A DNA stretch of 59,613 nt, counting the filler, from Nemertoderma westbladi (Eukaryota > Animalia > Xenacoelomorpha), in the NCBI GenBank assembly GCA_032718475.1. It is 3 parts of 3 records of this genome, joined end to end, with 100 filler letters (N's around TTAATTAATTAA, not from the genome) between each part and the next. Parts side by side here need not be neighbours in the genome. Positions count along the whole stretch, not along the records: positions 20,826 to 49,929 come from JAUCBJ010004627.1; 2 more parts are not named here. The stretch is one strand, 5' to 3'. A program made the position numbers and the translations under genes. This document shows positions 1 through 59,613 of the stretch, in pieces. The notes under the pieces were generated by a model, which worked only from the letters and a program-made list of their open reading frames with translations, made no database searches and had not been told where the DNA came from. Each line of letters opens with the position of its first letter. Within the stretch, counting starts at the first letter, position 1.

Positions 1-161
1 ATAATTTACTAGTATCATTAGCTACGCATTATACTAAGCCAATAATCATATATTATAACTATATGGATTCAACAAGGGAGACTGTTACTATACAATACTG
101 AACTAACTGTACTTACTAACTGTACACTACTGCAATTGCAATACCTATATATAACTGTATA

Positions 162-998
162 ATGGAAGTCGAAGATTTTATTAAACTTCAGAATACCGTA
201 ATATCAATGATGCGCACATTTAAGACGAGAAAGAGCTTCACCATAGACGAGGAAAGAGAATTTACCGACAACGTCATGGCGATGACCTCAATGTTCTCTA
301 TCGCCATAGGCAATGTTGCGAAATCACGATCGGAATCAATTCAAGCGAAGAACGAGGTAATCGCAGCCCAAAGGAAATCCTACTCCGAGGTTCTAACGCT
401 AACTGGGCCCTCGACCCGGCCTGCCCCCAACAGATCCCAGGTGATCCCCCATTCCGGTCCGCTAAGAAAATCATCCATCGGTCCTGGCGGCTCCGGCGAC
501 CTCACCCCCGGCTCTCAGAGCAGATATCCCGACAATCGTAACACGGGAGGAAGGAGATTCTACCCGAACCAAGAAAGGCCAGCAAGCTCATCTCTACGCG
601 GTCGCAAATCAGGCGGCCCCCTGCGTGTGGTACAGCCTGAACAGCACCCCCAGCCCCCCAGGAGGGCCCACATACACATTGGTAGATTCGACCCATCCGT
701 GACCAGTGCTGAAATTTCGAAATACCTTAATGATGAAGGCTTGCCGTTCGAGGAGGTAACTGCGGTGCCCCCCCGGCCTGATGGCCTCTATCAAAGTTTC
801 CACTTAGTCTGTAATCAAGATGATCGCACTGCGCTCATGAACCCCGATGTCTGGCAAGATGGCGTGTCTATCCGGAACTATAGTCTAAGCGACGACGAAC
901 GAGCCAAATTCGGACTGAGACAGCGCACACCCAGAAGTTCACCAAACGACGGTCCCGGTACAATGTCAAATGATCAGACTGAAACGCAGCGAACCTGA
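162..998 (+). CDS. LINE ORF1 with C-terminal RRM-like domain
   Basis: HIGRFDPSVTSAEISKYL...SFHLV...NPDVWQDGVSIR resembles the ORF1 motif of CR1/L2-group elements; lies directly upstream of ORF2. Confidence 0.8.
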   Translation: MEVEDFIKLQNTVISMMRTFKTRKSFTIDEEREFTDNVMAMTSMFSIAIGNVAKSRSESIQAKNEVIAAQRKSYSEVLTLTGPSTRPAPNRSQVIPHSGPLRKSSIGPGGSGDLTPGSQSRYPDNRNTGGRRFYPNQERPASSSLRGRKSGGPLRVVQPEQHPQPPRRAHIHIGRFDPSVTSAEISKYLNDEGLPFEEVTAVPPRPDGLYQSFHLVCNQDDRTALMNPDVWQDGVSIRNYSLSDDERAKFGLRQRTPRSSPNDGPGTMSNDQTETQRT

Positions 999-1037
999 CA
1001 AACATCCCCGTTACCTCCGCCCACAGTCTGCCAACCG

Positions 1038-3827
1038 TTGTATATCAAACTGTCACTATGGAATGTGGAAGGACTGCAGTTCCTTCTAGACAATCTCACA
1101 GAGGACGAACTCCTACATGATGATGACATTATTTTACTAACAGAGACTTTTTACACGAAATCAACAATTACCACTGGGACAAAAGGATACTACCCCTTTC
1201 TCGAGCCTGCTATAAAAGCAGTGCGAGGTCGCCCATCAGGCGGTCTCGGAATTCTGTGCAAACCTGAACTCAGACCAAACTTACTAGCCAGCGAGAAAGA
1301 ATATTTATTAGTTAAAACTCAGAACGCCTATTTTATTGTATTATATTTTAACCCAGATACAGCCATCGAAGATATTATTCTCTCCATATCAGGCGCCCTT
1401 ACCAACACAAACCCACAATGGACGATAGTTATTGGGGGCGACTTCAACTGCCGCATCGACACTGGTCGACGTGGATCAGATCTCTGCGCGTTTCTCAACA
1501 GCCTGGGCTTTACGTGTCTTAATGACCCGCACAAGACAACCTATATTTCACCTCAAGGTGAAAGTTGTATTGACCTCATATTCGTCAAATATCCCGGGAT
1601 CATCCCGGAACTGTCGCAAACTACCGTTATAAACAACCCTATCCGGAAGCACCAACGTGTAGCTATCAGCATACAAATTCCTAATGAACTTTCGCAGGTA
1701 ACAACTAGACCACCACTGCTCAGCAGGAAGATCGATCGCCACAAACTTGAATCCAACATTACTGATCTTAATGGCACAATTGAAACGGCGCTATCTAATA
1801 ATGAAATTGACACCGCTGCAAATCTGCTGTCGCAAATCATAATCGACTCAACCGTGCCGAAGACCGGGGGCATAAAACACGGGAAGCCATGGTACGACGC
1901 TGAGTGTCGTCAACTAAAGAGTTCACTAATGGTAGCAATGCGAGCTCGCAACGTATCGACAGGCGACAACCAGCGCTTTTGGAACCTACGCAAAGAGTAT
2001 AAACAGGTTATAAAATCAAAGCGATCACAGTACGACGAGAACCAACTCCTCGATAAGATAAACCGAGCTGAAGTGAAGCCGTGGTCTCTTTTTCAAACGC
2101 ACATTCCCACTGTAGCACCCATTGATACAACCAAACTCGAAACCCATTTCACTAATTTATTTAGCGAGCCGAATAATCCGCCAAACTGCCCACAGATCCC
2201 TACAACAAGCAATTCCGAGCTCGACGCCGATGAATGGTTCAACAATGACTTTACAACGAACGAGGTTCTGGAGGCCATCTCAGAATCGGCAAACAACAAA
2301 TCGTGTGGACTAGACCAAATCTTCTACGAACACTTAAAACTTGTGGCGCCATTTATTATAACCTTTCTCACGATACTATATAACGTATGTCTCCACCTCG
2401 GAAGAATCCCAGTGGCCTGGAAACAGAGTTTAATTAAAATTTTGTACAAGGCCACCGGAGCAATTACAAACCCTGATAACTACCGCGGCATTGCCTTGCT
2501 TTCGGTTTTCCTTAAAGTTCTAACCGCGATTATAAACAAGCGAGTACGCAAAGAAATAAAGAACCGCATCCCTGACGTCCAGTATGGCTTTGTGCCGGGT
2601 AAGTCAACTCGCCACGCAGCCGATAAACTACTCTCCGACATATCCTCCAGCAAACACACCACCTTTGCCGCTTTCGTCGACTTTCGTAAAGCCTTCGATG
2701 TCGTTAGCAGGGCTATGCTACTCTATAAATTATACAGTTTCGGTATCAAAGGGAAATTATTCAATATCATCAGAGACATACTAGACAACTGGATTCAGGT
2801 TTACGACGGTCTAAGTTTATCTAACATCATCCACCAACTACGGGGTATATTACAGGGGGACTGCTTTTCGCCAACCGCCTTCATTATATTTATAACAGAC
2901 CTAGCTTGTGCAATCCGAATAGCTACCGACCTCGTTAAACTAATATTTTACGCCGATGACCTAGTGCTCTACTCCGACAACCGCGAAGAACTACAGCGCG
3001 CCCTTAATGCCTTACACAGCTGGTGTCTAATCAATGGTATGACGGTCAATCTTAAAAAGACTAAAATTATAAAGTTTCGAAAAGCCGGTCGCCTCGCCCT
3101 TTCTGATAAATTCACCTATGATGGGAAAATAATTGAAATCGTAAACAAATATGAATATCTCGGTTTAATTCTACAACCTTCTCTATGTTTCACAGAACAC
3201 ATCCAGCAAAAGAAAATAAAGGCTCACTCAATTACTGGCTCCATGCGACACCTCCCGCTTCTCTCAATCGAAACAGGACTAAAAATATTTAACATGAAAA
3301 TCTACCCCGCAGCACTATATCTCATAACATCGTATGGCAAATATCTTACTTTCAAAAATCTAAAGGAACTGGACAAAATTAAAACAAGTTATATCAAGAG
3401 AATGTTGTCACTGCACTCGTCATCCTCCTCCACTCTCGCTTTAATGTTAGTTGGGGAAATCTCTCTAATGGAAACCGTCATAAATAAATACCCGGACCTA
3501 ATCACTGCCAACGTCCGCACAGCATACCTCGATTTCCGGCGCGAACGCGAAGCCAACGTCATATCGGAAGGCTACCTAAACGGCCCTGCCTTTGCTTGTT
3601 CCGTATGGAAGCAACCGGGCCAACGGAATCGCCACCACATCACCCGGGCCACGTCGCACGGATTCCACCACCTGATCTGCGCCACCAACACTCGGTTCCA
3701 CACCATCTCTGTAGACTGTCTGTGCCGCCACTGCCACAACCAATGTGGGAACCGCTACCACGCCCTTAACTGCGCCGCTTGTCCCAACCTGGCAGTTCTC
3801 GCCTCGACCATTAACTTACGAAACTAA
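1038..3827 (+). CDS. LINE ORF2: APE endonuclease, reverse transcriptase, C-terminal Cys/His domain
   Basis: APE motifs WNVEGL, LTET, GDFN, IDL; RT motifs NYRGIALL, FVDFRKAFD, GILQG, YADD, YLG; C-terminal CLCRHC...HALNC; no internal stops; start is non-ATG (TTG). Confidence 0.95.
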   Translation: MYIKLSLWNVEGLQFLLDNLTEDELLHDDDIILLTETFYTKSTITTGTKGYYPFLEPAIKAVRGRPSGGLGILCKPELRPNLLASEKEYLLVKTQNAYFIVLYFNPDTAIEDIILSISGALTNTNPQWTIVIGGDFNCRIDTGRRGSDLCAFLNSLGFTCLNDPHKTTYISPQGESCIDLIFVKYPGIIPELSQTTVINNPIRKHQRVAISIQIPNELSQVTTRPPLLSRKIDRHKLESNITDLNGTIETALSNNEIDTAANLLSQIIIDSTVPKTGGIKHGKPWYDAECRQLKSSLMVAMRARNVSTGDNQRFWNLRKEYKQVIKSKRSQYDENQLLDKINRAEVKPWSLFQTHIPTVAPIDTTKLETHFTNLFSEPNNPPNCPQIPTTSNSELDADEWFNNDFTTNEVLEAISESANNKSCGLDQIFYEHLKLVAPFIITFLTILYNVCLHLGRIPVAWKQSLIKILYKATGAITNPDNYRGIALLSVFLKVLTAIINKRVRKEIKNRIPDVQYGFVPGKSTRHAADKLLSDISSSKHTTFAAFVDFRKAFDVVSRAMLLYKLYSFGIKGKLFNIIRDILDNWIQVYDGLSLSNIIHQLRGILQGDCFSPTAFIIFITDLACAIRIATDLVKLIFYADDLVLYSDNREELQRALNALHSWCLINGMTVNLKKTKIIKFRKAGRLALSDKFTYDGKIIEIVNKYEYLGLILQPSLCFTEHIQQKKIKAHSITGSMRHLPLLSIETGLKIFNMKIYPAALYLITSYGKYLTFKNLKELDKIKTSYIKRMLSLHSSSSSTLALMLVGEISLMETVINKYPDLITANVRTAYLDFRREREANVISEGYLNGPAFACSVWKQPGQRNRHHITRATSHGFHHLICATNTRFHTISVDCLCRHCHNQCGNRYHALNCAACPNLAVLASTINLRN

Positions 3828-4274
3828 TATTTATTTTATTTTATATCCATTTTACTGTTAAATATAATATTGATTTTACCGAATTTCATTTACCCCGTTG
3901 GGGAGTGTATATTATTATATTATTATTATACTAAGCCAGCAAAGTTTATATCCAAACCCAGAAAGTAATTAAAATTATTGATCAATATGGACTATTAAAA
4001 TCTTCAAAAGTTATTCACGAATGAATTTTTCATTACAGACGGACCGACAGACATACGGACAGACAGGCAGGCGGACATGAAATGTTGCCCTATTTACTAA
4101 TTATAATGCTCTAAGGTTCGCCCTGACTGTGTGGCTCGCACCACAACCCTTGCCATGTACCCCAACACAATGTTCCTTATGCAAACGAGTGAGCCTTTAA
4201 TTTAACCAAATAATGCAAGTAGCACCCCCCCCCCCCCCCCCCCCCCCCAATGAAATTTGTAAAATATTAATTAT

Positions 4275-7200
4275 TTAAATACTTTTACTACCCGCAGTCC
4301 CAAGTTCTCTCGTCTAGACATTTGGATGGTAATTTCTAGAACTTCAGATAATGACATATTTCGTCTCAAGCGGTACAGAACAGCAATTTGTAAAGATTCT
4401 CTGGCGTCTATATTTGTTTCCTCGAGACCGTTTCCAGAGAAACCAGTAACGAAAGCATATGGTTGCTATGGTTGTAAATTTTGGTTGTCTGACCAGTTTG
4501 GCCATTGGCCCAACCGATGTTCGAATCGGTGCCTTTCTCAGATTCGCTGCCTCTCCTATATATATTTCCTCAGGGAAAGGGACACTGACCAAAATATAAA
4601 GAAACCCACAGGAATCGTCTGGGATTTGAATATCCATTGCAAAACAATGGTGCAGTTGTACTAATGGTGGTGGGTGAGTTAGCACAGGAACAGGGGTTGG
4701 TCCTGATGGTTGTTGACCCTGATTGTGTAGTGTAATAACATTTAATCTATTTATCATGTCGCTTAATCTATTTATCATGTCGCTTATGTGCTGCTTGATT
4801 GGTTGGTTCTTTTTTAGCAATATTCTTATTTATAGCAATGTTTCCTCTTTGGGACCAACAAAATATAGGAACTGCAAATAATGAGGTCGTGAAATGGTTA
4901 CGTGGAGTTGCGGTTTCAGCCACATACACCAAATAGAATCCTGGCGACCTGTCTTTGTAGCAACACATGGGCATGTCTCACCCAAAATTCTGTGGACAGT
5001 GCAAGCGGCTACATGGTGTACTGGCCACTGTTCCCTTCTCGCTTTCTGCAGATCAGTCCCAACTCTCACTTCTGGAGTTACATGTAAACCAAGGGATATA
5101 AGAGGGTAGGTTGCTAAATTCTCAAAATCCACAATACCATGAGCAAAGGGAATGAGGTGGCACATTAGATGTTGGTCCTCGGGTGTTGGGAGTCGTTCGA
5201 TGACAACTAGTTGGCCTTGGGAGAATGTATGTCCACCAGTGGTACCATTGTATTTAATCTACAGTAATTAATATCTCCTTGGCTTCCCTCACCTCATTAT
5301 CTAATATCTTTGATACTCTCGGTGAAGCATCAACCTAATTACCAACATGGTTTTCCATTTCATCCTTGGATGTATATATAATCGCTACAATGTTTGGGTC
5401 TTGTTGGAGGGAGTCCAGGAAGAGCCGGGTTGCTTCTCATTCAGCTGACCTTTTACCAACAACTCTCACACATTCCTTTGGAATGTCATTCCAAGTATCT
5501 ACAAACTGGAAATGGGTGGAAAGGAGGACAATTATACGGTCTTCAACTTCCTGGGATAATGGGTGCTTCCTAAAAAGTTCTAGAACTTACCGCAGAGCAG
5601 ATCGTACATAGCCTGATAACTTTGCATCCTGAAAGACAGAAAGGAATTGTGGAGACAACCATATCTGGGTACCTTGGATGGGTGGCAGTTGTTCGTGGTC
5701 TCCGCTGGCAAGAATTAATCTCCAAATGGCAACTGAGTTTTTGTAATCTTTTTCAAAACATGATCCAGATCAGCCAAAAGCTCGCCACATAGCAGTCCTA
5801 TCTCCTCTATGAGAATCACATCCAGGCCTTGGAGAATGGCATATTTTTTAGATGATTTTGCCAAATTGTAAAGTGATTCCTCAGATAATTTAGATATTTC
5901 GAAACCTTTGGAACCAGAATTTCCAGACTTTCTAGACTCTATCAAACATAAAAATTGATATTGGAAATGAAATGCCCGACCCCGAAAACCCCCACAATGG
6001 AAATTTTAGCTAGCTGGTGTGATTTATTAAAATTAGACGGACAACTGATGGACAAACAGACAGACATACAGACCGACAGACAGACAGTCTAGATTCTACC
6101 AAACATAAAAATTAACATCAGAAATGAAATCTCCGACCCCGAAAACCCCATATCGAAATTTCTTGTTAGTTTATCATTCTAACTGACGGACATTATTAAA
6201 CTGACATTCTTTGATATTCACAGACAGTTTTCGCGGTAAGGTTCAAAAAAGGACATTTTGTTTTTGTCATTTACTCCTATTTCATTTTTTGGACACTTTT
6301 AGTCACTAAAAATGTATCTCCTCCTTCAATTTTTATCCGATTTGGCTAATTTTTTTTTGTTTGAAAGCCCTGTCTCTCCTGAACAGAACCCTTAGATGGA
6401 TTTTTGAATTTCGCTCTAGTTTTCGAGAAAAGTTAGATTAAAGCTTATGTAGTCTATAATAATGAAAATTTGATGACTTCGTGTCACAAAAAGTGCAATA
6501 AAATCATTTTGAAAACGAAATTCAAAAATTCCTCTAAGGATTCTGTAAAGGGATAGTCAGTGCACATTTTCAGTTTCACCAATTTTCAGACCAAAATACT
6601 CAAAATTGTAGGAGGGGAGGAGATACATTTTAAGAACGGACCAATCAAAATTTCGTTTAATTGGCTATTAGCCTATCAGAAGCGAGTATTTTAGATGTGT
6701 GACCCCAGAAATGGAAAGCCCGTCCAATTACCTTTCAGAATATATATATATGTCCTAGTATCCAATGATATACTATGGTGTATTTTAAACATTACCAAAA
6801 GGTTGCCAAATCCAACTACCCCCCCCCCCCCCCCCTTAACTCTGCAGCAGGAATGTTTAAATGTTTTTCTACAAAACCTTTTATTAAGTTGTCTTTCATT
6901 GCTGCCTCCTCTCTAATAACTTCCAAGACTAATCCTTTCTGATAATATAACGGCATCAACTTGTTTGTTTCCATGGCAAAGACAAGAGTTGATGGAGATG
7001 AATTCTCCCAAGCTGCAGTGAGGGAAAGACGCAATCCTTTGGCCATGGCATTGGCGCCAGCAAGAAGGAGAATAATATGTATTTTACCTGTTCCAAGGGG
7101 ACCAACAATAATAATCGGGTTTACAAAAGTTGACGTAGGTATAAGGAATTTATCAATGGTGTCACAGCAGTGTGCTAATGTCTGCTGCTGTTCTAGTAAT

Positions 7201-9160
7201 GACTGATTACTCTGTGATTGTGTCTGCTGTAATTCTGGTCGCCATGGTAATGGTGTTTCTCGAGTTGCATTACATAGTAACGAATGTTGGTTCTAGAAAT
7301 GGTTTCCAACCGAATAACATTGGCAGTAACCTTATGGCATAAAAGGGCTTCCTGTGCCAATGGCAGTGCTGTGAACGGTACACCATCCCCACCCAGAAAG
7401 GACGTTAGTACGGCATCAGCTGTTTGCAGCATTCTTTCCATCTGTCATGTACTAACTGCGTAGTGGTACAGCTGTTCTATGAGGTACCTCCTACGCAGGT
7501 TCTTAATGTCAGCTTCAGTGATACTTCTCCAATCTGGAACTAGCTTACACAAACCGGAACTTTCTAAAATACATTTTTAAAGACCAGTTCAGTTTCAAAC
7601 TTTCCCAGAGACAACATCAAATGTATTAGAAACTTTTCGGTTTGGTAAGGAGTTATATTGGCGAAAACCACTATAACTGGCTTAGTACACAACTTGTTGA
7701 CAAAAAGTTTGGTGCATTCACGATCACCGGTGACTAACGGGTGGAATATCTGGGTTAGCAGTTCAAAGGCAAGGGGAACCCCATTACTTACCTGAATTGT
7801 CAGGAATTCCACCGCTTTTTCTATGCCACACCAACGCAGTTGGACATGTCTACTGTATCCATTAATCCAAATACATTCACTCAATGTGTTATTCAAGTTG
7901 TAATCACCAGTGTAATTTGCTGTAATAAAACATTTTGTATAGATTTCTAGAGTATTGAATGGCATGAGTTCTGGGGGAAGGAGATTAAATGCAGTAAAGG
8001 TATCAGCGCAATAAGAGCTGGAAATGTAGTCTTGAATGAGAATAACTTGCGAGTTTGTGAACTGTCTGATAAGGGGTAGATGGACCCTTTTATTTACTGG
8101 CAGTATGGCGCCATCTGCATCTATTAACTTTTTTGCTTTGATACTTGGGAATAAATGGACTATACCGCTTCTGGTTTCTGGCGTTACGGTTTGGAGGTGA
8201 AGGAATGTCACACTGGTGGTAAAATAATCAAATTTTAAGGAATGAAAAATTAATTAATTCATTTGTACTGATAATACGACTTGTGTACCTCTTGCTACCT
8301 TTCATTGCCCATTTTTCCTCAGCTATTCTCGCCCCTGTAATTTTTTCGTTAACCTGAGAATGTTCCTCCCCCCCTAAATTCACCCGCCACTTTTGTTTCT
8401 TCGAGTATATGTTTCCGATGTTCCTCCTTGTCAGCGCCGTATTTCAGTAAATAGGCCTTCATAAAGCGCACAGCACATACATGAACATTAGTACAAGCAC
8501 GCATTAGAACAAAGATTCGAGGTATTGTTGGAACGAAGAATTCGTGTGCCATAGCAGCGTACTGATATGACCCAGCAACGAATTCATCGTTCACAACAAT
8601 ATTATTATCGATATCCTTGAAGGCTAATCCTAAATCTAAGAGTGATTCCAGGAAAGTGTCAGAATAGAGGTTTTCTTTTGGGACAAATTTTGATTTTCCT
8701 GACTCCGGATATTTAGTGAATCAGCAAATTGGTTATCCATTTTTATCAGTGCATTTTTTACACCAAGGCCCCGCGCTGTTGCAGTTATGTGTTTGTAAGT
8801 TTTGTAAGTGGTCCAAAAATTTATATTTATCCTGTACATCTCGTACTACCCCCTCTGTAATCAGATTGTCGATATCAGTCCCAAAACAGGCGTGAAACAA
8901 ACTTTTCGATTGCCAACAAATTCTGGAGAGGGATGTTTTGGTGTCCTCCTTATGCAGTGTGATGCCCATGTGTACGTGAGGTTTATTGCCAATGGCCTTC
9001 TGGTCCTGGAATTCCATTCTGGCCCACAAGCTTTCCACATGGCCGACGGGTTGCTCTTTGCTGAATTCCAGCCAAATTTAATACATAGTGTACAGTCCGC
9101 ATCCGCCATTTGTCCCCAGCCGCTTGGTGAATTCCCGACCAATCTCGGGAACCTCGATGA
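4275..9160 (-). pseudogene. Decayed Helitron-like RepHel: HUH Rep, Pif1 helicase and C-terminal GIY-YIG nuclease
   Basis: Collinear minus-strand fragments: WARMEFQ..GNKPHVH, QTHNC..C, YLLKY; Walker A GPLGTGK (7083-7103), LIEEIGLL..PFG, GDHEQLPPI, REQWPV..ACTVHR..GET, HVTISR; then GFLYILVS..IYIGEA. Many stops and frameshifts. Confidence 0.85.
5925..6830. mobile_element. Non-coding insertion(s) splitting the helicase, including a HINE/DINE-1-like (ACAG/GTCY)n segment
   Basis: Separates the Walker A and Walker B fragments; ~157-bp internal duplication (5932/6089) and acagacagac microsatellite; boundaries approximate. Confidence 0.5.
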
Positions 9161-10358
9161 CCTTTGATGATTTGTACATTATTATTCGTATTTGTATACA
9201 AAGATGAATAGGATATCAAATATTACCGATTATTATACAGTATATGTCCGATTTGTAAATAATTTTTCTCCTAATTGACATAGATTGATGTGCAGTTCTA
9301 TTATATATAATATTTTGAATTCCAGAACTTAGTTTTGATTGGTTGATTTGAGCAATACTGTTCTGATTGGCTAAAACAAAATGGTATTTGTTAGGCGGTT
9401 TGGGTGGTAGGTTTATCCGTTAAGTACTAGTACTGGTACCAGTAGGCCTACCAGTATTAAACCTTTGATATCTGAGGCATATCAGGGCATTGTATGTACT
9501 TATTAATATAAGAAAGCAATGTCTAGTGATGGTCCAGATAATGTTCTTCGGAATTTTGTAAAAATAATGGAAAGTCAATCCTGATTATAAAAAGTGCAAG
9601 TCAATCAACAGCTTGGTTTAGTTAATGTTGTAATGTTATATATATACCTAAAACTAAAAGAGATTTAAAACACTGATAGATAATAAATAATTGATAATAT
9701 AAAAAGGAAAGTACATATATAGTATTTACATAGAATACTACTATAAAAAAAGGAAAGTAAATTAAACTGATCAAGTAAAAACTTATCTAATGTGGACTCA
9801 GACTGCTTAGTGTCACCATGTCTTTAAATGGTACTAAAATTCTCATGCCCCATATCACATCTAGTAGCCAGTATTTGTCTTACAAATATAATTATTATAG
9901 TTATTACTGGTATTTACTGGGATATGGCTTCTTCAATTGCTATATAACTTTACAGTTTATAAAAGTAGAGTCCAGATATGATATAGTTTATTTTTTTTTA
10001 TTTTAGAGTAAAAGAAAGGGAATTACTGGAAGAGTTCATTCCAGAATAGTTAGTCTAGATAAGTCCATAACTATATGCAACAATACTGCACAATCCGACT
10101 CTGTTCTAACCACCCTATTTCCCCCTAAACAAACTACAAAAATTGCACCTAGTAGTATTAAGTACCCCGGCAGATCCTGTCGCACAGAGGTCGGTAACAC
10201 TGGTCGAATCCGGATCCGATCCGGTCGTGATCAGAACCCAGTCCAATTATTACAAGTACTCAAGCCATGAAACTGTTTTCTGCATATCGCACACCTATTG
10301 GCATTTCGGGACTGTTTATTACAGTATTAGGCCATGTCACAACATATCCAGGAGGTAG

Positions 10359-10808
10359 GGGGCCGTCCAAGTATGACGTCAGCACTTTAGGGGGGGGGGG
10401 GGGAGGGGGGTTGGGAAAATCTGATGACGTGCTGATGAGGGGAGGGGAGGGGGTCAGCCAAAATCTGACGTCAGCATGTTCATTTATAGGTGCTAGAAGA
10501 TATATAGCTATTGAGGATAGATTCAGTCCCTGGCTGATTGAATAACTATTATTATATTATAATATTAATTAATAATTTACTATATAATTATATAATTCAT
10601 AATTTGATTAAAAATAATAATTGAATGATTTACAAGTGATTATAAATAATCTTCATAATATAATAGTTTATTACAAATTTTTTTTTTAATCTGATTTAGG
10701 GGAGGGGGGGGGGGGGGGTATCAACGCCTATCTGATGACATCTGATTTAGGGGAGGGAGGGGGTCAACATTTTGGGGAAAAGTGCAGACGTCATACTTGG
10801 ACGGCCCC
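10359..10808. mobile_element. PIF/Harbinger-like MITE
   Basis: TIR GGGGCCGTCCAAGTATGACGTC at both ends; 3-bp TSD TAG (10356-10358, 10809-10811); empty site ggaggTAGtgataag visible in copy 2 (~15350). Confidence 0.9.
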
Positions 10809-11144
10809 TAGTGATAAGTTCAGAGTCCTCAATAGAGTTTCCTCAATAGAGGGAATATTGAAAGATATAACATATTTTAACTTTTGCACCTTGAGGCAAT
10901 CATTTGTTGTAAAAAAAGGTGTACCTATAAAAAACGACCAGCTATTGTCCCCTTTGGGAACACTATATGGGAACGTATTTCTGCTGCAAAGTAATATAGT
11001 AAAATTGAACCAAATACTGTTTGACTATTGATGTAGGTAGGACGAATGCAATATAGTATATATATAGTAATATATATAGTATAGCAGAAATAAACCTTAT
11101 TATGCTATTTTTTGTCCCATTCGGGAACAATTTATGGTGTATAG

Positions 11145-11402
11145 GCTCGGCTCAGGACGCGAGAATATGTCTAATTGAGCACAGTAGGGCGTGTTGGCTG
11201 GCGTCAGGATGCGAGAAAAGATCTAATGGAGCACAGGAGGGTATGTTGGACCGGCTCTGGATGCTAGAATAGATCTAATGGAGCGCAGTAGGGCGAGATG
11301 GCTGGGCTCAGGACGCGAGAATATATCTAATGGAGCGCAGGAGGGTGTGTTGGCTGGGCTCAGAACGCGAGAATATATCTAATGGAGCGCAGTAGGGCAT
11401 GT
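11145..11402. repeat. ~52-bp tandem repeat, about 5 copies (also at ~15688-15948)
   Basis: Unit ggctcaggacgcgagaatatatctaatggagcgcagtagggcgtgttggctg. Confidence 0.85.
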
Positions 11403-11891
11403 TAGATTTCTCTTATATAAATGGGATATGCCCATTTCTGTAGGCCTATTCAATTTCAAGTACTGGTAGAAATGTTTTAACAGTATTATTTTATGAAGGT
11501 CCAATAAATAAAATCAAAAAAGGTTCGACCATCTACTTACGGTACCAACTGACCAAGTTATATATACCATATACCATTGAAGATCACTGACTGGCTGATA
11601 CTGATTTCTGTCCATTGCCCCTTACTGCCATAGTTAGATACAGTACTGTTTATTGAATGTCTATAAGGCTCTGCCAGAATGAGTGATTACTTCAGTATTC
11701 TCATTGTACTGCTGTACTGACTGATTGATATGTGAATGAAATTCAAATTTGAGGCTTATTTTTTTTACCCTACCCCCTAATTTTTTTTGGTAGCTAAAAA
11801 AAATAAGTTGAAAATGTAATTTGCCTAACTTAAAATTATTTATTATTTTGTTTGTGATAGACATTGACTACATATGAGTTGGCTTGGCATG

Positions 11892-12198
11892 CATACAATT
11901 AGGTGCACTGTTATTTACATATTAAATATCAGACTGTATTGAAAAATTATCTTCGCAAAGCATATTCATAGAACTTTGGCACTGGCATTGAAGTGGTGCA
12001 CTTTTTGAATTATTCTTATTCTAAACATTTAATATCTTTGGTCATATCATACAATTAGGTGCACTGTTATTTACATATTAAATATCAGACTGTATTGAAA
12101 AATTATCTTCGCAAAGCATATTCATAGAACTTTGGCACTGGCATTGAAGTGGTGCACTTTTTGAATTATTCTTATTCTAAACATTTAATATCTTTGGT
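11892..12198. repeat. ~156-bp tandem duplication between the two segmental copies
   Basis: catacaattaggtgcactg...atctttggt occurs twice in a row. Confidence 0.85.
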
Positions 12199-12368
12199 TT
12201 TAGGAAATGATGCTCTTTCTGATGCAACAACAATATTTCCTATAAATATGCATTATATGGTAGAACTTTACTTATTTGTATTTAGCTGCCTATTTCCACT
12301 TTTTTTTAGCCGTCAGCACTATGAGAGATATTGGGCAATAATTGTTCGGGTCAGCTGGGTCATCTTTT

Positions 12369-14152
12369 GGTACACCCTCCCCACCCAGAAAGGACGTTAG
12401 TACGGCATCAGCTGTTTGCAGCATTCTTTCCATCTGTCATGTACTAACTGCGTAGTGGTACAGCTGTTCTATGAGGTACCTCCTACGCAGGTTCTTAATG
12501 TCAGCTTCAGTGATACTTCTCCAATCTGGAACTAGCTTACACAAACCGGAACTTTCTAAAATACATTTTTAAAGACCAGTTCAGTTTCAAACTTTCCCAG
12601 AGACAACATCAAATGTATTAGAAACTTTTCGGTTTGGTAAGGAGTTATATTGGCGAAAACCACTATAACTGGCTTAGTACACAACTTGTTGACAAAAAGT
12701 TTGGTGCATTCACGATCACCGGTGACTAACGGGTGGAATATCTGGGTTAGCAGTTCAAAGGCAAGGGGAACCCCATTACTTACCTGAATTGTCAGGAATT
12801 CCACCGCTTTTTCTATGCCACACCAACGCAGTTGGACATGTCTACTGTATCCATTAATCCAAATACATTCACTCAATGTGTTATTCAAGTTGTAATCACC
12901 AGTGTAATTTGCTGTAATAAAACATTTTGTATAGATTTCTAGAGTATTGAATGGCATGAGTTCTGGGGGAAGGAGATTAAATGCAGTAAAGGTATCAGCG
13001 CAATAAGAGCTGGAAATGTAGTCTTGAATGAGAATAACTTGCGAGTTTGTGAACTGTCTGATAAGGGGTAGATGGACCCTTTTATTTACTGGCAGTATGG
13101 CGCCATCTGCATCTATTAACTTTTTTGCTTTGATACTTGGGAATAAATGGACTATACCGCTTCTGGTTTCTGGCGTTACGGTTTGGAGGTGAAGGAATGT
13201 CACACTGGTGGTAAAATAATCAAATTTTAAGGAATGAAAAATTAATTAATTCATTTGTACTGATAATACGACTTGTGTACCTCTTGCTACCTTTCATTGC
13301 CCATTTTTCCTCAGCTATTCTCGCCCCTGTAATTTTTTCGTTAACCTGAGAATGTTCCTCCCCCCCTAAATTCACCCGCCACTTTTGTTTCTTCGAGTAT
13401 ATGTTTCCGATGTTCCTCCTTGTCAGCGCCGTATTTCAGTAAATAGGCCTTCATAAAGCGCACAGCACATACATGAACATTAGTACAAGCACGCATTAGA
13501 ACAAAGATTCGAGGTATTGTTGGAACGAAGAATTCGTGTGCCATAGCAGCGTACTGATATGACCCAGCAACGAATTCATCGTTCACAACAATATTATTAT
13601 CGATATCCTTGAAGGCTAATCCTAAATCTAAGAGTGATTCCAGGAAAGTGTCAGAATAGAGGTTTTCTTTTGGGACAAATTTTGATTTTCCTGACTCCGG
13701 ATATTTAGTGAATCAGCAAATTGGTTATCCATTTTTATCAGTGCATTTTTTACACCAAGGCCCCGCGCTGTTGCAGTTATGTGTTTGTAAGTTTTGTAAG
13801 TGGTCCAAAAATTTATATTTATCCTGTACATCTCGTACTACCCCCTCTGTAATCAGATTGTCGATATCAGTCCCAAAACAGGCGTGAAACAAACTTTTCG
13901 ATTGCCAACAAATTCTGGAGAGGGATGTTTTGGTGTCCTCCTTATGCAGTGTGATGCCCATGTGTACGTGAGGTTTATTGCCAATGGCCTTCTGGTCCTG
14001 GAATTCCATTCTGGCCCACAAGCTTTCCACATGGCCGACGGGTTGCTCTTTGCTGAATTCCAGCCAAATTTAATACATAGTGTACAGTCCGCATCCGCCA
14101 TTTGTCCCCAGCCGCTTGGTGAATTCCCGACCAATCTCGGGAACCTCGATGA
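12369..14152 (-). pseudogene. Second copy of the Helitron-like Rep region
   Basis: Same EFQ/PHVH/YLLKY fragments as 7377-9160. Confidence 0.85.
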
Positions 14153-17100
14153 CCTTTGATGATTTGTACATTATTATTCGTATTTGTATACAAAGATGAA
14201 TAGGATATCAAATATTACCGATTATTATACAGTATATGTCCGATTTGTAAATAATTTTTCTCCTAATTGACATAGATTGATGTGCAGTTCTATTATATAT
14301 AATATTTTGAATTCCAGAACTTAGTTTTGATTGGTTGATTTGAGCAATACTGTTCTGATTAGCTAAAACAAAATGGTATTTGTTAGGCGTTTTGGGTGGT
14401 AGGTTTATCCGTTAAGTATAGTACTGGTACCAGTAGGCCTACCAGTATTAAACCTTTGATATCTGAGGCATATCAGGGCATTGTATGTACTTATTAATAT
14501 AAGAAAGCAATGTCTAGTGATGGTCCAGATAATGTTCTTCGGAATTTTGTAAAAATAATGGAAAGTCAATCCTGATTATAAAAAGTGCAAGTCAATCAAC
14601 AGCTTGGTTTAGTTGTAATGTTGTAATGTTATATATATACCTAAAACTAAAAGAGATTTAAAACACTGATAGATAATAAATAATTGATAATATAAAAAGG
14701 AAAGTACATATATAGTATTTACATAGAATACTACTATAAAAAAAGGAAAGTAAATTAAACTGATCAAGTAAAAACTTATCTAATGTGGACTCAGACTGCT
14801 TAGTGTCACCATGTCTTTAAATGGTACTAAAATTCTCATGCCCCATATCACATCTAGTAGCCAGTATTTGTCTTACAAATATAATTATTATAGTTATTAC
14901 TGGTATTTACTGGGATATGGCTTCTTCAATTGCTATATAACTTTACAGTTTATAAAAGTAGAGTCCAGATATGATATAGTTTATTTTTTTTTATTTTAGA
15001 GTAAAAGAAAGGGAATAATTACTGGAAGAGTTCATTCCAGAATAGTTAGTCTAGATAAGTCCATAACTATATGCAATAATACTGCACAATCCGACTCTGT
15101 TCTAACCACCCTATTTCCCCCTAAACAAACTACAAAAATTGCACCTAGTAGTATTAAGTACCCCGGCAGATCCTGTCGCACAGAGGTCGGTAACACTGGT
15201 CGAATCCGGATCCGATCCGGTCGTGATCAGAACCCAGTCCAATTATTACAAGTACTCAAGCCATGAAACTGTTTTCTGCATATCGCACACCTATTGGCAT
15301 TTCGGGACTGTTTATTACAGTATTAGGCCATGTCACAACATATCCAGGAGGTAGTGATAAGTTCAGAGTCCTCAATAGAGTTTCCTAAATAGAGGGAATA
15401 TTGAAAGATATAACATATTTTAACTTTTGCACCTTGAGGCAATCATTTGTTGTAAAAAAAGGTGTACCTATAAAAAACGACCAGCTATTGTCCCCTTTGG
15501 GAACACTATATGGGAACGTATTTCTGCTGCAAAGTAATATAGTAAAATTGAACCAAATACTGTTTGACTATTGATGTAGGTAGGACGAATGCAATATAGT
15601 ATATATATAGTAATATATATAGTATAGCTGAAATAAACCTTATTATGCTATTTTTTGTCCCATTCGGGAACAATTTATGGTGTATAGGCTCTGCTCAGGA
15701 CGCGAGAATATGTCTAATTGAGCACAGTAGGGCGTGTTGGCTGGCCTCAGGATGCGAGAAAAGATCTAATGGAGCACAGGAGGGTATGTTGGACCGGCTC
15801 TGGATGCTAGAATAGATCTAATGGAGCGCAGTAGGGCGAGTTGGCTGGGCTCAGGACGCGAGAATATATCTAATGGAGCGCAGGAGGGTGTGTTGGCTGG
15901 GCTCAGGACGCGAGAATATATCTAATGGAGCGCAGTAGGGCGTGTTGGATTTCTCTTATATAAATGGGATAGGCCCATTTCTGTAGGCCTATTCAATTTC
16001 AAGTACTGGTAGAAATGTTTTAACAGTATTATTTTATGAAGGTCCAATAAATAAAATCAAAAAAGATTCGACCATCTACTTACGGTACCAACTGACCAAG
16101 TTATATATACCATATACCATTGAAGATCACTGACTGGCTGATACTGATTTCTGTCCATTGCCCCTTACTGCCATAGTTAGATACAGTACTGTTTATTGAC
16201 TGTCTATAAGGCTCTGCCAGAATGAGTGATTACATCAGTATTCTCATTGTACTGCTGTACTGACTGATTGATATGTGAATGAAATTCAAATTTGAGGCTT
16301 ATTTTTTTTACCCTACCCCCTAATTTTTTTTGGTAGCTAAAAAAAATAAGTTGAAAATGTAATTTGCCTAACTTAAAATTTGTTCGCGCTTTCAGACCTT
16401 TAGCAGTTTAACCTGCCAAATTTAGATGTCTTCTAGATTATAAATCGACTTTAGCCTATGACGAGTATTTAATACACTACATTAGCCGAAGCCAGTCTAT
16501 GCGCGACCATTCACCCGCTGGATATACCTGGGAGACTGGATTCGGAAGCTTTGACCTTATTGCGGTGTAGGCCTACTGTATTATTCGACTGATCGTTAAT
16601 ATATAATTTCTGACAAATATTATTCACTTTCGGGAAATATTAACAGTTCCTTTAGGACGTGGCGCTCTAAATATGTAAACAGAGTTATGACTTACACTAG
16701 ACACAACGGGATGGCTATGGATTCACGTATAAAGCGCATTCTTTAGGAGATGCTTTGTTATCAGTCACAATCATGCACACTACCGCACAATGCTGCACAC
16801 CGATCTGCCGACCTTCACTAATTTTAGTCACATATAAAGAGAACAGCAACCGACACCTGTAGTGCCTATGAAATAACATTAGATTCACTCCAAAACCACT
16901 TTAATGTAAGTCGCAATTGTTATATGTAACCGGTCTCTTACCTTCAGTATATCAAGAAGATTGGGGGTTTTATGATTATTTATCGATATTATCCAAATAT
17001 AATAATATTCCATCAACTGATATAATTAATAACCGACAGTAAATAGCAGTAAAAATGCGGTGTTTGTAGGTGACAATATGATTTGTGTTGAGTTGGTATG

Positions 17101-17679
17101 GTTTGATAACAGTTATACGTTTCTATGACCAAAGCCTACTAATGTTTGGCTAAAGCCTGAAACACAGAAATTCCAAAGCCGGTCTTCTGGCTGTGGACAA
17201 AAAACACATACTGACTGAATTGCATGAGTTTCTGTATACAATCTCCAACACAGAGTCAAAAAACGCTCTGATTGGTCGACCGAACAAAGAACGAACAAAG
17301 AACAAAGAAAAAGTTACACGTGTACATATCAGCTGTTAGATGTCGTCATGGTAACTACACTGTACCAAGAGGATTTTGGCTTATTGCGACATAAGATCGC
17401 TAGTTATGTCCGCTAAAGTACACATACAGAAGAAATGGCTTTTTATGTCCACTAAAACACCGGTACAGTAAGGAAACGGCTTTTTATGTCCGTTAAAACA
17501 CCTACAGAGTACTTTGCGGGGAAAATAACTAGCTAGATCCGCAAAAGCCTTTATACCGCACCCAGAAAATGGGATTTAATTCTATAAAATATAAAAAATC
17601 ACAGTTTCTAAAATATAAAAATACTCTATACAGTCAGTTTTTCTTGCGCGGACGGCATTTACGCAGTTTTTTGAGGCTA

Positions 17680-19175
17680 GCAAGAGTCCTTTCTCTTTGG
17701 GGCGAGTCACTTTACTAGGAGGGCTATAACCCTTGGGTGAAGGGTGCAATACAATTGCATCAGAAGGTTTAGGGTTATGGTCGGTGTATCCGCCAGTCGA
17801 GGTACCCGGTTGATCGGTATCAACCTCAGTGGAACGAGGTTGAACAACCTTGAGAGCGCGTTTTGAGACAGCTGCTCTTACTGGTCCCTGACGGGTCGTC
17901 TGAACGATAGCGGTAGGTGGACCGTGTATAGTGAGAAATTTCCTCGGTTTGATGATTCTTTCCAACTCGCGTTCTCGGGCTCTATCGGAATCGATATGCT
18001 TCTCCTCGAGCTGATTTTCCTCCGCTTGTCGTTGAAAACATTTGTCCAAACTCTTGCAGAAAGTAGAGCCGTCCAAGTTCGATATCTTCTTAGAGATTCT
18101 GGATTTCCTGATCGAACTGAGATAAAGCTAATTCGTTTACCGCTTGGACTTGTTGCTGCAATTTACGTTTCTCTAAACAATTGTAGGTTCCTTTTCCGAT
18201 CTTTTGAAGAATAGTGTCCAACACGTTTCGTACAACTCTCTCCTCCGCCTTGGTGACAGGTTGTATCGGGTTAAACCGGGACGATGATACGGTTGAATGA
18301 CGATATTAGATGTCCGCGTCCCAATCCGGCTAGATAAGATGGGCGAATATTTAGGGAGCCCACAACCGGAGTGCCACCGACTAATTGTTCGGGTAACACT
18401 AGATCTTTGAACAGTGAGTACAGTTCGGGAGGATCCGTGATACTATTAGGATCAAGAGTCTGAAGTCTAACTAGGGAATGAGGAGGTCTGACCGAGTATT
18501 CCGGAACTCTGATCATAGGTTTATTTAAGGATCGTTTGAGTCGAGCGAGCGTCGGTGATACATCGAACAAGTTTCATTCGAAACTCCCGTAAATATAACG
18601 AGTAAAACCGTGTTTAAAGCAATGTCTCCGCGGATGTTTATGTCTTTCCGTTTGTTGGTTGGGTCTTGGGCATTCATCGCAATAATACCAAAGACGCACG
18701 TCTTGTAGGGGAAACGCGGGTGATATTTATTCGGTTTTACAACGTTTCTCTCAAGAATCCCAAATATACGTTGGAATTACTGCATTTATCCGGTTCTTTA
18801 ACGTCTTCTCTTTCGAGTCGATTTTGAATAGAGTTTATCAGTCAGTTTATCGTTCCGACTCCGCTGGGTAGGATATTTAAATAGTACCATTTCCCTTTCG
18901 GTGTCGACATCGTCCGTATTGTGTAAATCGATAAGATGACCAATAGTTAAGAAGTCCATATACGTACCATTACGATGCGTATAGCGAGCAGTGAATTTTC
19001 GATAGTCCAATTCACGCGTAAGTTGCTCCTGGGACATCGGCGGTTCGATATAACGACCATCGTCCTTCGTAGTAGTTGGACTAGCGTCGCTGCGTATCAA
19101 GCTATCAACAAACGCTTGTAAAGGTAGAGTATATCGCTCCCTGATACCAAGATCATCTTCTATCAACTCAGTCAT
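17680..19175 (-). pseudogene. Decayed ORF of unknown family (~500 codons)
   Basis: ORF pieces 18798-19175, 18271-18570 and 17582-18076 are collinear; the linking frame reads WYYCDEC..HKHPRRHCFKH with in-frame stops. Confidence 0.45.
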
Positions 19176-19699
19176 ATCTGTTATATGAGTTTATTAATAT
19201 TATAATGAGTTTATAATTAGGCTAGCGGGCGTCGCTGCCTACCCCTCTCGGCCCCCGGACAGCGCAAGATCCTCAGCGCTGGTGTACTTTCGCCGATGTG
19301 CCTATCGCCAACGTCGTAGCTGCACAACGACCACAACAACCAGCGCGAGTCACTCCACCGTCCGTCCCAAAGGCTTAGATTTACTTCAGGTTCTTACTGG
19401 AGAGTTAGGGCTACTTTCACAATTGCGACTCGCTACTGTAAACACACTTTAGTAGTAACATTCACCTATAAACGCACAAATTCCACACAACTGTCACAAA
19501 CCGTACACATTCGGGCCATTTGTCCGTTAGTCAGTGCCTTCCAGAATGCCACGTTATTATTGGGTATCCTGGGATACTAGCAGTGTGCTATTTTATTCCT
19601 TATGCTATTCAATGGGGCAAGCCTTTATTGTTCTTTTAACTCACTTCTAATTCTAGCGTGGTTGTTGCCATGGTGTTGCCATCGCCTTGTTTTTTTTGG

Positions 19700-20400
19700 C
19701 GGGTGCCAAATTTTGGTGCCAGCACCAAATTTTGAAATATGTCAATTTTGTAAATTGATTGTTTGAAACTTGTTTTTTGCGCAATTGGGGTTTTTTGGGG
19801 TTCTGGTTTCGATGAAATATATACGAGTTGCACTAAGCGTATCAAACTTGTATTTTTCGGTGCTGTGTGCAAATTTTGGTGCTAGCACGAAATTTTGAAA
19901 ATCCATTTAATAGATAAAATTGCTTGTAACAATTTATTTCTTGCGTTATAGAGGTTTATGGGTGTTCTGAATTCAATGGAATATATAATTATCGAACTAG
20001 ACATATCAAACTTGTATTTTTCGGAAGTGGGTGCAAAATATGGTGCTAGCACCAATATTTGAAATCCATCAAATATATCAATTGATTGTGTCACCTTGTT
20101 TCTTGCATTATACGGGTATGTGAGGGTTCTGAATTCAATGAAATCAGTAAAAATTTCATAAGAGTTTTCAAACTTGTATTTTTCGCCGGTGGTGGGTGAA
20201 AATTGTTGTGCCAGCACCAAATTTTGGAAAATAAACAAATTGATCAGAAGATATGATTATCTTGTTTCTTGCGTTATACGGGTTTATGAGCGTCCTGAAT
20301 CCGATGGAATCAATAAAAACAGCACTGGACATCGCAAACTTGTACTTTTTCGTGATGGGTACGAAATTTGGTGCTAGCACCAAAATTTGCCAAATTACGC
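19700..20400. repeat. ~164-bp diverged tandem array, about 5 copies, with a palindromic core
   Basis: aaattttggtgctagcaccaaaattt-like palindromes at ~19708, 19871, 20036, 20199 and 20363. Confidence 0.8.
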
Positions 20401-20725
20401 CGAATAATACAACTTGCAATGATCTGGCATATTAGAAATGTATTCCATTAGAATCAGAATAGAAAACCTGAAAATGTGACTTTATAGTATCGTATAAGTG
20501 AATTAAAAATTTTGTGTTCAAACTGAAAAGTGCTGGTTACTTGTTTTTTTTCATTTTTTTCCTACGCAGAGAGGACTAAACCGCCATTTATAGTAACCAT
20601 TACATTTTTAAATATTTTCCAATCTATTTTGCGCCCCAGAAAACCTGTATTGAAAAACAATTGGCCGAAAAGTGTAACTTTCAAATTTTGTGAAAATTGT
20701 GCACTACTTGTAATTTTGGTGCTGC

Positions 20726-20825
20726 NNNNNNNNNNNNNNNNNNNNNNNNNNNNNNNNNNNNNNNNNNNNTTAATTAATTAANNNNNNNNNNNNNNNNNNN
20801 NNNNNNNNNNNNNNNNNNNNNNNNN
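20726..20825. other. Artificial contig spacer
   Basis: N run, TTAATTAATTAA (stops in all six frames), N run; 100 bp total. Confidence 0.95.
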
Positions 20826-20996
20826 AATTTTGTAATTAGTATTCTCTATATATAAGGTTGAAATATTATACGTGTCGCATTATTTATTTGATAATTATTA
20901 ACTAAATTTATTTTTCATTAACAATACTGCTATGATAGACCTCCTGTTTCACCTTATAATAATTACTGATTCTTTATGGTTGGTTATGTTTATTAG

Positions 20997-21169
20997 ACGC
21001 GAGTTTACTTTACGTCAAGTACGAAGCCACAATTACAGAGAATTCTGGGCCAACCACCATTCGAAACATTTACTGTTAATGGAAAGTTGGACAATCGCAT
21101 CATCTGGGCTGTGGACGGCAGATGTTGCACTGAGGAACAAAGTGGACATTCGCTACTCTTTGGAACAGG
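20997..21169 (+). CDS. Cadherin-repeat gene, exon A (apparent frameshifts)
   Basis: YEATITENS..., IWAVD/ADVALRNKVDIRYSLEQG in shifting frames; ends at G|GTAAG (phase 1); close to the contig end. Confidence 0.6.
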
Positions 21170-21569
21170 GTAAGTAGCACATTTAATTATTTATTCATAT
21201 GCGAAATATATACTTTTGGCTGAGTATTTTAACTCTTCCACTGACATTGTTATTATCATTTTTCGTTGAGCTGAGTTTAATTAGAAAGCCAGCAAGCTGG
21301 CTTTAAACGAACCTGCACCTCAAACCAGTACCCTGAGTGAGTGAAAATGAAAACACGAAAATTGCCATCAATTCAACGATTTATTGAAATCTTCTTCTAT
21401 ATAAATAATATCCATCTTGATACAACAATCATCAAATAATACCACAACCCCCATATTGTCTATAATCAACCAATTAATAAATAATGCTCACATTGAAAAG
21501 GAATCTATACATTATATGAATGAGCTGTTAGTTTATATATCCTGGTCGCTTTTATTACCGTTTTCACAG

Positions 21570-21721
21570 GTGTTTTCGATGAAAATAGAATAACAACCGA
21601 ACAGATAAATGAATATTTTAACATAAAGGACATATCTACCACAGAAAATCGTGGAATTCAGCTGGAAGTGAAAAAGTCAATAGACAGGGAATCATTCCAG
21701 AATATGGTATTTTACGTAAAG
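21570..21721 (+). CDS. Cadherin-repeat gene, exon B
   Basis: ttttcacag acceptor; phase 1 to phase 0; ...YFNIKD...VKKSIDRES...FYVK (LDRE-type motif); GT donor. Confidence 0.8.
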
Positions 21722-21799
21722 GTTCGATTAAAATAAATTATATTATAACGTTTCTCTGTTGAGGTAGACAAATAATAATAGGATACAATGTGTTGTAAT

Positions 21800-23320
21800 C
21801 TGTGGGGCGAGACACGTAGTCGGCGAGCCTTGGCATACGGTTCATATAGGGCAAATGGGGCATGTCCGTCTGTCTGTCTGTCCGTCTGTCTGGTAAATCT
21901 TTGAACGCGAATTTCTCGGCATCGCTGATTCGAAATTGAACCAAACTTAGTAGGTAAGTAGTAGAGGGAAAGTTTAGAAAATTTGTAAAGTTTGGTGAAA
22001 AATCATGCAGTCTGACGTCAGCTACGGCAGATTATGTGGTTTTTAGAAAATGTTAAATTTCTCGGGAACGCCTCATTTTCCAGAGCTGAAATTTTGGTTG
22101 CTTGTAGAGAATCATAAAGTCTATCTTCTACGAAATTGAAAAGTTAAGACATTTAATTGGGGATCGGCTAGAGACTCCGAAGTAATGACATAGGCCTACC
22201 GGTACGGTACTGCTGTACTGTACAAGTACGAAATTGCAGAATAATAATTTGACACCACCTAGCGGATTAATATATAATTGTATATCGATCGAATACATTT
22301 TATAGCATGGGGTATAGGGTCCGAGCCACGAAGTTGGCGGAGCCTTTGCGAACTGACGCTATCTCTTAGGGGGGTAGGTCAATTATGGCAAATAGTTCAT
22401 TCAATAATGGTACTGTATGTCATCATCGTCGCTACGATTTTGACTTACTTATAACTTCGTCGGATTTAAAGCTTTCGAGTCTAAAATTAGTAGGCATCAA
22501 TAAGACCATAAGTTTTGTTTTTTAGGGACTTCCAGACACCATCAAATCCTCAGTCTCTCGCTAGAGGGCTACATGTCTAGATATTAAATATCCTCACATT
22601 TTCTTTGCTTTAAACCCGTTCTAGCTGAAACTTGGCATATTTGTACTAGACCATTAACTGTGTCATTCAAAGTAGGCTCATCTGTCTGCAGTTCTCTAGT
22701 CTGCCGCTAGAGGGCAAAATATCTCAAAGTGCAATCACTGATTTAGCTGAAACGTCAGATATGTGCTAGAACACGTCCGGTGTGTTTGCCGGGCTAGGAA
22801 TCAGTCCGACCAGTTCCACCTCACCACTATTCCAGCAAGGTGTAATTCTATAGGACATGCAATAGTGTTAGGCCCTAGAGTAATAAGACAGCTTGCTTAT
22901 TGTTTATCTCGCAAAATGATTGGCTGAGTATTTAATGGAGATTCTTTAGAATAAATATAGCTAAATAATTTTGTTGTGACATCGACATGGTAAATTAATA
23001 TTTCAGTATCAATACTAAAACGTCATAAGGTAAGTTATAATATTTCTTATAAATTGGGTCGCCTCCACGCCTAAAATATATTACTTTTAAAACACAAATT
23101 TTCTGTTAATACCTGCCTGTGAACAATCCTCTGTGTACCTTTGGGTTGGGGTGCAGATTAAGGGGGGGGGGGGGGGGGGTGGGGGTGAAAGCGAGCAACT
23201 TTCCCCTCTTATGATTTATTTGTGGTGTGGTTAATTTCTTAAATACAGATTTTGTGTTAGAATTGCTCAATTTTAATTTGTATCTCATAACTGAGCCTCG
23301 TGCTGCGCGAAGGCCCCACG
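21800..23320 (+). mobile_element. HINE/Helentron-like non-autonomous repeat(s)
   Basis: 5' tgtggggcgag.. hairpin region, (GTCY)n at 21864-21890, repeated cgctagagggc units, 3' gtgctgcgcgaaggccccac; an inverted relative lies at 25890-27155. Confidence 0.55.
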
Positions 23321-24268
23321 AACGTGTAATAACTGCATATAGTTAGTTGTTAACAAATTTATTTATATTGTGCGCACAATCGATGGCTTATACAATGTTT
23401 GACAGTAAAAAAAGAAGCACTCGAAATGCCAACTTTATCCTGTTGTGTGTAATGCCGTGTACGCCGCTCGTATTTCAGATATATGAATGTGGAATTAACC
23501 CAACCCTCGGCCTCTATTTTTAGGTTCCAGACATAAGTTATATAATTATGAAAGGTTGAAACAAATATGGATCAAAATTATTTGTAGATTACAAACTGCA
23601 TCAATCTGGTAAATCAGCTTGGACCTTGGCAGTTGGATAGCTTCAGAGAGCAGGTTCAATTGATTGAATGTTTGAACGTCAGCAGACGTTCAGCTATCAT
23701 CTGCTTAGTGATGATTTCTGTCTTGTTGTTGAATAGGCCTACTGGAATTTCCAGGCCTTCATGTTACCCTTTACATTATCTTTGGAAGTTAAGTGCGACG
23801 GGAATCGGACATTATCCGGGTCTCTACGTTTCTTCCTTTTTGGTCCACAATGTGCTGATTTTATTTAGCTTATTACTCTCTATAACCTTTCATTTCTCTA
23901 ACATCACATCACTTTAAAGCGTCAAATTTATTTACTACAGTACCTAATGGTATACTTTCCTTTTCTGTACTAACTTCCTAAAAGTGACAGTTTTATTTCT
24001 GTTTTGGTAGGTACAGTATTTCTGTCTTAGTTGGCGAAGGCCTAGAATTACTTTTTAGTCCTCTATGAAAGGTGAAGGCCATTTCATCTTAAAATATTAC
24101 TCTTCCTAAGTAGCTCCCCCCCCCCCCCCCCTCCTCCCCCTTTTGATATGACTAAGGCCAAACTTATTACTCCTTCACTCTGTGCACTGTGCGACAATAA
24201 ATTCCACATACCTTGCGGCTCTCATTTAACTTTTAATGAAATTAATTAAAAAAAAACTACGATATGTA

Positions 24269-25064
24269 GGGATAGGCGCTAGTTATAAAACCGGAAAATA
24301 AATAACAATACGAAATTATTAACGAAAGTATCGAAATTATAAAACTTAAAATACAATTTCAATTTCGAGTGAGATCGGTATTATTAGAAGACACACTTTA
24401 TATTTTTGAATTAATGAAATCCGATAATTTCGCCCCATTTTCGACACTAAAAGTAATTTAATACCAAATACGGTCTCCGCTGATTGGTTGTTAGGGGTAA
24501 TCCAATAATGGCAAAACACCACAAGATGGCGCTCAAATCTGTACAACACAGTCAGAGTGTAGGCCTACTGCAGTAACTGCATTGCGACTGCAGTACTGTA
24601 GTTACGTTTACGTTAACCTGTTCACACCCGTCGCGTCGTTCCAATTGCCTGCCATGCCAATCAATGTACAGTGTGCACCTGTAACGCGGGGGTACCATAC
24701 GCCGTGATGCGTATGCAGTGTTTGGTCAGGGTACCGGCTGACCGGACTGGTTCCTTTAACTTTACCTCTTCAGGCTGTACCGTGCTTACACCAGAACACT
24801 GATGTGCTGATGCTGAATTGATTCATCCAAGCCGCCATTGGTCAACACCTAACAACCAACCAACAGGCAGTATTTGGTATTAAATTACTTTTAAGGTCGA
24901 AAATGGGGCGAAATTATCGGATTTTATTACTTAAAAAATGTAAAGTTTGCCTTCTAATTATACTCATCTTATTGGAAAGCGATATTTTGTAGATTGTTTG
25001 ATAATTTCGATATTTTCGTTGATAATTTCGACTTTTTCGTTATTTTCGGGTTTTATAACTATCC
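24269..25064. mobile_element. Foldback MITE with long TIRs (Mutator-like)
   Basis: ~190-bp imperfect inverted repeats (24280-24470 vs 24869-25064); flanking direct repeat GATATGTA at 24261-24268 and 25065-25072. Confidence 0.75.
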
Positions 25065-25889
25065 GATATGTACTGCATTTTTTGTTCTATCCTGATATTT
25101 CCTCACAAATGTACCAGCTAAAAAAATATGTATCATTAAAATTAGAACATTTATTACCACCATATGGTGTAAGGAACTGGTATGCAGATTGTAGCATATT
25201 ATACATATATTTTATTATTTATTTATGCACCGAATATATAATATTTACTTATTTAATGGCCATAACAGTCCGAAAAAGATAATTAATATACTGTAGAACA
25301 GCTGTATAAGAAAATACCAAATATAGTGATTTGGTATTGTATTTGTATTAATTTAAAATTTACAATTCGTAGCATATCTAAAAGTTTGAGTTATCAAATA
25401 AAATATATAGTAAAAATAATAAAATTAATTCGTTTTTCGCGCTTTTAAGACTTCGATAATTTTCATCCAACAATTTTAATCATCACAGAAATCTTATGTA
25501 GGTTTGCCATAGAGTTAATGGTATCTTTTCTTTGTGGTAATGTGGCCGCGTATTGGGCTTACGTTACGTAATCCTCGCTATATAATTCCTAACAACTATG
25601 TCAACATTGTAGTCCTTGAGTACAAGATAGTATTAACAGTCCTGTTTCAGATGTTGTGTTCCAGATATCAAACAGGTCTACTGTATGTCTTAAGGTAGTT
25701 ACTGTACAACAAATTACTAACAAAACTCATAGTTGCGAATACTTTAGGGGCATGGTATGTTAAATCGGGCTGAAATACACTTTGGTGCCTGAATTGCTGA
25801 CTTGAGACAACTTTGTTCATGAATAAGGAGTTGGTAGGCTGACATACATTGGTGCTAAGAAATATGTAACATGCATACTCATACACGAA

Positions 25890-27155
25890 GTGGGGCCTTC
25901 GCGCAGCACGTGAAATGAGTTAATGCTAAGTATCAACTCGAAAGGATTATAAAAACATAGGAGAAGATTTTCCCGGAAAACGTTAACCCTCTAGCGGGAG
26001 ACTGGGTAACTGAAGAAGGAAGGATTAGTTTCCCTACAAAGCCACATCCTATGGTCTATTACATATCTACCAAGTTTCCGATTGACGGATCATAAATAAC
26101 GAAATGTTGGAAGGTTTTCACTTTCATACATTTAGCCCTCTAGCGGCATATTAAAGAACTACGGATCGATCACCTTCCTCACAAAGACGAGGCATGTGGT
26201 CTAGTACATACCGGTACTGTATATTCCAAAATTCAGCTTAAATAGATTAAGATCAAGGAATTCGCAAAGGTTATCACTTTCCTACATTTCGCCCTCTAGC
26301 GGCAGACTCGAAAACTCCGGACCGATTACTGTCCACACAAAGACTTAGGATGTCTTCTAGTACATATATGACAAGTTTCAGCGTAATCAGATCATAAACA
26401 ACTAAATGGAAGAATAATTTCACATTCGGGACATTTCGCCCTCTAGCGGCAGATTGGAGAACTGCAGACAGATTAGCCTCCTTTGAAATTTACAGCTAAT
26501 GGTCTAGTACATACTTCCCAAGTTTCAGCTTAAACGGATTAAAAGCAAAGAAATGGGTGGCCATTTAATGTTTAGACATGTGGCCCTCTAGCGGGAGACT
26601 GGAAAACTTCGGACCGATTACAATCCACACAAAGACTCAGGATGTCATCTAGTACATATATGACAAGTTTCAGCGTAATCAGATCATAAACAACTAAATG
26701 GAAGAATAATTTCACATTCGGGACATTTCGCCCTCTAGCGGCAGACTGGAGAACTGCAGACAGATTAGCCTCCTTTGAAATTTACAGCTAATGGTCTAGT
26801 ACATACTTCCCAAGTTTCAGCTTAAACGGATTAAAAGCAAAGAAATGGGTGGCCATTTAATGTTTAGACATGTGGCCCTCTAGCGGGAGACCATTGCACT
26901 GATGGTGTCTGAAAGTCTCTCAAAAATCTCAACTTTTGCTCATATTGATACCTACAAATTTTCAACTTGGCAGCTTTAAATCCGACAAAGTTATTAGCAT
27001 GTCAAAATCGTAACGACGACGACAACGACGACGACGACAACGACGACGACGACGACGACAACGACGACGACGACGACAACTATTTGCATAAATTGACCCA
27101 CCCCCTAACAGTGTCAATTCGCTAAGGCTCCGCCAACTTCGTGGCTCGCCCCACA
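25890..27155 (-). mobile_element. HINE/Helentron-like element with internal tandem units and (CGA)n microsatellite
   Basis: Reverse-complement homolog of 22320-23320; gccctctagcgg units, ~295-bp near-identical duplication, (ACG)n at 27013-27080. Confidence 0.6.
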
Positions 27156-28039
27156 ACCCAATTGATGTGAACCAGAATCGCTAATTAACCCCCCAATAAT
27201 GCTTACTTCTTTCTTGTGATACAAATATCAATCAGTTAAGGTGCAATAGTTAATAATTCCGCGAAATCTCCATTTATCATTACAAATATTTACATAAATC
27301 AATCGGCAAATATAATATACAAATACAACAGTAATCAACCAGTTCAGTCCTTTGGTATATCCAATGTTAGGCCAATCAGTGTATACAGCTATACTGTATG
27401 TAAATCAGGTCCGCTAACTATGATTCTAAGCATTTTGCCAGGATGTTACTTAGGCAAAAACCGCCTTGCAGGGCAGCTTTCAGCAAAAACAGAAGAATGA
27501 GCTTCCGGCCAAGCTGGGCCTACGAATTCTGAGCAATCATGACGTCATGGCCAGTTGCTATCAACTTCCAATAAAATGCTGCCGTGCGTCATTACTGGTA
27601 CTCCAACAAAGAACAGCTGAGTTAGAAAAATGAAAATAAATTTTATTGGCTGTTTTATCCCTGATGTGTACTGGTATCGAACATATGAGGGCGTGTGGAT
27701 CTGACATTTTATAGAGTTTGGAGTAGACCAACTTATCGAGGCCGCGGAAGCTTTTACAGTTTGACATATAGGTCTAATTAGAGTGATTACAATCTAATAA
27801 CATTTGAAAACTTGAATAAATGGCCGCGTTTTTGAAACTGTCACCGGAAAAAAATTATATGTGTACTCGTATAACATTAACACCATTCCCATTCCCGGAT
27901 CCAATAATTCTTAGTAATAACTAACTTGAATCTGCCTCTTACACTCCTATTTCTATCAGTATGCACTTGAAAATAAACAAACACTCTCCCCTGAACTCAG
28001 TAAAAATAAATATTACAACACAGTATACAAGCAAGGACT

Positions 28040-28841
28040 AATCTACTACTAGTAGAGTAGTAGAGTAGAGTACTACTAGTAGTACTACTAGTACCGCACT
28101 GTACAAAGTGCGGTACTGTTGCTTGGTGACGGGTGGTGACGGATACTACTCTTACATTAGGCTACGTAGTTACAATGTTAATGGATTATTTTCGTACCAA
28201 TATCGGTTTGTTCTTATGGAGATATTGGGGTTTAAACACAACGTATTTGACATGAATTGACTAGTAGAGTAGTAGAGTAAAGTACTACTACTAGTACTAC
28301 TAGTAGTACTACTAGTAGAGTAGAGTACTACTAGTAGAGTAGAGTACTACTAGTAGAGTAGAGTACTACTAGTAGTACTACTAGTAGAGTAGTAGAGTAG
28401 AGTACTACTAGTAGTACTACTAGTAGAGTAGTAGAGTAGAGTACTACTAGTAGAGTAGAGTACTACTAGTAGAGTAGAGTACTACTAGTAGAGTAGAGTA
28501 CTACTAGTAGTACTACTAGTAGAGTAGTAGAGTAGAGTACTACTAGTAGAGTAGAGTACTACTAGTAGTACTACTAGTAGAGTAGTAGAGTAGAGTACTA
28601 CTAGTAGTACTACTAGTAGAGTAGAGTACTACTAGTAGAGTAGAGTACTACTAGTAGTACTACTAGTAGAGTAGAGTACTACTAGTAGTACTACTAGTAG
28701 AGTAGCAGAATAGAGTACTACTAGTAGAGTAGAGTACTACTAGTAGAGTAGAGTACTACTAGTAGAGTAGAGTACTACTAGTAGAGTAGAGTACTACTAG
28801 TAGAGTAGAGTACTACTAGTAGAGTAGAGTACTACTAATAG
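28040..28841. repeat. AGTAG/CTACT palindromic satellite, left arm (unique stretch at ~28095-28258)
   Basis: Variants of agtagagtagagtactact. Confidence 0.95.
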
Positions 28842-30969
28842 TTTTTTTTTTTTGGTGCTTGGGTGAGATGATAGTATAATAACATAGTTGATACAATGGA
28901 TTTCAAATTGCACTATTACACCCTATCACCAAATCTGATTTATACAATGAGGTACAGTGATACGGATGTAAGGGGGAAATTCAAAACAGTTGGTTGTTTA
29001 TGTTGTAGGCCTACTGCAGTACTGGTCAGCTATTGTAGGCCTGTACGACAGCGCTGTACTACCAGGCTACGGCTCAGTGTCAGCGTTGTCCAACCGAATG
29101 GAGGCATCAGACACTGGACAATGAACCGGCCGTTTAGAGGCTGACCTACAACCTCGAAGGCAGAGCAGGGAGGAACGAAGCAACGCGAAGTTTAACTTGC
29201 GCCGGATCCACGTGACGCATTCCGAGTACCTGACCTCGCGTTTGTCCGCGAGCTTCTGTCCCAGGCGCTTAACAAACTGGCGCGTGGTCGGCGCCATCCC
29301 GCCAAAGGCCGAGAATATGAGGGGGACGAAAGTAGAATGTTCCACCTCCCGTATCCTCTCCTCGTACTTAAGAATCTTACGATTCTCGTGGTGGAGGTGC
29401 GCTGCGTCTAGGGACATAGCCGCGTTCGTCGCCGCCAGCGGGTTAAACACGGACACGTCGATGAACGACCGCTGGAATCGGTTTCCCCAGAAGCCGCTCA
29501 CAGACACATCCAGCCTCGCCTGCTGGTCCGTCGAGGTGGTACGATGGGTGAAAGTTTCACCGGATAACGGCTGGAGCATCGGCTCAACAGCAACGCTGTA
29601 GGCGACCTCAGTGAGCGAGTTGGCGACGAAATCACGTATCTCATTGTGCCTGATGGAGGGGAAACCTCCAGTTGGGCACGACAGGACGTGGGTTGCAGAA
29701 AATCGCGCCCCACAGGCACAACGAGATGGTAGATTCTTCGGACACCAACCGTAGCGGAGACACACCGCATCCCGGAACCCTTCTTTACTCAGGTGAGTAA
29801 CTTGTAGGGTTAGTGGCTTGGAGTTTAACCAAGCTGACGCACCTTTTTCTGTTGTGAGTTCACACAGTTTGCGTTGGTCTGTGGGTAACTGGGCGTAAAC
29901 TTGTTCCCTTTTAGTACGAGACGATGTTATGGACTCCGCCTTCACCTCGATCACGATCCGTCTCTGTTCAGTCCGCACCGCTGCCATCGACTCCGCATCT
30001 GCGAACGGTTCACAGACTCGGCGCGAGTGGTCATACTGCGTCTCCAAGTCGGAAGGAACCGGGATACCCAATCCGCCATCCCGAGTTGGGAGGGAGACTA
30101 GTTGGCGTTCAACCGCCGATAGCGACGGCCTGTCGAGCAGTTTGGCGATGAACCGCTGCAACGTCTCCTCCAGCTTCCCGAAGTGCTCCGTTGCGTTGGG
30201 GATGACGCGGGTTAGGAACCTCCACCTGCAGGAGAGCCCGAACGCCAAACCGGCGTACGCGCAGTGGGGGTCCACCGCGGCAATCTCGGCGAGTCGATCG
30301 ACTTCCTCCGCGAACTCATCGACTTTCTCCTCGACGTAGCTGGAACAAAATTCCTCGGTACCGATAACGCCGCCGAGTAGCTTGTTGCCCGTCGTATCAA
30401 TTGTGACAATGGTGTTCGCAAACAACGCTGCCGCCTCCACTAACTTATCCGGCTTTACAGTCAGGACACACTTCGACGGGTAGTACCCGTACAATGGTCC
30501 CCTTGAACACGCGATATCAAAGAACTTCCTGAGTTCTCCCAGTCGGCCCCCCGCGTTCCCATCGTCCGCATACCACTTCTGTTCCACGTCGCACCCGCGG
30601 TCCAGTTCGTCAAGGAGCGGCGTTATACCGCAGCCAAACATCGGCATCGCCACCGGGTCTCCTTGGGTGGAACCCTCCTCCGAGTAGAGGGTTTCCCCGC
30701 CGACGAATAGCCGCGCTGGTTCGCTGTAACAATTAGTTACTATCGTGTGCAGCGCCGGACAGACTAAACCGATGTTATGCAACGCTGCGCTGCGGTTTAA
30801 CACATTAAATGCGTTGGTAGCGTCGATCTGTAATATGCCGTCGCAGTCCTCAGAGGCAAAGGAATCGTTTAAACTGTGTATCGCGTGTTCGATTCCCGCT
30901 TTCTGTCCAAGACACATCTGGACAGATCCGCCGACGGCCTGTAAATCTGGACTGATACACAGCACCGTT
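28842..30969 (-). mobile_element. 5'-truncated CRE-clade non-LTR retrotransposon (restriction-like endonuclease type)
   Basis: Poly(A) tail (T run at 28842-28853), 3' UTR, TSD AGTACTACTAATAG at 28828-28841 and 30976-30989. Confidence 0.85.
29067..30965 (-). CDS. RT, CCHC zinc finger and RLE endonuclease (N-terminally truncated)
   Basis: IDATNAFN, GSTQGDP, YADD, GGLG, CACG..HVLSC, RHNEIRD, RLD..FIDV..K..KY. Confidence 0.9.
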   Translation of the reverse strand: MLCISPDLQAVGGSVQMCLGQKAGIEHAIHSLNDSFASEDCDGILQIDATNAFNVLNRSAALHNIGLVCPALHTIVTNCYSEPARLFVGGETLYSEEGSTQGDPVAMPMFGCGITPLLDELDRGCDVEQKWYADDGNAGGRLGELRKFFDIACSRGPLYGYYPSKCVLTVKPDKLVEAAALFANTIVTIDTTGNKLLGGVIGTEEFCSSYVEEKVDEFAEEVDRLAEIAAVDPHCAYAGLAFGLSCRWRFLTRVIPNATEHFGKLEETLQRFIAKLLDRPSLSAVERQLVSLPTRDGGLGIPVPSDLETQYDHSRRVCEPFADAESMAAVRTEQRRIVIEVKAESITSSRTKREQVYAQLPTDQRKLCELTTEKGASAWLNSKPLTLQVTHLSKEGFRDAVCLRYGWCPKNLPSRCACGARFSATHVLSCPTGGFPSIRHNEIRDFVANSLTEVAYSVAVEPMLQPLSGETFTHRTTSTDQQARLDVSVSGFWGNRFQRSFIDVSVFNPLAATNAAMSLDAAHLHHENRKILKYEERIREVEHSTFVPLIFSAFGGMAPTTRQFVKRLGQKLADKREVRYSECVTWIRRKLNFALLRSSLLCLRGCRSASKRPVHCPVSDASIRLDNADTEP

Positions 30970-31004
30970 AGTAGTAGTACTACTAATAGTACTACTACTA
31001 CTAG

Positions 31005-31167
31005 CCAGGGCGCATATCTCTGCCTTGCATCCTTAAGTGGTAGCTAAATGAGTACTGGAGTTTCCTCTGGGGAGTAAAGTTCTGGGGGGACCGCACTGGA
31101 AATAAGTCGTCAAACTTTGTGCGTAATCCCTGGCCTAGTGGCCGAAGAAAATTTACTTTACTTTTTT
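31005..31167 (+). mobile_element. Short SINE/LINE 3' fragment inside the satellite
   Basis: Unique sequence with a SINE-like ggtagctaaatgagtac segment and a (TTTAC)n-like tail, flanked by satellite. Confidence 0.45.
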
Positions 31168-31433
31168 AGTAGAGTAGAGTACTACTAGTAGAGTAGAGTA
31201 CTTCTAGTAGAGTAGAGTACTACTAATAGTACTACTAGTAGAGTAGTAGAGTAGAGTACTACTAGTAGTACTACTAGTAGAGTAGAGTACTACTAGTAGA
31301 ATAGAGTACTACTAGTAGTACTACTAGTAGAGTAGTAGAGTAGAGTACTACTAGTAGAGTAGATTACTACTAGTAGTACTACTAGTAGAGTAGTAGAGTA
31401 GAGTACTACTAGTAGGTACTACTAGTGACTAGT
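31168..31433. repeat. AGTAG/CTACT satellite, right arm
   Basis: Same units as 28040-28841. Confidence 0.95.
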
Positions 31434-31787
31434 CCTTGAGTACAAGTTATTTTATATTCATTATTATTCTGTGACAATTAATTTCATAATTTTAAATGCG
31501 GAATAAACGTACCTAATTACTATTACAAAAAAGGTATTATTCTGTACTGTAATATTCGTATCAAAATATGATTGCTGGAAGCAATATAGGCAGACGGCAG
31601 CACGATTTGTTTCTAATGCCTCGAATAGCTTAAATTATGTTGAAGGGCCCATAATACCCCACCCAATAAAGCATACTGTACATTAAAACCTTATGTACAA
31701 AGAAACATTAAGCCGTTAAACTGTTGTACAATGCTAACATAATTAATCAGTCATTATAACTATTTACAGTGTACTACTGTAAATAAT

Positions 31788-32142
31788 TGTGTGTAAAGTA
31801 GCACTTTACAGTGTGATGATCCGAGTGGCTTTGTTACACAAACGAACGTTAGTGAGTGAGTGAAAATAAAGCCACGAGGATCAGAACACTGTAATAACTA
31901 TTTACATACTTGTGTGTAAAGTAGCACTTTACAGTGTGATGATCCGAGTGGCTTTGTTACACGAACGAACGTTAGTGAGTGAGTGAAAATAAAGCCACGA
32001 GGATCAGAACAATGTAATAACTATTTACATACTTGTGTGTAAAGTAGCACTTTACTGTGTGATGATCCGAGTGCTTTGTTACACGAACGAACGTTAGTGA
32101 GTGAGTGAAAATAAAGCCACGACGATCAGAACACTGTAAAGT
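31788..32142. repeat. ~122-bp tandem repeat, 3 copies
   Basis: tgtgtgtaaagtagcactttac...gatcagaacactgtaa repeated. Confidence 0.9.
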
Positions 32143-32895
32143 ACTTTGCAACATACGTATGTAGTATACGTATGTATGTAGTTTTATTCTATAATTGTAA
32201 CATTGCGAAATGATTGTATATATATTATAAGTGATAGAAACTGCACAAATTAAATTAGTTGCTGTATAAATAAATGTAAAAATGACATAAATTATGTTAT
32301 AAAAAAGTTAGCTTATATTTATGGTGGCGTTTGGAGCCATGTTATAATAATATAGCTAGGCCCTACTGGTTATTAATAGCTATACCCCGCCTACCGGTAG
32401 GTAATGCAGTAGGCCTATCTGGCTGTCAGGCAAATTTCCACCTATTGTTTACGTGGTAACCATTGACGCCGTAACTTTACAGCTCGCCGTCATTGGTTAC
32501 TACATAAACATGGGACATTACAATACCCACTACAATACTAAATGTACAGGCCAATACAATACTGTAATGTCCTCTAAAGTTGTAAAGTGTTAAATAAGAA
32601 CTCGCTGTTAATACTAACGGCATTGAGTAATGTTACAATTTTGGAATAAAATTAATTTACTGTAACTTTAACAGGCTACATCGCGCAGTTAATTTAGCCC
32701 GGATGTGCGGTGTGTTGGTATTATTATTATTCTCGCCTATTAGGCGCAGCACCAGTCAAGCTGGTATATAATTGAATAGTTAATTAATGAAGTAAAATGA
32801 CACATCAGTGACAATAAAATATGGCTAATCGTAAACAGATTATAATAACGGAGTACAAAGCGAATAGAGGCAGTTTAGTATTAGTAGTGATAAGT

Positions 32896-33120
32896 GGGTG
32901 TAAACACTACACCGACAACCGACAGCCGACAACCACTGCCGACAACAGTAAATAAGACAATGTAACCTGAGTTCGCGACTCTCGTTTATTGTTTTGGTTA
33001 TAATAACCTTCCACTGTAACCTGTTCCTTTCCATCAATTAATAAATAACATTAATTAGCTATAATAATGGTTGTTGGCGTTGGTTGTCGGTAGTCGGTTG
33101 TCGGCATAACGTTTACACCC
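32896..33120. mobile_element. Mutator-like MITE
   Basis: TIR GGGTGTAAAC..ccgacaaccgac / gtcggttgtcgg..GTTTACACCC; 9-bp TSD (g/a)tgataagt at 32887-32895 and 33121-33129. Confidence 0.8.
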
Positions 33121-33326
33121 ATGATAAGTTACATATAATTTTACTACAAATTTATATGTATAAAAATTATATAGCATAGCAATAATTATCCAGTTGATTA
33201 AGAAATCATTCATGACATATAAATAAATTATTATTTGAGACATTGAGAGATTGTATCCTTGCTGCACCTAATATTGTTCGAAAATCTGAATAATAAATGA
33301 TATTTGTTAAGTATTTATAACTAAAT

Positions 33327-34763
33327 ATGATTGCCCTTCAGCATGTACTTATTTTACTTTCACTTTCGTACACACTTTCCTACTCAGTTTCGGAGAAGTT
33401 CCAATACATAGAAACGTGTTGGTTGGAAAACGAACCGATATGGGTGAACCTAACTGACCTTCCAGACCCATACGCGAGTCAATCGGTGGTGAAACCAACC
33501 CAAATGGTTGATATCCCAGAGAAGCCGTTACTAAAGGTTCCCAAAGGTTTCCGAGTCAACGTGTTTGCTTCCGGACTCCGGAATCCCCGGTGGTTGGTGC
33601 TGACGCCGGAAGACCACATACTGGTAACCGAGACCAATGAAAATGTAATCCGTTTACTGAAGAACGCTGGTGGAGTGGCTGATGAGTTCATGGAGTTCGC
33701 GACGTCGGCGAACGGGCTCAACATGCCCTTTGGTATGGCTTTCCAACGCCGAGGAACCGACCAGGACTACTGGTTCTTCCTCGCCAACATAGACGAGGTG
33801 CGCCGATTCGAGTACACGTTCGGTACATTGCGACTAGAGGGTGAAGGGACTCGGATTACGGAGCTGCCTGGGGAAGGGCAACACTGGACACGGAACGTTA
33901 TAGTGGCTCCGGATAGCTACCCGGACAATCAACGCTTGTTTGTGTCCATCGGATCGAAGAACAATGCCGCTGTGGAGGATGCACCGCGCGCATCAGTAAT
34001 CACCATGGCAACAACGGCGCCAACAACGGAAGGCTGGACAACATGGGCATCAGGGATCCGAAACCCTGTCGGAATGGCGTTCCATCCAGTAACCCACGAA
34101 CTGTTTGTAACCGTAAACGAACGGGATCTACTTGGCGACGATCTCGTCCCTGATTACTTCACTCGCGTCCGTAAAGACGAGTACTACGGCTGGCCCTACG
34201 CATACTTCAACCCCGAGCTGCTAGACCCCCGGTTCGTGGACCCCAAGACTGGTACCAGCATCCGTCCGGATCTGGTGGCAGACACCGCGCTGCCCCAGGT
34301 CCTCCTGCAGGCCCACTCCGCCGCGCTGGGACTCACCTTCTACACAGGGGACATGTTCCCCTCGGACTACCGGAACGGTGCGTTCGTGGCGTTCCGAGGC
34401 TCGTGGAACCGCGATCGCGGGACCGGGTTCAAACTCGTGTTCATCCCCTTCAACTCGGCGACTAACCAACCCATTGGCTACTACACCGACTTCCTAACCG
34501 GGTTCCTGGTAGACCCCTCTGGACCCACCAGCTGGGGCCGACCCGTGGGCGTTCTAGAACTCTCAGATGGAAGTATCATCTTTACCGAGGAAAAGAACCA
34601 ACAGATTTACCGGATATCCTACGCCAGACCCTACGGACTAACAGAAGAACAACTAGCATGCCAATCAGCTGTTAGCGGAAAGGAACCAATTACACTGAGG
34701 AACTACATATTTGGTGAAGGCCTATATTCATTACTTATATTTATTATTACCTATATTCAGTAA
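33327..34763 (+). CDS. Bacterial-type PQQ-dependent glucose/L-sorbosone dehydrogenase-like beta-propeller protein; intronless, secreted or anchored
   Basis: VPKGFRVNVFASGL.NPR, HWTR, LFVSIGSKNN, ASGIRNPVG, VNERDLLGDDLVPD, YGWPY, AHSAALG, FRGSWNR, GRPVG; N-terminal signal peptide and hydrophobic C-terminus. Confidence 0.9.
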   Translation: MIALQHVLILLSLSYTLSYSVSEKFQYIETCWLENEPIWVNLTDLPDPYASQSVVKPTQMVDIPEKPLLKVPKGFRVNVFASGLRNPRWLVLTPEDHILVTETNENVIRLLKNAGGVADEFMEFATSANGLNMPFGMAFQRRGTDQDYWFFLANIDEVRRFEYTFGTLRLEGEGTRITELPGEGQHWTRNVIVAPDSYPDNQRLFVSIGSKNNAAVEDAPRASVITMATTAPTTEGWTTWASGIRNPVGMAFHPVTHELFVTVNERDLLGDDLVPDYFTRVRKDEYYGWPYAYFNPELLDPRFVDPKTGTSIRPDLVADTALPQVLLQAHSAALGLTFYTGDMFPSDYRNGAFVAFRGSWNRDRGTGFKLVFIPFNSATNQPIGYYTDFLTGFLVDPSGPTSWGRPVGVLELSDGSIIFTEEKNQQIYRISYARPYGLTEEQLACQSAVSGKEPITLRNYIFGEGLYSLLIFIITYIQ

Positions 34764-34769
34764 ACTATA

Positions 34770-36215
34770 CGAAAGGGTAATTATAACAACTTATCTCTAT
34801 TTAAACAAAATACTAAAATTACATTAACCTCACAATACGGATTCCGCAAAAAATCAACAACTACTGGGGAAGCAATACTTACTGTCACAGAAAGCATTCA
34901 TCAAAAAATACTTGACTCAAGAATCAGCATGCCTCATAGCTATAGACCTCAAAAAAGCATTCGACACACTCAACCATAAAATTAAAACTATTAAAAAAAC
35001 TCGAAAACTATGGCATACGTGTCACGCCACACAAATGACTAACAAGTTACTTACAAAATAGATCACACTATGTACAAATAAGAAACATACAATCACACCT
35101 CAACTCGCAACTTGCGGTACACCACAGGGGGCCATTCAAAGTTCAATGCTGTTCCTAATCTACGTAAACGAGGGAAACTGGACGCAAAACTCGCCTTGAC
35201 GAATTAATATCCCGCCTCAATGTTAAATTCTCAATTTAGGGAAAGGATCAGGTTAGGCCTACAGTGGCACGTTATTTTAACCAAAACAATAAACTAAACA
35301 CAATAGAACAGGTTACAGTTTTATTTTTGAGAGTAATCAACTGTTATTTGCGTCCAATTTCCCCTGGAGAGGGATGAATTTTATTGCGTCCAGCCCCCCC
35401 CCCCCCCCCCCCCCCCCCCCTATCTGAATTAGTTACAACGATATTCGCAAGACAACACCAACATATTACACAGTCACCGTGATCCTCACATACTAGCAAC
35501 AACTGTAAACACTGAACTTGATAAACTAAACTTATGGTTACTCGATAACAAACTTTCTCTTTATCTAAATAAGACCAAATATTTATTCATATCCAACATA
35601 CACAACAAAACTGGCACAGACATAGTCATACAAGACAAAGCAATTCAAAAAAACTAAATTTTTAGGTCTATATATTGATAATCGATTAACATGGAAAGTC
35701 CACTGTGGTTATATACTGAAAAAGATTTATAAATCAGCTGGACTTTTTTTTAAGCTCCTTTATATTCTACCGCTAAGCTAAATATTTTAAAACTGCCATA
35801 GCACACACTCATTCACCCTTACCTTACTTATGGTGTAGTATTATGGGGGGATACTCACACAAAATACATTATGCCGATTACAATCAAAGTGAACAAGATC
35901 CTAGGAGCCATTCCTTTTAGTCACTACCGCTTGACGGTCATTATAAACTGGAAAGTGGAAACCGCCAAACTTATGTGGGAAGCAAGTCAATAATAATAAA
36001 AAACAAGACTTTATCTTCACTATTCCAATAACACTCGTTCCACTGCTATAAATAACTACTTTGTCCCGCTAGTACGGCTTAACCAAATACCATTAACCAT
36101 TAAAATACAATGGTGTAAAAATTTGGAACTCCATTAACATATAAATAAAAGAGAAAAAAACAAAAAGGTCATTTGCAAATTCCCTAAAAAGTCAATACAT
36201 AAAGCATTTAAATTA
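34770..36215 (+). pseudogene. Degenerate CR1/L2-group LINE RT fragment
   Basis: Fragments IDLKKAFDTLNH, KKLENYGIR, PQG, KFLGLYIDNRLTWK.H, HPYLTYGVVLWG with many disablements. Confidence 0.75.
35172..35363. mobile_element. Small MITE family (other copies at ~46253-46432 and ~55392-55548)
   Basis: TIR gggaaa(c)tggacgcaaa / tttgcgtccaatttccc; three near-identical copies in the window. Confidence 0.75.
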
Positions 36216-38595
36216 AATTAGTAATAAAAAATTAAAACAAAATCGCTATTTTAACATTATTATTATTATTATATTTATTTATATATATCATCTTTTCACT
36301 CACTTTTAACCTGAAATACATAAATATAAATTAATACTAGGGCCTAATATATAGAAAATAATATATATAGTACAAAAATGTCTTACTTTTTGTCCTTTTT
36401 CCAGATCGCAAAAGCACAATAAAACAATAAAAAATAAAAATTTATTACGGAAGAGATGGTATCCCTACAACACCATCCCCTCCCTCCTCTACCGAATGCA
36501 CCCTCATCTGAATGAAACCCATCACCTATAATGAATACATACATTTCGTTTCTACATACTTCCGATCTTTCTCCCCAGTATAACAAAAACTAACCAATAT
36601 ATATAAAACGTTCACCTTTTATCAATGTATGTGTTTTACTAACATTGTTATAATTTAAATATTTGGTGGTGGGGATATCTAGTAATCTAGTAACCGGATG
36701 AACTAGAAAAATATAAGAGCCTAGTGCTCAAACTATCCTATCCTAGAGCATTTGAATTGCCGCCAAGCTCTGTCCAGTACTCTCTGGTCGTGTTATCCAT
36801 TGGAAAATTCGTAAACCAATAGTGTGTTTTTCACTTTCTAAATTCTGAATCCCTTTGTCAGAGTGTAGATTTGGCAAGATGGTGACTGCTCATTGGTTTT
36901 TTTGACCAGGAACGAGCACTGATGACTGACTGTGTCAGTCTGTGTGTTGCCTATGCACAGCATACCTGTTGTGTTTGCCAATAACATCGGGCAGAACACC
37001 GAGAATCATAGTCAATTACTTGGCTGGGGATACTATACTGATTACTGCTGTACTTGTATATTATACTTACTGACCTAATGATTAACCTATGTAAATATTG
37101 TTTATGCCATACGGAGAATATGAGGACCCATAGTTATTACCGAACTGATTGTTATTCGCATCTATGTATGCTCTGGTGGGTATTCTGGTTCAACCCAAGT
37201 GGTGTGGCATGCTTAAAATTATTTTGTAGCCCCAACCAAGTGCCGGATTTACCTTAAGACATATAAGGCACGTGCCTTAGGGCCAGCCGAAAATACGGGC
37301 CATTTATTATCAGCGAGTCATTCCTGTGAAAAATATATTTCTATCTGAAAAATCCACATTTTTTGTCACTAAAATTTGTTGAAAAAAGAGCAAGAAAATG
37401 CAACTTTCGACTACTTTCTAGTTTCTATCACTAAATTTGTGATAGAAAAGTACAAAATTCGTGCTCAGTCGACCGACAGGTGCTGTGTTATTATTTACTG
37501 GGTTCGAGACCAGACGGTAGTGGCACAATATTTAGATATTTCAATTTCATCATTATTATTAACGTAATTTAGATTCACAAAAAGTTATGAAAAACTTTTA
37601 CGGGAAACTCTTATTATAAATATAGACCAGACCCTAATACATAAAATAAAGGATAAAATAGTTGTAGATAAAATAGTAGTCGATAAAAAAAAAACGTGTC
37701 AGAAATAACTCCTTGTCACAAATTTAATTTAATCGAAATTCAGATGTCCTGCCCTCGTGTATTGAATTTTGCACTCGATGGCATTTTAGCTGCCAATTCC
37801 TGCAAAACCTAAAACTCTCGGACAGCATAATTGAATTTTAGTATATTAAAATTAGTGACAAAAAGGGCTCCTTTCCGTGACTTTTCTCTTATTACATTAC
37901 ATTATCATTGGCGATATCTCCTTTGCAGAAGTGAAGGCTGCTGCAAAGAGCATTAAGACCAATCGTGCCAGTGGAGTAGATGGTGTTCCCCCTGAGGTCT
38001 TTAAAATACCTGAGTGTTTAAAGCTCATCTATCCCATCATAGTAGACGTGTACCGAACAATAAGAGTCCCACAAGAAATGAAAACAAATAAGTTGGTGCC
38101 AGTTCCCAAGAAGGGCAACCTAACAACACTCTATGGTTCTTTTCGGGGAATCTTATTGATCTCGATTGCTGCAAAGCTATACAATAGAATTCTATTAAAT
38201 CGCATCAGGGATCCCATTGAGAGACTGCTCCGTGGAAATCAGAATGGGTTCAGTAAAGGCCGTGGGACCATGGAGCCCATTTTGGCACTTAGAAGGATAA
38301 TTGAAGAATTATCAAAAAAGAAAGACAGGCATCTGGCTGTTATCTTTGTTGACTTCTTCAAGGCCTTTGATTCAGTCTCTCGCTCACGTATGTTTGTTAT
38401 TATACATTTATTATATAGGAAGGGATCTAGGGGTCTCAACCTCGAATGATAAGTTTATTTTACCGAAAATAACTTATATTTTATTTTGCGCAATTGTAGG
38501 ACTAATCCCATCACATGCGTACTTTTTAACCGGGTAGTGTACAAATTTAGGAATCGCGTAATTTTTCTTGAAATTAATATCTCGTATCTCTCCAA

Positions 38596-38638
38596 ACCAC
38601 GTACGCGTTTCGACCTTACTGGGTCTCATCAGCGTGGT
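38596..38638 (-). ncRNA. Minimal type I hammerhead ribozyme
   Basis: ACCACG-CUGAUGA-GACC cagtaa GGTC-GAAA-CGCG-UA-CGUGGU: complete catalytic core, stems I and II, short palindromic stem III. Confidence 0.9.
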
Positions 38639-38701
38639 GTCGGATTCGAAACTGGGACCTCGAGGAGGAAGCCGAGACTACAACCACTAGGCCACAGGTT
38701 C
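38635..38701 (-). promoter_or_regulatory. tRNA-derived Pol III promoter (A and B boxes)
   Basis: A box TGGCCTAGTGG (38684-38694), B-box-like GTTTCGAATCC (38642-38652), followed by ..gacACCA. Confidence 0.7.
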
Positions 38702-39425
38702 TTGAGATATGGAGTATTAATTTCAAAGCCAGCTGCCATTTTATTAGCCCCTGATTTTTTATTATTGATAGTAACAATGTGTTGGCAAGCTGTATTTATC
38801 GAGGTGTTTGTTATTATACATTTATTATAGGAAGGGATCTAGGGGTCTTAACCTCGAATGATAAGTTTATTTTACCGAAAATAACTTATATTTTATTTTG
38901 CGCATTGTAGGACTAATCCCATCACATGCGTACTTTTTAACCGGGTAGTGTACAAATTTAGGAATCGCGTAATTAAATTTGTACACTACCCGGTTAAAAA
39001 GTACGCATGTGATGGGATTAGTCCTACAATTGCGCAAAATAAAATATAAGTCCTCCAGGGAGACACACTTGCACCATTCTTGTTCATAATTGTGGTTGAC
39101 TATGTTTTACGCATGTCCTTAGATCAAGTAACATATTTGCAATACTGCAATATCAAAGATTGACAGTTTATATTAGTATGTATATAATTATCATTAGGCT
39201 ACTAGGCCAAGAGGTAGTACAGTCACAAATCGTTATTAATACAGTAGTACATAGTTAGAATACCTAAAGTATTACATATTCAAATTTCCCTCCACCTCAT
39301 TAATCCATAAATCTACTACAATTCCTTTTTTTTTCAAATTAATGTGATGACCAGATTATACATTAATTATTATAGTTTACTATAATAGTCTAGTGTATTA
39401 TTATAGTTTGTGTTCCATTATGATT

Positions 39426-40280
39426 TCAATTTTCATAAGCACAGTCCTTCAGTCGATCACTATTCCTGATGTCTGCGTTTGACATATTTTTATACTTGTC
39501 CATCAATATGTTCGCCTTTGGACCTAATGCCTCGGGGTGTATAGGTCGAATATGTCGGCGGTTGCGATACAACAACTTTCCAGATGGAACTAGTAATCTA
39601 TATCGACGATTTCCACAGTGTCTAACAACCATTGCAGGCGTATCCCATCTGTTTGAAGTAGGATCTAAAATTAAAACGCATTGTTGTGGTGTGATTTCTA
39701 TGGCAGGAACTACATTATTATTTTTATCAAAATCACATTTCTGTTTAATCTTGTTATTCTTCCTTCGTTTCTCAACAGTTATCCATTGGTCAGAAGAAAT
39801 TGGAGTAAAAGATTCTGCTATTGCAGGTAAACAGGTGTTTATTCGACGACCAAACATTAAAGTAGCTGGAGCTACACCGGTTGAAGAATGTTGAGATGCA
39901 GCTAATTCCATAAACCCTTGAGCGAATTCATCTGAATGAAAGTCGCCATCAACTCGTTCTAATAATAACTTGACCTTTTTCACTGCGGCTTCTGCAGATC
40001 CATTGCTTTGGGGAAATTTTGGCGAACTAGGGCACCAATGGATTGACCAAGTTTTGAACCAAATCATCATTTCTTCTGATGAAAAACAAGTTTGACCATC
40101 AGATCTGATTACTTGAGGTACTCCATACTCCATGAATAATGCGCGAAGTAGTTTTTTTATATATGATGATGATGTTGACTCATCGCAAAGGCGAATCCAC
40201 AAGAATCCTGTTAACTCATCAACAATTATGAGAAATTCCTGGCCCCCATACTTTGCAAAGTCCGTGCACAATACCTCCAT
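39426..40280 (-). CDS. Duplicated integrase core plus native C-terminus
   Basis: 643-bp tandem duplication, 39677-40319 and 40320-40962. Confidence 0.85.
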   Translation of the reverse strand: MEVLCTDFAKYGGQEFLIIVDELTGFLWIRLCDESTSSSYIKKLLRALFMEYGVPQVIRSDGQTCFSSEEMMIWFKTWSIHWCPSSPKFPQSNGSAEAAVKKVKLLLERVDGDFHSDEFAQGFMELAASQHSSTGVAPATLMFGRRINTCLPAIAESFTPISSDQWITVEKRRKNNKIKQKCDFDKNNNVVPAIEITPQQCVLILDPTSNRWDTPAMVVRHCGNRRYRLLVPSGKLLYRNRRHIRPIHPEALGPKANILMDKYKNMSNADIRNSDRLKDCAYEN

Positions 40281-40314
40281 TGGCCTTGTTGCACAAGGAT
40301 AGGGAGTGAGTGGT

Positions 40315-42654
40315 TCAGCCGCATTGTTGTGGTGTGATTTCTATGGCAGGAACTACATTATTATTTTTATCAAAATCACATTTCTGTTTAATCTTGTTAT
40401 TCTTCCTTCGTTTCTCAACAGTTATCCATTGGTCAGAAGAAATTGGAGTAAAAGATTCTGCTATTGCAGGTAAACAGGTGTTTATTCGACGACCAAACAT
40501 TAAAGTAGCTGGAGCTACACCGGTTGAAGAATGTTGAGATGCAGCTAATTCCATAAACCCTTGAGCGAATTCATCTGAATGAAAGTCGCCATCAACTCGT
40601 TCTAATAATAACTTGACCTTTTTCACTGCGGCTTCTGCAGATCCATTGCTTTGGGGAAATTTTGGCGAACTAGGGCACCAATGGATTGACCAAGTTTTGA
40701 ACCAAATCATCATTTCTTCTGATGAAAAACAAGTTTGACCATCAGATCTGATTACTTGAGGTACTCCATACTCCATGAATAATGCGCGAAGTAGTTTTTT
40801 TATATATGATGATGATGTTGACTCATCGCAAAGGCGAATCCACAAGAATCCTGTTAACTCATCAACAATTATGAGAAATTCCTGGCCCCCATACTTTGCA
40901 AAGTCCGTGCACAATACCTCCATTGGCCTTGTTGCACAAGGATAGGGAGTGAGTGGTTCAGCCGGAAGTGCTGGTCTAGATCTCTGACATGCATGACACT
41001 CATTCACCACTCGTTCAACGTCATCTCCAAGTCCAGGCCAATAGAAAAGTTCTCGTGCTCTAGCTTTCATCTTCTCTATTCCTGTGTGTGACTTGTGTAA
41101 TTTACTCAATAATTCTGGTATTAATAATTGAGGAGGTATAAGCCGCTGGTTTCTGAGGATAACTCCATCATTTCCAACTGTTAACTCATGTTTTATCTTT
41201 TTAAATTTTCTTGAATAATTGTTTTTTGAGAAATCGCCGGTATTTAATGCTACTATCAGTGATTGGTAATCCTGGTCTTCCATAGCCTTTGATCGTACCT
41301 GATCTAATCCTCTGTTGGGTATAAACTCTTTAACTGCTTCAGTCACGGCTGCTGCACAAATGGTTGCAAACTGATCAATATCAGTATTATCATCTTCATC
41401 TGGAGGTGAACAAGGGTATCGAGATAATGCGTCTGCCACATTATTTTCTTCTCCTTTTTTCCACTCAACTGTAAAATTAAATCCAGTGAGTTTTGTTCGC
41501 CAATTTAGTATTCTTTTATTTTCTATCTCTGCAAGACTTTGTATATTGAAGATTGTCGTCAGTGCTCGGTGATCGGTTTGGATTGTGAAATGTGGACATC
41601 CCTCAACGTATATTTTAGTTTTGTTAATGGCCCAGTAGATTGCCAATGTTTCAAGTTCTACTGCTGCATAATTTTCTTCTGCCGATCGTAACATGCGGCT
41701 GCCACATTGAAGTAGTGTCCGTGGTTCATTCAACTCCCCCTCCTGGAAGAGAGCAAATCCAAGTCCACAAGTACTTGCATCTGTTTCTAAGATGAGATGT
41801 TTACCTCGTTCAAACATTCCGAGAATAGGTGGTGACAATAAAATATCCTTTGTTTTTTCCATTGCCTCAGTGTGTTCTTGTAACCAATGAAATGTGTTAC
41901 GAGTTTGTAATATATTTCGGAATGGGGTCATTGTTTGTGCTAAATTTGGAATAAATGATGCCATCTGGTTGGCTAAACCAACAAATGAGCGTAAGTCTGT
42001 TCTTGTCTTTAGAATAGGAAATGACCTAATAGCTTCCACTTTACGTGAATCAGCTGTAATATGTCCAGCTGATATATGATAGCCAACAAAGTCAATTTGT
42101 TCTGTCGCCAATACACTCTTTGTAGAACTAATTGTGAACCCATGTTTCATACAACGTTCTAGAACTTCTGCCACATTTAGAACAAGTTCAGGTAATGTCT
42201 CCTTTCCAATAGCAATATCATCCATGACTTTCGATAAGTCATCAATGCCACTGAGTGCCACATCCCCACGGAATGAAAAGGCATCTCCAGTGCTGGAAAA
42301 ACCCATGGGACTACGTAAAAAGCGAAATTTACCTTTATTTGTTAGAAAAACGGTCATCCAGGAACTTTCATTATCGAGCTCCATTTGCCAATATCCTTTT
42401 ACAAGAACTATTTTAGCAAAGAATCGGTGGTTCCGTTGAAACACATTCACAGCCTCCGCAGGTGTGGGTACTCTATGGATAGTGCGATCTATCTGATCAT
42501 TGAGTTTCTTCAGGTCAACACAAATACGGACATCTCCTGATGGTTTGCCAACAACCACCAGTGGGTGACACCATGGTGTTGGTGTATCCCCAACAGGTGT
42601 GATGATTCCGCGATTCAACATATAATTTAAGGCTTCATCAACCTTTTCCTTCAA
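40315..42654 (-). CDS. Pol (RT, RNase H, integrase), probably disabled
   Basis: VRICVDL, VMDD, ETDAS, TDH, ADALSR, HHCC and DDE core; first RT Asp appears replaced by Val (AKIVLVKGYWQ); frameshifted from gag near 42690. Confidence 0.9.
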   Translation of the reverse strand: MKEKVDEALNYMLNRGIITPVGDTPTPWCHPLVVVGKPSGDVRICVDLKKLNDQIDRTIHRVPTPAEAVNVFQRNHRFFAKIVLVKGYWQMELDNESSWMTVFLTNKGKFRFLRSPMGFSSTGDAFSFRGDVALSGIDDLSKVMDDIAIGKETLPELVLNVAEVLERCMKHGFTISSTKSVLATEQIDFVGYHISAGHITADSRKVEAIRSFPILKTRTDLRSFVGLANQMASFIPNLAQTMTPFRNILQTRNTFHWLQEHTEAMEKTKDILLSPPILGMFERGKHLILETDASTCGLGFALFQEGELNEPRTLLQCGSRMLRSAEENYAAVELETLAIYWAINKTKIYVEGCPHFTIQTDHRALTTIFNIQSLAEIENKRILNWRTKLTGFNFTVEWKKGEENNVADALSRYPCSPPDEDDNTDIDQFATICAAAVTEAVKEFIPNRGLDQVRSKAMEDQDYQSLIVALNTGDFSKNNYSRKFKKIKHELTVGNDGVILRNQRLIPPQLLIPELLSKLHKSHTGIEKMKARARELFYWPGLGDDVERVVNECHACQRSRPALPAEPLTPYPCATRPMEVLCTDFAKYGGQEFLIIVDELTGFLWIRLCDESTSSSYIKKLLRALFMEYGVPQVIRSDGQTCFSSEEMMIWFKTWSIHWCPSSPKFPQSNGSAEAAVKKVKLLLERVDGDFHSDEFAQGFMELAASQHSSTGVAPATLMFGRRINTCLPAIAESFTPISSDQWITVEKRRKNNKIKQKCDFDKNNNVVPAIEITPQQCG

Positions 42655-44597
42655 ATGAATTGGGATTGGTCGTGCTGCTGTAATGGCACTTGTGGAGTAG
42701 CATCTTCCTTGAGAAAAAAATGCATTGGTTCTCCAACTACTCCACCCTTCATCGTCTTTAATGTGGTGGAGTCATCAAAACACTCAGCATAGATTTCTTT
42801 CAATTTGAAATCCACCTTCTTCAAAGCTCTTGCTTTTGGTAGACCTTCTAATGATGCAGCCCATGCCTTCCTTTCTTCTATTGCCCAAACCGGATTATCT
42901 GAGACCTCAGCCTCATTTAGATTAATTTCTGTCATATTATTTTGTTCAATTGTAGAGAATTCTGGGCATTGAGATACCATACAATGTTTTTGATCAACAT
43001 GTGAAATTGATTGTATTTTCATTGGTAATGGGAATTCATTATGGATAATATTGAGTTTTTTACAAATGTTTAAAGAAAGAAATAGTCCCTCGACATCATG
43101 GCAAACACAAACAGATGCAACTACTACAGGTCCGCCCTCTATGTATTTGATATTCACATCAAAAATACCTGCTTGAATGACCTCCCTTTGTCCAATTGAA
43201 ACTATTTTGAATAAAGGTGCTCGTAAGTTTGATTCTGAGTAATATTTTTCAAAAATATCATAACCCATGATACAAGCACCAGCTCCAGTGTCGGGTACAG
43301 CTAAAATTTCAGATGTCTGACCAAACTCTGACTCCATTTGTACTGGGAGTGTTGGTTGTTTTACCGGTGATGTAACTATTGTATTGAAAAATACAGTTGC
43401 TGATGAGGCCTGTACCGACTCTCTACAACATGCAGCAAAGTGACCCGTTTTTCCACAAACCAAACATTGTTTGTTTTTTGCTGGACAGATTTTACCAGTT
43501 GCATGTCCATTTGGTGATCCACAATTTGTACAGGATATCGAATATTTTTTCTCATCCTTCTTGTCATCTTTCTTAACCCATTTATTCTTTTGGTATGTGG
43601 TTTGTCTGGTTGCTGCAGCTGGAATTTCTTCTGTCGCTGCTGCGACATATGATGATGCACCAGTGCTTGTCAGCTCATGGGCTCCTTTCTTTGTTGTTTC
43701 CAAAGTATCAAGGAATGTCCAGGCTTCCTCATAGGATTTCGGTTTTTCCACCAAAAGTTTCTGGACAACTTCTTCTTCACGAATTGCAACAACAAGTATT
43801 GTTGTTAAGAGTATATCATATGTCACATTTCTGGCATCGGCTAAATCCGCCAAATTCGCTATCTTATTGCGTAAAGATGTGAATGACATTCCAGCTGATT
43901 GTTTCACTGTTAAAAGGTTTCTCCAATCAACAAACTGGTTTCTTTTATTCCTTAAATAGCGGTTTATATGCTCAATAACGTCATCCACATCCTTTGCTGT
44001 GTTCATTTTCACTCCAATAGATTGGCGGATGGTGTCAAGGAAGGAACCTGAACATGAATCCCAGAATGCCGCCAATCTTGTTGGTCGATCTACTTGATCT
44101 AGGCCTAACATTTTGGCGTAATTGTTCCAAAATTCGAGCCATTTTGTGAATGCTGCAAAGTCGATATCAGATTCCAGTAAAGGAGGTCGTCTTGGGGAAA
44201 ATTTTGGGCGTTCAGCCCTAATTGCAGGTTGTGCTACCTGTAGTTGAGGTATATTATCCCTCGCCACTGCAGCATTTTTCATTTCTTCATATTCAACTGT
44301 AAGGATTTTAAACCTGCGTTCTAGGTCGACAACAGCGATAAATAGATCATCAAAATCCTTATGAATATCAGTCTTCATGCATTCAGCATGACTACGTATC
44401 TTGTTTTCAATGTCTTCGAATGTTGACCACCTTGTCGTTAATCTAAGAACATCATTCTCCAAAGCTGCTGGGCGAGATCGCTCCCCCGGTGGGATGATCT
44501 CATAGTCTTCGAAAGATTTTTCGGCTACTCGTCGGGCCCGCGTAAAATTCCCTTGAGCTGTTGAACGGCTTCTCTTTAATTGAGCTAGCTCATCCAT
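42651..44597 (-). CDS. Gag (double zinc knuckle) and protease
   Basis: CTNCG..H..CPAKNKQCLVCGKTGHFAACC; protease motif PDTGA. Confidence 0.9.
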   Translation of the reverse strand: MDELAQLKRSRSTAQGNFTRARRVAEKSFEDYEIIPPGERSRPAALENDVLRLTTRWSTFEDIENKIRSHAECMKTDIHKDFDDLFIAVVDLERRFKILTVEYEEMKNAAVARDNIPQLQVAQPAIRAERPKFSPRRPPLLESDIDFAAFTKWLEFWNNYAKMLGLDQVDRPTRLAAFWDSCSGSFLDTIRQSIGVKMNTAKDVDDVIEHINRYLRNKRNQFVDWRNLLTVKQSAGMSFTSLRNKIANLADLADARNVTYDILLTTILVVAIREEEVVQKLLVEKPKSYEEAWTFLDTLETTKKGAHELTSTGASSYVAAATEEIPAAATRQTTYQKNKWVKKDDKKDEKKYSISCTNCGSPNGHATGKICPAKNKQCLVCGKTGHFAACCRESVQASSATVFFNTIVTSPVKQPTLPVQMESEFGQTSEILAVPDTGAGACIMGYDIFEKYYSESNLRAPLFKIVSIGQREVIQAGIFDVNIKYIEGGPVVVASVCVCHDVEGLFLSLNICKKLNIIHNEFPLPMKIQSISHVDQKHCMVSQCPEFSTIEQNNMTEINLNEAEVSDNPVWAIEERKAWAASLEGLPKARALKKVDFKLKEIYAECFDDSTTLKTMKGGVVGEPMHFFLKEDATPQVPLQQHDQSQFI

Positions 44598-47500
44598 TTT
44601 TAAAGCTTATTTACACTGCGCCAAGTAACATATTTGCAATACTGCAATATCAAAGATTGACAGTTTATATTAGTATGTATATAATTATCATTAGGCTACT
44701 AGGCCAAGTGGTAGTACAGTCACAAATCGTTATTAATACAGCAGTACATAGTTAGAATACCTAAAGTATTACATATTCAAATTTCCCTCCACCTCATTAA
44801 TCCATAAATCTACTACAGATCATCATAATGATGATGGGGTGATGATAACTCCACCTGCTGGCTCCAGAAGTCGAGGAAATCCTGCCAAGTACCTAACTGA
44901 TCTAGACTTTGCTGATGACTTAGGAGTACTCTCAGAATCACTAGAGGGAGCCCAACGGCTCCTCAGCTCATTAGAGCATGCTTCTTCTAGTGTTGGTCTT
45001 TTTATTAACTCCAGAAAGTCCAAAATTTTGACAGTTAACTTTGAAAGTCCTCAGCAAGTCTCTGATCGGATGAGCATAAGCTCAAAAGATCGTATGCTTG
45101 AGCATGTGGACGACTTCTGTTACCTGGGATCATGGATCCGAAAGTCAGGTGAGGACCTTCGAATACGTAAGGGAAAAGCATGGGCAGCCTTGAATAGGCT
45201 TTCCAGGATTTGGAAGTCACCGAGAATTAATCGGAAACTTAAGGTCCGATTATTTAGAGCAGCAGTAGTTCCAGTACTCCTCTATGGGAGTCCATGCTGG
45301 GCTCTAACTGCTGAGGACACCAAATCTCTGGATGGCACATTCACAAGAATGCTACGCCGGGTTCATTGTGTCAAGTACAATGCACACATCTCCAACCAGA
45401 CACTATATAACATTGGAGGTGTCTCATTGGTTCCCCCAAGTTTGACACTAGAACACAATCGCCTCCGCTTTGCAGGACATTGCTTTTGCCGTGAGGACCA
45501 ACCAGTGCATAATCTTGTACTTTGGCAGCCTCATGGAGTGAATAAGCATGGTGGACAGCCCATGACTTTCTTGAGACGCATCTTAAAGGACACTGGCCTT
45601 GAAGATGCGGATGATCTAGCAAATGTCATGGGTGATAGGGAGTTGTGGCGGTGCAATTTTGTCGATAAGCCGGCACAGCATTCTTAAAAATGCAGCTGCA
45701 ATGCAGCATGCCGATCCTAGTAGTAGTAGTATTGAATTTTGCACTCGATGGCATTTTAGCTGCCAATTCCTGCAAAACCTAAAACTCTCGGACAGCATAA
45801 TTGAATTTCAGTATATTAAAATTAGTGACAAAAAGGGCTCCTTTCCGGGACTTTTCTCTTATTACATTACTTGATCAGATAGTCCAAATCTAGATCAGAA
45901 ATATTATATCTTTGCACAAGCCCACACTTTTACTGTGTAAGGATGTTAAATTTATCAGCAAGTCCTGTAAAGATAAGTAAAAGTACCCTGCGAAGCAAAT
46001 AAATAACACATTCCCTCGGTCTGATCAAAATTAAGGCCTACTAACAGATTACCCCGAAAATTAAAGGAGCTATTACCCCGAAAAGAAGTGGAATTTTTGA
46101 AAATTTAATAATTGTTTTTGTAGTTTGTTAGAGGGGTTTTCATATGGCGATATCGGTTTTCAACAGTGAATTATTTTTTGACTTCAAAACTTCTCTTTTC
46201 AACAACATAATATATTGCTGATATTCATGAATCATAAAACCAGATATATAATAGGAAACTTGGACGCAAATAACAGTTGATTATTCTCAAAAATAAAACT
46301 GTAACCTGTTCTATTGTGTTTAGTTTATTGTTTTGGTTAAAATAACGTGCCACTGTAACCTGCTCATTTCCCTAAATTGAGAATTTAACATTGAGGCGGG
46401 ATATTAATTCGCCAAGGCGGGTTTTGCGTCCAGTAACTATCACAAAATATTTGATTCCAAAAATATAGCCCGGACATATTAAAACCCCCATAAATGTTTA
46501 AAAAACAATAATTTTGTGGTAAAATTGTCATAGAAGATAACCTACATATCTAGGTCCATTGTACCAAAGTCTTGGACCATGAACTTCAACCCAGGTGGTA
46601 GGCCTATTACAGATCCTTAAACATGAGCTAATTTACATAAATAAATGCCTTAAAATTTATACAATTTTTGACAAAACCGACCTGAAAACTAATTTTACAA
46701 AGTACTTACTTCACAGTGTTCTAATTATGTTAGCTTATCCAACGAAAATACTTTATATTTCTTTCGCAACATTTTCACCATTTCTATTGTTTTAGCAGCT
46801 TTTTCTTTTAAAAGGGTTTGTGGAAAAAATATTAATTTTCGGGCTATTTGCTAAAAATTTCTAAAATGTGCCTTAGGGCCCCCAGAGGCTTAATCCGGCA
46901 CTGGCCCCAACATATGTGAGCCTTGAGCAATTGAGCATCTTTGTTATTCATGAACAAAATTGTCTCAAGTCAGCGGTTTATGTATAACTAACTGTGTATC
47001 TCAGTTAGAGTTAACATTCCATGTCACTAAAGGACATGCAGACTATGATCTTTGTTAGTTTATGTTGTAATTGCCGTCAGACATAGTCCTGTTTGATATC
47101 TGGAGCACGACATCCCGAACGGAACTGTTAATACATTCTCTGTAAGTCCATATTGTTGTCAGGAATTACATTACGAATTAATAGATAATTATTAAGAGCG
47201 CTCTTAATAATTATCTAGAGCCCCCTAGATAATTCGTGATTTGTTTGGTGGGACTGATTTGGAGGGAACTTCAAATGCATAAATCAGGTAACGGTTTAGG
47301 GTGTTACCGGCACACTAATTACTTATAAATCTGTTACAGCAACTATTTTTACTTTCTTTTTTTTCTTTAGTATAAGTGCAATTAACAGTATATTAGAAAC
47401 TGTCTAACCATAACATTACCCAATAGTGCAATTAACTCTATGTACAAATCTGCCGCCCACTGTTCTTCTAATTAAGCCAAGTATTGCCCGCACTAGCTAT

Positions 47501-47993
47501 GCTATTTGGGTGTACTTCGCTTAACTCTAGCTATTCCTGTTTATCTTGTGCGTGTACTGTATCTATAGAGTCTTATTGTGTGTGTATAATAAGCTGTGTG
47601 TGTGTTGTGTATCCAATTGTTCGCCTCAGTTGTATATCTCGTACCCAACTAATATTTCCGTAAGTTTCATACATAATGATCTCTCCATTCCATAACACTG
47701 GTTTAATTATGTCTATTGTCGTAAATACTCCTATTTTAATTTGTATCTCATGCAGTAATCTAGACATTTATAAGAGCTACATTAAATTGAATTGAATTAG
47801 TTCACCGGTGTATATAAAATAGATGAGATCAGGCATTTTGAACTTCCCGCTAAATCAGTTCAACCAATCAAATCACAAATGATCTAGTGCGCTCTTATTT
47901 ATTAATAAGTGCGCTCTTAATAATTATTAAGTGCGCTCTTTATAATGCTCTAAATAATTTTTTTTTAAAATGTCCCTTTAGTGGCTCCGTATA

Positions 47994-48150
47994 TAGGCGA
48001 TATTTTACAGCATATAAAATTACCAGTTAGAACAAATAAAAAAAGCACGGGTTAGTGTAGCTGATTTGCCAAATCCCGGTGATGCAAAAATGTAACTAAA
48101 TAATCTTATTTGTTCTACTGGCAATTTTATGTACTGTAAAATATCGCCTA
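47994..48150. mobile_element. Small TA-flanked MITE
   Basis: TIR taggcgatattttacag.. / ..ctgtaaaatatcgccta. Confidence 0.75.
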
Positions 48151-48467
48151 TATTTGAAAAAGATAAAAAGAGAATTATCGACAGCTTATAAAATTAGAAA
48201 CATTATTGAAATGATTGAACGTCAGTTGTTGTTCTAAAGCCCACAATTCTTTATTGCGTACAACTGGTTCTCACACCTAGGCCCTACAGTTATATTTTAG
48301 TTTTTTAATTAATGTTGTATTATATACATTATATATATACATTACAGGACATTATATATATGCATATATTTACTTTACATTTTCAGGGTGACAGTTGTGT
48401 TCTAAACAAAACAGAGTGCAGTTTTATACTGCTGTTTGTGAAACTCGTCTTTATATTGGTATTCTAG

Positions 48468-48686
48468 GCGTTGGAACTTAACCCGTTAAATAACGACCCT
48501 GGATTCGATCGTTGGGCACAAATATCGATAAATATCTTGGATGTAAACGAATTCCCAACCCGTTTCAGTGAAGCTTCATTCAGTGGAAGTATTCCAGAAA
48601 ATTCACAGATAGGAACTGCGCTTATTGATGGAAACACAAAACGGACATTGGTGCTTCCACTAACAGACAACGACAAGCAAATGGCT
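48468..48686 (+). CDS. Cadherin-repeat gene, exon C
   Basis: AG/GT bounded, 73 codons; ILDVNEFPTRF, IPENS, TDND. Confidence 0.85.
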
Positions 48687-49040
48687 GTAAGTTGTAGTTT
48701 GAGATACGTAATCCTTTTTTCAAACTAAATGATCATACTGTATGTATAATTCTTTGTATGCTGCCCTTGTGCGTGAATTCAATTTCTGTCAAATCTTATG
48801 GTTAGATGGTTTAGAAAGATAAAATGTCCTGGACAAAATTAAGTTGTGTCATTTACTGGAAACATTAATACATGTATTAGTATGTTTCTTGTATGTTTCT
48901 TAGAGAGGAAATGGATTGTCAAAAGGTACACAAATTTAATCTTTAAGGGAATATCATTGAATGTGATGCAATTGGTATTTATTATATTATTTGCGACTTC
49001 CTGCGATAATATATATTTGCTATCTCGAATCTACTTCCAG

Positions 49041-49178
49041 AACGAAGTTCCCTCTAGAAGCTATTCTTTAACGCCTACAAACGCCCCCTTTACTGCTACT
49101 GAAGTTAATGGCGGTGTACTTCTCACACTGTCCGAAAGTCTAGACAAAGAGACGTCTCCTGATCCATTCATGATAAAG
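49041..49178 (+). CDS. Cadherin-repeat gene, exon D
   Basis: AG/GT bounded, 46 codons; YSL...SLDKET. Confidence 0.85.
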
Positions 49179-49516
49179 GTAAACTGAATTCAATGGCGTA
49201 ATATGGTCGGAAATAGAAAACGTGTGTTTATTGGGTTTACAAAAAGAAATAATTAAAGAGAAAAGGAGCAATAAGGAAACCGGAATCCAATTTGCGCTGG
49301 AGATTTACTTATTTCACTTGCGATCAATTTACTCTATTGTCTGTGTAAACAATACTATATATGTATATCATAGTATATAATATATTCTATAATATCTATT
49401 TAGTTTCTTAGGATTATATTTCATTCGCTAAAAATGATTACTGGTATCCATGATTATCAGAATTTTCACCACAAACACCATACTAAGTTTTCAATAAGTT
49501 TTTATGGGTATCGTAG

Positions 49517-49681
49517 GTAACGGTCACTGATGGACAAGGGCGAACCGCATCAACCGATGTTTTAATCACAGTGACAGACATAAACGAAACTCCGCCGAGG
49601 TTCACACCAGACACCGGGCGGTATTCCGCCTCGGTTTCCCTGTCTACCGATGGTGTACCCAGTCAGTCTGATGTAGTCAAG
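49517..49681 (+). CDS. Cadherin-repeat gene, exon E (gene continues past the contig end)
   Basis: AG/GT bounded, 55 codons; VTVTDG..VTDINETPPRF. Confidence 0.85.
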
Positions 49682-49929
49682 GTTAGTCACAAATCTGTTT
49701 CAGAACTACACTGTAATATAGTGAAATATTTACATCATGTGATGTACAATGTATACCCCCTATTCTGCAAAAAATTAGATATCTTGACTTCTTACTGGGT
49801 GAGACAGAAATTACTTCGCTTTAACTTTCAATCTTTAGCTAAAAGTAGTAAAAGGTTTCTCCGTCGATATTGCATCAGTCGCCCAGCAGCTTTTCAAGCT
49901 TATTGTGTTTATTGATACCGATGGAAAGA

Positions 49930-50029
49930 NNNNNNNNNNNNNNNNNNNNNNNNNNNNNNNNNNNNNNNNNNNNTTAATTAATTAANNNNNNNNNNNNNNN
50001 NNNNNNNNNNNNNNNNNNNNNNNNNNNNN
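49930..50029. other. Artificial contig spacer
   Basis: N-TTAATTAATTAA-N, 100 bp. Confidence 0.95.
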
Positions 50030-50094
50030 TGTGCAGTTTTGGCCTACTGTATTCATTCAATCACTAGTAGTAGCTTACTGGTGTTTCTTTTCTA

Positions 50095-50193
50095 TCATTG
50101 AGTTGATGGCAATTTTCGTGTTTTCATTTTCGCTCACTCAGGGTACTGGTTTGGGGGGCAGGTTTGTTTAAAGCCAGCTTGCTGGCTTTCTAG
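50095..50193 (+). repeat. Dispersed repeat ending in a hairpin plus CTAG (Helitron-like 3' end); inverted copy at ~21282-21380
   Basis: aaagccagc-tt-gctggcttt-CTAG. Confidence 0.5.
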
Positions 50194-50408
50194 ACTGTTT
50201 TAGACTGTTTAGACTGATAGAACAAGAAATTGAGCTAGTGCAAAAATATAAGTGAGTTTTATGAGGTGAAGCAAATAAGCTAAAAATCGCATTCTGCTCT
50301 ACCTCAATAGGCCTACAGCAATATCCAATATCTAATCTTACGTCGTCTAAGTAGTCTTTGAGTAGTCTAAGTAGTCTTCAACACGAACACGGCTAAACAG
50401 TCAAGAAA

Positions 50409-53400
50409 ATGCCACATAATTTCTCAACTAATTACAATTATGAATCCGCTGATGTGAGCGGATGGAGAGTGAAGAATGTCCAAGCGTATTTACGCAACGG
50501 TATAAACGCTCCATCTAAGGACAATGTCCCGGATGGAATGCTCTGCATCCTCGGCGTCGATGGATTGTTTAACGCCGGAATGAGAGAACTCGCTAACTAT
50601 CTGACGCTGGGCGCATTGGACACCGATCTGGGTGACTTATTGGATGATACTATGATTATGGTAAAGCCAAACTCGGTTCATGTTCATATGACTTTATCTT
50701 CATACGATCATCTGGCCCCAGTCGTTCACGCATGGCGCAATGTAGTTGTGCATTGTTTCGATCCCTCCACCAACAATATTCCCGAAGACGATATACAGGA
50801 GGAAGTTGAATTGTATAAGATTCACTCGTTTATTAAGATGGTTGCAGATTGTAAAGTAATAGCGATTCCATACAGTCAGACGGGCCATTCAAAACCATTC
50901 AAACCGTTCCACGTCGAGAAATGGCCGATAGTTCAGGCCTTCGGGCTGGACGGAATCGGCCCGGGCGGTTTCTTTACAATGTCTCACACCGTCGTGGACG
51001 CCAGCGGTCTAACTCCGGTTATATTCAGCACTCTGGACTGTCGGAATATTGAGCAACTGATGCTCGACGGTCTATCTTGCTTCTCCAGACACTGGGCCGA
51101 CTTTATTTCCAAGTGTGATCGTTCCCCTGCAGATAATCCCCTGGACGTGGCTGATGTGGGCGAGCCATTGTTCTCTTACTATCAGTTTGGCAGATGTTCT
51201 GGTAGCGAAGGTCGCGGTGTAACTCATAGTTACCAACCCTTCATCCTTTTAGGGTCAATGACCTCGGCATTAAAGGCCCCAATTACTGAGGCAGTAAATG
51301 GAAGACAGGCTTCACACAGTAGTGGCAATGACGTCACAGGCCACATTGTTGGTGACGTCACTAACCCTATTCACATGGTCATACAGGGGGTCCAGCCCAA
51401 AGGTCCTTTAGTCTGCAGACGTTCCTACTTCCTAGTCCCAGAGAATCAATCCAAAGATTCCCGTATGTTGTCACTTCTATATAAGGCGATGGTTACCGCG
51501 TTCTACGGGGCCGTTAAGGTTTATCTTTCCTCTCTGAGCGCCTCTAAGGCCGTCGATTCAGCTAAGGAAAGTTTCGAGTATCTGTTAGAGAAGTGGCAGA
51601 TAGAATCTCCCGAGGGTTTATTAGAATCGTTATCGTTTCGTATCGAATCCCGCGGGAATCTAAGCGAAATTTTGCCGCTCCTCAACGGGAAACCGTCACC
51701 TTTTGTTAAAATCGCGATTATTTCCCTGTCAGACATTTCGAGTCTGGTAGATACCGAGCGTAATCTCGGAAGTCTGAGTTTCTCTGAGACGTTTGTTGAT
51801 GCGGTTACCGTGTTCGCCGATGGATCGTCCGACTCAGAAGTTGTTTATCTCACTCGAATCCTTCCGATATTCGCGAGTTTCTTCCCGCCGCCTCTCCCAT
51901 CGCTTCCAGAGAAGCCCCTTCTCTCTGACACCGATTGCGTCTTCCTCGCCTCCTCTAAACGCCTCCAGACTGCGGTATCCTCCATCCGCTGCCACGCCTC
52001 CGGCATCCTGTTCCAACCCCGTCGACTGGATTCCTTCATCCTCCCACTCTCCGCTCTCCACTCGGTCCGCTACTACGACGGCCCATCTCCGACTCGTCTT
52101 CTGCTGATCGCGATGCGACTGAAACCCGATTACCTCGCTATCCTCCCAACCGCGCTGGTCCACTCTGACGGCCTCCTTTACATGGGGGTCCCTTTCGCGT
52201 CCAGGAAAGTTAATTCTGGTTTTAAGTCCGAGATTCTCTCAAAGTGGCGCGCTGCTAAACTTGCTGATGTTGTAGAGACGTTGTCTGACGTCGAGAAGGA
52301 CGTCTACGAGGGGTTGGTCCGTAGTAGCCGAACTCCCAGTCGCTTCCACACCGCGGTCCAATACGATCTCGCCTTCCCGGAATTGCGATCATTCTACTCG
52401 CAGTTGTCCATCTCCTGCGCCGCGGACCACGGAGCAAAGGTTCCGCTCAGCATTAAACACGGGCTCGCGGAATCTGCCAGGAGTTCAGCTTTCCCGATCA
52501 CCGTTATAGTGTCCGGCGGCCGTGTAGCTGAACTTCTCGTCGCTGATACATCCTCGACTATCCGGTGGGAATCCATCTCCCAACCGGTGGAACTCCCTGG
52601 GTTTAACCCGGACTTCTTAACGGAGTCACTCCGGGATTCGATCGACTCTCTCCGCTCCGTCGTCGATCCATCTCGGAAACCGCGGATTCTCCTCGACCTT
52701 CCCTACCTCTTCGAGGTTCACCAACTCGTTGCGCTCCTCCGGAACCTCCCCGATGTGTTCCTCGCGGCGGTTGCGGTCTGCCTGGACCCCGACGGGCTCT
52801 ACGTGGGCCCCAACCGCCGTATAGTCCCGGGACTGTTGGCCCACTGCGCCCGGGGTTGGACCTCCGCCGTGATACTCGGGAAGAGCGAACGAACCTACCG
52901 CGAGACGCAGCAGAGAATCCGCGAGTTTAACTCAAACGTCGCGTTCATTCTAACCGACGAGGGGCGGATATCCCGCGGACCCGATATCGAGATTCTACTC
53001 GACAACGAGGTGTTCCCTTCCCGCGATATGGAACGCGCTCGGTTCCTATCTATTCCCGGCTGGTGGAACAACGTTCCTCCGTTCTACTCGGTCCACGACA
53101 TTCACGCCGTCGTTGTCCGGTCTGATTCCGTTTTGGATCGGCCCCGTTTCCTCGGGAAAATAAAATCCCTCCGAGTTCGTAATGACGAGTTCACCGCGAT
53201 TATAAAAATAAATTCCGCTGTTTATTTCTCTGATAATAAACGCGAGATTTATAACATCTCTTGGGACTCGCCGTCTGGTAAACTACTTATAGAGTCTTCT
53301 GGATTTGGTGATGATTATCCACCAGATAGTTTCACTTCAATTGTCACTTTTATTGGTTTCGATCTGTCCACCGAAGAGTTGAAGATGTTTTTAGAGCAAA

Positions 53401-53696
53401 GTTTACCGCCGAAACTCGAGGCCAAACCGCTCCGACGTAGAAGCGATTTAACCCCCGGCGAATTAGCGCAGCTCAAGAAGAAACATCACCTGGATTCGTT
53501 GCCCGAGGGTTGGTACTACAACGGGAGCAGTTACGTTAGTGGCTTCGGCGATAAGTCGCCATCTCATCCCTTGATGGAGGAACACATAATGGAGTACCTC
53601 GAGGTGGATAATAAACGTATAGAAGCTCGCAATGAGAAGATTAAAGATGATGTGGAAGCTAAACTCGTGTCAGTTACTAGTCAGCAAATATTGTGA
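50409..53696 (+). CDS. DNAAF9: Dynein axonemal assembly factor 9 (C20orf194/Shulin) homolog, intronless
   Basis: N-terminal PDGMLCILGVDG.FN.G.RELANYL, VEKWPIVQAFGLDGIG.GGFFTM; C-terminal LPEGWYYNG..YV...G.KS..HPLME; 1095 aa in one ORF. Confidence 0.85.
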   Translation: MPHNFSTNYNYESADVSGWRVKNVQAYLRNGINAPSKDNVPDGMLCILGVDGLFNAGMRELANYLTLGALDTDLGDLLDDTMIMVKPNSVHVHMTLSSYDHLAPVVHAWRNVVVHCFDPSTNNIPEDDIQEEVELYKIHSFIKMVADCKVIAIPYSQTGHSKPFKPFHVEKWPIVQAFGLDGIGPGGFFTMSHTVVDASGLTPVIFSTLDCRNIEQLMLDGLSCFSRHWADFISKCDRSPADNPLDVADVGEPLFSYYQFGRCSGSEGRGVTHSYQPFILLGSMTSALKAPITEAVNGRQASHSSGNDVTGHIVGDVTNPIHMVIQGVQPKGPLVCRRSYFLVPENQSKDSRMLSLLYKAMVTAFYGAVKVYLSSLSASKAVDSAKESFEYLLEKWQIESPEGLLESLSFRIESRGNLSEILPLLNGKPSPFVKIAIISLSDISSLVDTERNLGSLSFSETFVDAVTVFADGSSDSEVVYLTRILPIFASFFPPPLPSLPEKPLLSDTDCVFLASSKRLQTAVSSIRCHASGILFQPRRLDSFILPLSALHSVRYYDGPSPTRLLLIAMRLKPDYLAILPTALVHSDGLLYMGVPFASRKVNSGFKSEILSKWRAAKLADVVETLSDVEKDVYEGLVRSSRTPSRFHTAVQYDLAFPELRSFYSQLSISCAADHGAKVPLSIKHGLAESARSSAFPITVIVSGGRVAELLVADTSSTIRWESISQPVELPGFNPDFLTESLRDSIDSLRSVVDPSRKPRILLDLPYLFEVHQLVALLRNLPDVFLAAVAVCLDPDGLYVGPNRRIVPGLLAHCARGWTSAVILGKSERTYRETQQRIREFNSNVAFILTDEGRISRGPDIEILLDNEVFPSRDMERARFLSIPGWWNNVPPFYSVHDIHAVVVRSDSVLDRPRFLGKIKSLRVRNDEFTAIIKINSAVYFSDNKREIYNISWDSPSGKLLIESSGFGDDYPPDSFTSIVTFIGFDLSTEELKMFLEQSLPPKLEAKPLRRRSDLTPGELAQLKKKHHLDSLPEGWYYNGSSYVSGFGDKSPSHPLMEEHIMEYLEVDNKRIEARNEKIKDDVEAKLVSVTSQQIL

Positions 53697-56511
53697 TTCC
53701 TAAAACACTTATTCTTATATTCTTTATTGCGCCATTAACTAACCAAACATAGCTAGATGGACTAAAATATTGAAGTTCTTATGGACACGAACTTAAATCT
53801 GGGCGAGGCCGATGTCCCTAAATACCAAAAGTATGCCTAAAGAATATTTTATGTATGTTTAACGAATCCACCCCCCCCCCCCCCTCCCCTCCCCAACAGG
53901 TCTCTGAATTTATATTATTTAATTAATAAAATAAATTAATAGTAATACAATGTTTAATACAAATAATATTAATTATATTAATTATCATATTGTCCTATTT
54001 ACATTGTATATTTGATTCACCGCGTCACTCACCCCACAACAATTCACTTATTATTATTAATTAATACAATGTCATCTACGCTTGCTCTTCATCGTATTAA
54101 GGTTATCACTCCACCATCTGACATATCCTTTTTTATATGTGTGTGTCTGTATTTTTCTGTGTGAATAAATAAATTGATTGAATTGTACATAATTTGATAA
54201 ATATAATTATTGTAAATATACTGTTAAGAGAGATTTACTCTATTGTAGATCAATATGCAATAACGATAGTCTATTTGGTTACCTTATATTTCGCAAAACT
54301 CTCTGCAGTCGTGGTTTGTGTTATGGGGCGAGCCATGCTGTTTGTGTTATTGTGTTTGTATTTTATAGATACACTGTGTATATGTGTAACATCCAAATGC
54401 TTACGTATAGATAATAATTTATTTGTATTTAATTTCGTAATAATAATAAAAATTAGTTTATTGTATTTTCACAAATGCTTGTAAGAACTGTTAATTATTA
54501 TTTTATACCAATATTGTAAATAAGTTGTACATTTTTGTCTAGTTAACAAATTATTTTCCTTCGTTCAATCAATATGGTTTTTTTAGTCTTCTCTTCTATC
54601 GCTCTGTATTGTAACTTGTATTGTATATGTGACAATGGTGACATACATGGATTTGTAAATATATAATTTTAATAAATAAAGCATCGTTTATGAATATAAA
54701 AAATTGTTTTATATATTTTCATAAAATAACTAACCATTTACTTCATTAATCAATATTATATCGCCAGTAATTTATTGGTGACTTCGGACAGACGGACGGA
54801 TACTACTGGGATAAGCAGGTATTTCTTCGATCGAGTTTCTTGTATTCTCGATGCTCGAGGCGGATAGATAGTTGGTTGTGTTGGGCGCCGATAGCTGTAT
54901 AGCGCCGATCTGTTTATAATTATGTTTTTTTGTTATTGTTATTTATTTATAATCGGAATTTGAGGAAGTCGACATTGATGAAGTAATGAAGCGCTTTATA
55001 TTGGAGATAAAATACCAGGTAGTATTCAAAGAGACCACGATGATACTTATTTTATGAATAATAATCATGGTAATTATTGGAGGACTACAGTCGGGGAGGT
55101 TTAGTTATTCTTTCCCGATTAGCCGATAGTCTTGTATTTTGTGTTACATTTTATATTTCTTATACAACAGGATGTAACGCCCTTGTCATCTTGTGTAAAA
55201 CTGTATACATTTTACAGCCGATATTTTTATATTATTAACAACTGGTTGACTTGGCTCAGGTACCAGCTAATGTCATCTGATTATTTAAGCAAATGTTGTT
55301 CAATTCTATCAAAAAGGCCAAACTTACAATTTCCAAATTCATTGTTTATATTATAAATATATTTTTGTATTTGATTTCCATTTGATAACAGGTAATTACT
55401 CTCAAAAATAAAACTGTAGCCTGTTCTAGTGTGTTTAGTTTATTGTTTTGGTTAAAATATCGTGCCACTGTAACCTGCTCCTTTCCCTAAATTGAGAATT
55501 TAACATTGAGGCGGGATATTAATTCGCCAAGATGGGATTTGCGTCCAGTCTGGCAGTCCCCCCCCCCCCCACCCACCCCTCCTGTCTCTTGATTTCACTA
55601 GAAAATAGAATACATAGCATTTTACTGTCATAATTACTCTAATGAATAAATAATGAATTTATTTATTATTAAACCGTACTAAGCACGTTGAACTGGAGCT
55701 CTAACAATTCCCCCTAGCGGCAGAAAGGAACTGTAAAAGTCTGTCTGTGTGTAGGTTTTCTAATTAAGCAATGCTCATATTGGTTACTACTACTAAATTT
55801 CAGATGAATCTGATGGTTGGTTCTATAATTACAGCTACTTTTACGTTTCTGTTAATTCGCCCCCCCTAGAGGCAGACAGAGGAACTGTATAAGTCTGTCT
55901 GTGTGTAGAATTTCTAAATTTTTGACACACTACGCGTGTAGGCCAGTAGGCCTACCAAGTTTGGTACCATTTCATCCATGATTGACTGACTTATTAGCGT
56001 TCAAACATTCCTGCCACAAACATAGCCAGAAGCAGCCACAAACTAACAAAAGCTGCAGGAACTCAAGAGCGATAATTAATTTATTAATTATTAAATACTG
56101 TTCAATTAAATTCTTTACGAAAATCTAGTTATCTCCTTTTAAATATGGACCCTGCTTTCTTGGAAAATATAATATTTGATAATTCAGCAGTCAACCTACT
56201 GTACGATAATTTTGCAGGATAGCTCCTTGTCATGGCCTGTTATTTAGATGGCCTTGCCTTACTCCAGTACTCGCTGGCTTACTCCATACTCAGGCTTACT
56301 AATCTGAGTCTGTGAGTATGGGGAAGACTGGTAGGCTACGAAATGCAGAAATGTGACTATTTACGGTTGTCCAAAATCGCTCTTGGCTCTTTTGTTTGTT
56401 AATAACAAAAAGTACCGGCACCTACCGGTACCACCGGTAGGCCTACAGGCCTATAATAATAATTCGATAAATTGGAGTTGAGCTGATGCAAACAGTATTT
56501 AATAATTTGAC

Positions 56512-57375
56512 ATGAACAACACTGATAGACGACGGCAGGCCAGAGTGCAGGGTGGGTGGTCTTCTATGTCTACGCCCCGCGCTGGTGGACATAGCAACCG
56601 TATGACGTCATCAACATCAGTGGCTACTAAGCCATCGCTTAATCCGCATCCAACCGCAACCGCTCGTCAGAACTCGGGAATAAACCGGGTTGAATTCCAG
56701 CAACCGAGTGCGGAGCAGGTTAAACGAATCCCGTCTCCCGTTATGATAACCAAACCCGGAGAGCATGTTATCAGTACAGACACTAACGGACCATCTACTA
56801 TCTCATACAACCCATCTTTTATAGATAGCGACGAAGCTCGATGGATGATGGAGACCTTACTCTCCGAATTACCTTGGCAGCAGATGGAACTGACTCTATC
56901 CGATGGTAGACTAGTTAAACAACCCCGTATGGTTACCTGGTACGGGGACCGGCCTTACTCTTACTCCCGAGTAACCCAACAAGCCAACCCGCATTGGCAC
57001 CCGCTGTTGGCCTCACTCAGGGATCTACTGTCCGACCTTCTCCACGTCCCGTTTAACTCGGTCCTGTGCAACCTGTACCGCAACGAGAAGGACTCAGTAG
57101 ACTGGCACAGTGACAACGAACCCTTGCTAGGTGGCGCCCCCACCATAGCGAGTCTATCGTTCGGAGACTCTAGAAACTTCGAACTCCGTAGGAAACCGTC
57201 TGATGGCTCTGATGATTACACTTACAGCGAGACACTCAAGGTGTGTCTCAGTAGCGGCAGTCTGCTAGTCATGTCGGGGTTGACTCAGTTGCATTGGCAA
57301 CACAGAATTCCTAAGGAATACCACGATAGACGCCCACGTGTTAATCTAACGTACAGAGTTATATTGCCATCCTAA
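56512..57375 (+). CDS. ALKBH3: AlkB homolog 3, Fe(II)/2OG dioxygenase, intronless
   Basis: RRQARVQGGW N-terminus, QPR..WYG, NSVLCNLYRNEKDSVDWHSD, WQHRIPKEYH, RVNLTYR. Confidence 0.92.
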   Translation: MNNTDRRRQARVQGGWSSMSTPRAGGHSNRMTSSTSVATKPSLNPHPTATARQNSGINRVEFQQPSAEQVKRIPSPVMITKPGEHVISTDTNGPSTISYNPSFIDSDEARWMMETLLSELPWQQMELTLSDGRLVKQPRMVTWYGDRPYSYSRVTQQANPHWHPLLASLRDLLSDLLHVPFNSVLCNLYRNEKDSVDWHSDNEPLLGGAPTIASLSFGDSRNFELRRKPSDGSDDYTYSETLKVCLSSGSLLVMSGLTQLHWQHRIPKEYHDRRPRVNLTYRVILPS

Positions 57376-58635
57376 CCACAGTTAATCTAACGTACAGTTG
57401 TATATTTACCATTCTAACCACAGTAAATCTAACGTACAGCGTTATATTGCCGTCCTAACCACAGTAAATCTAACGTAAAGTGTTATATTGCCATCCTAAC
57501 CACAGTAAATCTAACGTACAGCGTTATATCGCCATCCTAACATCAGTTAATCTAACGTACAGTGTTATATTGCCATCCTAACCACAGTAAATCTAACGTA
57601 AAGTGTTATATTGCCATTCTAACCACAGTTAATCTAACGTACAGTGTTATATTGCCATCCTAACCACAGTAAATCTAACGTACAGAGTTATATTACCATC
57701 CTACAATCAGTTAATCTAACGTACAGTGTTATATTGCCATCCTAACATCAGTTAATCTAACGTACAGTGTTATATTGCCATCCTAACATCAGTTAATCTA
57801 ACGTACAAAGTTATATTGCCATGCTAACCACAGTAAATCTAACGTAAAGTGTTATATTGCCATTCTAACCACAGTTAATCTAACGTACAGTGTTATATTG
57901 CCATCCTAACCACAGTAAATCTAACGTACAGAGTTATATTACCATCCTACAATCAGTTAATCTAACGTACAGTGTTATATTGCCATCCTAACATCAGTTA
58001 ATATAACGTACAGTGTTATATTGCCATCCTAACATCAGTTAATCTAACGTAAAGTGTTATATCGCCATCCTAACATCAGTTAATCTAACGTACAGTGTTA
58101 TAATGCCATCCTAACATCAGTTAATCTAAGGTACAGTGTTATATTGCCATCCTAACATCAGTTAATCTAACGTACAGTGTTATATTGCCACCCTAACATC
58201 AGTTAATCTAACGTACAGTGTTATATTGCCACCCTAACATCAGTTAATCTAAGGTACAGTGTTATATTGCCATCCTAACATCAGTTAATCTAACGTACAG
58301 TGTTATATTGCCACCCTAACATCAGTTAATCTAAGGTACAGTGTTATATTGCCATCCTAACATCAGTTAATCTAACGTACAGTGTTATATTGCCACCCTA
58401 ACATCAGTTAATCTAACGTACAGTGTTATATTGCCACCCTAACATCAGTTAATCTAAGGTACAGTGTTATATCGCCATCCTAACATCAGTTAATCTAACG
58501 TACAGTGTTATATTGCCACCCTAACATCAGTTAATCTAACGTACAGTGTTATATTGCCATCCTAACATCAGTTAATCTAACATAAAGTGTTATATTGCCA
58601 TCCTAACATCAGTTAATCTAACGTACGTACAGTGT
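57340..58635. repeat. 41-bp minisatellite, about 31 copies
   Basis: Unit gttaatctaacgtacagtgttatattgccatcctaacatca; first copy overlaps the end of the ALKBH3 CDS. Confidence 0.95.
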
Positions 58636-58831
58636 TTTATTTATTTGTATGGAATTAATTTCGCACTACCAAATCGCCTTGGCGACATATTTTCCATCTT
58701 TATATCGCATTGCGACATAATTTCTCAGTATGTCCCTACGCCATACATTTTACTATGTATTTCCAGTATATCCTGTATGTCACCGTCCCGTAAAGCTATA
58801 AAGTACTATTTTATGAACAATGACGTATAGT

Positions 58832-59080
58832 ACTAGGATCGGCATGCTGCATTGCAGCTGCATTTTTAGGAATGCTGTGCCGGCTTGTCAACAAAATTGC
58901 ACCGCCACAACTCCCTATCACCCATGACATTTGCTAGATCATCCGCATCTTTAAGGCATGTGTCCTTTAAGATGCGTCTCAAGAAAGTCATGGGCTGTCC
59001 ACCATGCTTATTCACTCCGAGGCTGCCAAAGTACAAGATGATGCACTGGCTGGTCCTCACGGCGAAAGCAATGTCCTGCA
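58832..59080 (-). mobile_element. Short 3' fragment of the same RTE family
   Basis: Near-identical to 45470-45722; 13-bp TSD AATGACGTATAGT at 58819-58831 and 59081-59093. Confidence 0.9.
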
Positions 59081-59613
59081 AATGACGTATAGTGAGTGAC
59101 GTATAGTTAATATTGTCATTCTATCCGCAATTAATCTAACATTGCGATCATCTCACTCAGTTATATTGCCAATTGTCATTCTAACTACTTATAATATTTG
59201 TATTTTTACTTTTATCAAGAACAGGACTTCTAGATTGTAGTATTTATTCTAATTATTTTTTGAATAAATAATATATTCTAGAAGGCCTTGCTTTTATTGA
59301 ATATTCTTATAACTTGACTATAGGCTTAATTATAATTAATGAATGCTAATTATAAAATTGGGTCTTGGCTATTTTTTGGAGGTTAGCATATTTAAACAAC
59401 AACTGTGTCATCTTATACATTTTCATTTTAATATCGAATATGGGTGAGTACAAAACGCCTCCAAGGAGCTTTACACCACCACCAACTTCTAGTGCTTCAA
59501 ATAATATTTTTCAAAGTGAAAAATGTAAACTTTACATCCTCGCACTGCTTGTTCTGTGCGCGGCACCAGTCAAGTTGTCATTTATGAATATTTGATATTT
59601 TTACCGACCGAGT

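What the first reader, a model, noticed from the sequence alone, without database searches (positions are those of the whole stretch)
33327..34763. Horizontally acquired PQQ/sorbosone dehydrogenase-like gene with eukaryotic targeting, nested in a cadherin intron
Seen: an intact, intronless 478-aa ORF with bacterial sorbosone-dehydrogenase motifs and a GC-rich core. AT-richer ends encode a signal peptide and a hydrophobic, GPI-like or transmembrane tail. It is flanked by eukaryotic TEs on the same contig as spliced cadherin exons, which argues against contamination. Known: the family is mainly bacterial, fungal AA12 enzymes use PQQ, and no PQQ-dependent enzyme is firmly established in animals. 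Inference: a domesticated cell-surface oxidoreductase that might use PQQ from microbes or diet.
Basis: partly seen in the sequence, partly recalled or inferred. Interest (0 to 1): 0.8.

Follow-up and report, generated by a model that had tools for sequence, protein, structure and literature searches.

The report
Bacterial PQQ enzyme gene in animal
An animal genome carries, inside an intron of a cell-adhesion gene, an intact gene whose closest relatives are bacterial; it likely came by gene transfer and likely makes an exported sugar-oxidising enzyme that would need PQQ, a bacterial cofactor for which I found no proven animal enzyme.

Summary
The ORF is real (33327-34763, 478 aa, no introns). 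It sits in a 26,746-bp intron of a five-exon cadherin frame, within one gap-free contig. Four runs of three studies hold it; in one DNA run its contigs match host single-copy depth. Best hits are bacterial (54-60% identity; all named ones cyanobacteria); the exact donor is unresolved. The predicted fold matches fungal AA12 enzymes (Z about 40), and the catalytic His, Ca2+ ligand and PQQ contacts are kept, except His560 (Arg here, as in its bacterial kin). A second sequence type about 8% away shows excess synonymous change, and a run carrying a cDNA adapter holds the gene deeply, so it is likely transcribed. Corrections: GC content is not diagnostic; the window copy's last 16 residues come from a decayed LINE fragment, whereas the second type has its own hydrophobic tail; the window copy may be a weakened duplicate or allele. 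Centipedes already have transferred PQQ-sugar-dehydrogenase-like genes, untested biochemically. The scan had not noted this on other DNA. Verdict: genuine transfer, likely secreted PQQ dehydrogenase, activity unproven; interest 0.58.

The parts
33327..34763 (+). Intronless ORF, 478 aa, sorbosone-dehydrogenase-family six-bladed propeller (window copy, 'type A')
33327..33386 (+). Predicted signal peptide (residues 1-20), no lipobox cysteine; read by hydropathy, no SignalP run
   Evidence: 109 of 120 top bacterial hits have a lipobox-like Cys by a loose pattern
33432..34625 (+). Bacterial-derived core (residues 36-433) with R88, H186, R245, N246, N264, E265, D267, D276, H330, R357, W360, N361, R405
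33879..33887 (+). Gln185-His186-Trp187; the loop before the putative catalytic His lacks two residues (Tyr-His) that type B and the top bacterial hits have
34626..34712 (+). Host-added C-terminal linker (residues 434-462) with Cys445 and small residues 447-451, candidate GPI attachment region; aligns to type B
34714..35030 (+). Decayed, frameshifted LINE reverse-transcriptase fragment; its start supplies codons 463-478 and the stop of type A (edges approximate)
21722..48467 (+). 26,746-bp phase-0 intron of a cadherin-repeat gene that hosts the gene on the same strand
21570..21721 (+). Cadherin exon upstream of the host intron
48468..48686 (+). Cadherin exon downstream of the host intron
35177..35362 (.). 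Short host repeat with copies at 46254-46434 (94%) and 55385-55549 (90%); a part of it also at 32984-33052 (84%), so it flanks the gene on both sides
   Evidence: summed depth in the thousands to over 100,000 in these bins

Best explanation
This intact gene lies in an intron of an animal cadherin gene and likely came from a bacterium by gene transfer; it likely encodes an exported, possibly GPI-anchored dehydrogenase that would bind calcium and PQQ taken from microbes or food and would oxidise sugars outside the cell. Shown here: the open frame, its place in host DNA, the bacterial kinship, the kept active-site residues, and excess synonymous change between two sequence types. Predicted: the six-bladed propeller fold. 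Inferred from CcPDH, TrAA12 and sGDH: the apo-protein is secreted, loads Ca2+ (Asp267, Glu265 backbone) and PQQ (Arg88, Arg245, Asn246, His330, Arg357, Trp360, Asn361, Arg405); His186 acts as general base and a hydride passes from sugar C1 to PQQ. There is no cytochrome domain, so electrons would go to an outside acceptor (quinones, metal ions or oxygen). Likely substrates, by family analogy only, are 2-keto-aldoses (D-glucosone, L-sorbosone) or L-fucose-type sugars, in gut lumen, mucus or epidermis. The bacterial lipoprotein anchor was replaced by a plain signal peptide plus a C-terminal extension. Type B (own hydrophobic tail, full loop before His186) is likely the fully working form; the window's type A is likely a derived copy whose tail was cut by a LINE insertion and patched by read-through into it.
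For: Host linkage: one gap-free contig with cadherin exons on both sides; in run X1, contigs identical to the window have depth 11.1 and 9.7 in the gene, 10.4 in the intron and 8.8 over cadherin exons; an X2 contig extends at least 101 bases to both sides of the start codon; 4 of 8 listed runs, from 3 studies of one organism, hold it. Origin: 120 best hits at 54-60% identity over 84-91%, every named one a cyanobacterium; 17-20% identity to fungal AA12, 11-14% to HHIP; three trees place it with a cyanobacteria-dominated bacterial clade (97 SH-aLRT; 97/98; 100/94). Fold: mean pLDDT 92.5; TrAA12 and CcPDH Z 39.9-40.5, rmsd 2.5-2.6, about 350 aligned; sGDH/Asd Z 30-33; HHIP Z 23-26. Site: CcPDH residues from PMC6881789 map through the profile alignment to residues invariant in 40 of 40 top hits and in the query. 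Selection: 19 synonymous to 13 replacement changes among the 32 listed sites in the frame, against 25-29% synonymous expected, p 4e-5 to 3e-4, none replacing an active-site residue. Transcription: run X4 has a loose end that reads as a template-switch cDNA adapter and holds type B across 33267-34713 at depth 549-722 and type-A-like pieces across 33554-34232 at 146-198. Type B leaves the window sequence exactly at 34713 and goes on, in frame, with a hydrophobic run (V-L-F-F-L-F-I-A-K-V, my translation of the 30 loose letters).
Against: No activity or PQQ binding was measured; none of the close bacterial relatives has a solved structure (phmmer finds only E. coli Asd and CcPDH), and I found no biochemical study of them. 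His560, called unique to AA12 in PMC6881789, is Arg. TrAA12 keeps the site yet has low rate and weaker PQQ affinity (PMC6881810), so kept residues do not guarantee a useful enzyme. Type A lacks two residues next to His186, has Phe368 where 40 of 40 top hits and type B have Tyr, and its tail is LINE-derived. X4 is listed as 'DNA?' with no library record; its RNA nature is my inference from one adapter-bearing contig. The 32 sites are only those shown of 189 difference rows, and some are allelic. The AU test does not reject a position just outside the cyanobacteria-dominated clade (p 0.22), and the sister group changed in each tree. No listed contig bridges the type-A junction at 34713, and no piece spans gene to cadherin exon.
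Confidence: 0.62

Rival explanations
1. The transfer is real and type B works, but the window's copy (type A) is a decaying duplicate or damaged allele: secreted without a working anchor, or inactive.
For: Two-residue loss beside His186, Phe for an invariant Tyr at 368, and a LINE fragment replacing the last 16 codons exactly where type B diverges. In X4 type-A-like pieces are listed at lower depth than type B.
Against: The frame is open over 478 codons with all site residues; loops this short occur in 40 of 117 aligned rows; type A occurs in all three studies with 0-4 differences per piece; the LINE-derived tail is still hydrophobic (mean 2.3 over residues 466-477).
Confidence: 0.2
2. The protein is kept as a PQQ- or sugar-binding protein, not a working dehydrogenase: it would capture PQQ for the animal's use or withhold it from microbes, much as animal HHIP uses the same fold without catalysis.
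For: All PQQ contacts are kept; there is no partner redox domain; animals are not known to make PQQ (PMC13384848, says no eukaryotic pathway or transporter is identified). HHIP shares the fold.
Against: The catalytic His and the Ca2+ ligands are kept along with the binding residues, which a pure binder would not need; many single-domain AA12 enzymes also lack a cytochrome (PMC6881810).
Confidence: 0.1
3. The gene is bacterial contamination or a chimeric join in the assembly.
For: Best hits are bacterial, no introns, and no long read spans gene and exons; the window has at least one likely assembly slip nearby (perfect 645-bp duplication that an X3 contig skips).
Against: Found in three studies of the same organism; host-level depth in X1; no bacterial neighbours, no ribosome-binding site; AT-rich added ends absent from all 120 top hits (tail 48 residues against 2-26); two or three diverged types; host repeats on both sides; no protein above 60% identity in the protein searches.
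Confidence: 0.04
4. The gene is an old eukaryotic gene, inherited vertically (related to fungal or amoebozoan AA12, or to HHIP) and lost in most animals.
For: AA12-like genes occur in fungi and amoebozoa (PMC4133262); the host lineage seems poorly covered by the protein collection (its DAAF9 finds nothing above 30% over full length), so related animals could not be checked.
Against: About 58% identity to cyanobacterial proteins against 17-20% to fungal AA12; shares the clade-typical Arg357 and Glu421 with the bacterial top hits; no eukaryote named among the 120 hits or.
Confidence: 0.04

Closest known systems
Cyanobacterial 'sorbosone dehydrogenase family' / 'PQQ-dependent sugar dehydrogenase' proteins (e.g. 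Microcoleus, Planktothrix, Gloeothece; PF07995 with PF22807 and PF23500)
   Same: 54-60% identity over the whole propeller, same active-site residues including Arg at the His560 place.
   Different: They are mostly predicted lipoproteins ending 2-26 residues after the last strand; this protein has a plain signal peptide, a 48-residue tail, two cysteines (31, 445), one N-glycosylation sequon (Asn41) and several loop insertions. Their names are annotations, not assays.
Fungal CAZy AA12: CcPDH (6JT5/6JWF; PMC4133262, PMC4332668, PMC6881789) and TrAA12 (6H7T; PMC6881810)
   Same: Best structural matches (Z about 40); same Arg273-, His363-, Arg430/Asn431-, His539-, Trp563/Asn564- and Arg621-type site; secreted; some fungal members have a GPI anchor or membrane tail.
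   Different: 17-20% identity, so a separate origin; His560 is Arg; no AA8 cytochrome or CBM1; host is an animal.
Centipede horizontally acquired 'GDH' genes resembling PQQ-sugar dehydrogenase (So et al. 2022, PMC9151784)
   Same: Bacteria-to-animal transfer of a PQQ-type sugar dehydrogenase gene, expressed (gut, leg, venom gland); no PQQ assay in the section I read.
   Different: I could not obtain their sequences, so whether they are of this subfamily or of the sGDH/Asd type is open; no centipede protein appears among the named hits here, which points to an independent event.
Soluble glucose dehydrogenase sGDH (Acinetobacter, 1C9U) and E. coli Asd/YliI (2G8S)
   Same: Six-bladed PQQ propeller, catalytic His, two of three PQQ-binding arginines.
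   Different: Lower Z (30-33); they use Lys377 and Arg408 where this protein has the Trp-Asn loop and an N-terminal Arg, as AA12 does.
Animal hedgehog-interacting protein HHIP
   Same: Same propeller superfamily, secreted or surface-bound animal protein.
   Different: 11-14% identity, Z 23-26; vertically inherited and not a dehydrogenase (the latter recalled).

Membership tests
Glucose/sorbosone dehydrogenase family (PF07995), cyanobacteria-dominated subfamily | Score over the Pfam cut-off and full-length kinship | tested here: met
   33.9 bits against 25; 54-60% identity over 84-91%; trees
CAZy AA12 (CcPDH/TrAA12 type) | Six-bladed beta-propeller closest to AA12 structures | tested here: met
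   Z 39.9-40.5, rmsd 2.5-2.6, 347-352 aligned; predicted model, pLDDT 92.5
CAZy AA12 (CcPDH/TrAA12 type) | Catalytic His (His363) and Arg430/Asn431 | tested here: met
   His186, Arg245, Asn246
CAZy AA12 (CcPDH/TrAA12 type) | PQQ carboxylate contacts Arg273, His539, Trp563/Asn564, Arg621 | tested here: met
   Arg88, His330, Trp360/Asn361, Arg405
CAZy AA12 (CcPDH/TrAA12 type) | His560 hydrogen bond to the C-9 carboxyl, described as unique to AA12 | tested here: not met
   Arg357; Arg in 40 of 40 top hits, His in 64 of 76 more distant rows. I therefore say it works like AA12 and do not file it as AA12 proper
CAZy AA12 (CcPDH/TrAA12 type) | Ca2+ ligands Ser449 (backbone), Asp451; Asn448 and Glu471 through water | tested here: met
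   Asn264, Glu265, Asp267, Asp276; HMMER put this CcPDH stretch in an insert, so the match was read by eye through the TrAA12 row
CAZy AA12 (CcPDH/TrAA12 type) | Pfam TrAA12 (PF22807) match | tested here: inconclusive
   Not reported for the query; a cyanobacterial control scored only 17.9 bits against a cut-off of 30.9, a second control none
PQQ-dependent dehydrogenases | PQQ- and Ca2+-dependent sugar oxidation; PQQ binding | not testable with these tools
   No assay; PQQ is not among the ligands offered for complex prediction
sGDH / Asd (Acinetobacter, E. coli type) | Lys377 and C-terminal Arg408 as PQQ contacts instead of the Trp-Asn loop and Arg273 | tested here: not met
   The query has the Trp360-Asn361 loop and Arg88
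Functional bacteria-to-animal gene transfer | Physical linkage to host genes, seen in independent samples | tested here: met
   no single read or contig spans gene to exon
Functional bacteria-to-animal gene transfer | Groups with bacteria in a tree | tested here: met
   no named eukaryote was in the trees; nesting inside the clade not proven (AU p 0.22)
Functional bacteria-to-animal gene transfer | Absent from most animals, present in a limited lineage | tested here: inconclusive
   No animal named among top hits, but only the top 120 were listed and close relatives of the host seem missing from the collection
Functional bacteria-to-animal gene transfer | Purifying selection | tested here: met
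   19 synonymous, 13 replacement among 32 listed sites; pN/pS about 0.23-0.28; partial data
Functional bacteria-to-animal gene transfer | Transcription | tested here: inconclusive
   Deep contigs in X4, which carries a cDNA adapter but is not on record as RNA
GPI-anchored protein | Signal peptide, small omega residues, spacer, terminal hydrophobic run | tested here: inconclusive
   Pattern read by eye; fits type B better than type A; no GPI predictor available; the end of type B's tail was not seen

The most novel reading that the evidence does not exclude
This is an animal enzyme that truly needs PQQ as its cofactor: a domesticated bacterial AA12-like dehydrogenase, re-addressed to the cell surface, duplicated, and loaded with PQQ from microbes or food, which would make PQQ a real vitamin for this animal; the window copy would also show a LINE fragment recruited as a replacement anchor signal.
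Probability: 0.45. Interest if true: 0.82.

Novelty: new member of a known kind. Interest (0 to 1): 0.58.

Why it matters
Whether any animal enzyme uses PQQ as its cofactor is an old, disputed question; the papers read here name fungal AA12 and a trypanosome protein as the eukaryotic cases and call the vitamin role unproven (PMC6881810, PMC13384848, PMC13088180). This gene is a one-exon, one-domain candidate with the full site, easy to express and assay with and without PQQ, and it comes with a natural pair (types A and B) that differs at the loop beside the catalytic histidine and at the anchor. A positive assay would give a direct case of an animal depending on a bacterial cofactor through a gene taken from bacteria.

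Tried and rejected
No whole genome is held, so copy number, synteny and host PQQ-synthesis genes could not be searched. No RNA holder listed; this blank was not used as evidence. In X4 no cover was seen over the type-A tail beyond 34713, over type-A-like 5' and 3' parts, over much of the intron or over the gypsy element; holes in contigs prove nothing and were not used. GC content as a sign of foreign origin: rejected. Transmembrane tail: rejected as unlikely. A named donor: three trees gave three answers (P0011+P0087; P0002+P0127; unresolved); a longer loop in blade 2 is shared with 4 of 210 pattern-matched proteins (351 examined), all unnamed, at 8 residues against the query's 10, so it is a lead only; cluster look-ups gave no organism for these. 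Pattern scans of genome and metagenome contigs found only distant relatives, best segments 24-48%. pqqC search in 5 genomes of distant family carriers: 1 of 5 over the cut-off; no cyanobacterial genome handle was available, so it says nothing on the donor clade. Plain tblastn of the tail region against the window's own LINEs was no better than shuffles (best 20 bits, shuffled maximum 23.9); a PDB search of one fragment found nothing relevant; two of three fragments had no Pfam hit; the frameshift-aware score beat shuffles for one of two LINE probes (60 against a maximum of 36 in 40 shuffles; the other 45 against 46). Pfam did not detect the single cadherin exons. The X4 joint 35046-36456 was tested as a splice and has no GT-AG or CT-AC ends. 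ESM Atlas gave only bacterial and fungal clusters. Paper searches for sorbosone dehydrogenase or PQQ with transfer into animals gave only the centipede paper as relevant; one search found nothing on bacterial 2-keto-glucose dehydrogenase, and that paper is not held. One supplement file of PMC9151784 (scanned PDF) could not be read and one was cut, which may bear on the centipede genes' subfamily.

Full report
Observation. The frame 33327-34763 on the + strand gives 478 residues without a stop; an in-frame stop lies just before the ATG and no Shine-Dalgarno-like word precedes it. It matches Pfam GSDH above the cut-off. The core (codons 36-433) is 56% GC, the ends 26-43%, the flanks 35-36%. The host genes DAAF9 and ALKBH3-like in the same window are 51% GC, so base make-up does not mark the gene as foreign.

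Setting. The window's only gaps are at 20726-20825 and 49930-50029. Between them five exons join by GT-AG into an open frame of about 282 residues with cadherin motifs in proper repeat spacing (several nearby splice choices also keep the frame); the exon at 48468-48686 hits cadherins in the PDB, best E 1e-10. The gene lies on the same strand in the 26,746-base intron between exons 2 and 3. A short host repeat stands on both sides of it and recurs at 46254 and 55385. The host is an animal that I could not place: its intronless DAAF9 finds 22 hits, the best full-length ones vertebrate at 29-30%.

Is it in the animal? Four of eight listed runs, from three studies of one coded organism, hold the stretch; one may be the source of the assembly, and X2 and X3 are one sample. 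In X1, contigs identical to the window have depth 11.1 and 9.7 in the gene, 10.4 in the intron and 8.8 over cadherin exons. In X2 and X3 the pieces are less even (gene 55-64 against intron 45.5 in X2). An X2 contig runs at least 101 bases to both sides of the start codon. No listed piece spans from gene to exon or across position 34713. Contamination is unlikely, since the ends are absent from bacterial relatives: the tail after the last strand is 48 residues against 2-26 in 120 of 120 top hits, and 109 of 120 have a lipobox-like cysteine that the query lacks.

Origin. The 120 best of 7,031 hits are 54-60% identical over 84-91% of the query, and every one with an organism name is a cyanobacterium; the exhaustive search of representatives tops out at 57% for full-length hits. 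A profile search with the two nearest unnamed proteins added one Rhodothermales protein among named cyanobacteria. Trees of 72, 36 and 37 rows (chosen subsets of the hits, LG+G4) hold the query with this clade at 97, 97/98 and 100/94 support on a long branch, but with a different sister each time, and the AU test does not reject a place just outside the clade (p 0.22). So the source is bacterial and of the cyanobacteria-dominated subfamily; the donor itself is not identified. No named eukaryote was in the trees; identity to fungal AA12 is 17-20% and to HHIP 11-14%.

Fold and site. The model has mean pLDDT 92.5. TrAA12 and CcPDH are the best matches (Z 39.9-40.5, rmsd 2.5-2.6, about 350 aligned), above sGDH/Asd (30-33) and HHIP (23-26). 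I took the CcPDH ligands from passages of PMC6881789 and mapped them through the profile alignment (chain offset 239): Arg273=Arg88, His363=His186, Arg430/Asn431=Arg245/Asn246, Asn448/Ser449/Asp451=Asn264/Glu265/Asp267 (read by eye), Glu471=Asp276, His539=His330, Trp563/Asn564=Trp360/Asn361, Arg621=Arg405. Those tabulated are invariant in 40 of 40 top hits (Asp276 was not tabulated). His560 is Arg357, as in 40 of 40 top hits; an arginine could pair with the same carboxylate (inference). Because that residue is described as unique to AA12, I file the protein in the bacterial sorbosone-dehydrogenase family and say that it works like AA12.

A second sequence type. All runs hold a type B about 8-9% away (62 differences in 769 bases, no gap, in X4), and X1 holds a third. 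Three types in X1 mean two loci if the sample is one diploid animal, or divergent alleles if it is a pool; I cannot tell. Among the 32 differences listed inside the frame (of 189 rows, 40 shown,), 19 are synonymous and 13 replace a residue, against 25-29% synonymous expected (p 4e-5 to 3e-4; pN/pS about 0.23-0.28). None replaces an active-site residue. In the X4 piece 33267-33583, 19 of 20 differences are listed: 8 fall in the 60 bases before the ATG and none in codons 1-19. Type B has six extra bases in frame after 33878, Tyr-His, which restore the bacterial loop before His186, and Tyr at 368 like all 40 top hits. The window's type A is thus the derived state at both places, although loops this short occur in 40 of 117 aligned rows.

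The tail. Behind and under the stop, the frames read as pieces of a LINE reverse transcriptase in the right order: one piece hits RVT_1 at E 0.002, a frameshift-aware alignment to one of two LINE probes of the window scores 60 against a shuffled maximum of 36, and reads pile up there as on a repeat. The fragment begins at about 34714; its exact start rests on recalled motifs. Type B leaves the window sequence at 34713 and continues in frame with V-L-F-F-L-F-I-A-K-V (the end is not shown). So both types end in a hydrophobic run after the same linker (Cys445, Ser447, Ala448, Ser450), but type A's last 16 residues are borrowed from a transposon. A GPI signal fits type B well by eye and type A less well; a transmembrane helix fits poorly. 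The only two cysteines (31, 445) lie in the added ends and might pair; untested.

Transcription. No holder is on record as RNA. Run X4, guessed as DNA, has a contig that ends in 24 letters which I recognise as the SMART template-switch adapter (name recalled; 19 papers hold the sequence with 'template switching', listing only). X4 holds type B from 33267 to 34713 at depth 549-722 and type-A-like pieces from 33554 to 34232 at 146-198. I read this as likely transcription of the gene, best shown for type B. Contigs give no level or strand.

Mechanism. Inferred by analogy: secretion, loading of Ca2+ and outside PQQ, base catalysis by His186 and hydride transfer to PQQ as proposed for TrAA12 and sGDH (PMC6881810, passages), with electrons passed to an outside acceptor because no cytochrome is fused. 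CcPDH prefers D-glucosone, L-fucose and D-arabinose (PMC4133262, passages), and a bacterial homologue oxidises 2-keto-D-glucose (cited in PMC6881789), so these are the first substrates to try. The role (digestion of microbial sugars, mucus chemistry, oxidant production) is open.

Comparison and novelty. Centipedes have two transferred gene families resembling PQQ-sugar dehydrogenase, expressed in gut, leg and venom gland (PMC9151784, section 10 and supplement search); their subfamily could not be checked. Fungal AA12 proteins with GPI or membrane tails are known. A PQQ-dependent enzyme is reported for Trypanosoma cruzi, of another architecture (PMC13384848, passages). Six paper searches found no report of this subfamily in an animal; the library lacks most subscription papers. 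Earlier notes of this scan hold nothing on it. Also seen: PMC4332668 (passages), PMC13088180 (passages), bioRxiv 2024.02.19.579948 (passages; a brown-algal protein, different case).

Verdict. A genuine bacteria-to-animal transfer (about 0.9), under selection and likely expressed, most likely a secreted PQQ-dependent sugar dehydrogenase (0.62 for the whole reading). It is a new member of a known kind whose value lies in making the animal-PQQ question directly testable. Interest 0.58.

Noticed in passing
window 39677-40964: A perfect 645-base tandem duplication inside the gypsy integrase region; an X3 contig skips one copy, so it is likely an assembly slip or a private duplication.
   Followed up: partly
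window 39125-44817: Gypsy-type element with 99% identical LTRs (39125-39320, 44622-44817); contigs join 39120 to 44817 in three DNA runs, the form without the element's body; LINE fragments lie on both sides.
   Followed up: partly
window 34970-35046 and 36456-36740: One X4 contig of 408 bases starts with the cDNA adapter at 34970 and joins 35046 to 36456 with a 2-base overlap and no splice-type ends: a + strand RNA downstream of the gene from a haplotype with a 1.4-kb deletion, or a template switch.
   Followed up: partly
window 34754-35153: X2 holds a second version of the 3' flank (40 differences, 20 gaps) at the same depth as the window's version, not matched by doubled depth over the gene body; unexplained.
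   Followed up: no
window 50409-53696 and 56512-57375: Full-length DAAF9 (1095 aa) and an ALKBH3-like 2OG-Fe(II) oxygenase are each one open frame without introns, beside a cadherin gene with a 27-kb intron (the ALKBH3 label is recalled).
   Followed up: partly
window 29067-31043: A 658-codon frame on the - strand with reverse-transcriptase-like and restriction-like endonuclease motifs (recalled; no Pfam hit) sits between two TAG-rich microsatellite arrays (28260-28842, 31167-31433): possibly a microsatellite-targeting LINE.
   Followed up: no
window 7377-10358 and 12369-15354: A 3-kb direct duplication at 99.7% of broken frames with Helitron-like motifs (label recalled, not tested).
   Followed up: no
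window 120-3827: Two adjoining open frames (292 and 942 codons); the second has endonuclease and reverse-transcriptase domains: an apparently intact LINE.
   Followed up: no
window 57340-58626: Satellite of 31 copies of a 41-base unit starting at the end of the ALKBH3-like frame.
   Followed up: no
window 31468-31600 and 33120-33230: Variant contigs at both places have the same depth in X1 (18.3) and X2 (22.9) though the places are not alike, hinting at a second haplotype or copy that lacks the 1.5 kb between them and shares the gene's upstream flank.
   Followed up: partly

What the first reader, a model, noticed from the sequence alone, without database searches (positions are those of the whole stretch)
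38391..39051. tRNA head fused directly to a hammerhead ribozyme in a Penelope-style repeat (SINE-retrozyme hybrid)
Seen on the minus strand: an A box and B box ending in ..CCGAC-ACCA, where ACCA(CG) is itself the 5' strand of hammerhead stem I. The 414-bp unit is partly repeated in tandem and ends in an inverted segment. There is no TSD and part of the host RT is deleted. Known: minimal type I hammerheads, partial tandems and inversions are hallmarks of Penelope-like elements and retrozymes, and Schistosoma Sm-alpha is a precedent for Pol III promoter plus hammerhead. Inference: a Pol III-transcribed, self-cleaving, non-coding retroelement mobilised by a PLE, possibly producing ~414-nt monomer or circular RNA; the palindromic stem III suggests dimeric cleavage.
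Basis: partly seen in the sequence, partly recalled or inferred. Interest (0 to 1): 0.8.

Follow-up and report, generated by a model that had tools for sequence, protein, structure and literature searches.

The report
tRNA-headed hammerhead retrozyme, dead-end copy
This 661-base insertion in an animal genome is one copy of an abundant 411-base non-coding repeat that joins tRNA-type promoter boxes directly to a hammerhead self-cutting motif; it likely makes its own RNA, is predicted to cut in pairs and close into circles, and was likely pasted in by a Penelope-type enzyme, a design already known in outline from blood flukes.

Summary
On the minus strand, A box, anticodon-loop positions and B box stand in tRNA register and run, after 3 nt, into a complete type I hammerhead; a 23-bp stem encloses both. 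The insert is 1.42 units of a 411-412-bp repeat plus a 78-bp inverted arm, has no TSD, and replaces about 40 codons of an RTE-like LINE. Public runs show a many-copy family with 3' ends clustered at one site and a perfect B box in most copies. Best reading (0.6): a non-LTR retrozyme with its own Pol III promoter, cleaving as a dimer and likely copied from a circle by a Penelope-type enzyme. This copy has one hammerhead and a B-box mutation, so it cannot yield a monomer. Transcription, cleavage, circles and the partner enzyme are untested; no autonomous partner was found (no genome held). Schistosome Sm-alpha already combines a Pol III promoter, hammerhead and tandem units, and retrozymes are already proposed as Penelope passengers. 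This scan noted what appears to be the same family at least four times in this genome and similar designs in other genomes. Verdict: new member of a known kind; interest 0.4.

The parts
38391..39051 (-). whole insertion: 1.42 units (584 bp) plus a 78-bp inverted arm
   Evidence: LINE copies in public runs diverge from the window behind 38394 and before 39049-39050 (table 7)
38564..38974 (-). one full 411-bp unit, 38.7% GC, no ATG-ORF over 51 codons in the 584-bp arm
38391..38563 (-). partial tandem copy (RNA-sense 3' part), equal to 38805-38974 except 1 substitution and 2 small indels
38974..39051 (+). inverted arm, head to head, identical to 38472-38549; 13-nt loop 38961-38973
38704..38726 (-). 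5' arm of the 23-bp stem that encloses tRNA part and hammerhead
   Evidence: I6; 20 of 23 positions pair
38684..38694 (-). A box (tRNA positions 8-19)
38665..38671 (-). 7 nt in the register of a tRNA anticodon loop (C32, U33); position 37 is a purine in most other copies
   Evidence: row 38666
38642..38652 (-). B box (tRNA positions 52-62); this copy has a mismatch at 38651 where nearly all other copies match the consensus
   Evidence: row 38651
38596..38638 (-). type I hammerhead motif, predicted cut between 38602 and 38601; stem III hexamer self-complementary
38568..38590 (-). 3' arm of the enclosing stem
38760..38769 (-). site where other copies of the family end (RNA-sense 3' end), about 40 nt beyond the point equivalent to this copy's end (38805)
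   Evidence: tables 2 and 7
38878..38881 (-). the only run of four U on the sense strand of the unit (possible leaky Pol III terminator); repeated at 38466-38469
38391..38394 (.). 4-nt microhomology between host LINE and element at the left junction
39049..39051 (.). 2-3-nt microhomology at the right junction
37908..38394 (+). host RTE-like LINE, RT up to the motif ending at the insertion; continues 39049-39126 and 44818-45728
39127..44817 (-). Gypsy-type LTR retrotransposon nested in the same LINE, 5-bp target duplication; a separate event

Best explanation
[quoted passage not shown] Steps. (1) Shown in DNA: boxes in tRNA register, intact hammerhead core, 23-bp enclosing stem, many copies. 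(2) Inferred: Pol III starts near 38701 in an upstream unit of a multi-unit locus and partly reads through the single U4. (3) Predicted: two hammerheads pair through their palindromic stem III and cut, releasing a unit with the promoter near its 3' end; the enclosing stem and stem I then hold the two ends together for ligation into a circle. (4) Inferred: the enzyme starts inside the RNA, in an AC-rich stretch (38805-equivalent here, 38760-38769 in other copies), runs 1.42 turns across an intact cleavage site and stops 5 nt short of the enclosing stem; the other DNA end primes a second, 78-nt copy on the same kind of RNA, giving the head-to-head inversion. (5) Shown: about 120-130 bp of target are gone, with short microhomologies at both junctions; whether this happened at insertion or later is open. 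This copy is a dead end as a source of monomers.
For: tRNA register A box-12 nt-loop-12 nt-B box; 1 such pair in the window, 0 in 150 simulations. At 38651 the consensus B-box base has summed depth 420392 of 420456 in X1 and all depth in X4, X5, X7. Double hammerhead is the minimum-energy fold of two copies, -31.7 against -23.4 kcal/mol for two monomers; monomer stem III pair probability 0.0. tRNA+hammerhead domain folds better than 200 of 200 shuffles, z -3.09. 83 contigs of X5 lie on one unit and all 30 bins are covered; 5 of the 14 loose-end rows shown, each with another flank, fall at 38760-38769 (43 rows not shown), with a five-fold depth step there in X5. One X4 contig is 441 nt and overlaps itself by 30 nt, a closed 411-nt loop (record 22). 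Both tandem copies and the arm share a base (38478, 38890) that differs from the family majority, so they come from one template lineage. A sediment-run contig keeps the hammerhead (1 difference in 74 nt) and the 3' module (4 in 41) while 168 nt between do not align (record 15). Partial tandem, 5' inversion, 30-40-bp tail and internal start in an AC-rich loop are PLE traits (PMC8557442; PMC11167929; PMC3846280).
Against: No autonomous Penelope element sharing the ends was found; none lies in the window's long ORFs (19 of 28 ORFs scanned) and no genome is held. The inverted arm ends at the 38884-equivalent, not at the family's 3' end, unlike a canonical PLE inversion. The second end point (38805-38812) rests on this copy and one loose end. 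ARAGORN and Rfam do not call a tRNA, and the acceptor stem does not pair. The family is young, so conserved boxes are weak evidence of selection. The closed loop in X4 would also arise from tandem DNA, and the run's type is a guess. The whole unit as a circle is only weakly structured (z -1.5; 5 of 100 shuffles as good) and the scarcity of U runs is not significant (P 0.58). In PMC11167929 hammerhead cleavage was dispensable for PLE insertion in vitro, and in the 2026 preprint 8 of 9 predicted Xenopus retrozymes did not cleave.
Confidence: 0.6

Rival explanations
1. The unit is the terminal repeat (pLTR) of a protein-coding Penelope element that has a tRNA-like promoter, and this insert is a truncated end-piece of it.
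For: Same insertion anatomy as PLE ends. Earlier scan notes reached this reading in other genomes (unchecked). Two longer X5 contigs (1831 and 1055 nt) carry both modules with unseen sequence between.
Against: The unit closes on itself at 411 nt with no room for an ORF (record 22). The 1831-nt variant has changes at three core positions (38630, 38610, 38603) and breaks a stem II pair, so it looks like a decayed passenger, not an active end. The hammerhead is the canonical retrozyme form, not the PLE minimal form (PMC4209133).
Confidence: 0.15
2. The same retrozyme RNA, but this copy was written by a LINE reverse transcriptase (twin priming or template switch) or captured at a double-strand break, not by a Penelope enzyme.
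For: It sits in an RTE-like LINE, replaces about 40 codons and has microhomologies of 4 and 2-3 nt at the junctions. The arm does not end at the family 3' end. PMC7229834 leaves LINEs or PLEs open.
Against: No shared tail with four LINE 3' regions of the window (best hits 11 nt, E 0.15); the host LINE ends in a TAG repeat that the unit lacks; no poly(A), no TSD; family ends cluster at an internal site of a circularly permuted unit.
Confidence: 0.15
3. The tRNA boxes are a relic of an old fusion; the repeat is transcribed by read-through from host promoters or spreads as satellite-like DNA, and the hammerhead may be inactive.
For: No tRNA call; no expression shown; PMC7761336 says retrozymes may rely on read-through; most predicted Xenopus retrozymes failed to cleave.
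Against: The majority B box is perfect; in two diverged sediment-run contigs 9 of 13 listed differences fall between the boxes, 3 in the A box stay within its consensus and the 1 in the B box matches the consensus. Inversion, truncation and many distinct flanks point to reverse transcription, not array expansion.
Confidence: 0.1

Closest known systems
Schistosoma Sm-alpha / Sj-alpha SINE-like hammerhead retroposons (PMC6765202 passages; PMC2770079 passages; sequence printed in the supplement of PMC8490949; Ferbeyre 1998 and Laha 2000 not read)
   Same: Pol III-type promoter followed by a type I hammerhead, tandem units of 300-420 bp, promoter left at the 3' end of the cleaved unit so that single copies cannot propagate; tRNA-derived; palindromic stem III.
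   Different: B box to core is 9 nt here against 38 nt in the printed Sm-alpha copy (my count), so stem I replaces the tRNA acceptor strand; a 23-bp stem encloses both parts; the host proteins match no listed trematode closely (24% over 40% of DAAF9); Penelope-like insertion anatomy was not mentioned for Sm-alpha in the passages seen. No sequence comparison was run.
Metazoan non-LTR retrozymes (PMC7229834 passages; bioRxiv 10.64898/2026.07.22.740005 parts 1-3 of 5)
   Same: Type I hammerhead in a non-coding 150-450-bp repeat, under 50% GC, no LTR/PBS/PPT; weak helix III with palindromic loop as in axolotl HHR_Amex1, which needs dimers; proposed PLE passengers.
   Different: Carries its own candidate promoter, whereas PMC7761336 invokes read-through; this copy has one hammerhead and so is a monomer derivative; circular RNA not shown here.
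Penelope-like elements, e.g. Poseidon_Ac (PMC11167929 parts 1-2 of 4; PMC8557442 and PMC3846280 passages)
   Same: Partial tandem, adjacent head-to-head inverted copy, optional absence of TSD with microhomology junction, internal start in AC-rich sequence, end points about 40 nt apart.
   Different: No ORF; canonical rather than minimal hammerhead; inverted arm lacks the family 3' end; no sequence link to a PLE shown.
tRNA-derived SINEs and Helenus/Ajax small-RNA-derived LTR elements (PMC10886601 abstract start and passages)
   Same: A tRNA-derived Pol III promoter carried inside a non-autonomous retroelement.
   Different: tRNA part is internal and circularly permuted; no LINE tail, TSD, LTR, PBS or PPT seen; has a hammerhead.

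Membership tests
Metazoan non-LTR retrozyme | type I hammerhead with intact core | tested here: met
Metazoan non-LTR retrozyme | non-coding repeat of 150-450 bp, under 50% GC, many copies | tested here: met
   411 bp, 38.7% GC; longest ATG-ORF 51 codons
Metazoan non-LTR retrozyme | tandem organisation | tested here: met
   1.42 units here; closed 411-nt loop in X4. The 'goes back 411' joint is no extra evidence: it follows from my choice of unit ends
Active retrozyme locus (Li et al. 2026 criterion) | two consecutive units with complete hammerheads | tested here: not met
   one hammerhead in this copy; arrays elsewhere are known only from unchecked scan notes
Metazoan non-LTR retrozyme | self-cleavage in vitro | not testable with these tools
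   only folding energies
Metazoan non-LTR retrozyme | expressed as linear and circular RNA | tested here: inconclusive
   closed-loop contig in a run only guessed to be RNA
Sm-alpha-type element | tRNA-type A and B boxes upstream of the hammerhead | tested here: met
Sm-alpha-type element | Pol III transcription | not testable with these tools
   needs extract or ChIP data
Sm-alpha family proper | sequence homology to Sm-alpha | not tested
   sequence seen only in a paper supplement, no alignment run
Classical tRNA SINE | element begins at the tRNA head | tested here: not met
   head lies inside the unit, about 270 bp from the 5' end of this copy
Classical tRNA SINE | LINE-derived or A-rich tail and TSD | tested here: not met
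   only the LINEs of this window were compared
tRNA gene | cloverleaf recognised by ARAGORN or Rfam | tested here: not met
PLE-mobilised element | partial tandem plus head-to-head inverted copy | tested here: met
PLE-mobilised element | two 3' end points 30-40 bp apart (tail) | tested here: inconclusive
   one clear cluster at 38760-38769; second point from this copy and one loose end
PLE-mobilised element | ends shared with an autonomous RT-GIY-YIG element | not testable with these tools
   no genome held; none in 19 window ORFs scanned
PLE minimal hammerhead (min-HHR) | no non-conserved nucleotides in helix III, helix I 4-5 bp | tested here: not met
   helix I 6 bp, helix II 4 bp, palindromic helix III present; definitions from PMC4209133 part 1

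The most novel reading that the evidence does not exclude
A self-sufficient RNA circle parasite of Penelope elements: a SINE-like element that arose independently of Sm-alpha by grafting a hammerhead onto the acceptor stem of a tRNA, carries its own Pol III promoter round the circle, uses a 23-bp clamp to close itself, and is written into DNA by a Penelope enzyme rather than a LINE. It would name both the promoter and the mobilising partner that are still open for animal retrozymes.
Probability: 0.4. Interest if true: 0.65.

Novelty: new member of a known kind. Interest (0 to 1): 0.4.

Why it matters
For animal retrozymes two things are open in the papers seen: which polymerase makes the RNA and which enzyme copies it back. 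A young, abundant family with a perfect B box, a defined cut site and clustered ends makes both testable with small constructs. It would also show that Pol III promoter plus hammerhead is a recurring solution outside blood flukes. The design itself is not new, and this copy is a damaged example; multi-unit loci of the family are better material.

Tried and rejected
Whole-genome census: no genome held. Rfam at gathering level: 0 matches; the miRNA and snoRNA hits only reflect the perfect hairpin and were rejected. tRNA call: none. Expression: no RNA holder listed. B box + hammerhead pattern in metagenome contigs: 36 loci, 0 of 36 relatives of the element by my stem filter, 1 of 36 (L019) with A box and both stems, in a tRNA/tmRNA cluster; in viral contigs 3 and 17 loci, none a relative. 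My first pattern did not match this copy because of its B-box mismatch; the corrected one did (post hoc, 0 of 100 shuffles). Strand depletion of U runs: not significant. Circular fold of the unit: z -1.5. The 'goes back 411' joint was dropped as evidence for arrays. Summed depths were not used as copy numbers. ACCA as a tRNA CCA end: rejected by register. Host taxon: two searches gave only 'animal, distant from all listed species'. The 658-aa ORF 29070-31043 has RT-like motifs by eye but no Pfam match and no visible GIY-YIG; not pursued. Sequence look-up in earlier findings: nothing.

Full report
Setting. The window is animal DNA: two host-type ORFs match DAAF9 and ALKBH3 of many phyla at about 24-30% and 39-54% identity with no close relative. 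No genome is held. The finding lies in a nest of retroelements: an RTE-like LINE (37908-45728) interrupted by this insert and by a Gypsy-type element at 39127-44817 with a 5-bp target duplication.

Observation. On the minus strand an A box (38694-38684) is followed by 12 nt, a 7-nt stretch starting CU, 12 nt and a B box (38652-38642), the spacing of tRNA positions 8-62 (tRNA numbering and box consensus recalled). Three bases later begins a type I hammerhead: stem I 6 bp, intact core, stem II 4 bp with a 6-nt loop, a self-complementary stem III hexamer and the triplet GUA. Rfam scores it 26.1 bits, E 7.7e-05, under the gathering score. The window holds one A+B pair at this spacing and 0 of 150 simulated windows held any. 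ARAGORN and Rfam call no tRNA; the acceptor stem is replaced by hammerhead stem I, so ACCA sits at positions 66-69 and is not a CCA end.

Insertion anatomy. The insert is 584 bp (1.42 units of 411-412 bp) plus a 78-bp head-to-head arm. Other LINE copies agree with the window up to 38394 and from 39049-39050, which gives overlaps of 4 and 2-3 nt with the element. There is no TSD. Between two RT motifs 54 residues lie in the window's other LINE and about 14 here, so about 40 codons are missing. Both arms stop 5 and 19 nt short of the base of the 23-bp stem, as if the stem stalled the enzyme (inference). The short arm ends 2 nt before the only sense-strand U4 of the unit; this is a single, post hoc hint of priming near a Pol III end.

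Family. Four runs were laid on 38200-39300 and three on one unit, six different runs of the 10 listed. Summed depth over the central part of the element in X1 is about 5-7 x 10^5 against 2-5 x 10^2 over the adjacent LTR; this is no copy number, but with 83 X5 contigs on one unit and many different flanks it shows a many-copy repeat. Where this copy departs from the majority in the tRNA-hammerhead domain (38651, 38666, 38584), the majority base gives a consensus B box, a purine at loop position 37 and one more stem pair. Five of the 14 loose-end rows shown fall at 38760-38769 with different flanks (43 rows not shown), and X5 depth rises five-fold there: the usual RNA-sense 3' end. This copy ends about 40 nt earlier, in an AC-rich stretch inside a 7-bp stem. 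All 30 bins are covered in X5, so many copies run past that end into the tRNA part: the unit is circularly permuted. One X4 contig is 441 nt long and overlaps itself by 30 nt, a closed 411-nt loop if contigs were built from 31-letter words (inference); tandem DNA would give the same. Both tandem copies and the arm share a base that the majority lacks (38478, 38890), pointing to one template lineage. In the sediment run X7 (small share, depth 3-10, three contigs), one contig keeps the hammerhead region (1 difference in 74 nt) and the 3' module (4 in 41 nt) while 168 nt between do not align; two others show 13 listed differences, 9 between the boxes, 3 tolerated in the A box and 1 towards the B-box consensus (places near contig ends are not listed). 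Against a coding partner: an 1831-nt X5 variant carries three core changes.

Mechanism. Two hammerhead copies fold best as a double hammerhead (-31.7 against -23.4 kcal/mol) and stem III does not form in the monomer, as for axolotl HHR_Amex1, which cleaves well only as a dimer (PMC7229834 passages). I infer Pol III transcription of multi-unit loci, paired cleavage, ligation helped by the enclosing stem, and copying from an internal start by a Penelope-type enzyme that primes from both DNA ends; the PLE protein PAc cleaves and extends both strands and starts at two sites in an AC-rich loop (PMC11167929 parts 1-2 of 4). The long arm crosses an intact cleavage site, so the template was a circle or an uncut multimer; the data do not tell which. 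With one hammerhead, a B-box mismatch and 103 bp of the unit (38804-38702) lying only upstream of the promoter, this copy cannot regenerate a monomer.

Results against. No partner element was found. The short arm lacks the family 3' end, and a later deletion or break-repair capture would explain the missing TSD and target loss equally well. U-run depletion and whole-circle folding are not significant. PAc insertion did not need cleavage, and 8 of 9 Xenopus dimers did not cleave. No shared tail with four LINE 3' regions of the window was found, which weakens but does not exclude a LINE partner.

Comparison. Sm-alpha is described as a Pol III promoter followed by a hammerhead, in tandems, with the promoter left at the 3' end of cleaved units (PMC6765202 passages) and as tRNA-derived (PMC2770079 passages). 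In the supplement of PMC8490949 (part 7 of 400) I count 38 nt from B box to core in Sm-alpha and see similar boxes 29 nt before a hammerhead core in a W25.2 copy (my reading; that paper's main text has no 'tRNA'). Retrozymes as PLE passengers are proposed in PMC7229834 and in bioRxiv 10.64898/2026.07.22.740005 (parts 1-3 of 5; supplements not seen). PLE anatomy is from PMC8557442 and PMC3846280 (passages); hammerhead classes from PMC4209133 (part 1 of 4); read-through from PMC7761336 (passages); PMC10886601 and 10.1101/596502 were seen as passages. Seven searches (listings only, partly cut) showed no paper on a tRNA-headed retrozyme with PLE-type insertions outside schistosomes; the library lacks most subscription papers and Repbase. 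Ferbeyre 1998, Laha 2000 and Lunse 2017 were not read.

Verdict. Real, not chance, and well explained as a non-LTR retrozyme of the Sm-alpha design. Earlier scan notes describe what appears to be the same 411-412-bp family at four or more other places in this genome and similar elements in other genomes (unchecked, not independent support). New member of a known kind, interest 0.4; the bolder reading, an independently evolved Pol III circle that parasitises Penelope enzymes, has probability 0.4.

Noticed in passing
L040:301-411, L051:250-355, L054:301-406, L052:301-348, L019:2970-3100: Phage-type contigs with a type I hammerhead motif directly behind a tRNA: 4 of 17 viral hits have stem II of 4-5 bp and stem I of 5-6 bp, 3 of these 4 with an ARAGORN tRNA just upstream. 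In L019 the tRNA-Gln 3' end itself forms stem I. Six further hits behind tRNA-Glu share another core-like motif. One paper search found nothing.
   Followed up: partly
X5 record 6 on window 38770-38894: A 600-nt contig shows 9 A-to-G changes on the + strand among 19 eligible A, none after G or C (P 0.008): an ADAR-like pattern on the antisense strand, as expected if fold-back copies are transcribed and edited. One contig; run type is a guess.
   Followed up: partly
X5 records 1 and 4: Longer variants (1831 and 1055 nt) join the 3' module to the hammerhead through unseen sequence; the longer one has a broken hammerhead core.
   Followed up: partly
window 39127-44817: Gypsy-type element with 99% identical LTRs, a 5-bp target duplication and an exact internal 645-bp tandem duplication (39677-40964) in the integrase region.
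   Followed up: no
window 37759-37907 and 45729-45877: A 149-bp direct repeat (97%) flanks the truncated host LINE, which ends in a TAG repeat: possibly a very long target duplication.
   Followed up: no
window 29070-31043 (-): 658-aa stop-free frame with RT-like and C-terminal cysteine/histidine and nuclease-like motifs by eye, no Pfam match; flanked by TAG-rich repeats.
   Followed up: no
window 50397-53693 and 56506-57375: DAAF9 and ALKBH3 homologues appear as single uninterrupted frames, suggesting intron-poor genes or retrocopies.
   Followed up: no
window 7377-16380: About 3-kb and 1-kb direct duplications at 99% identity beside N gaps; may be an assembly artefact.
   Followed up: no
L002:2076-2550: GOLLD RNA and a second hammerhead-like match (1634-1687) in a phage tRNA cluster.
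   Followed up: no
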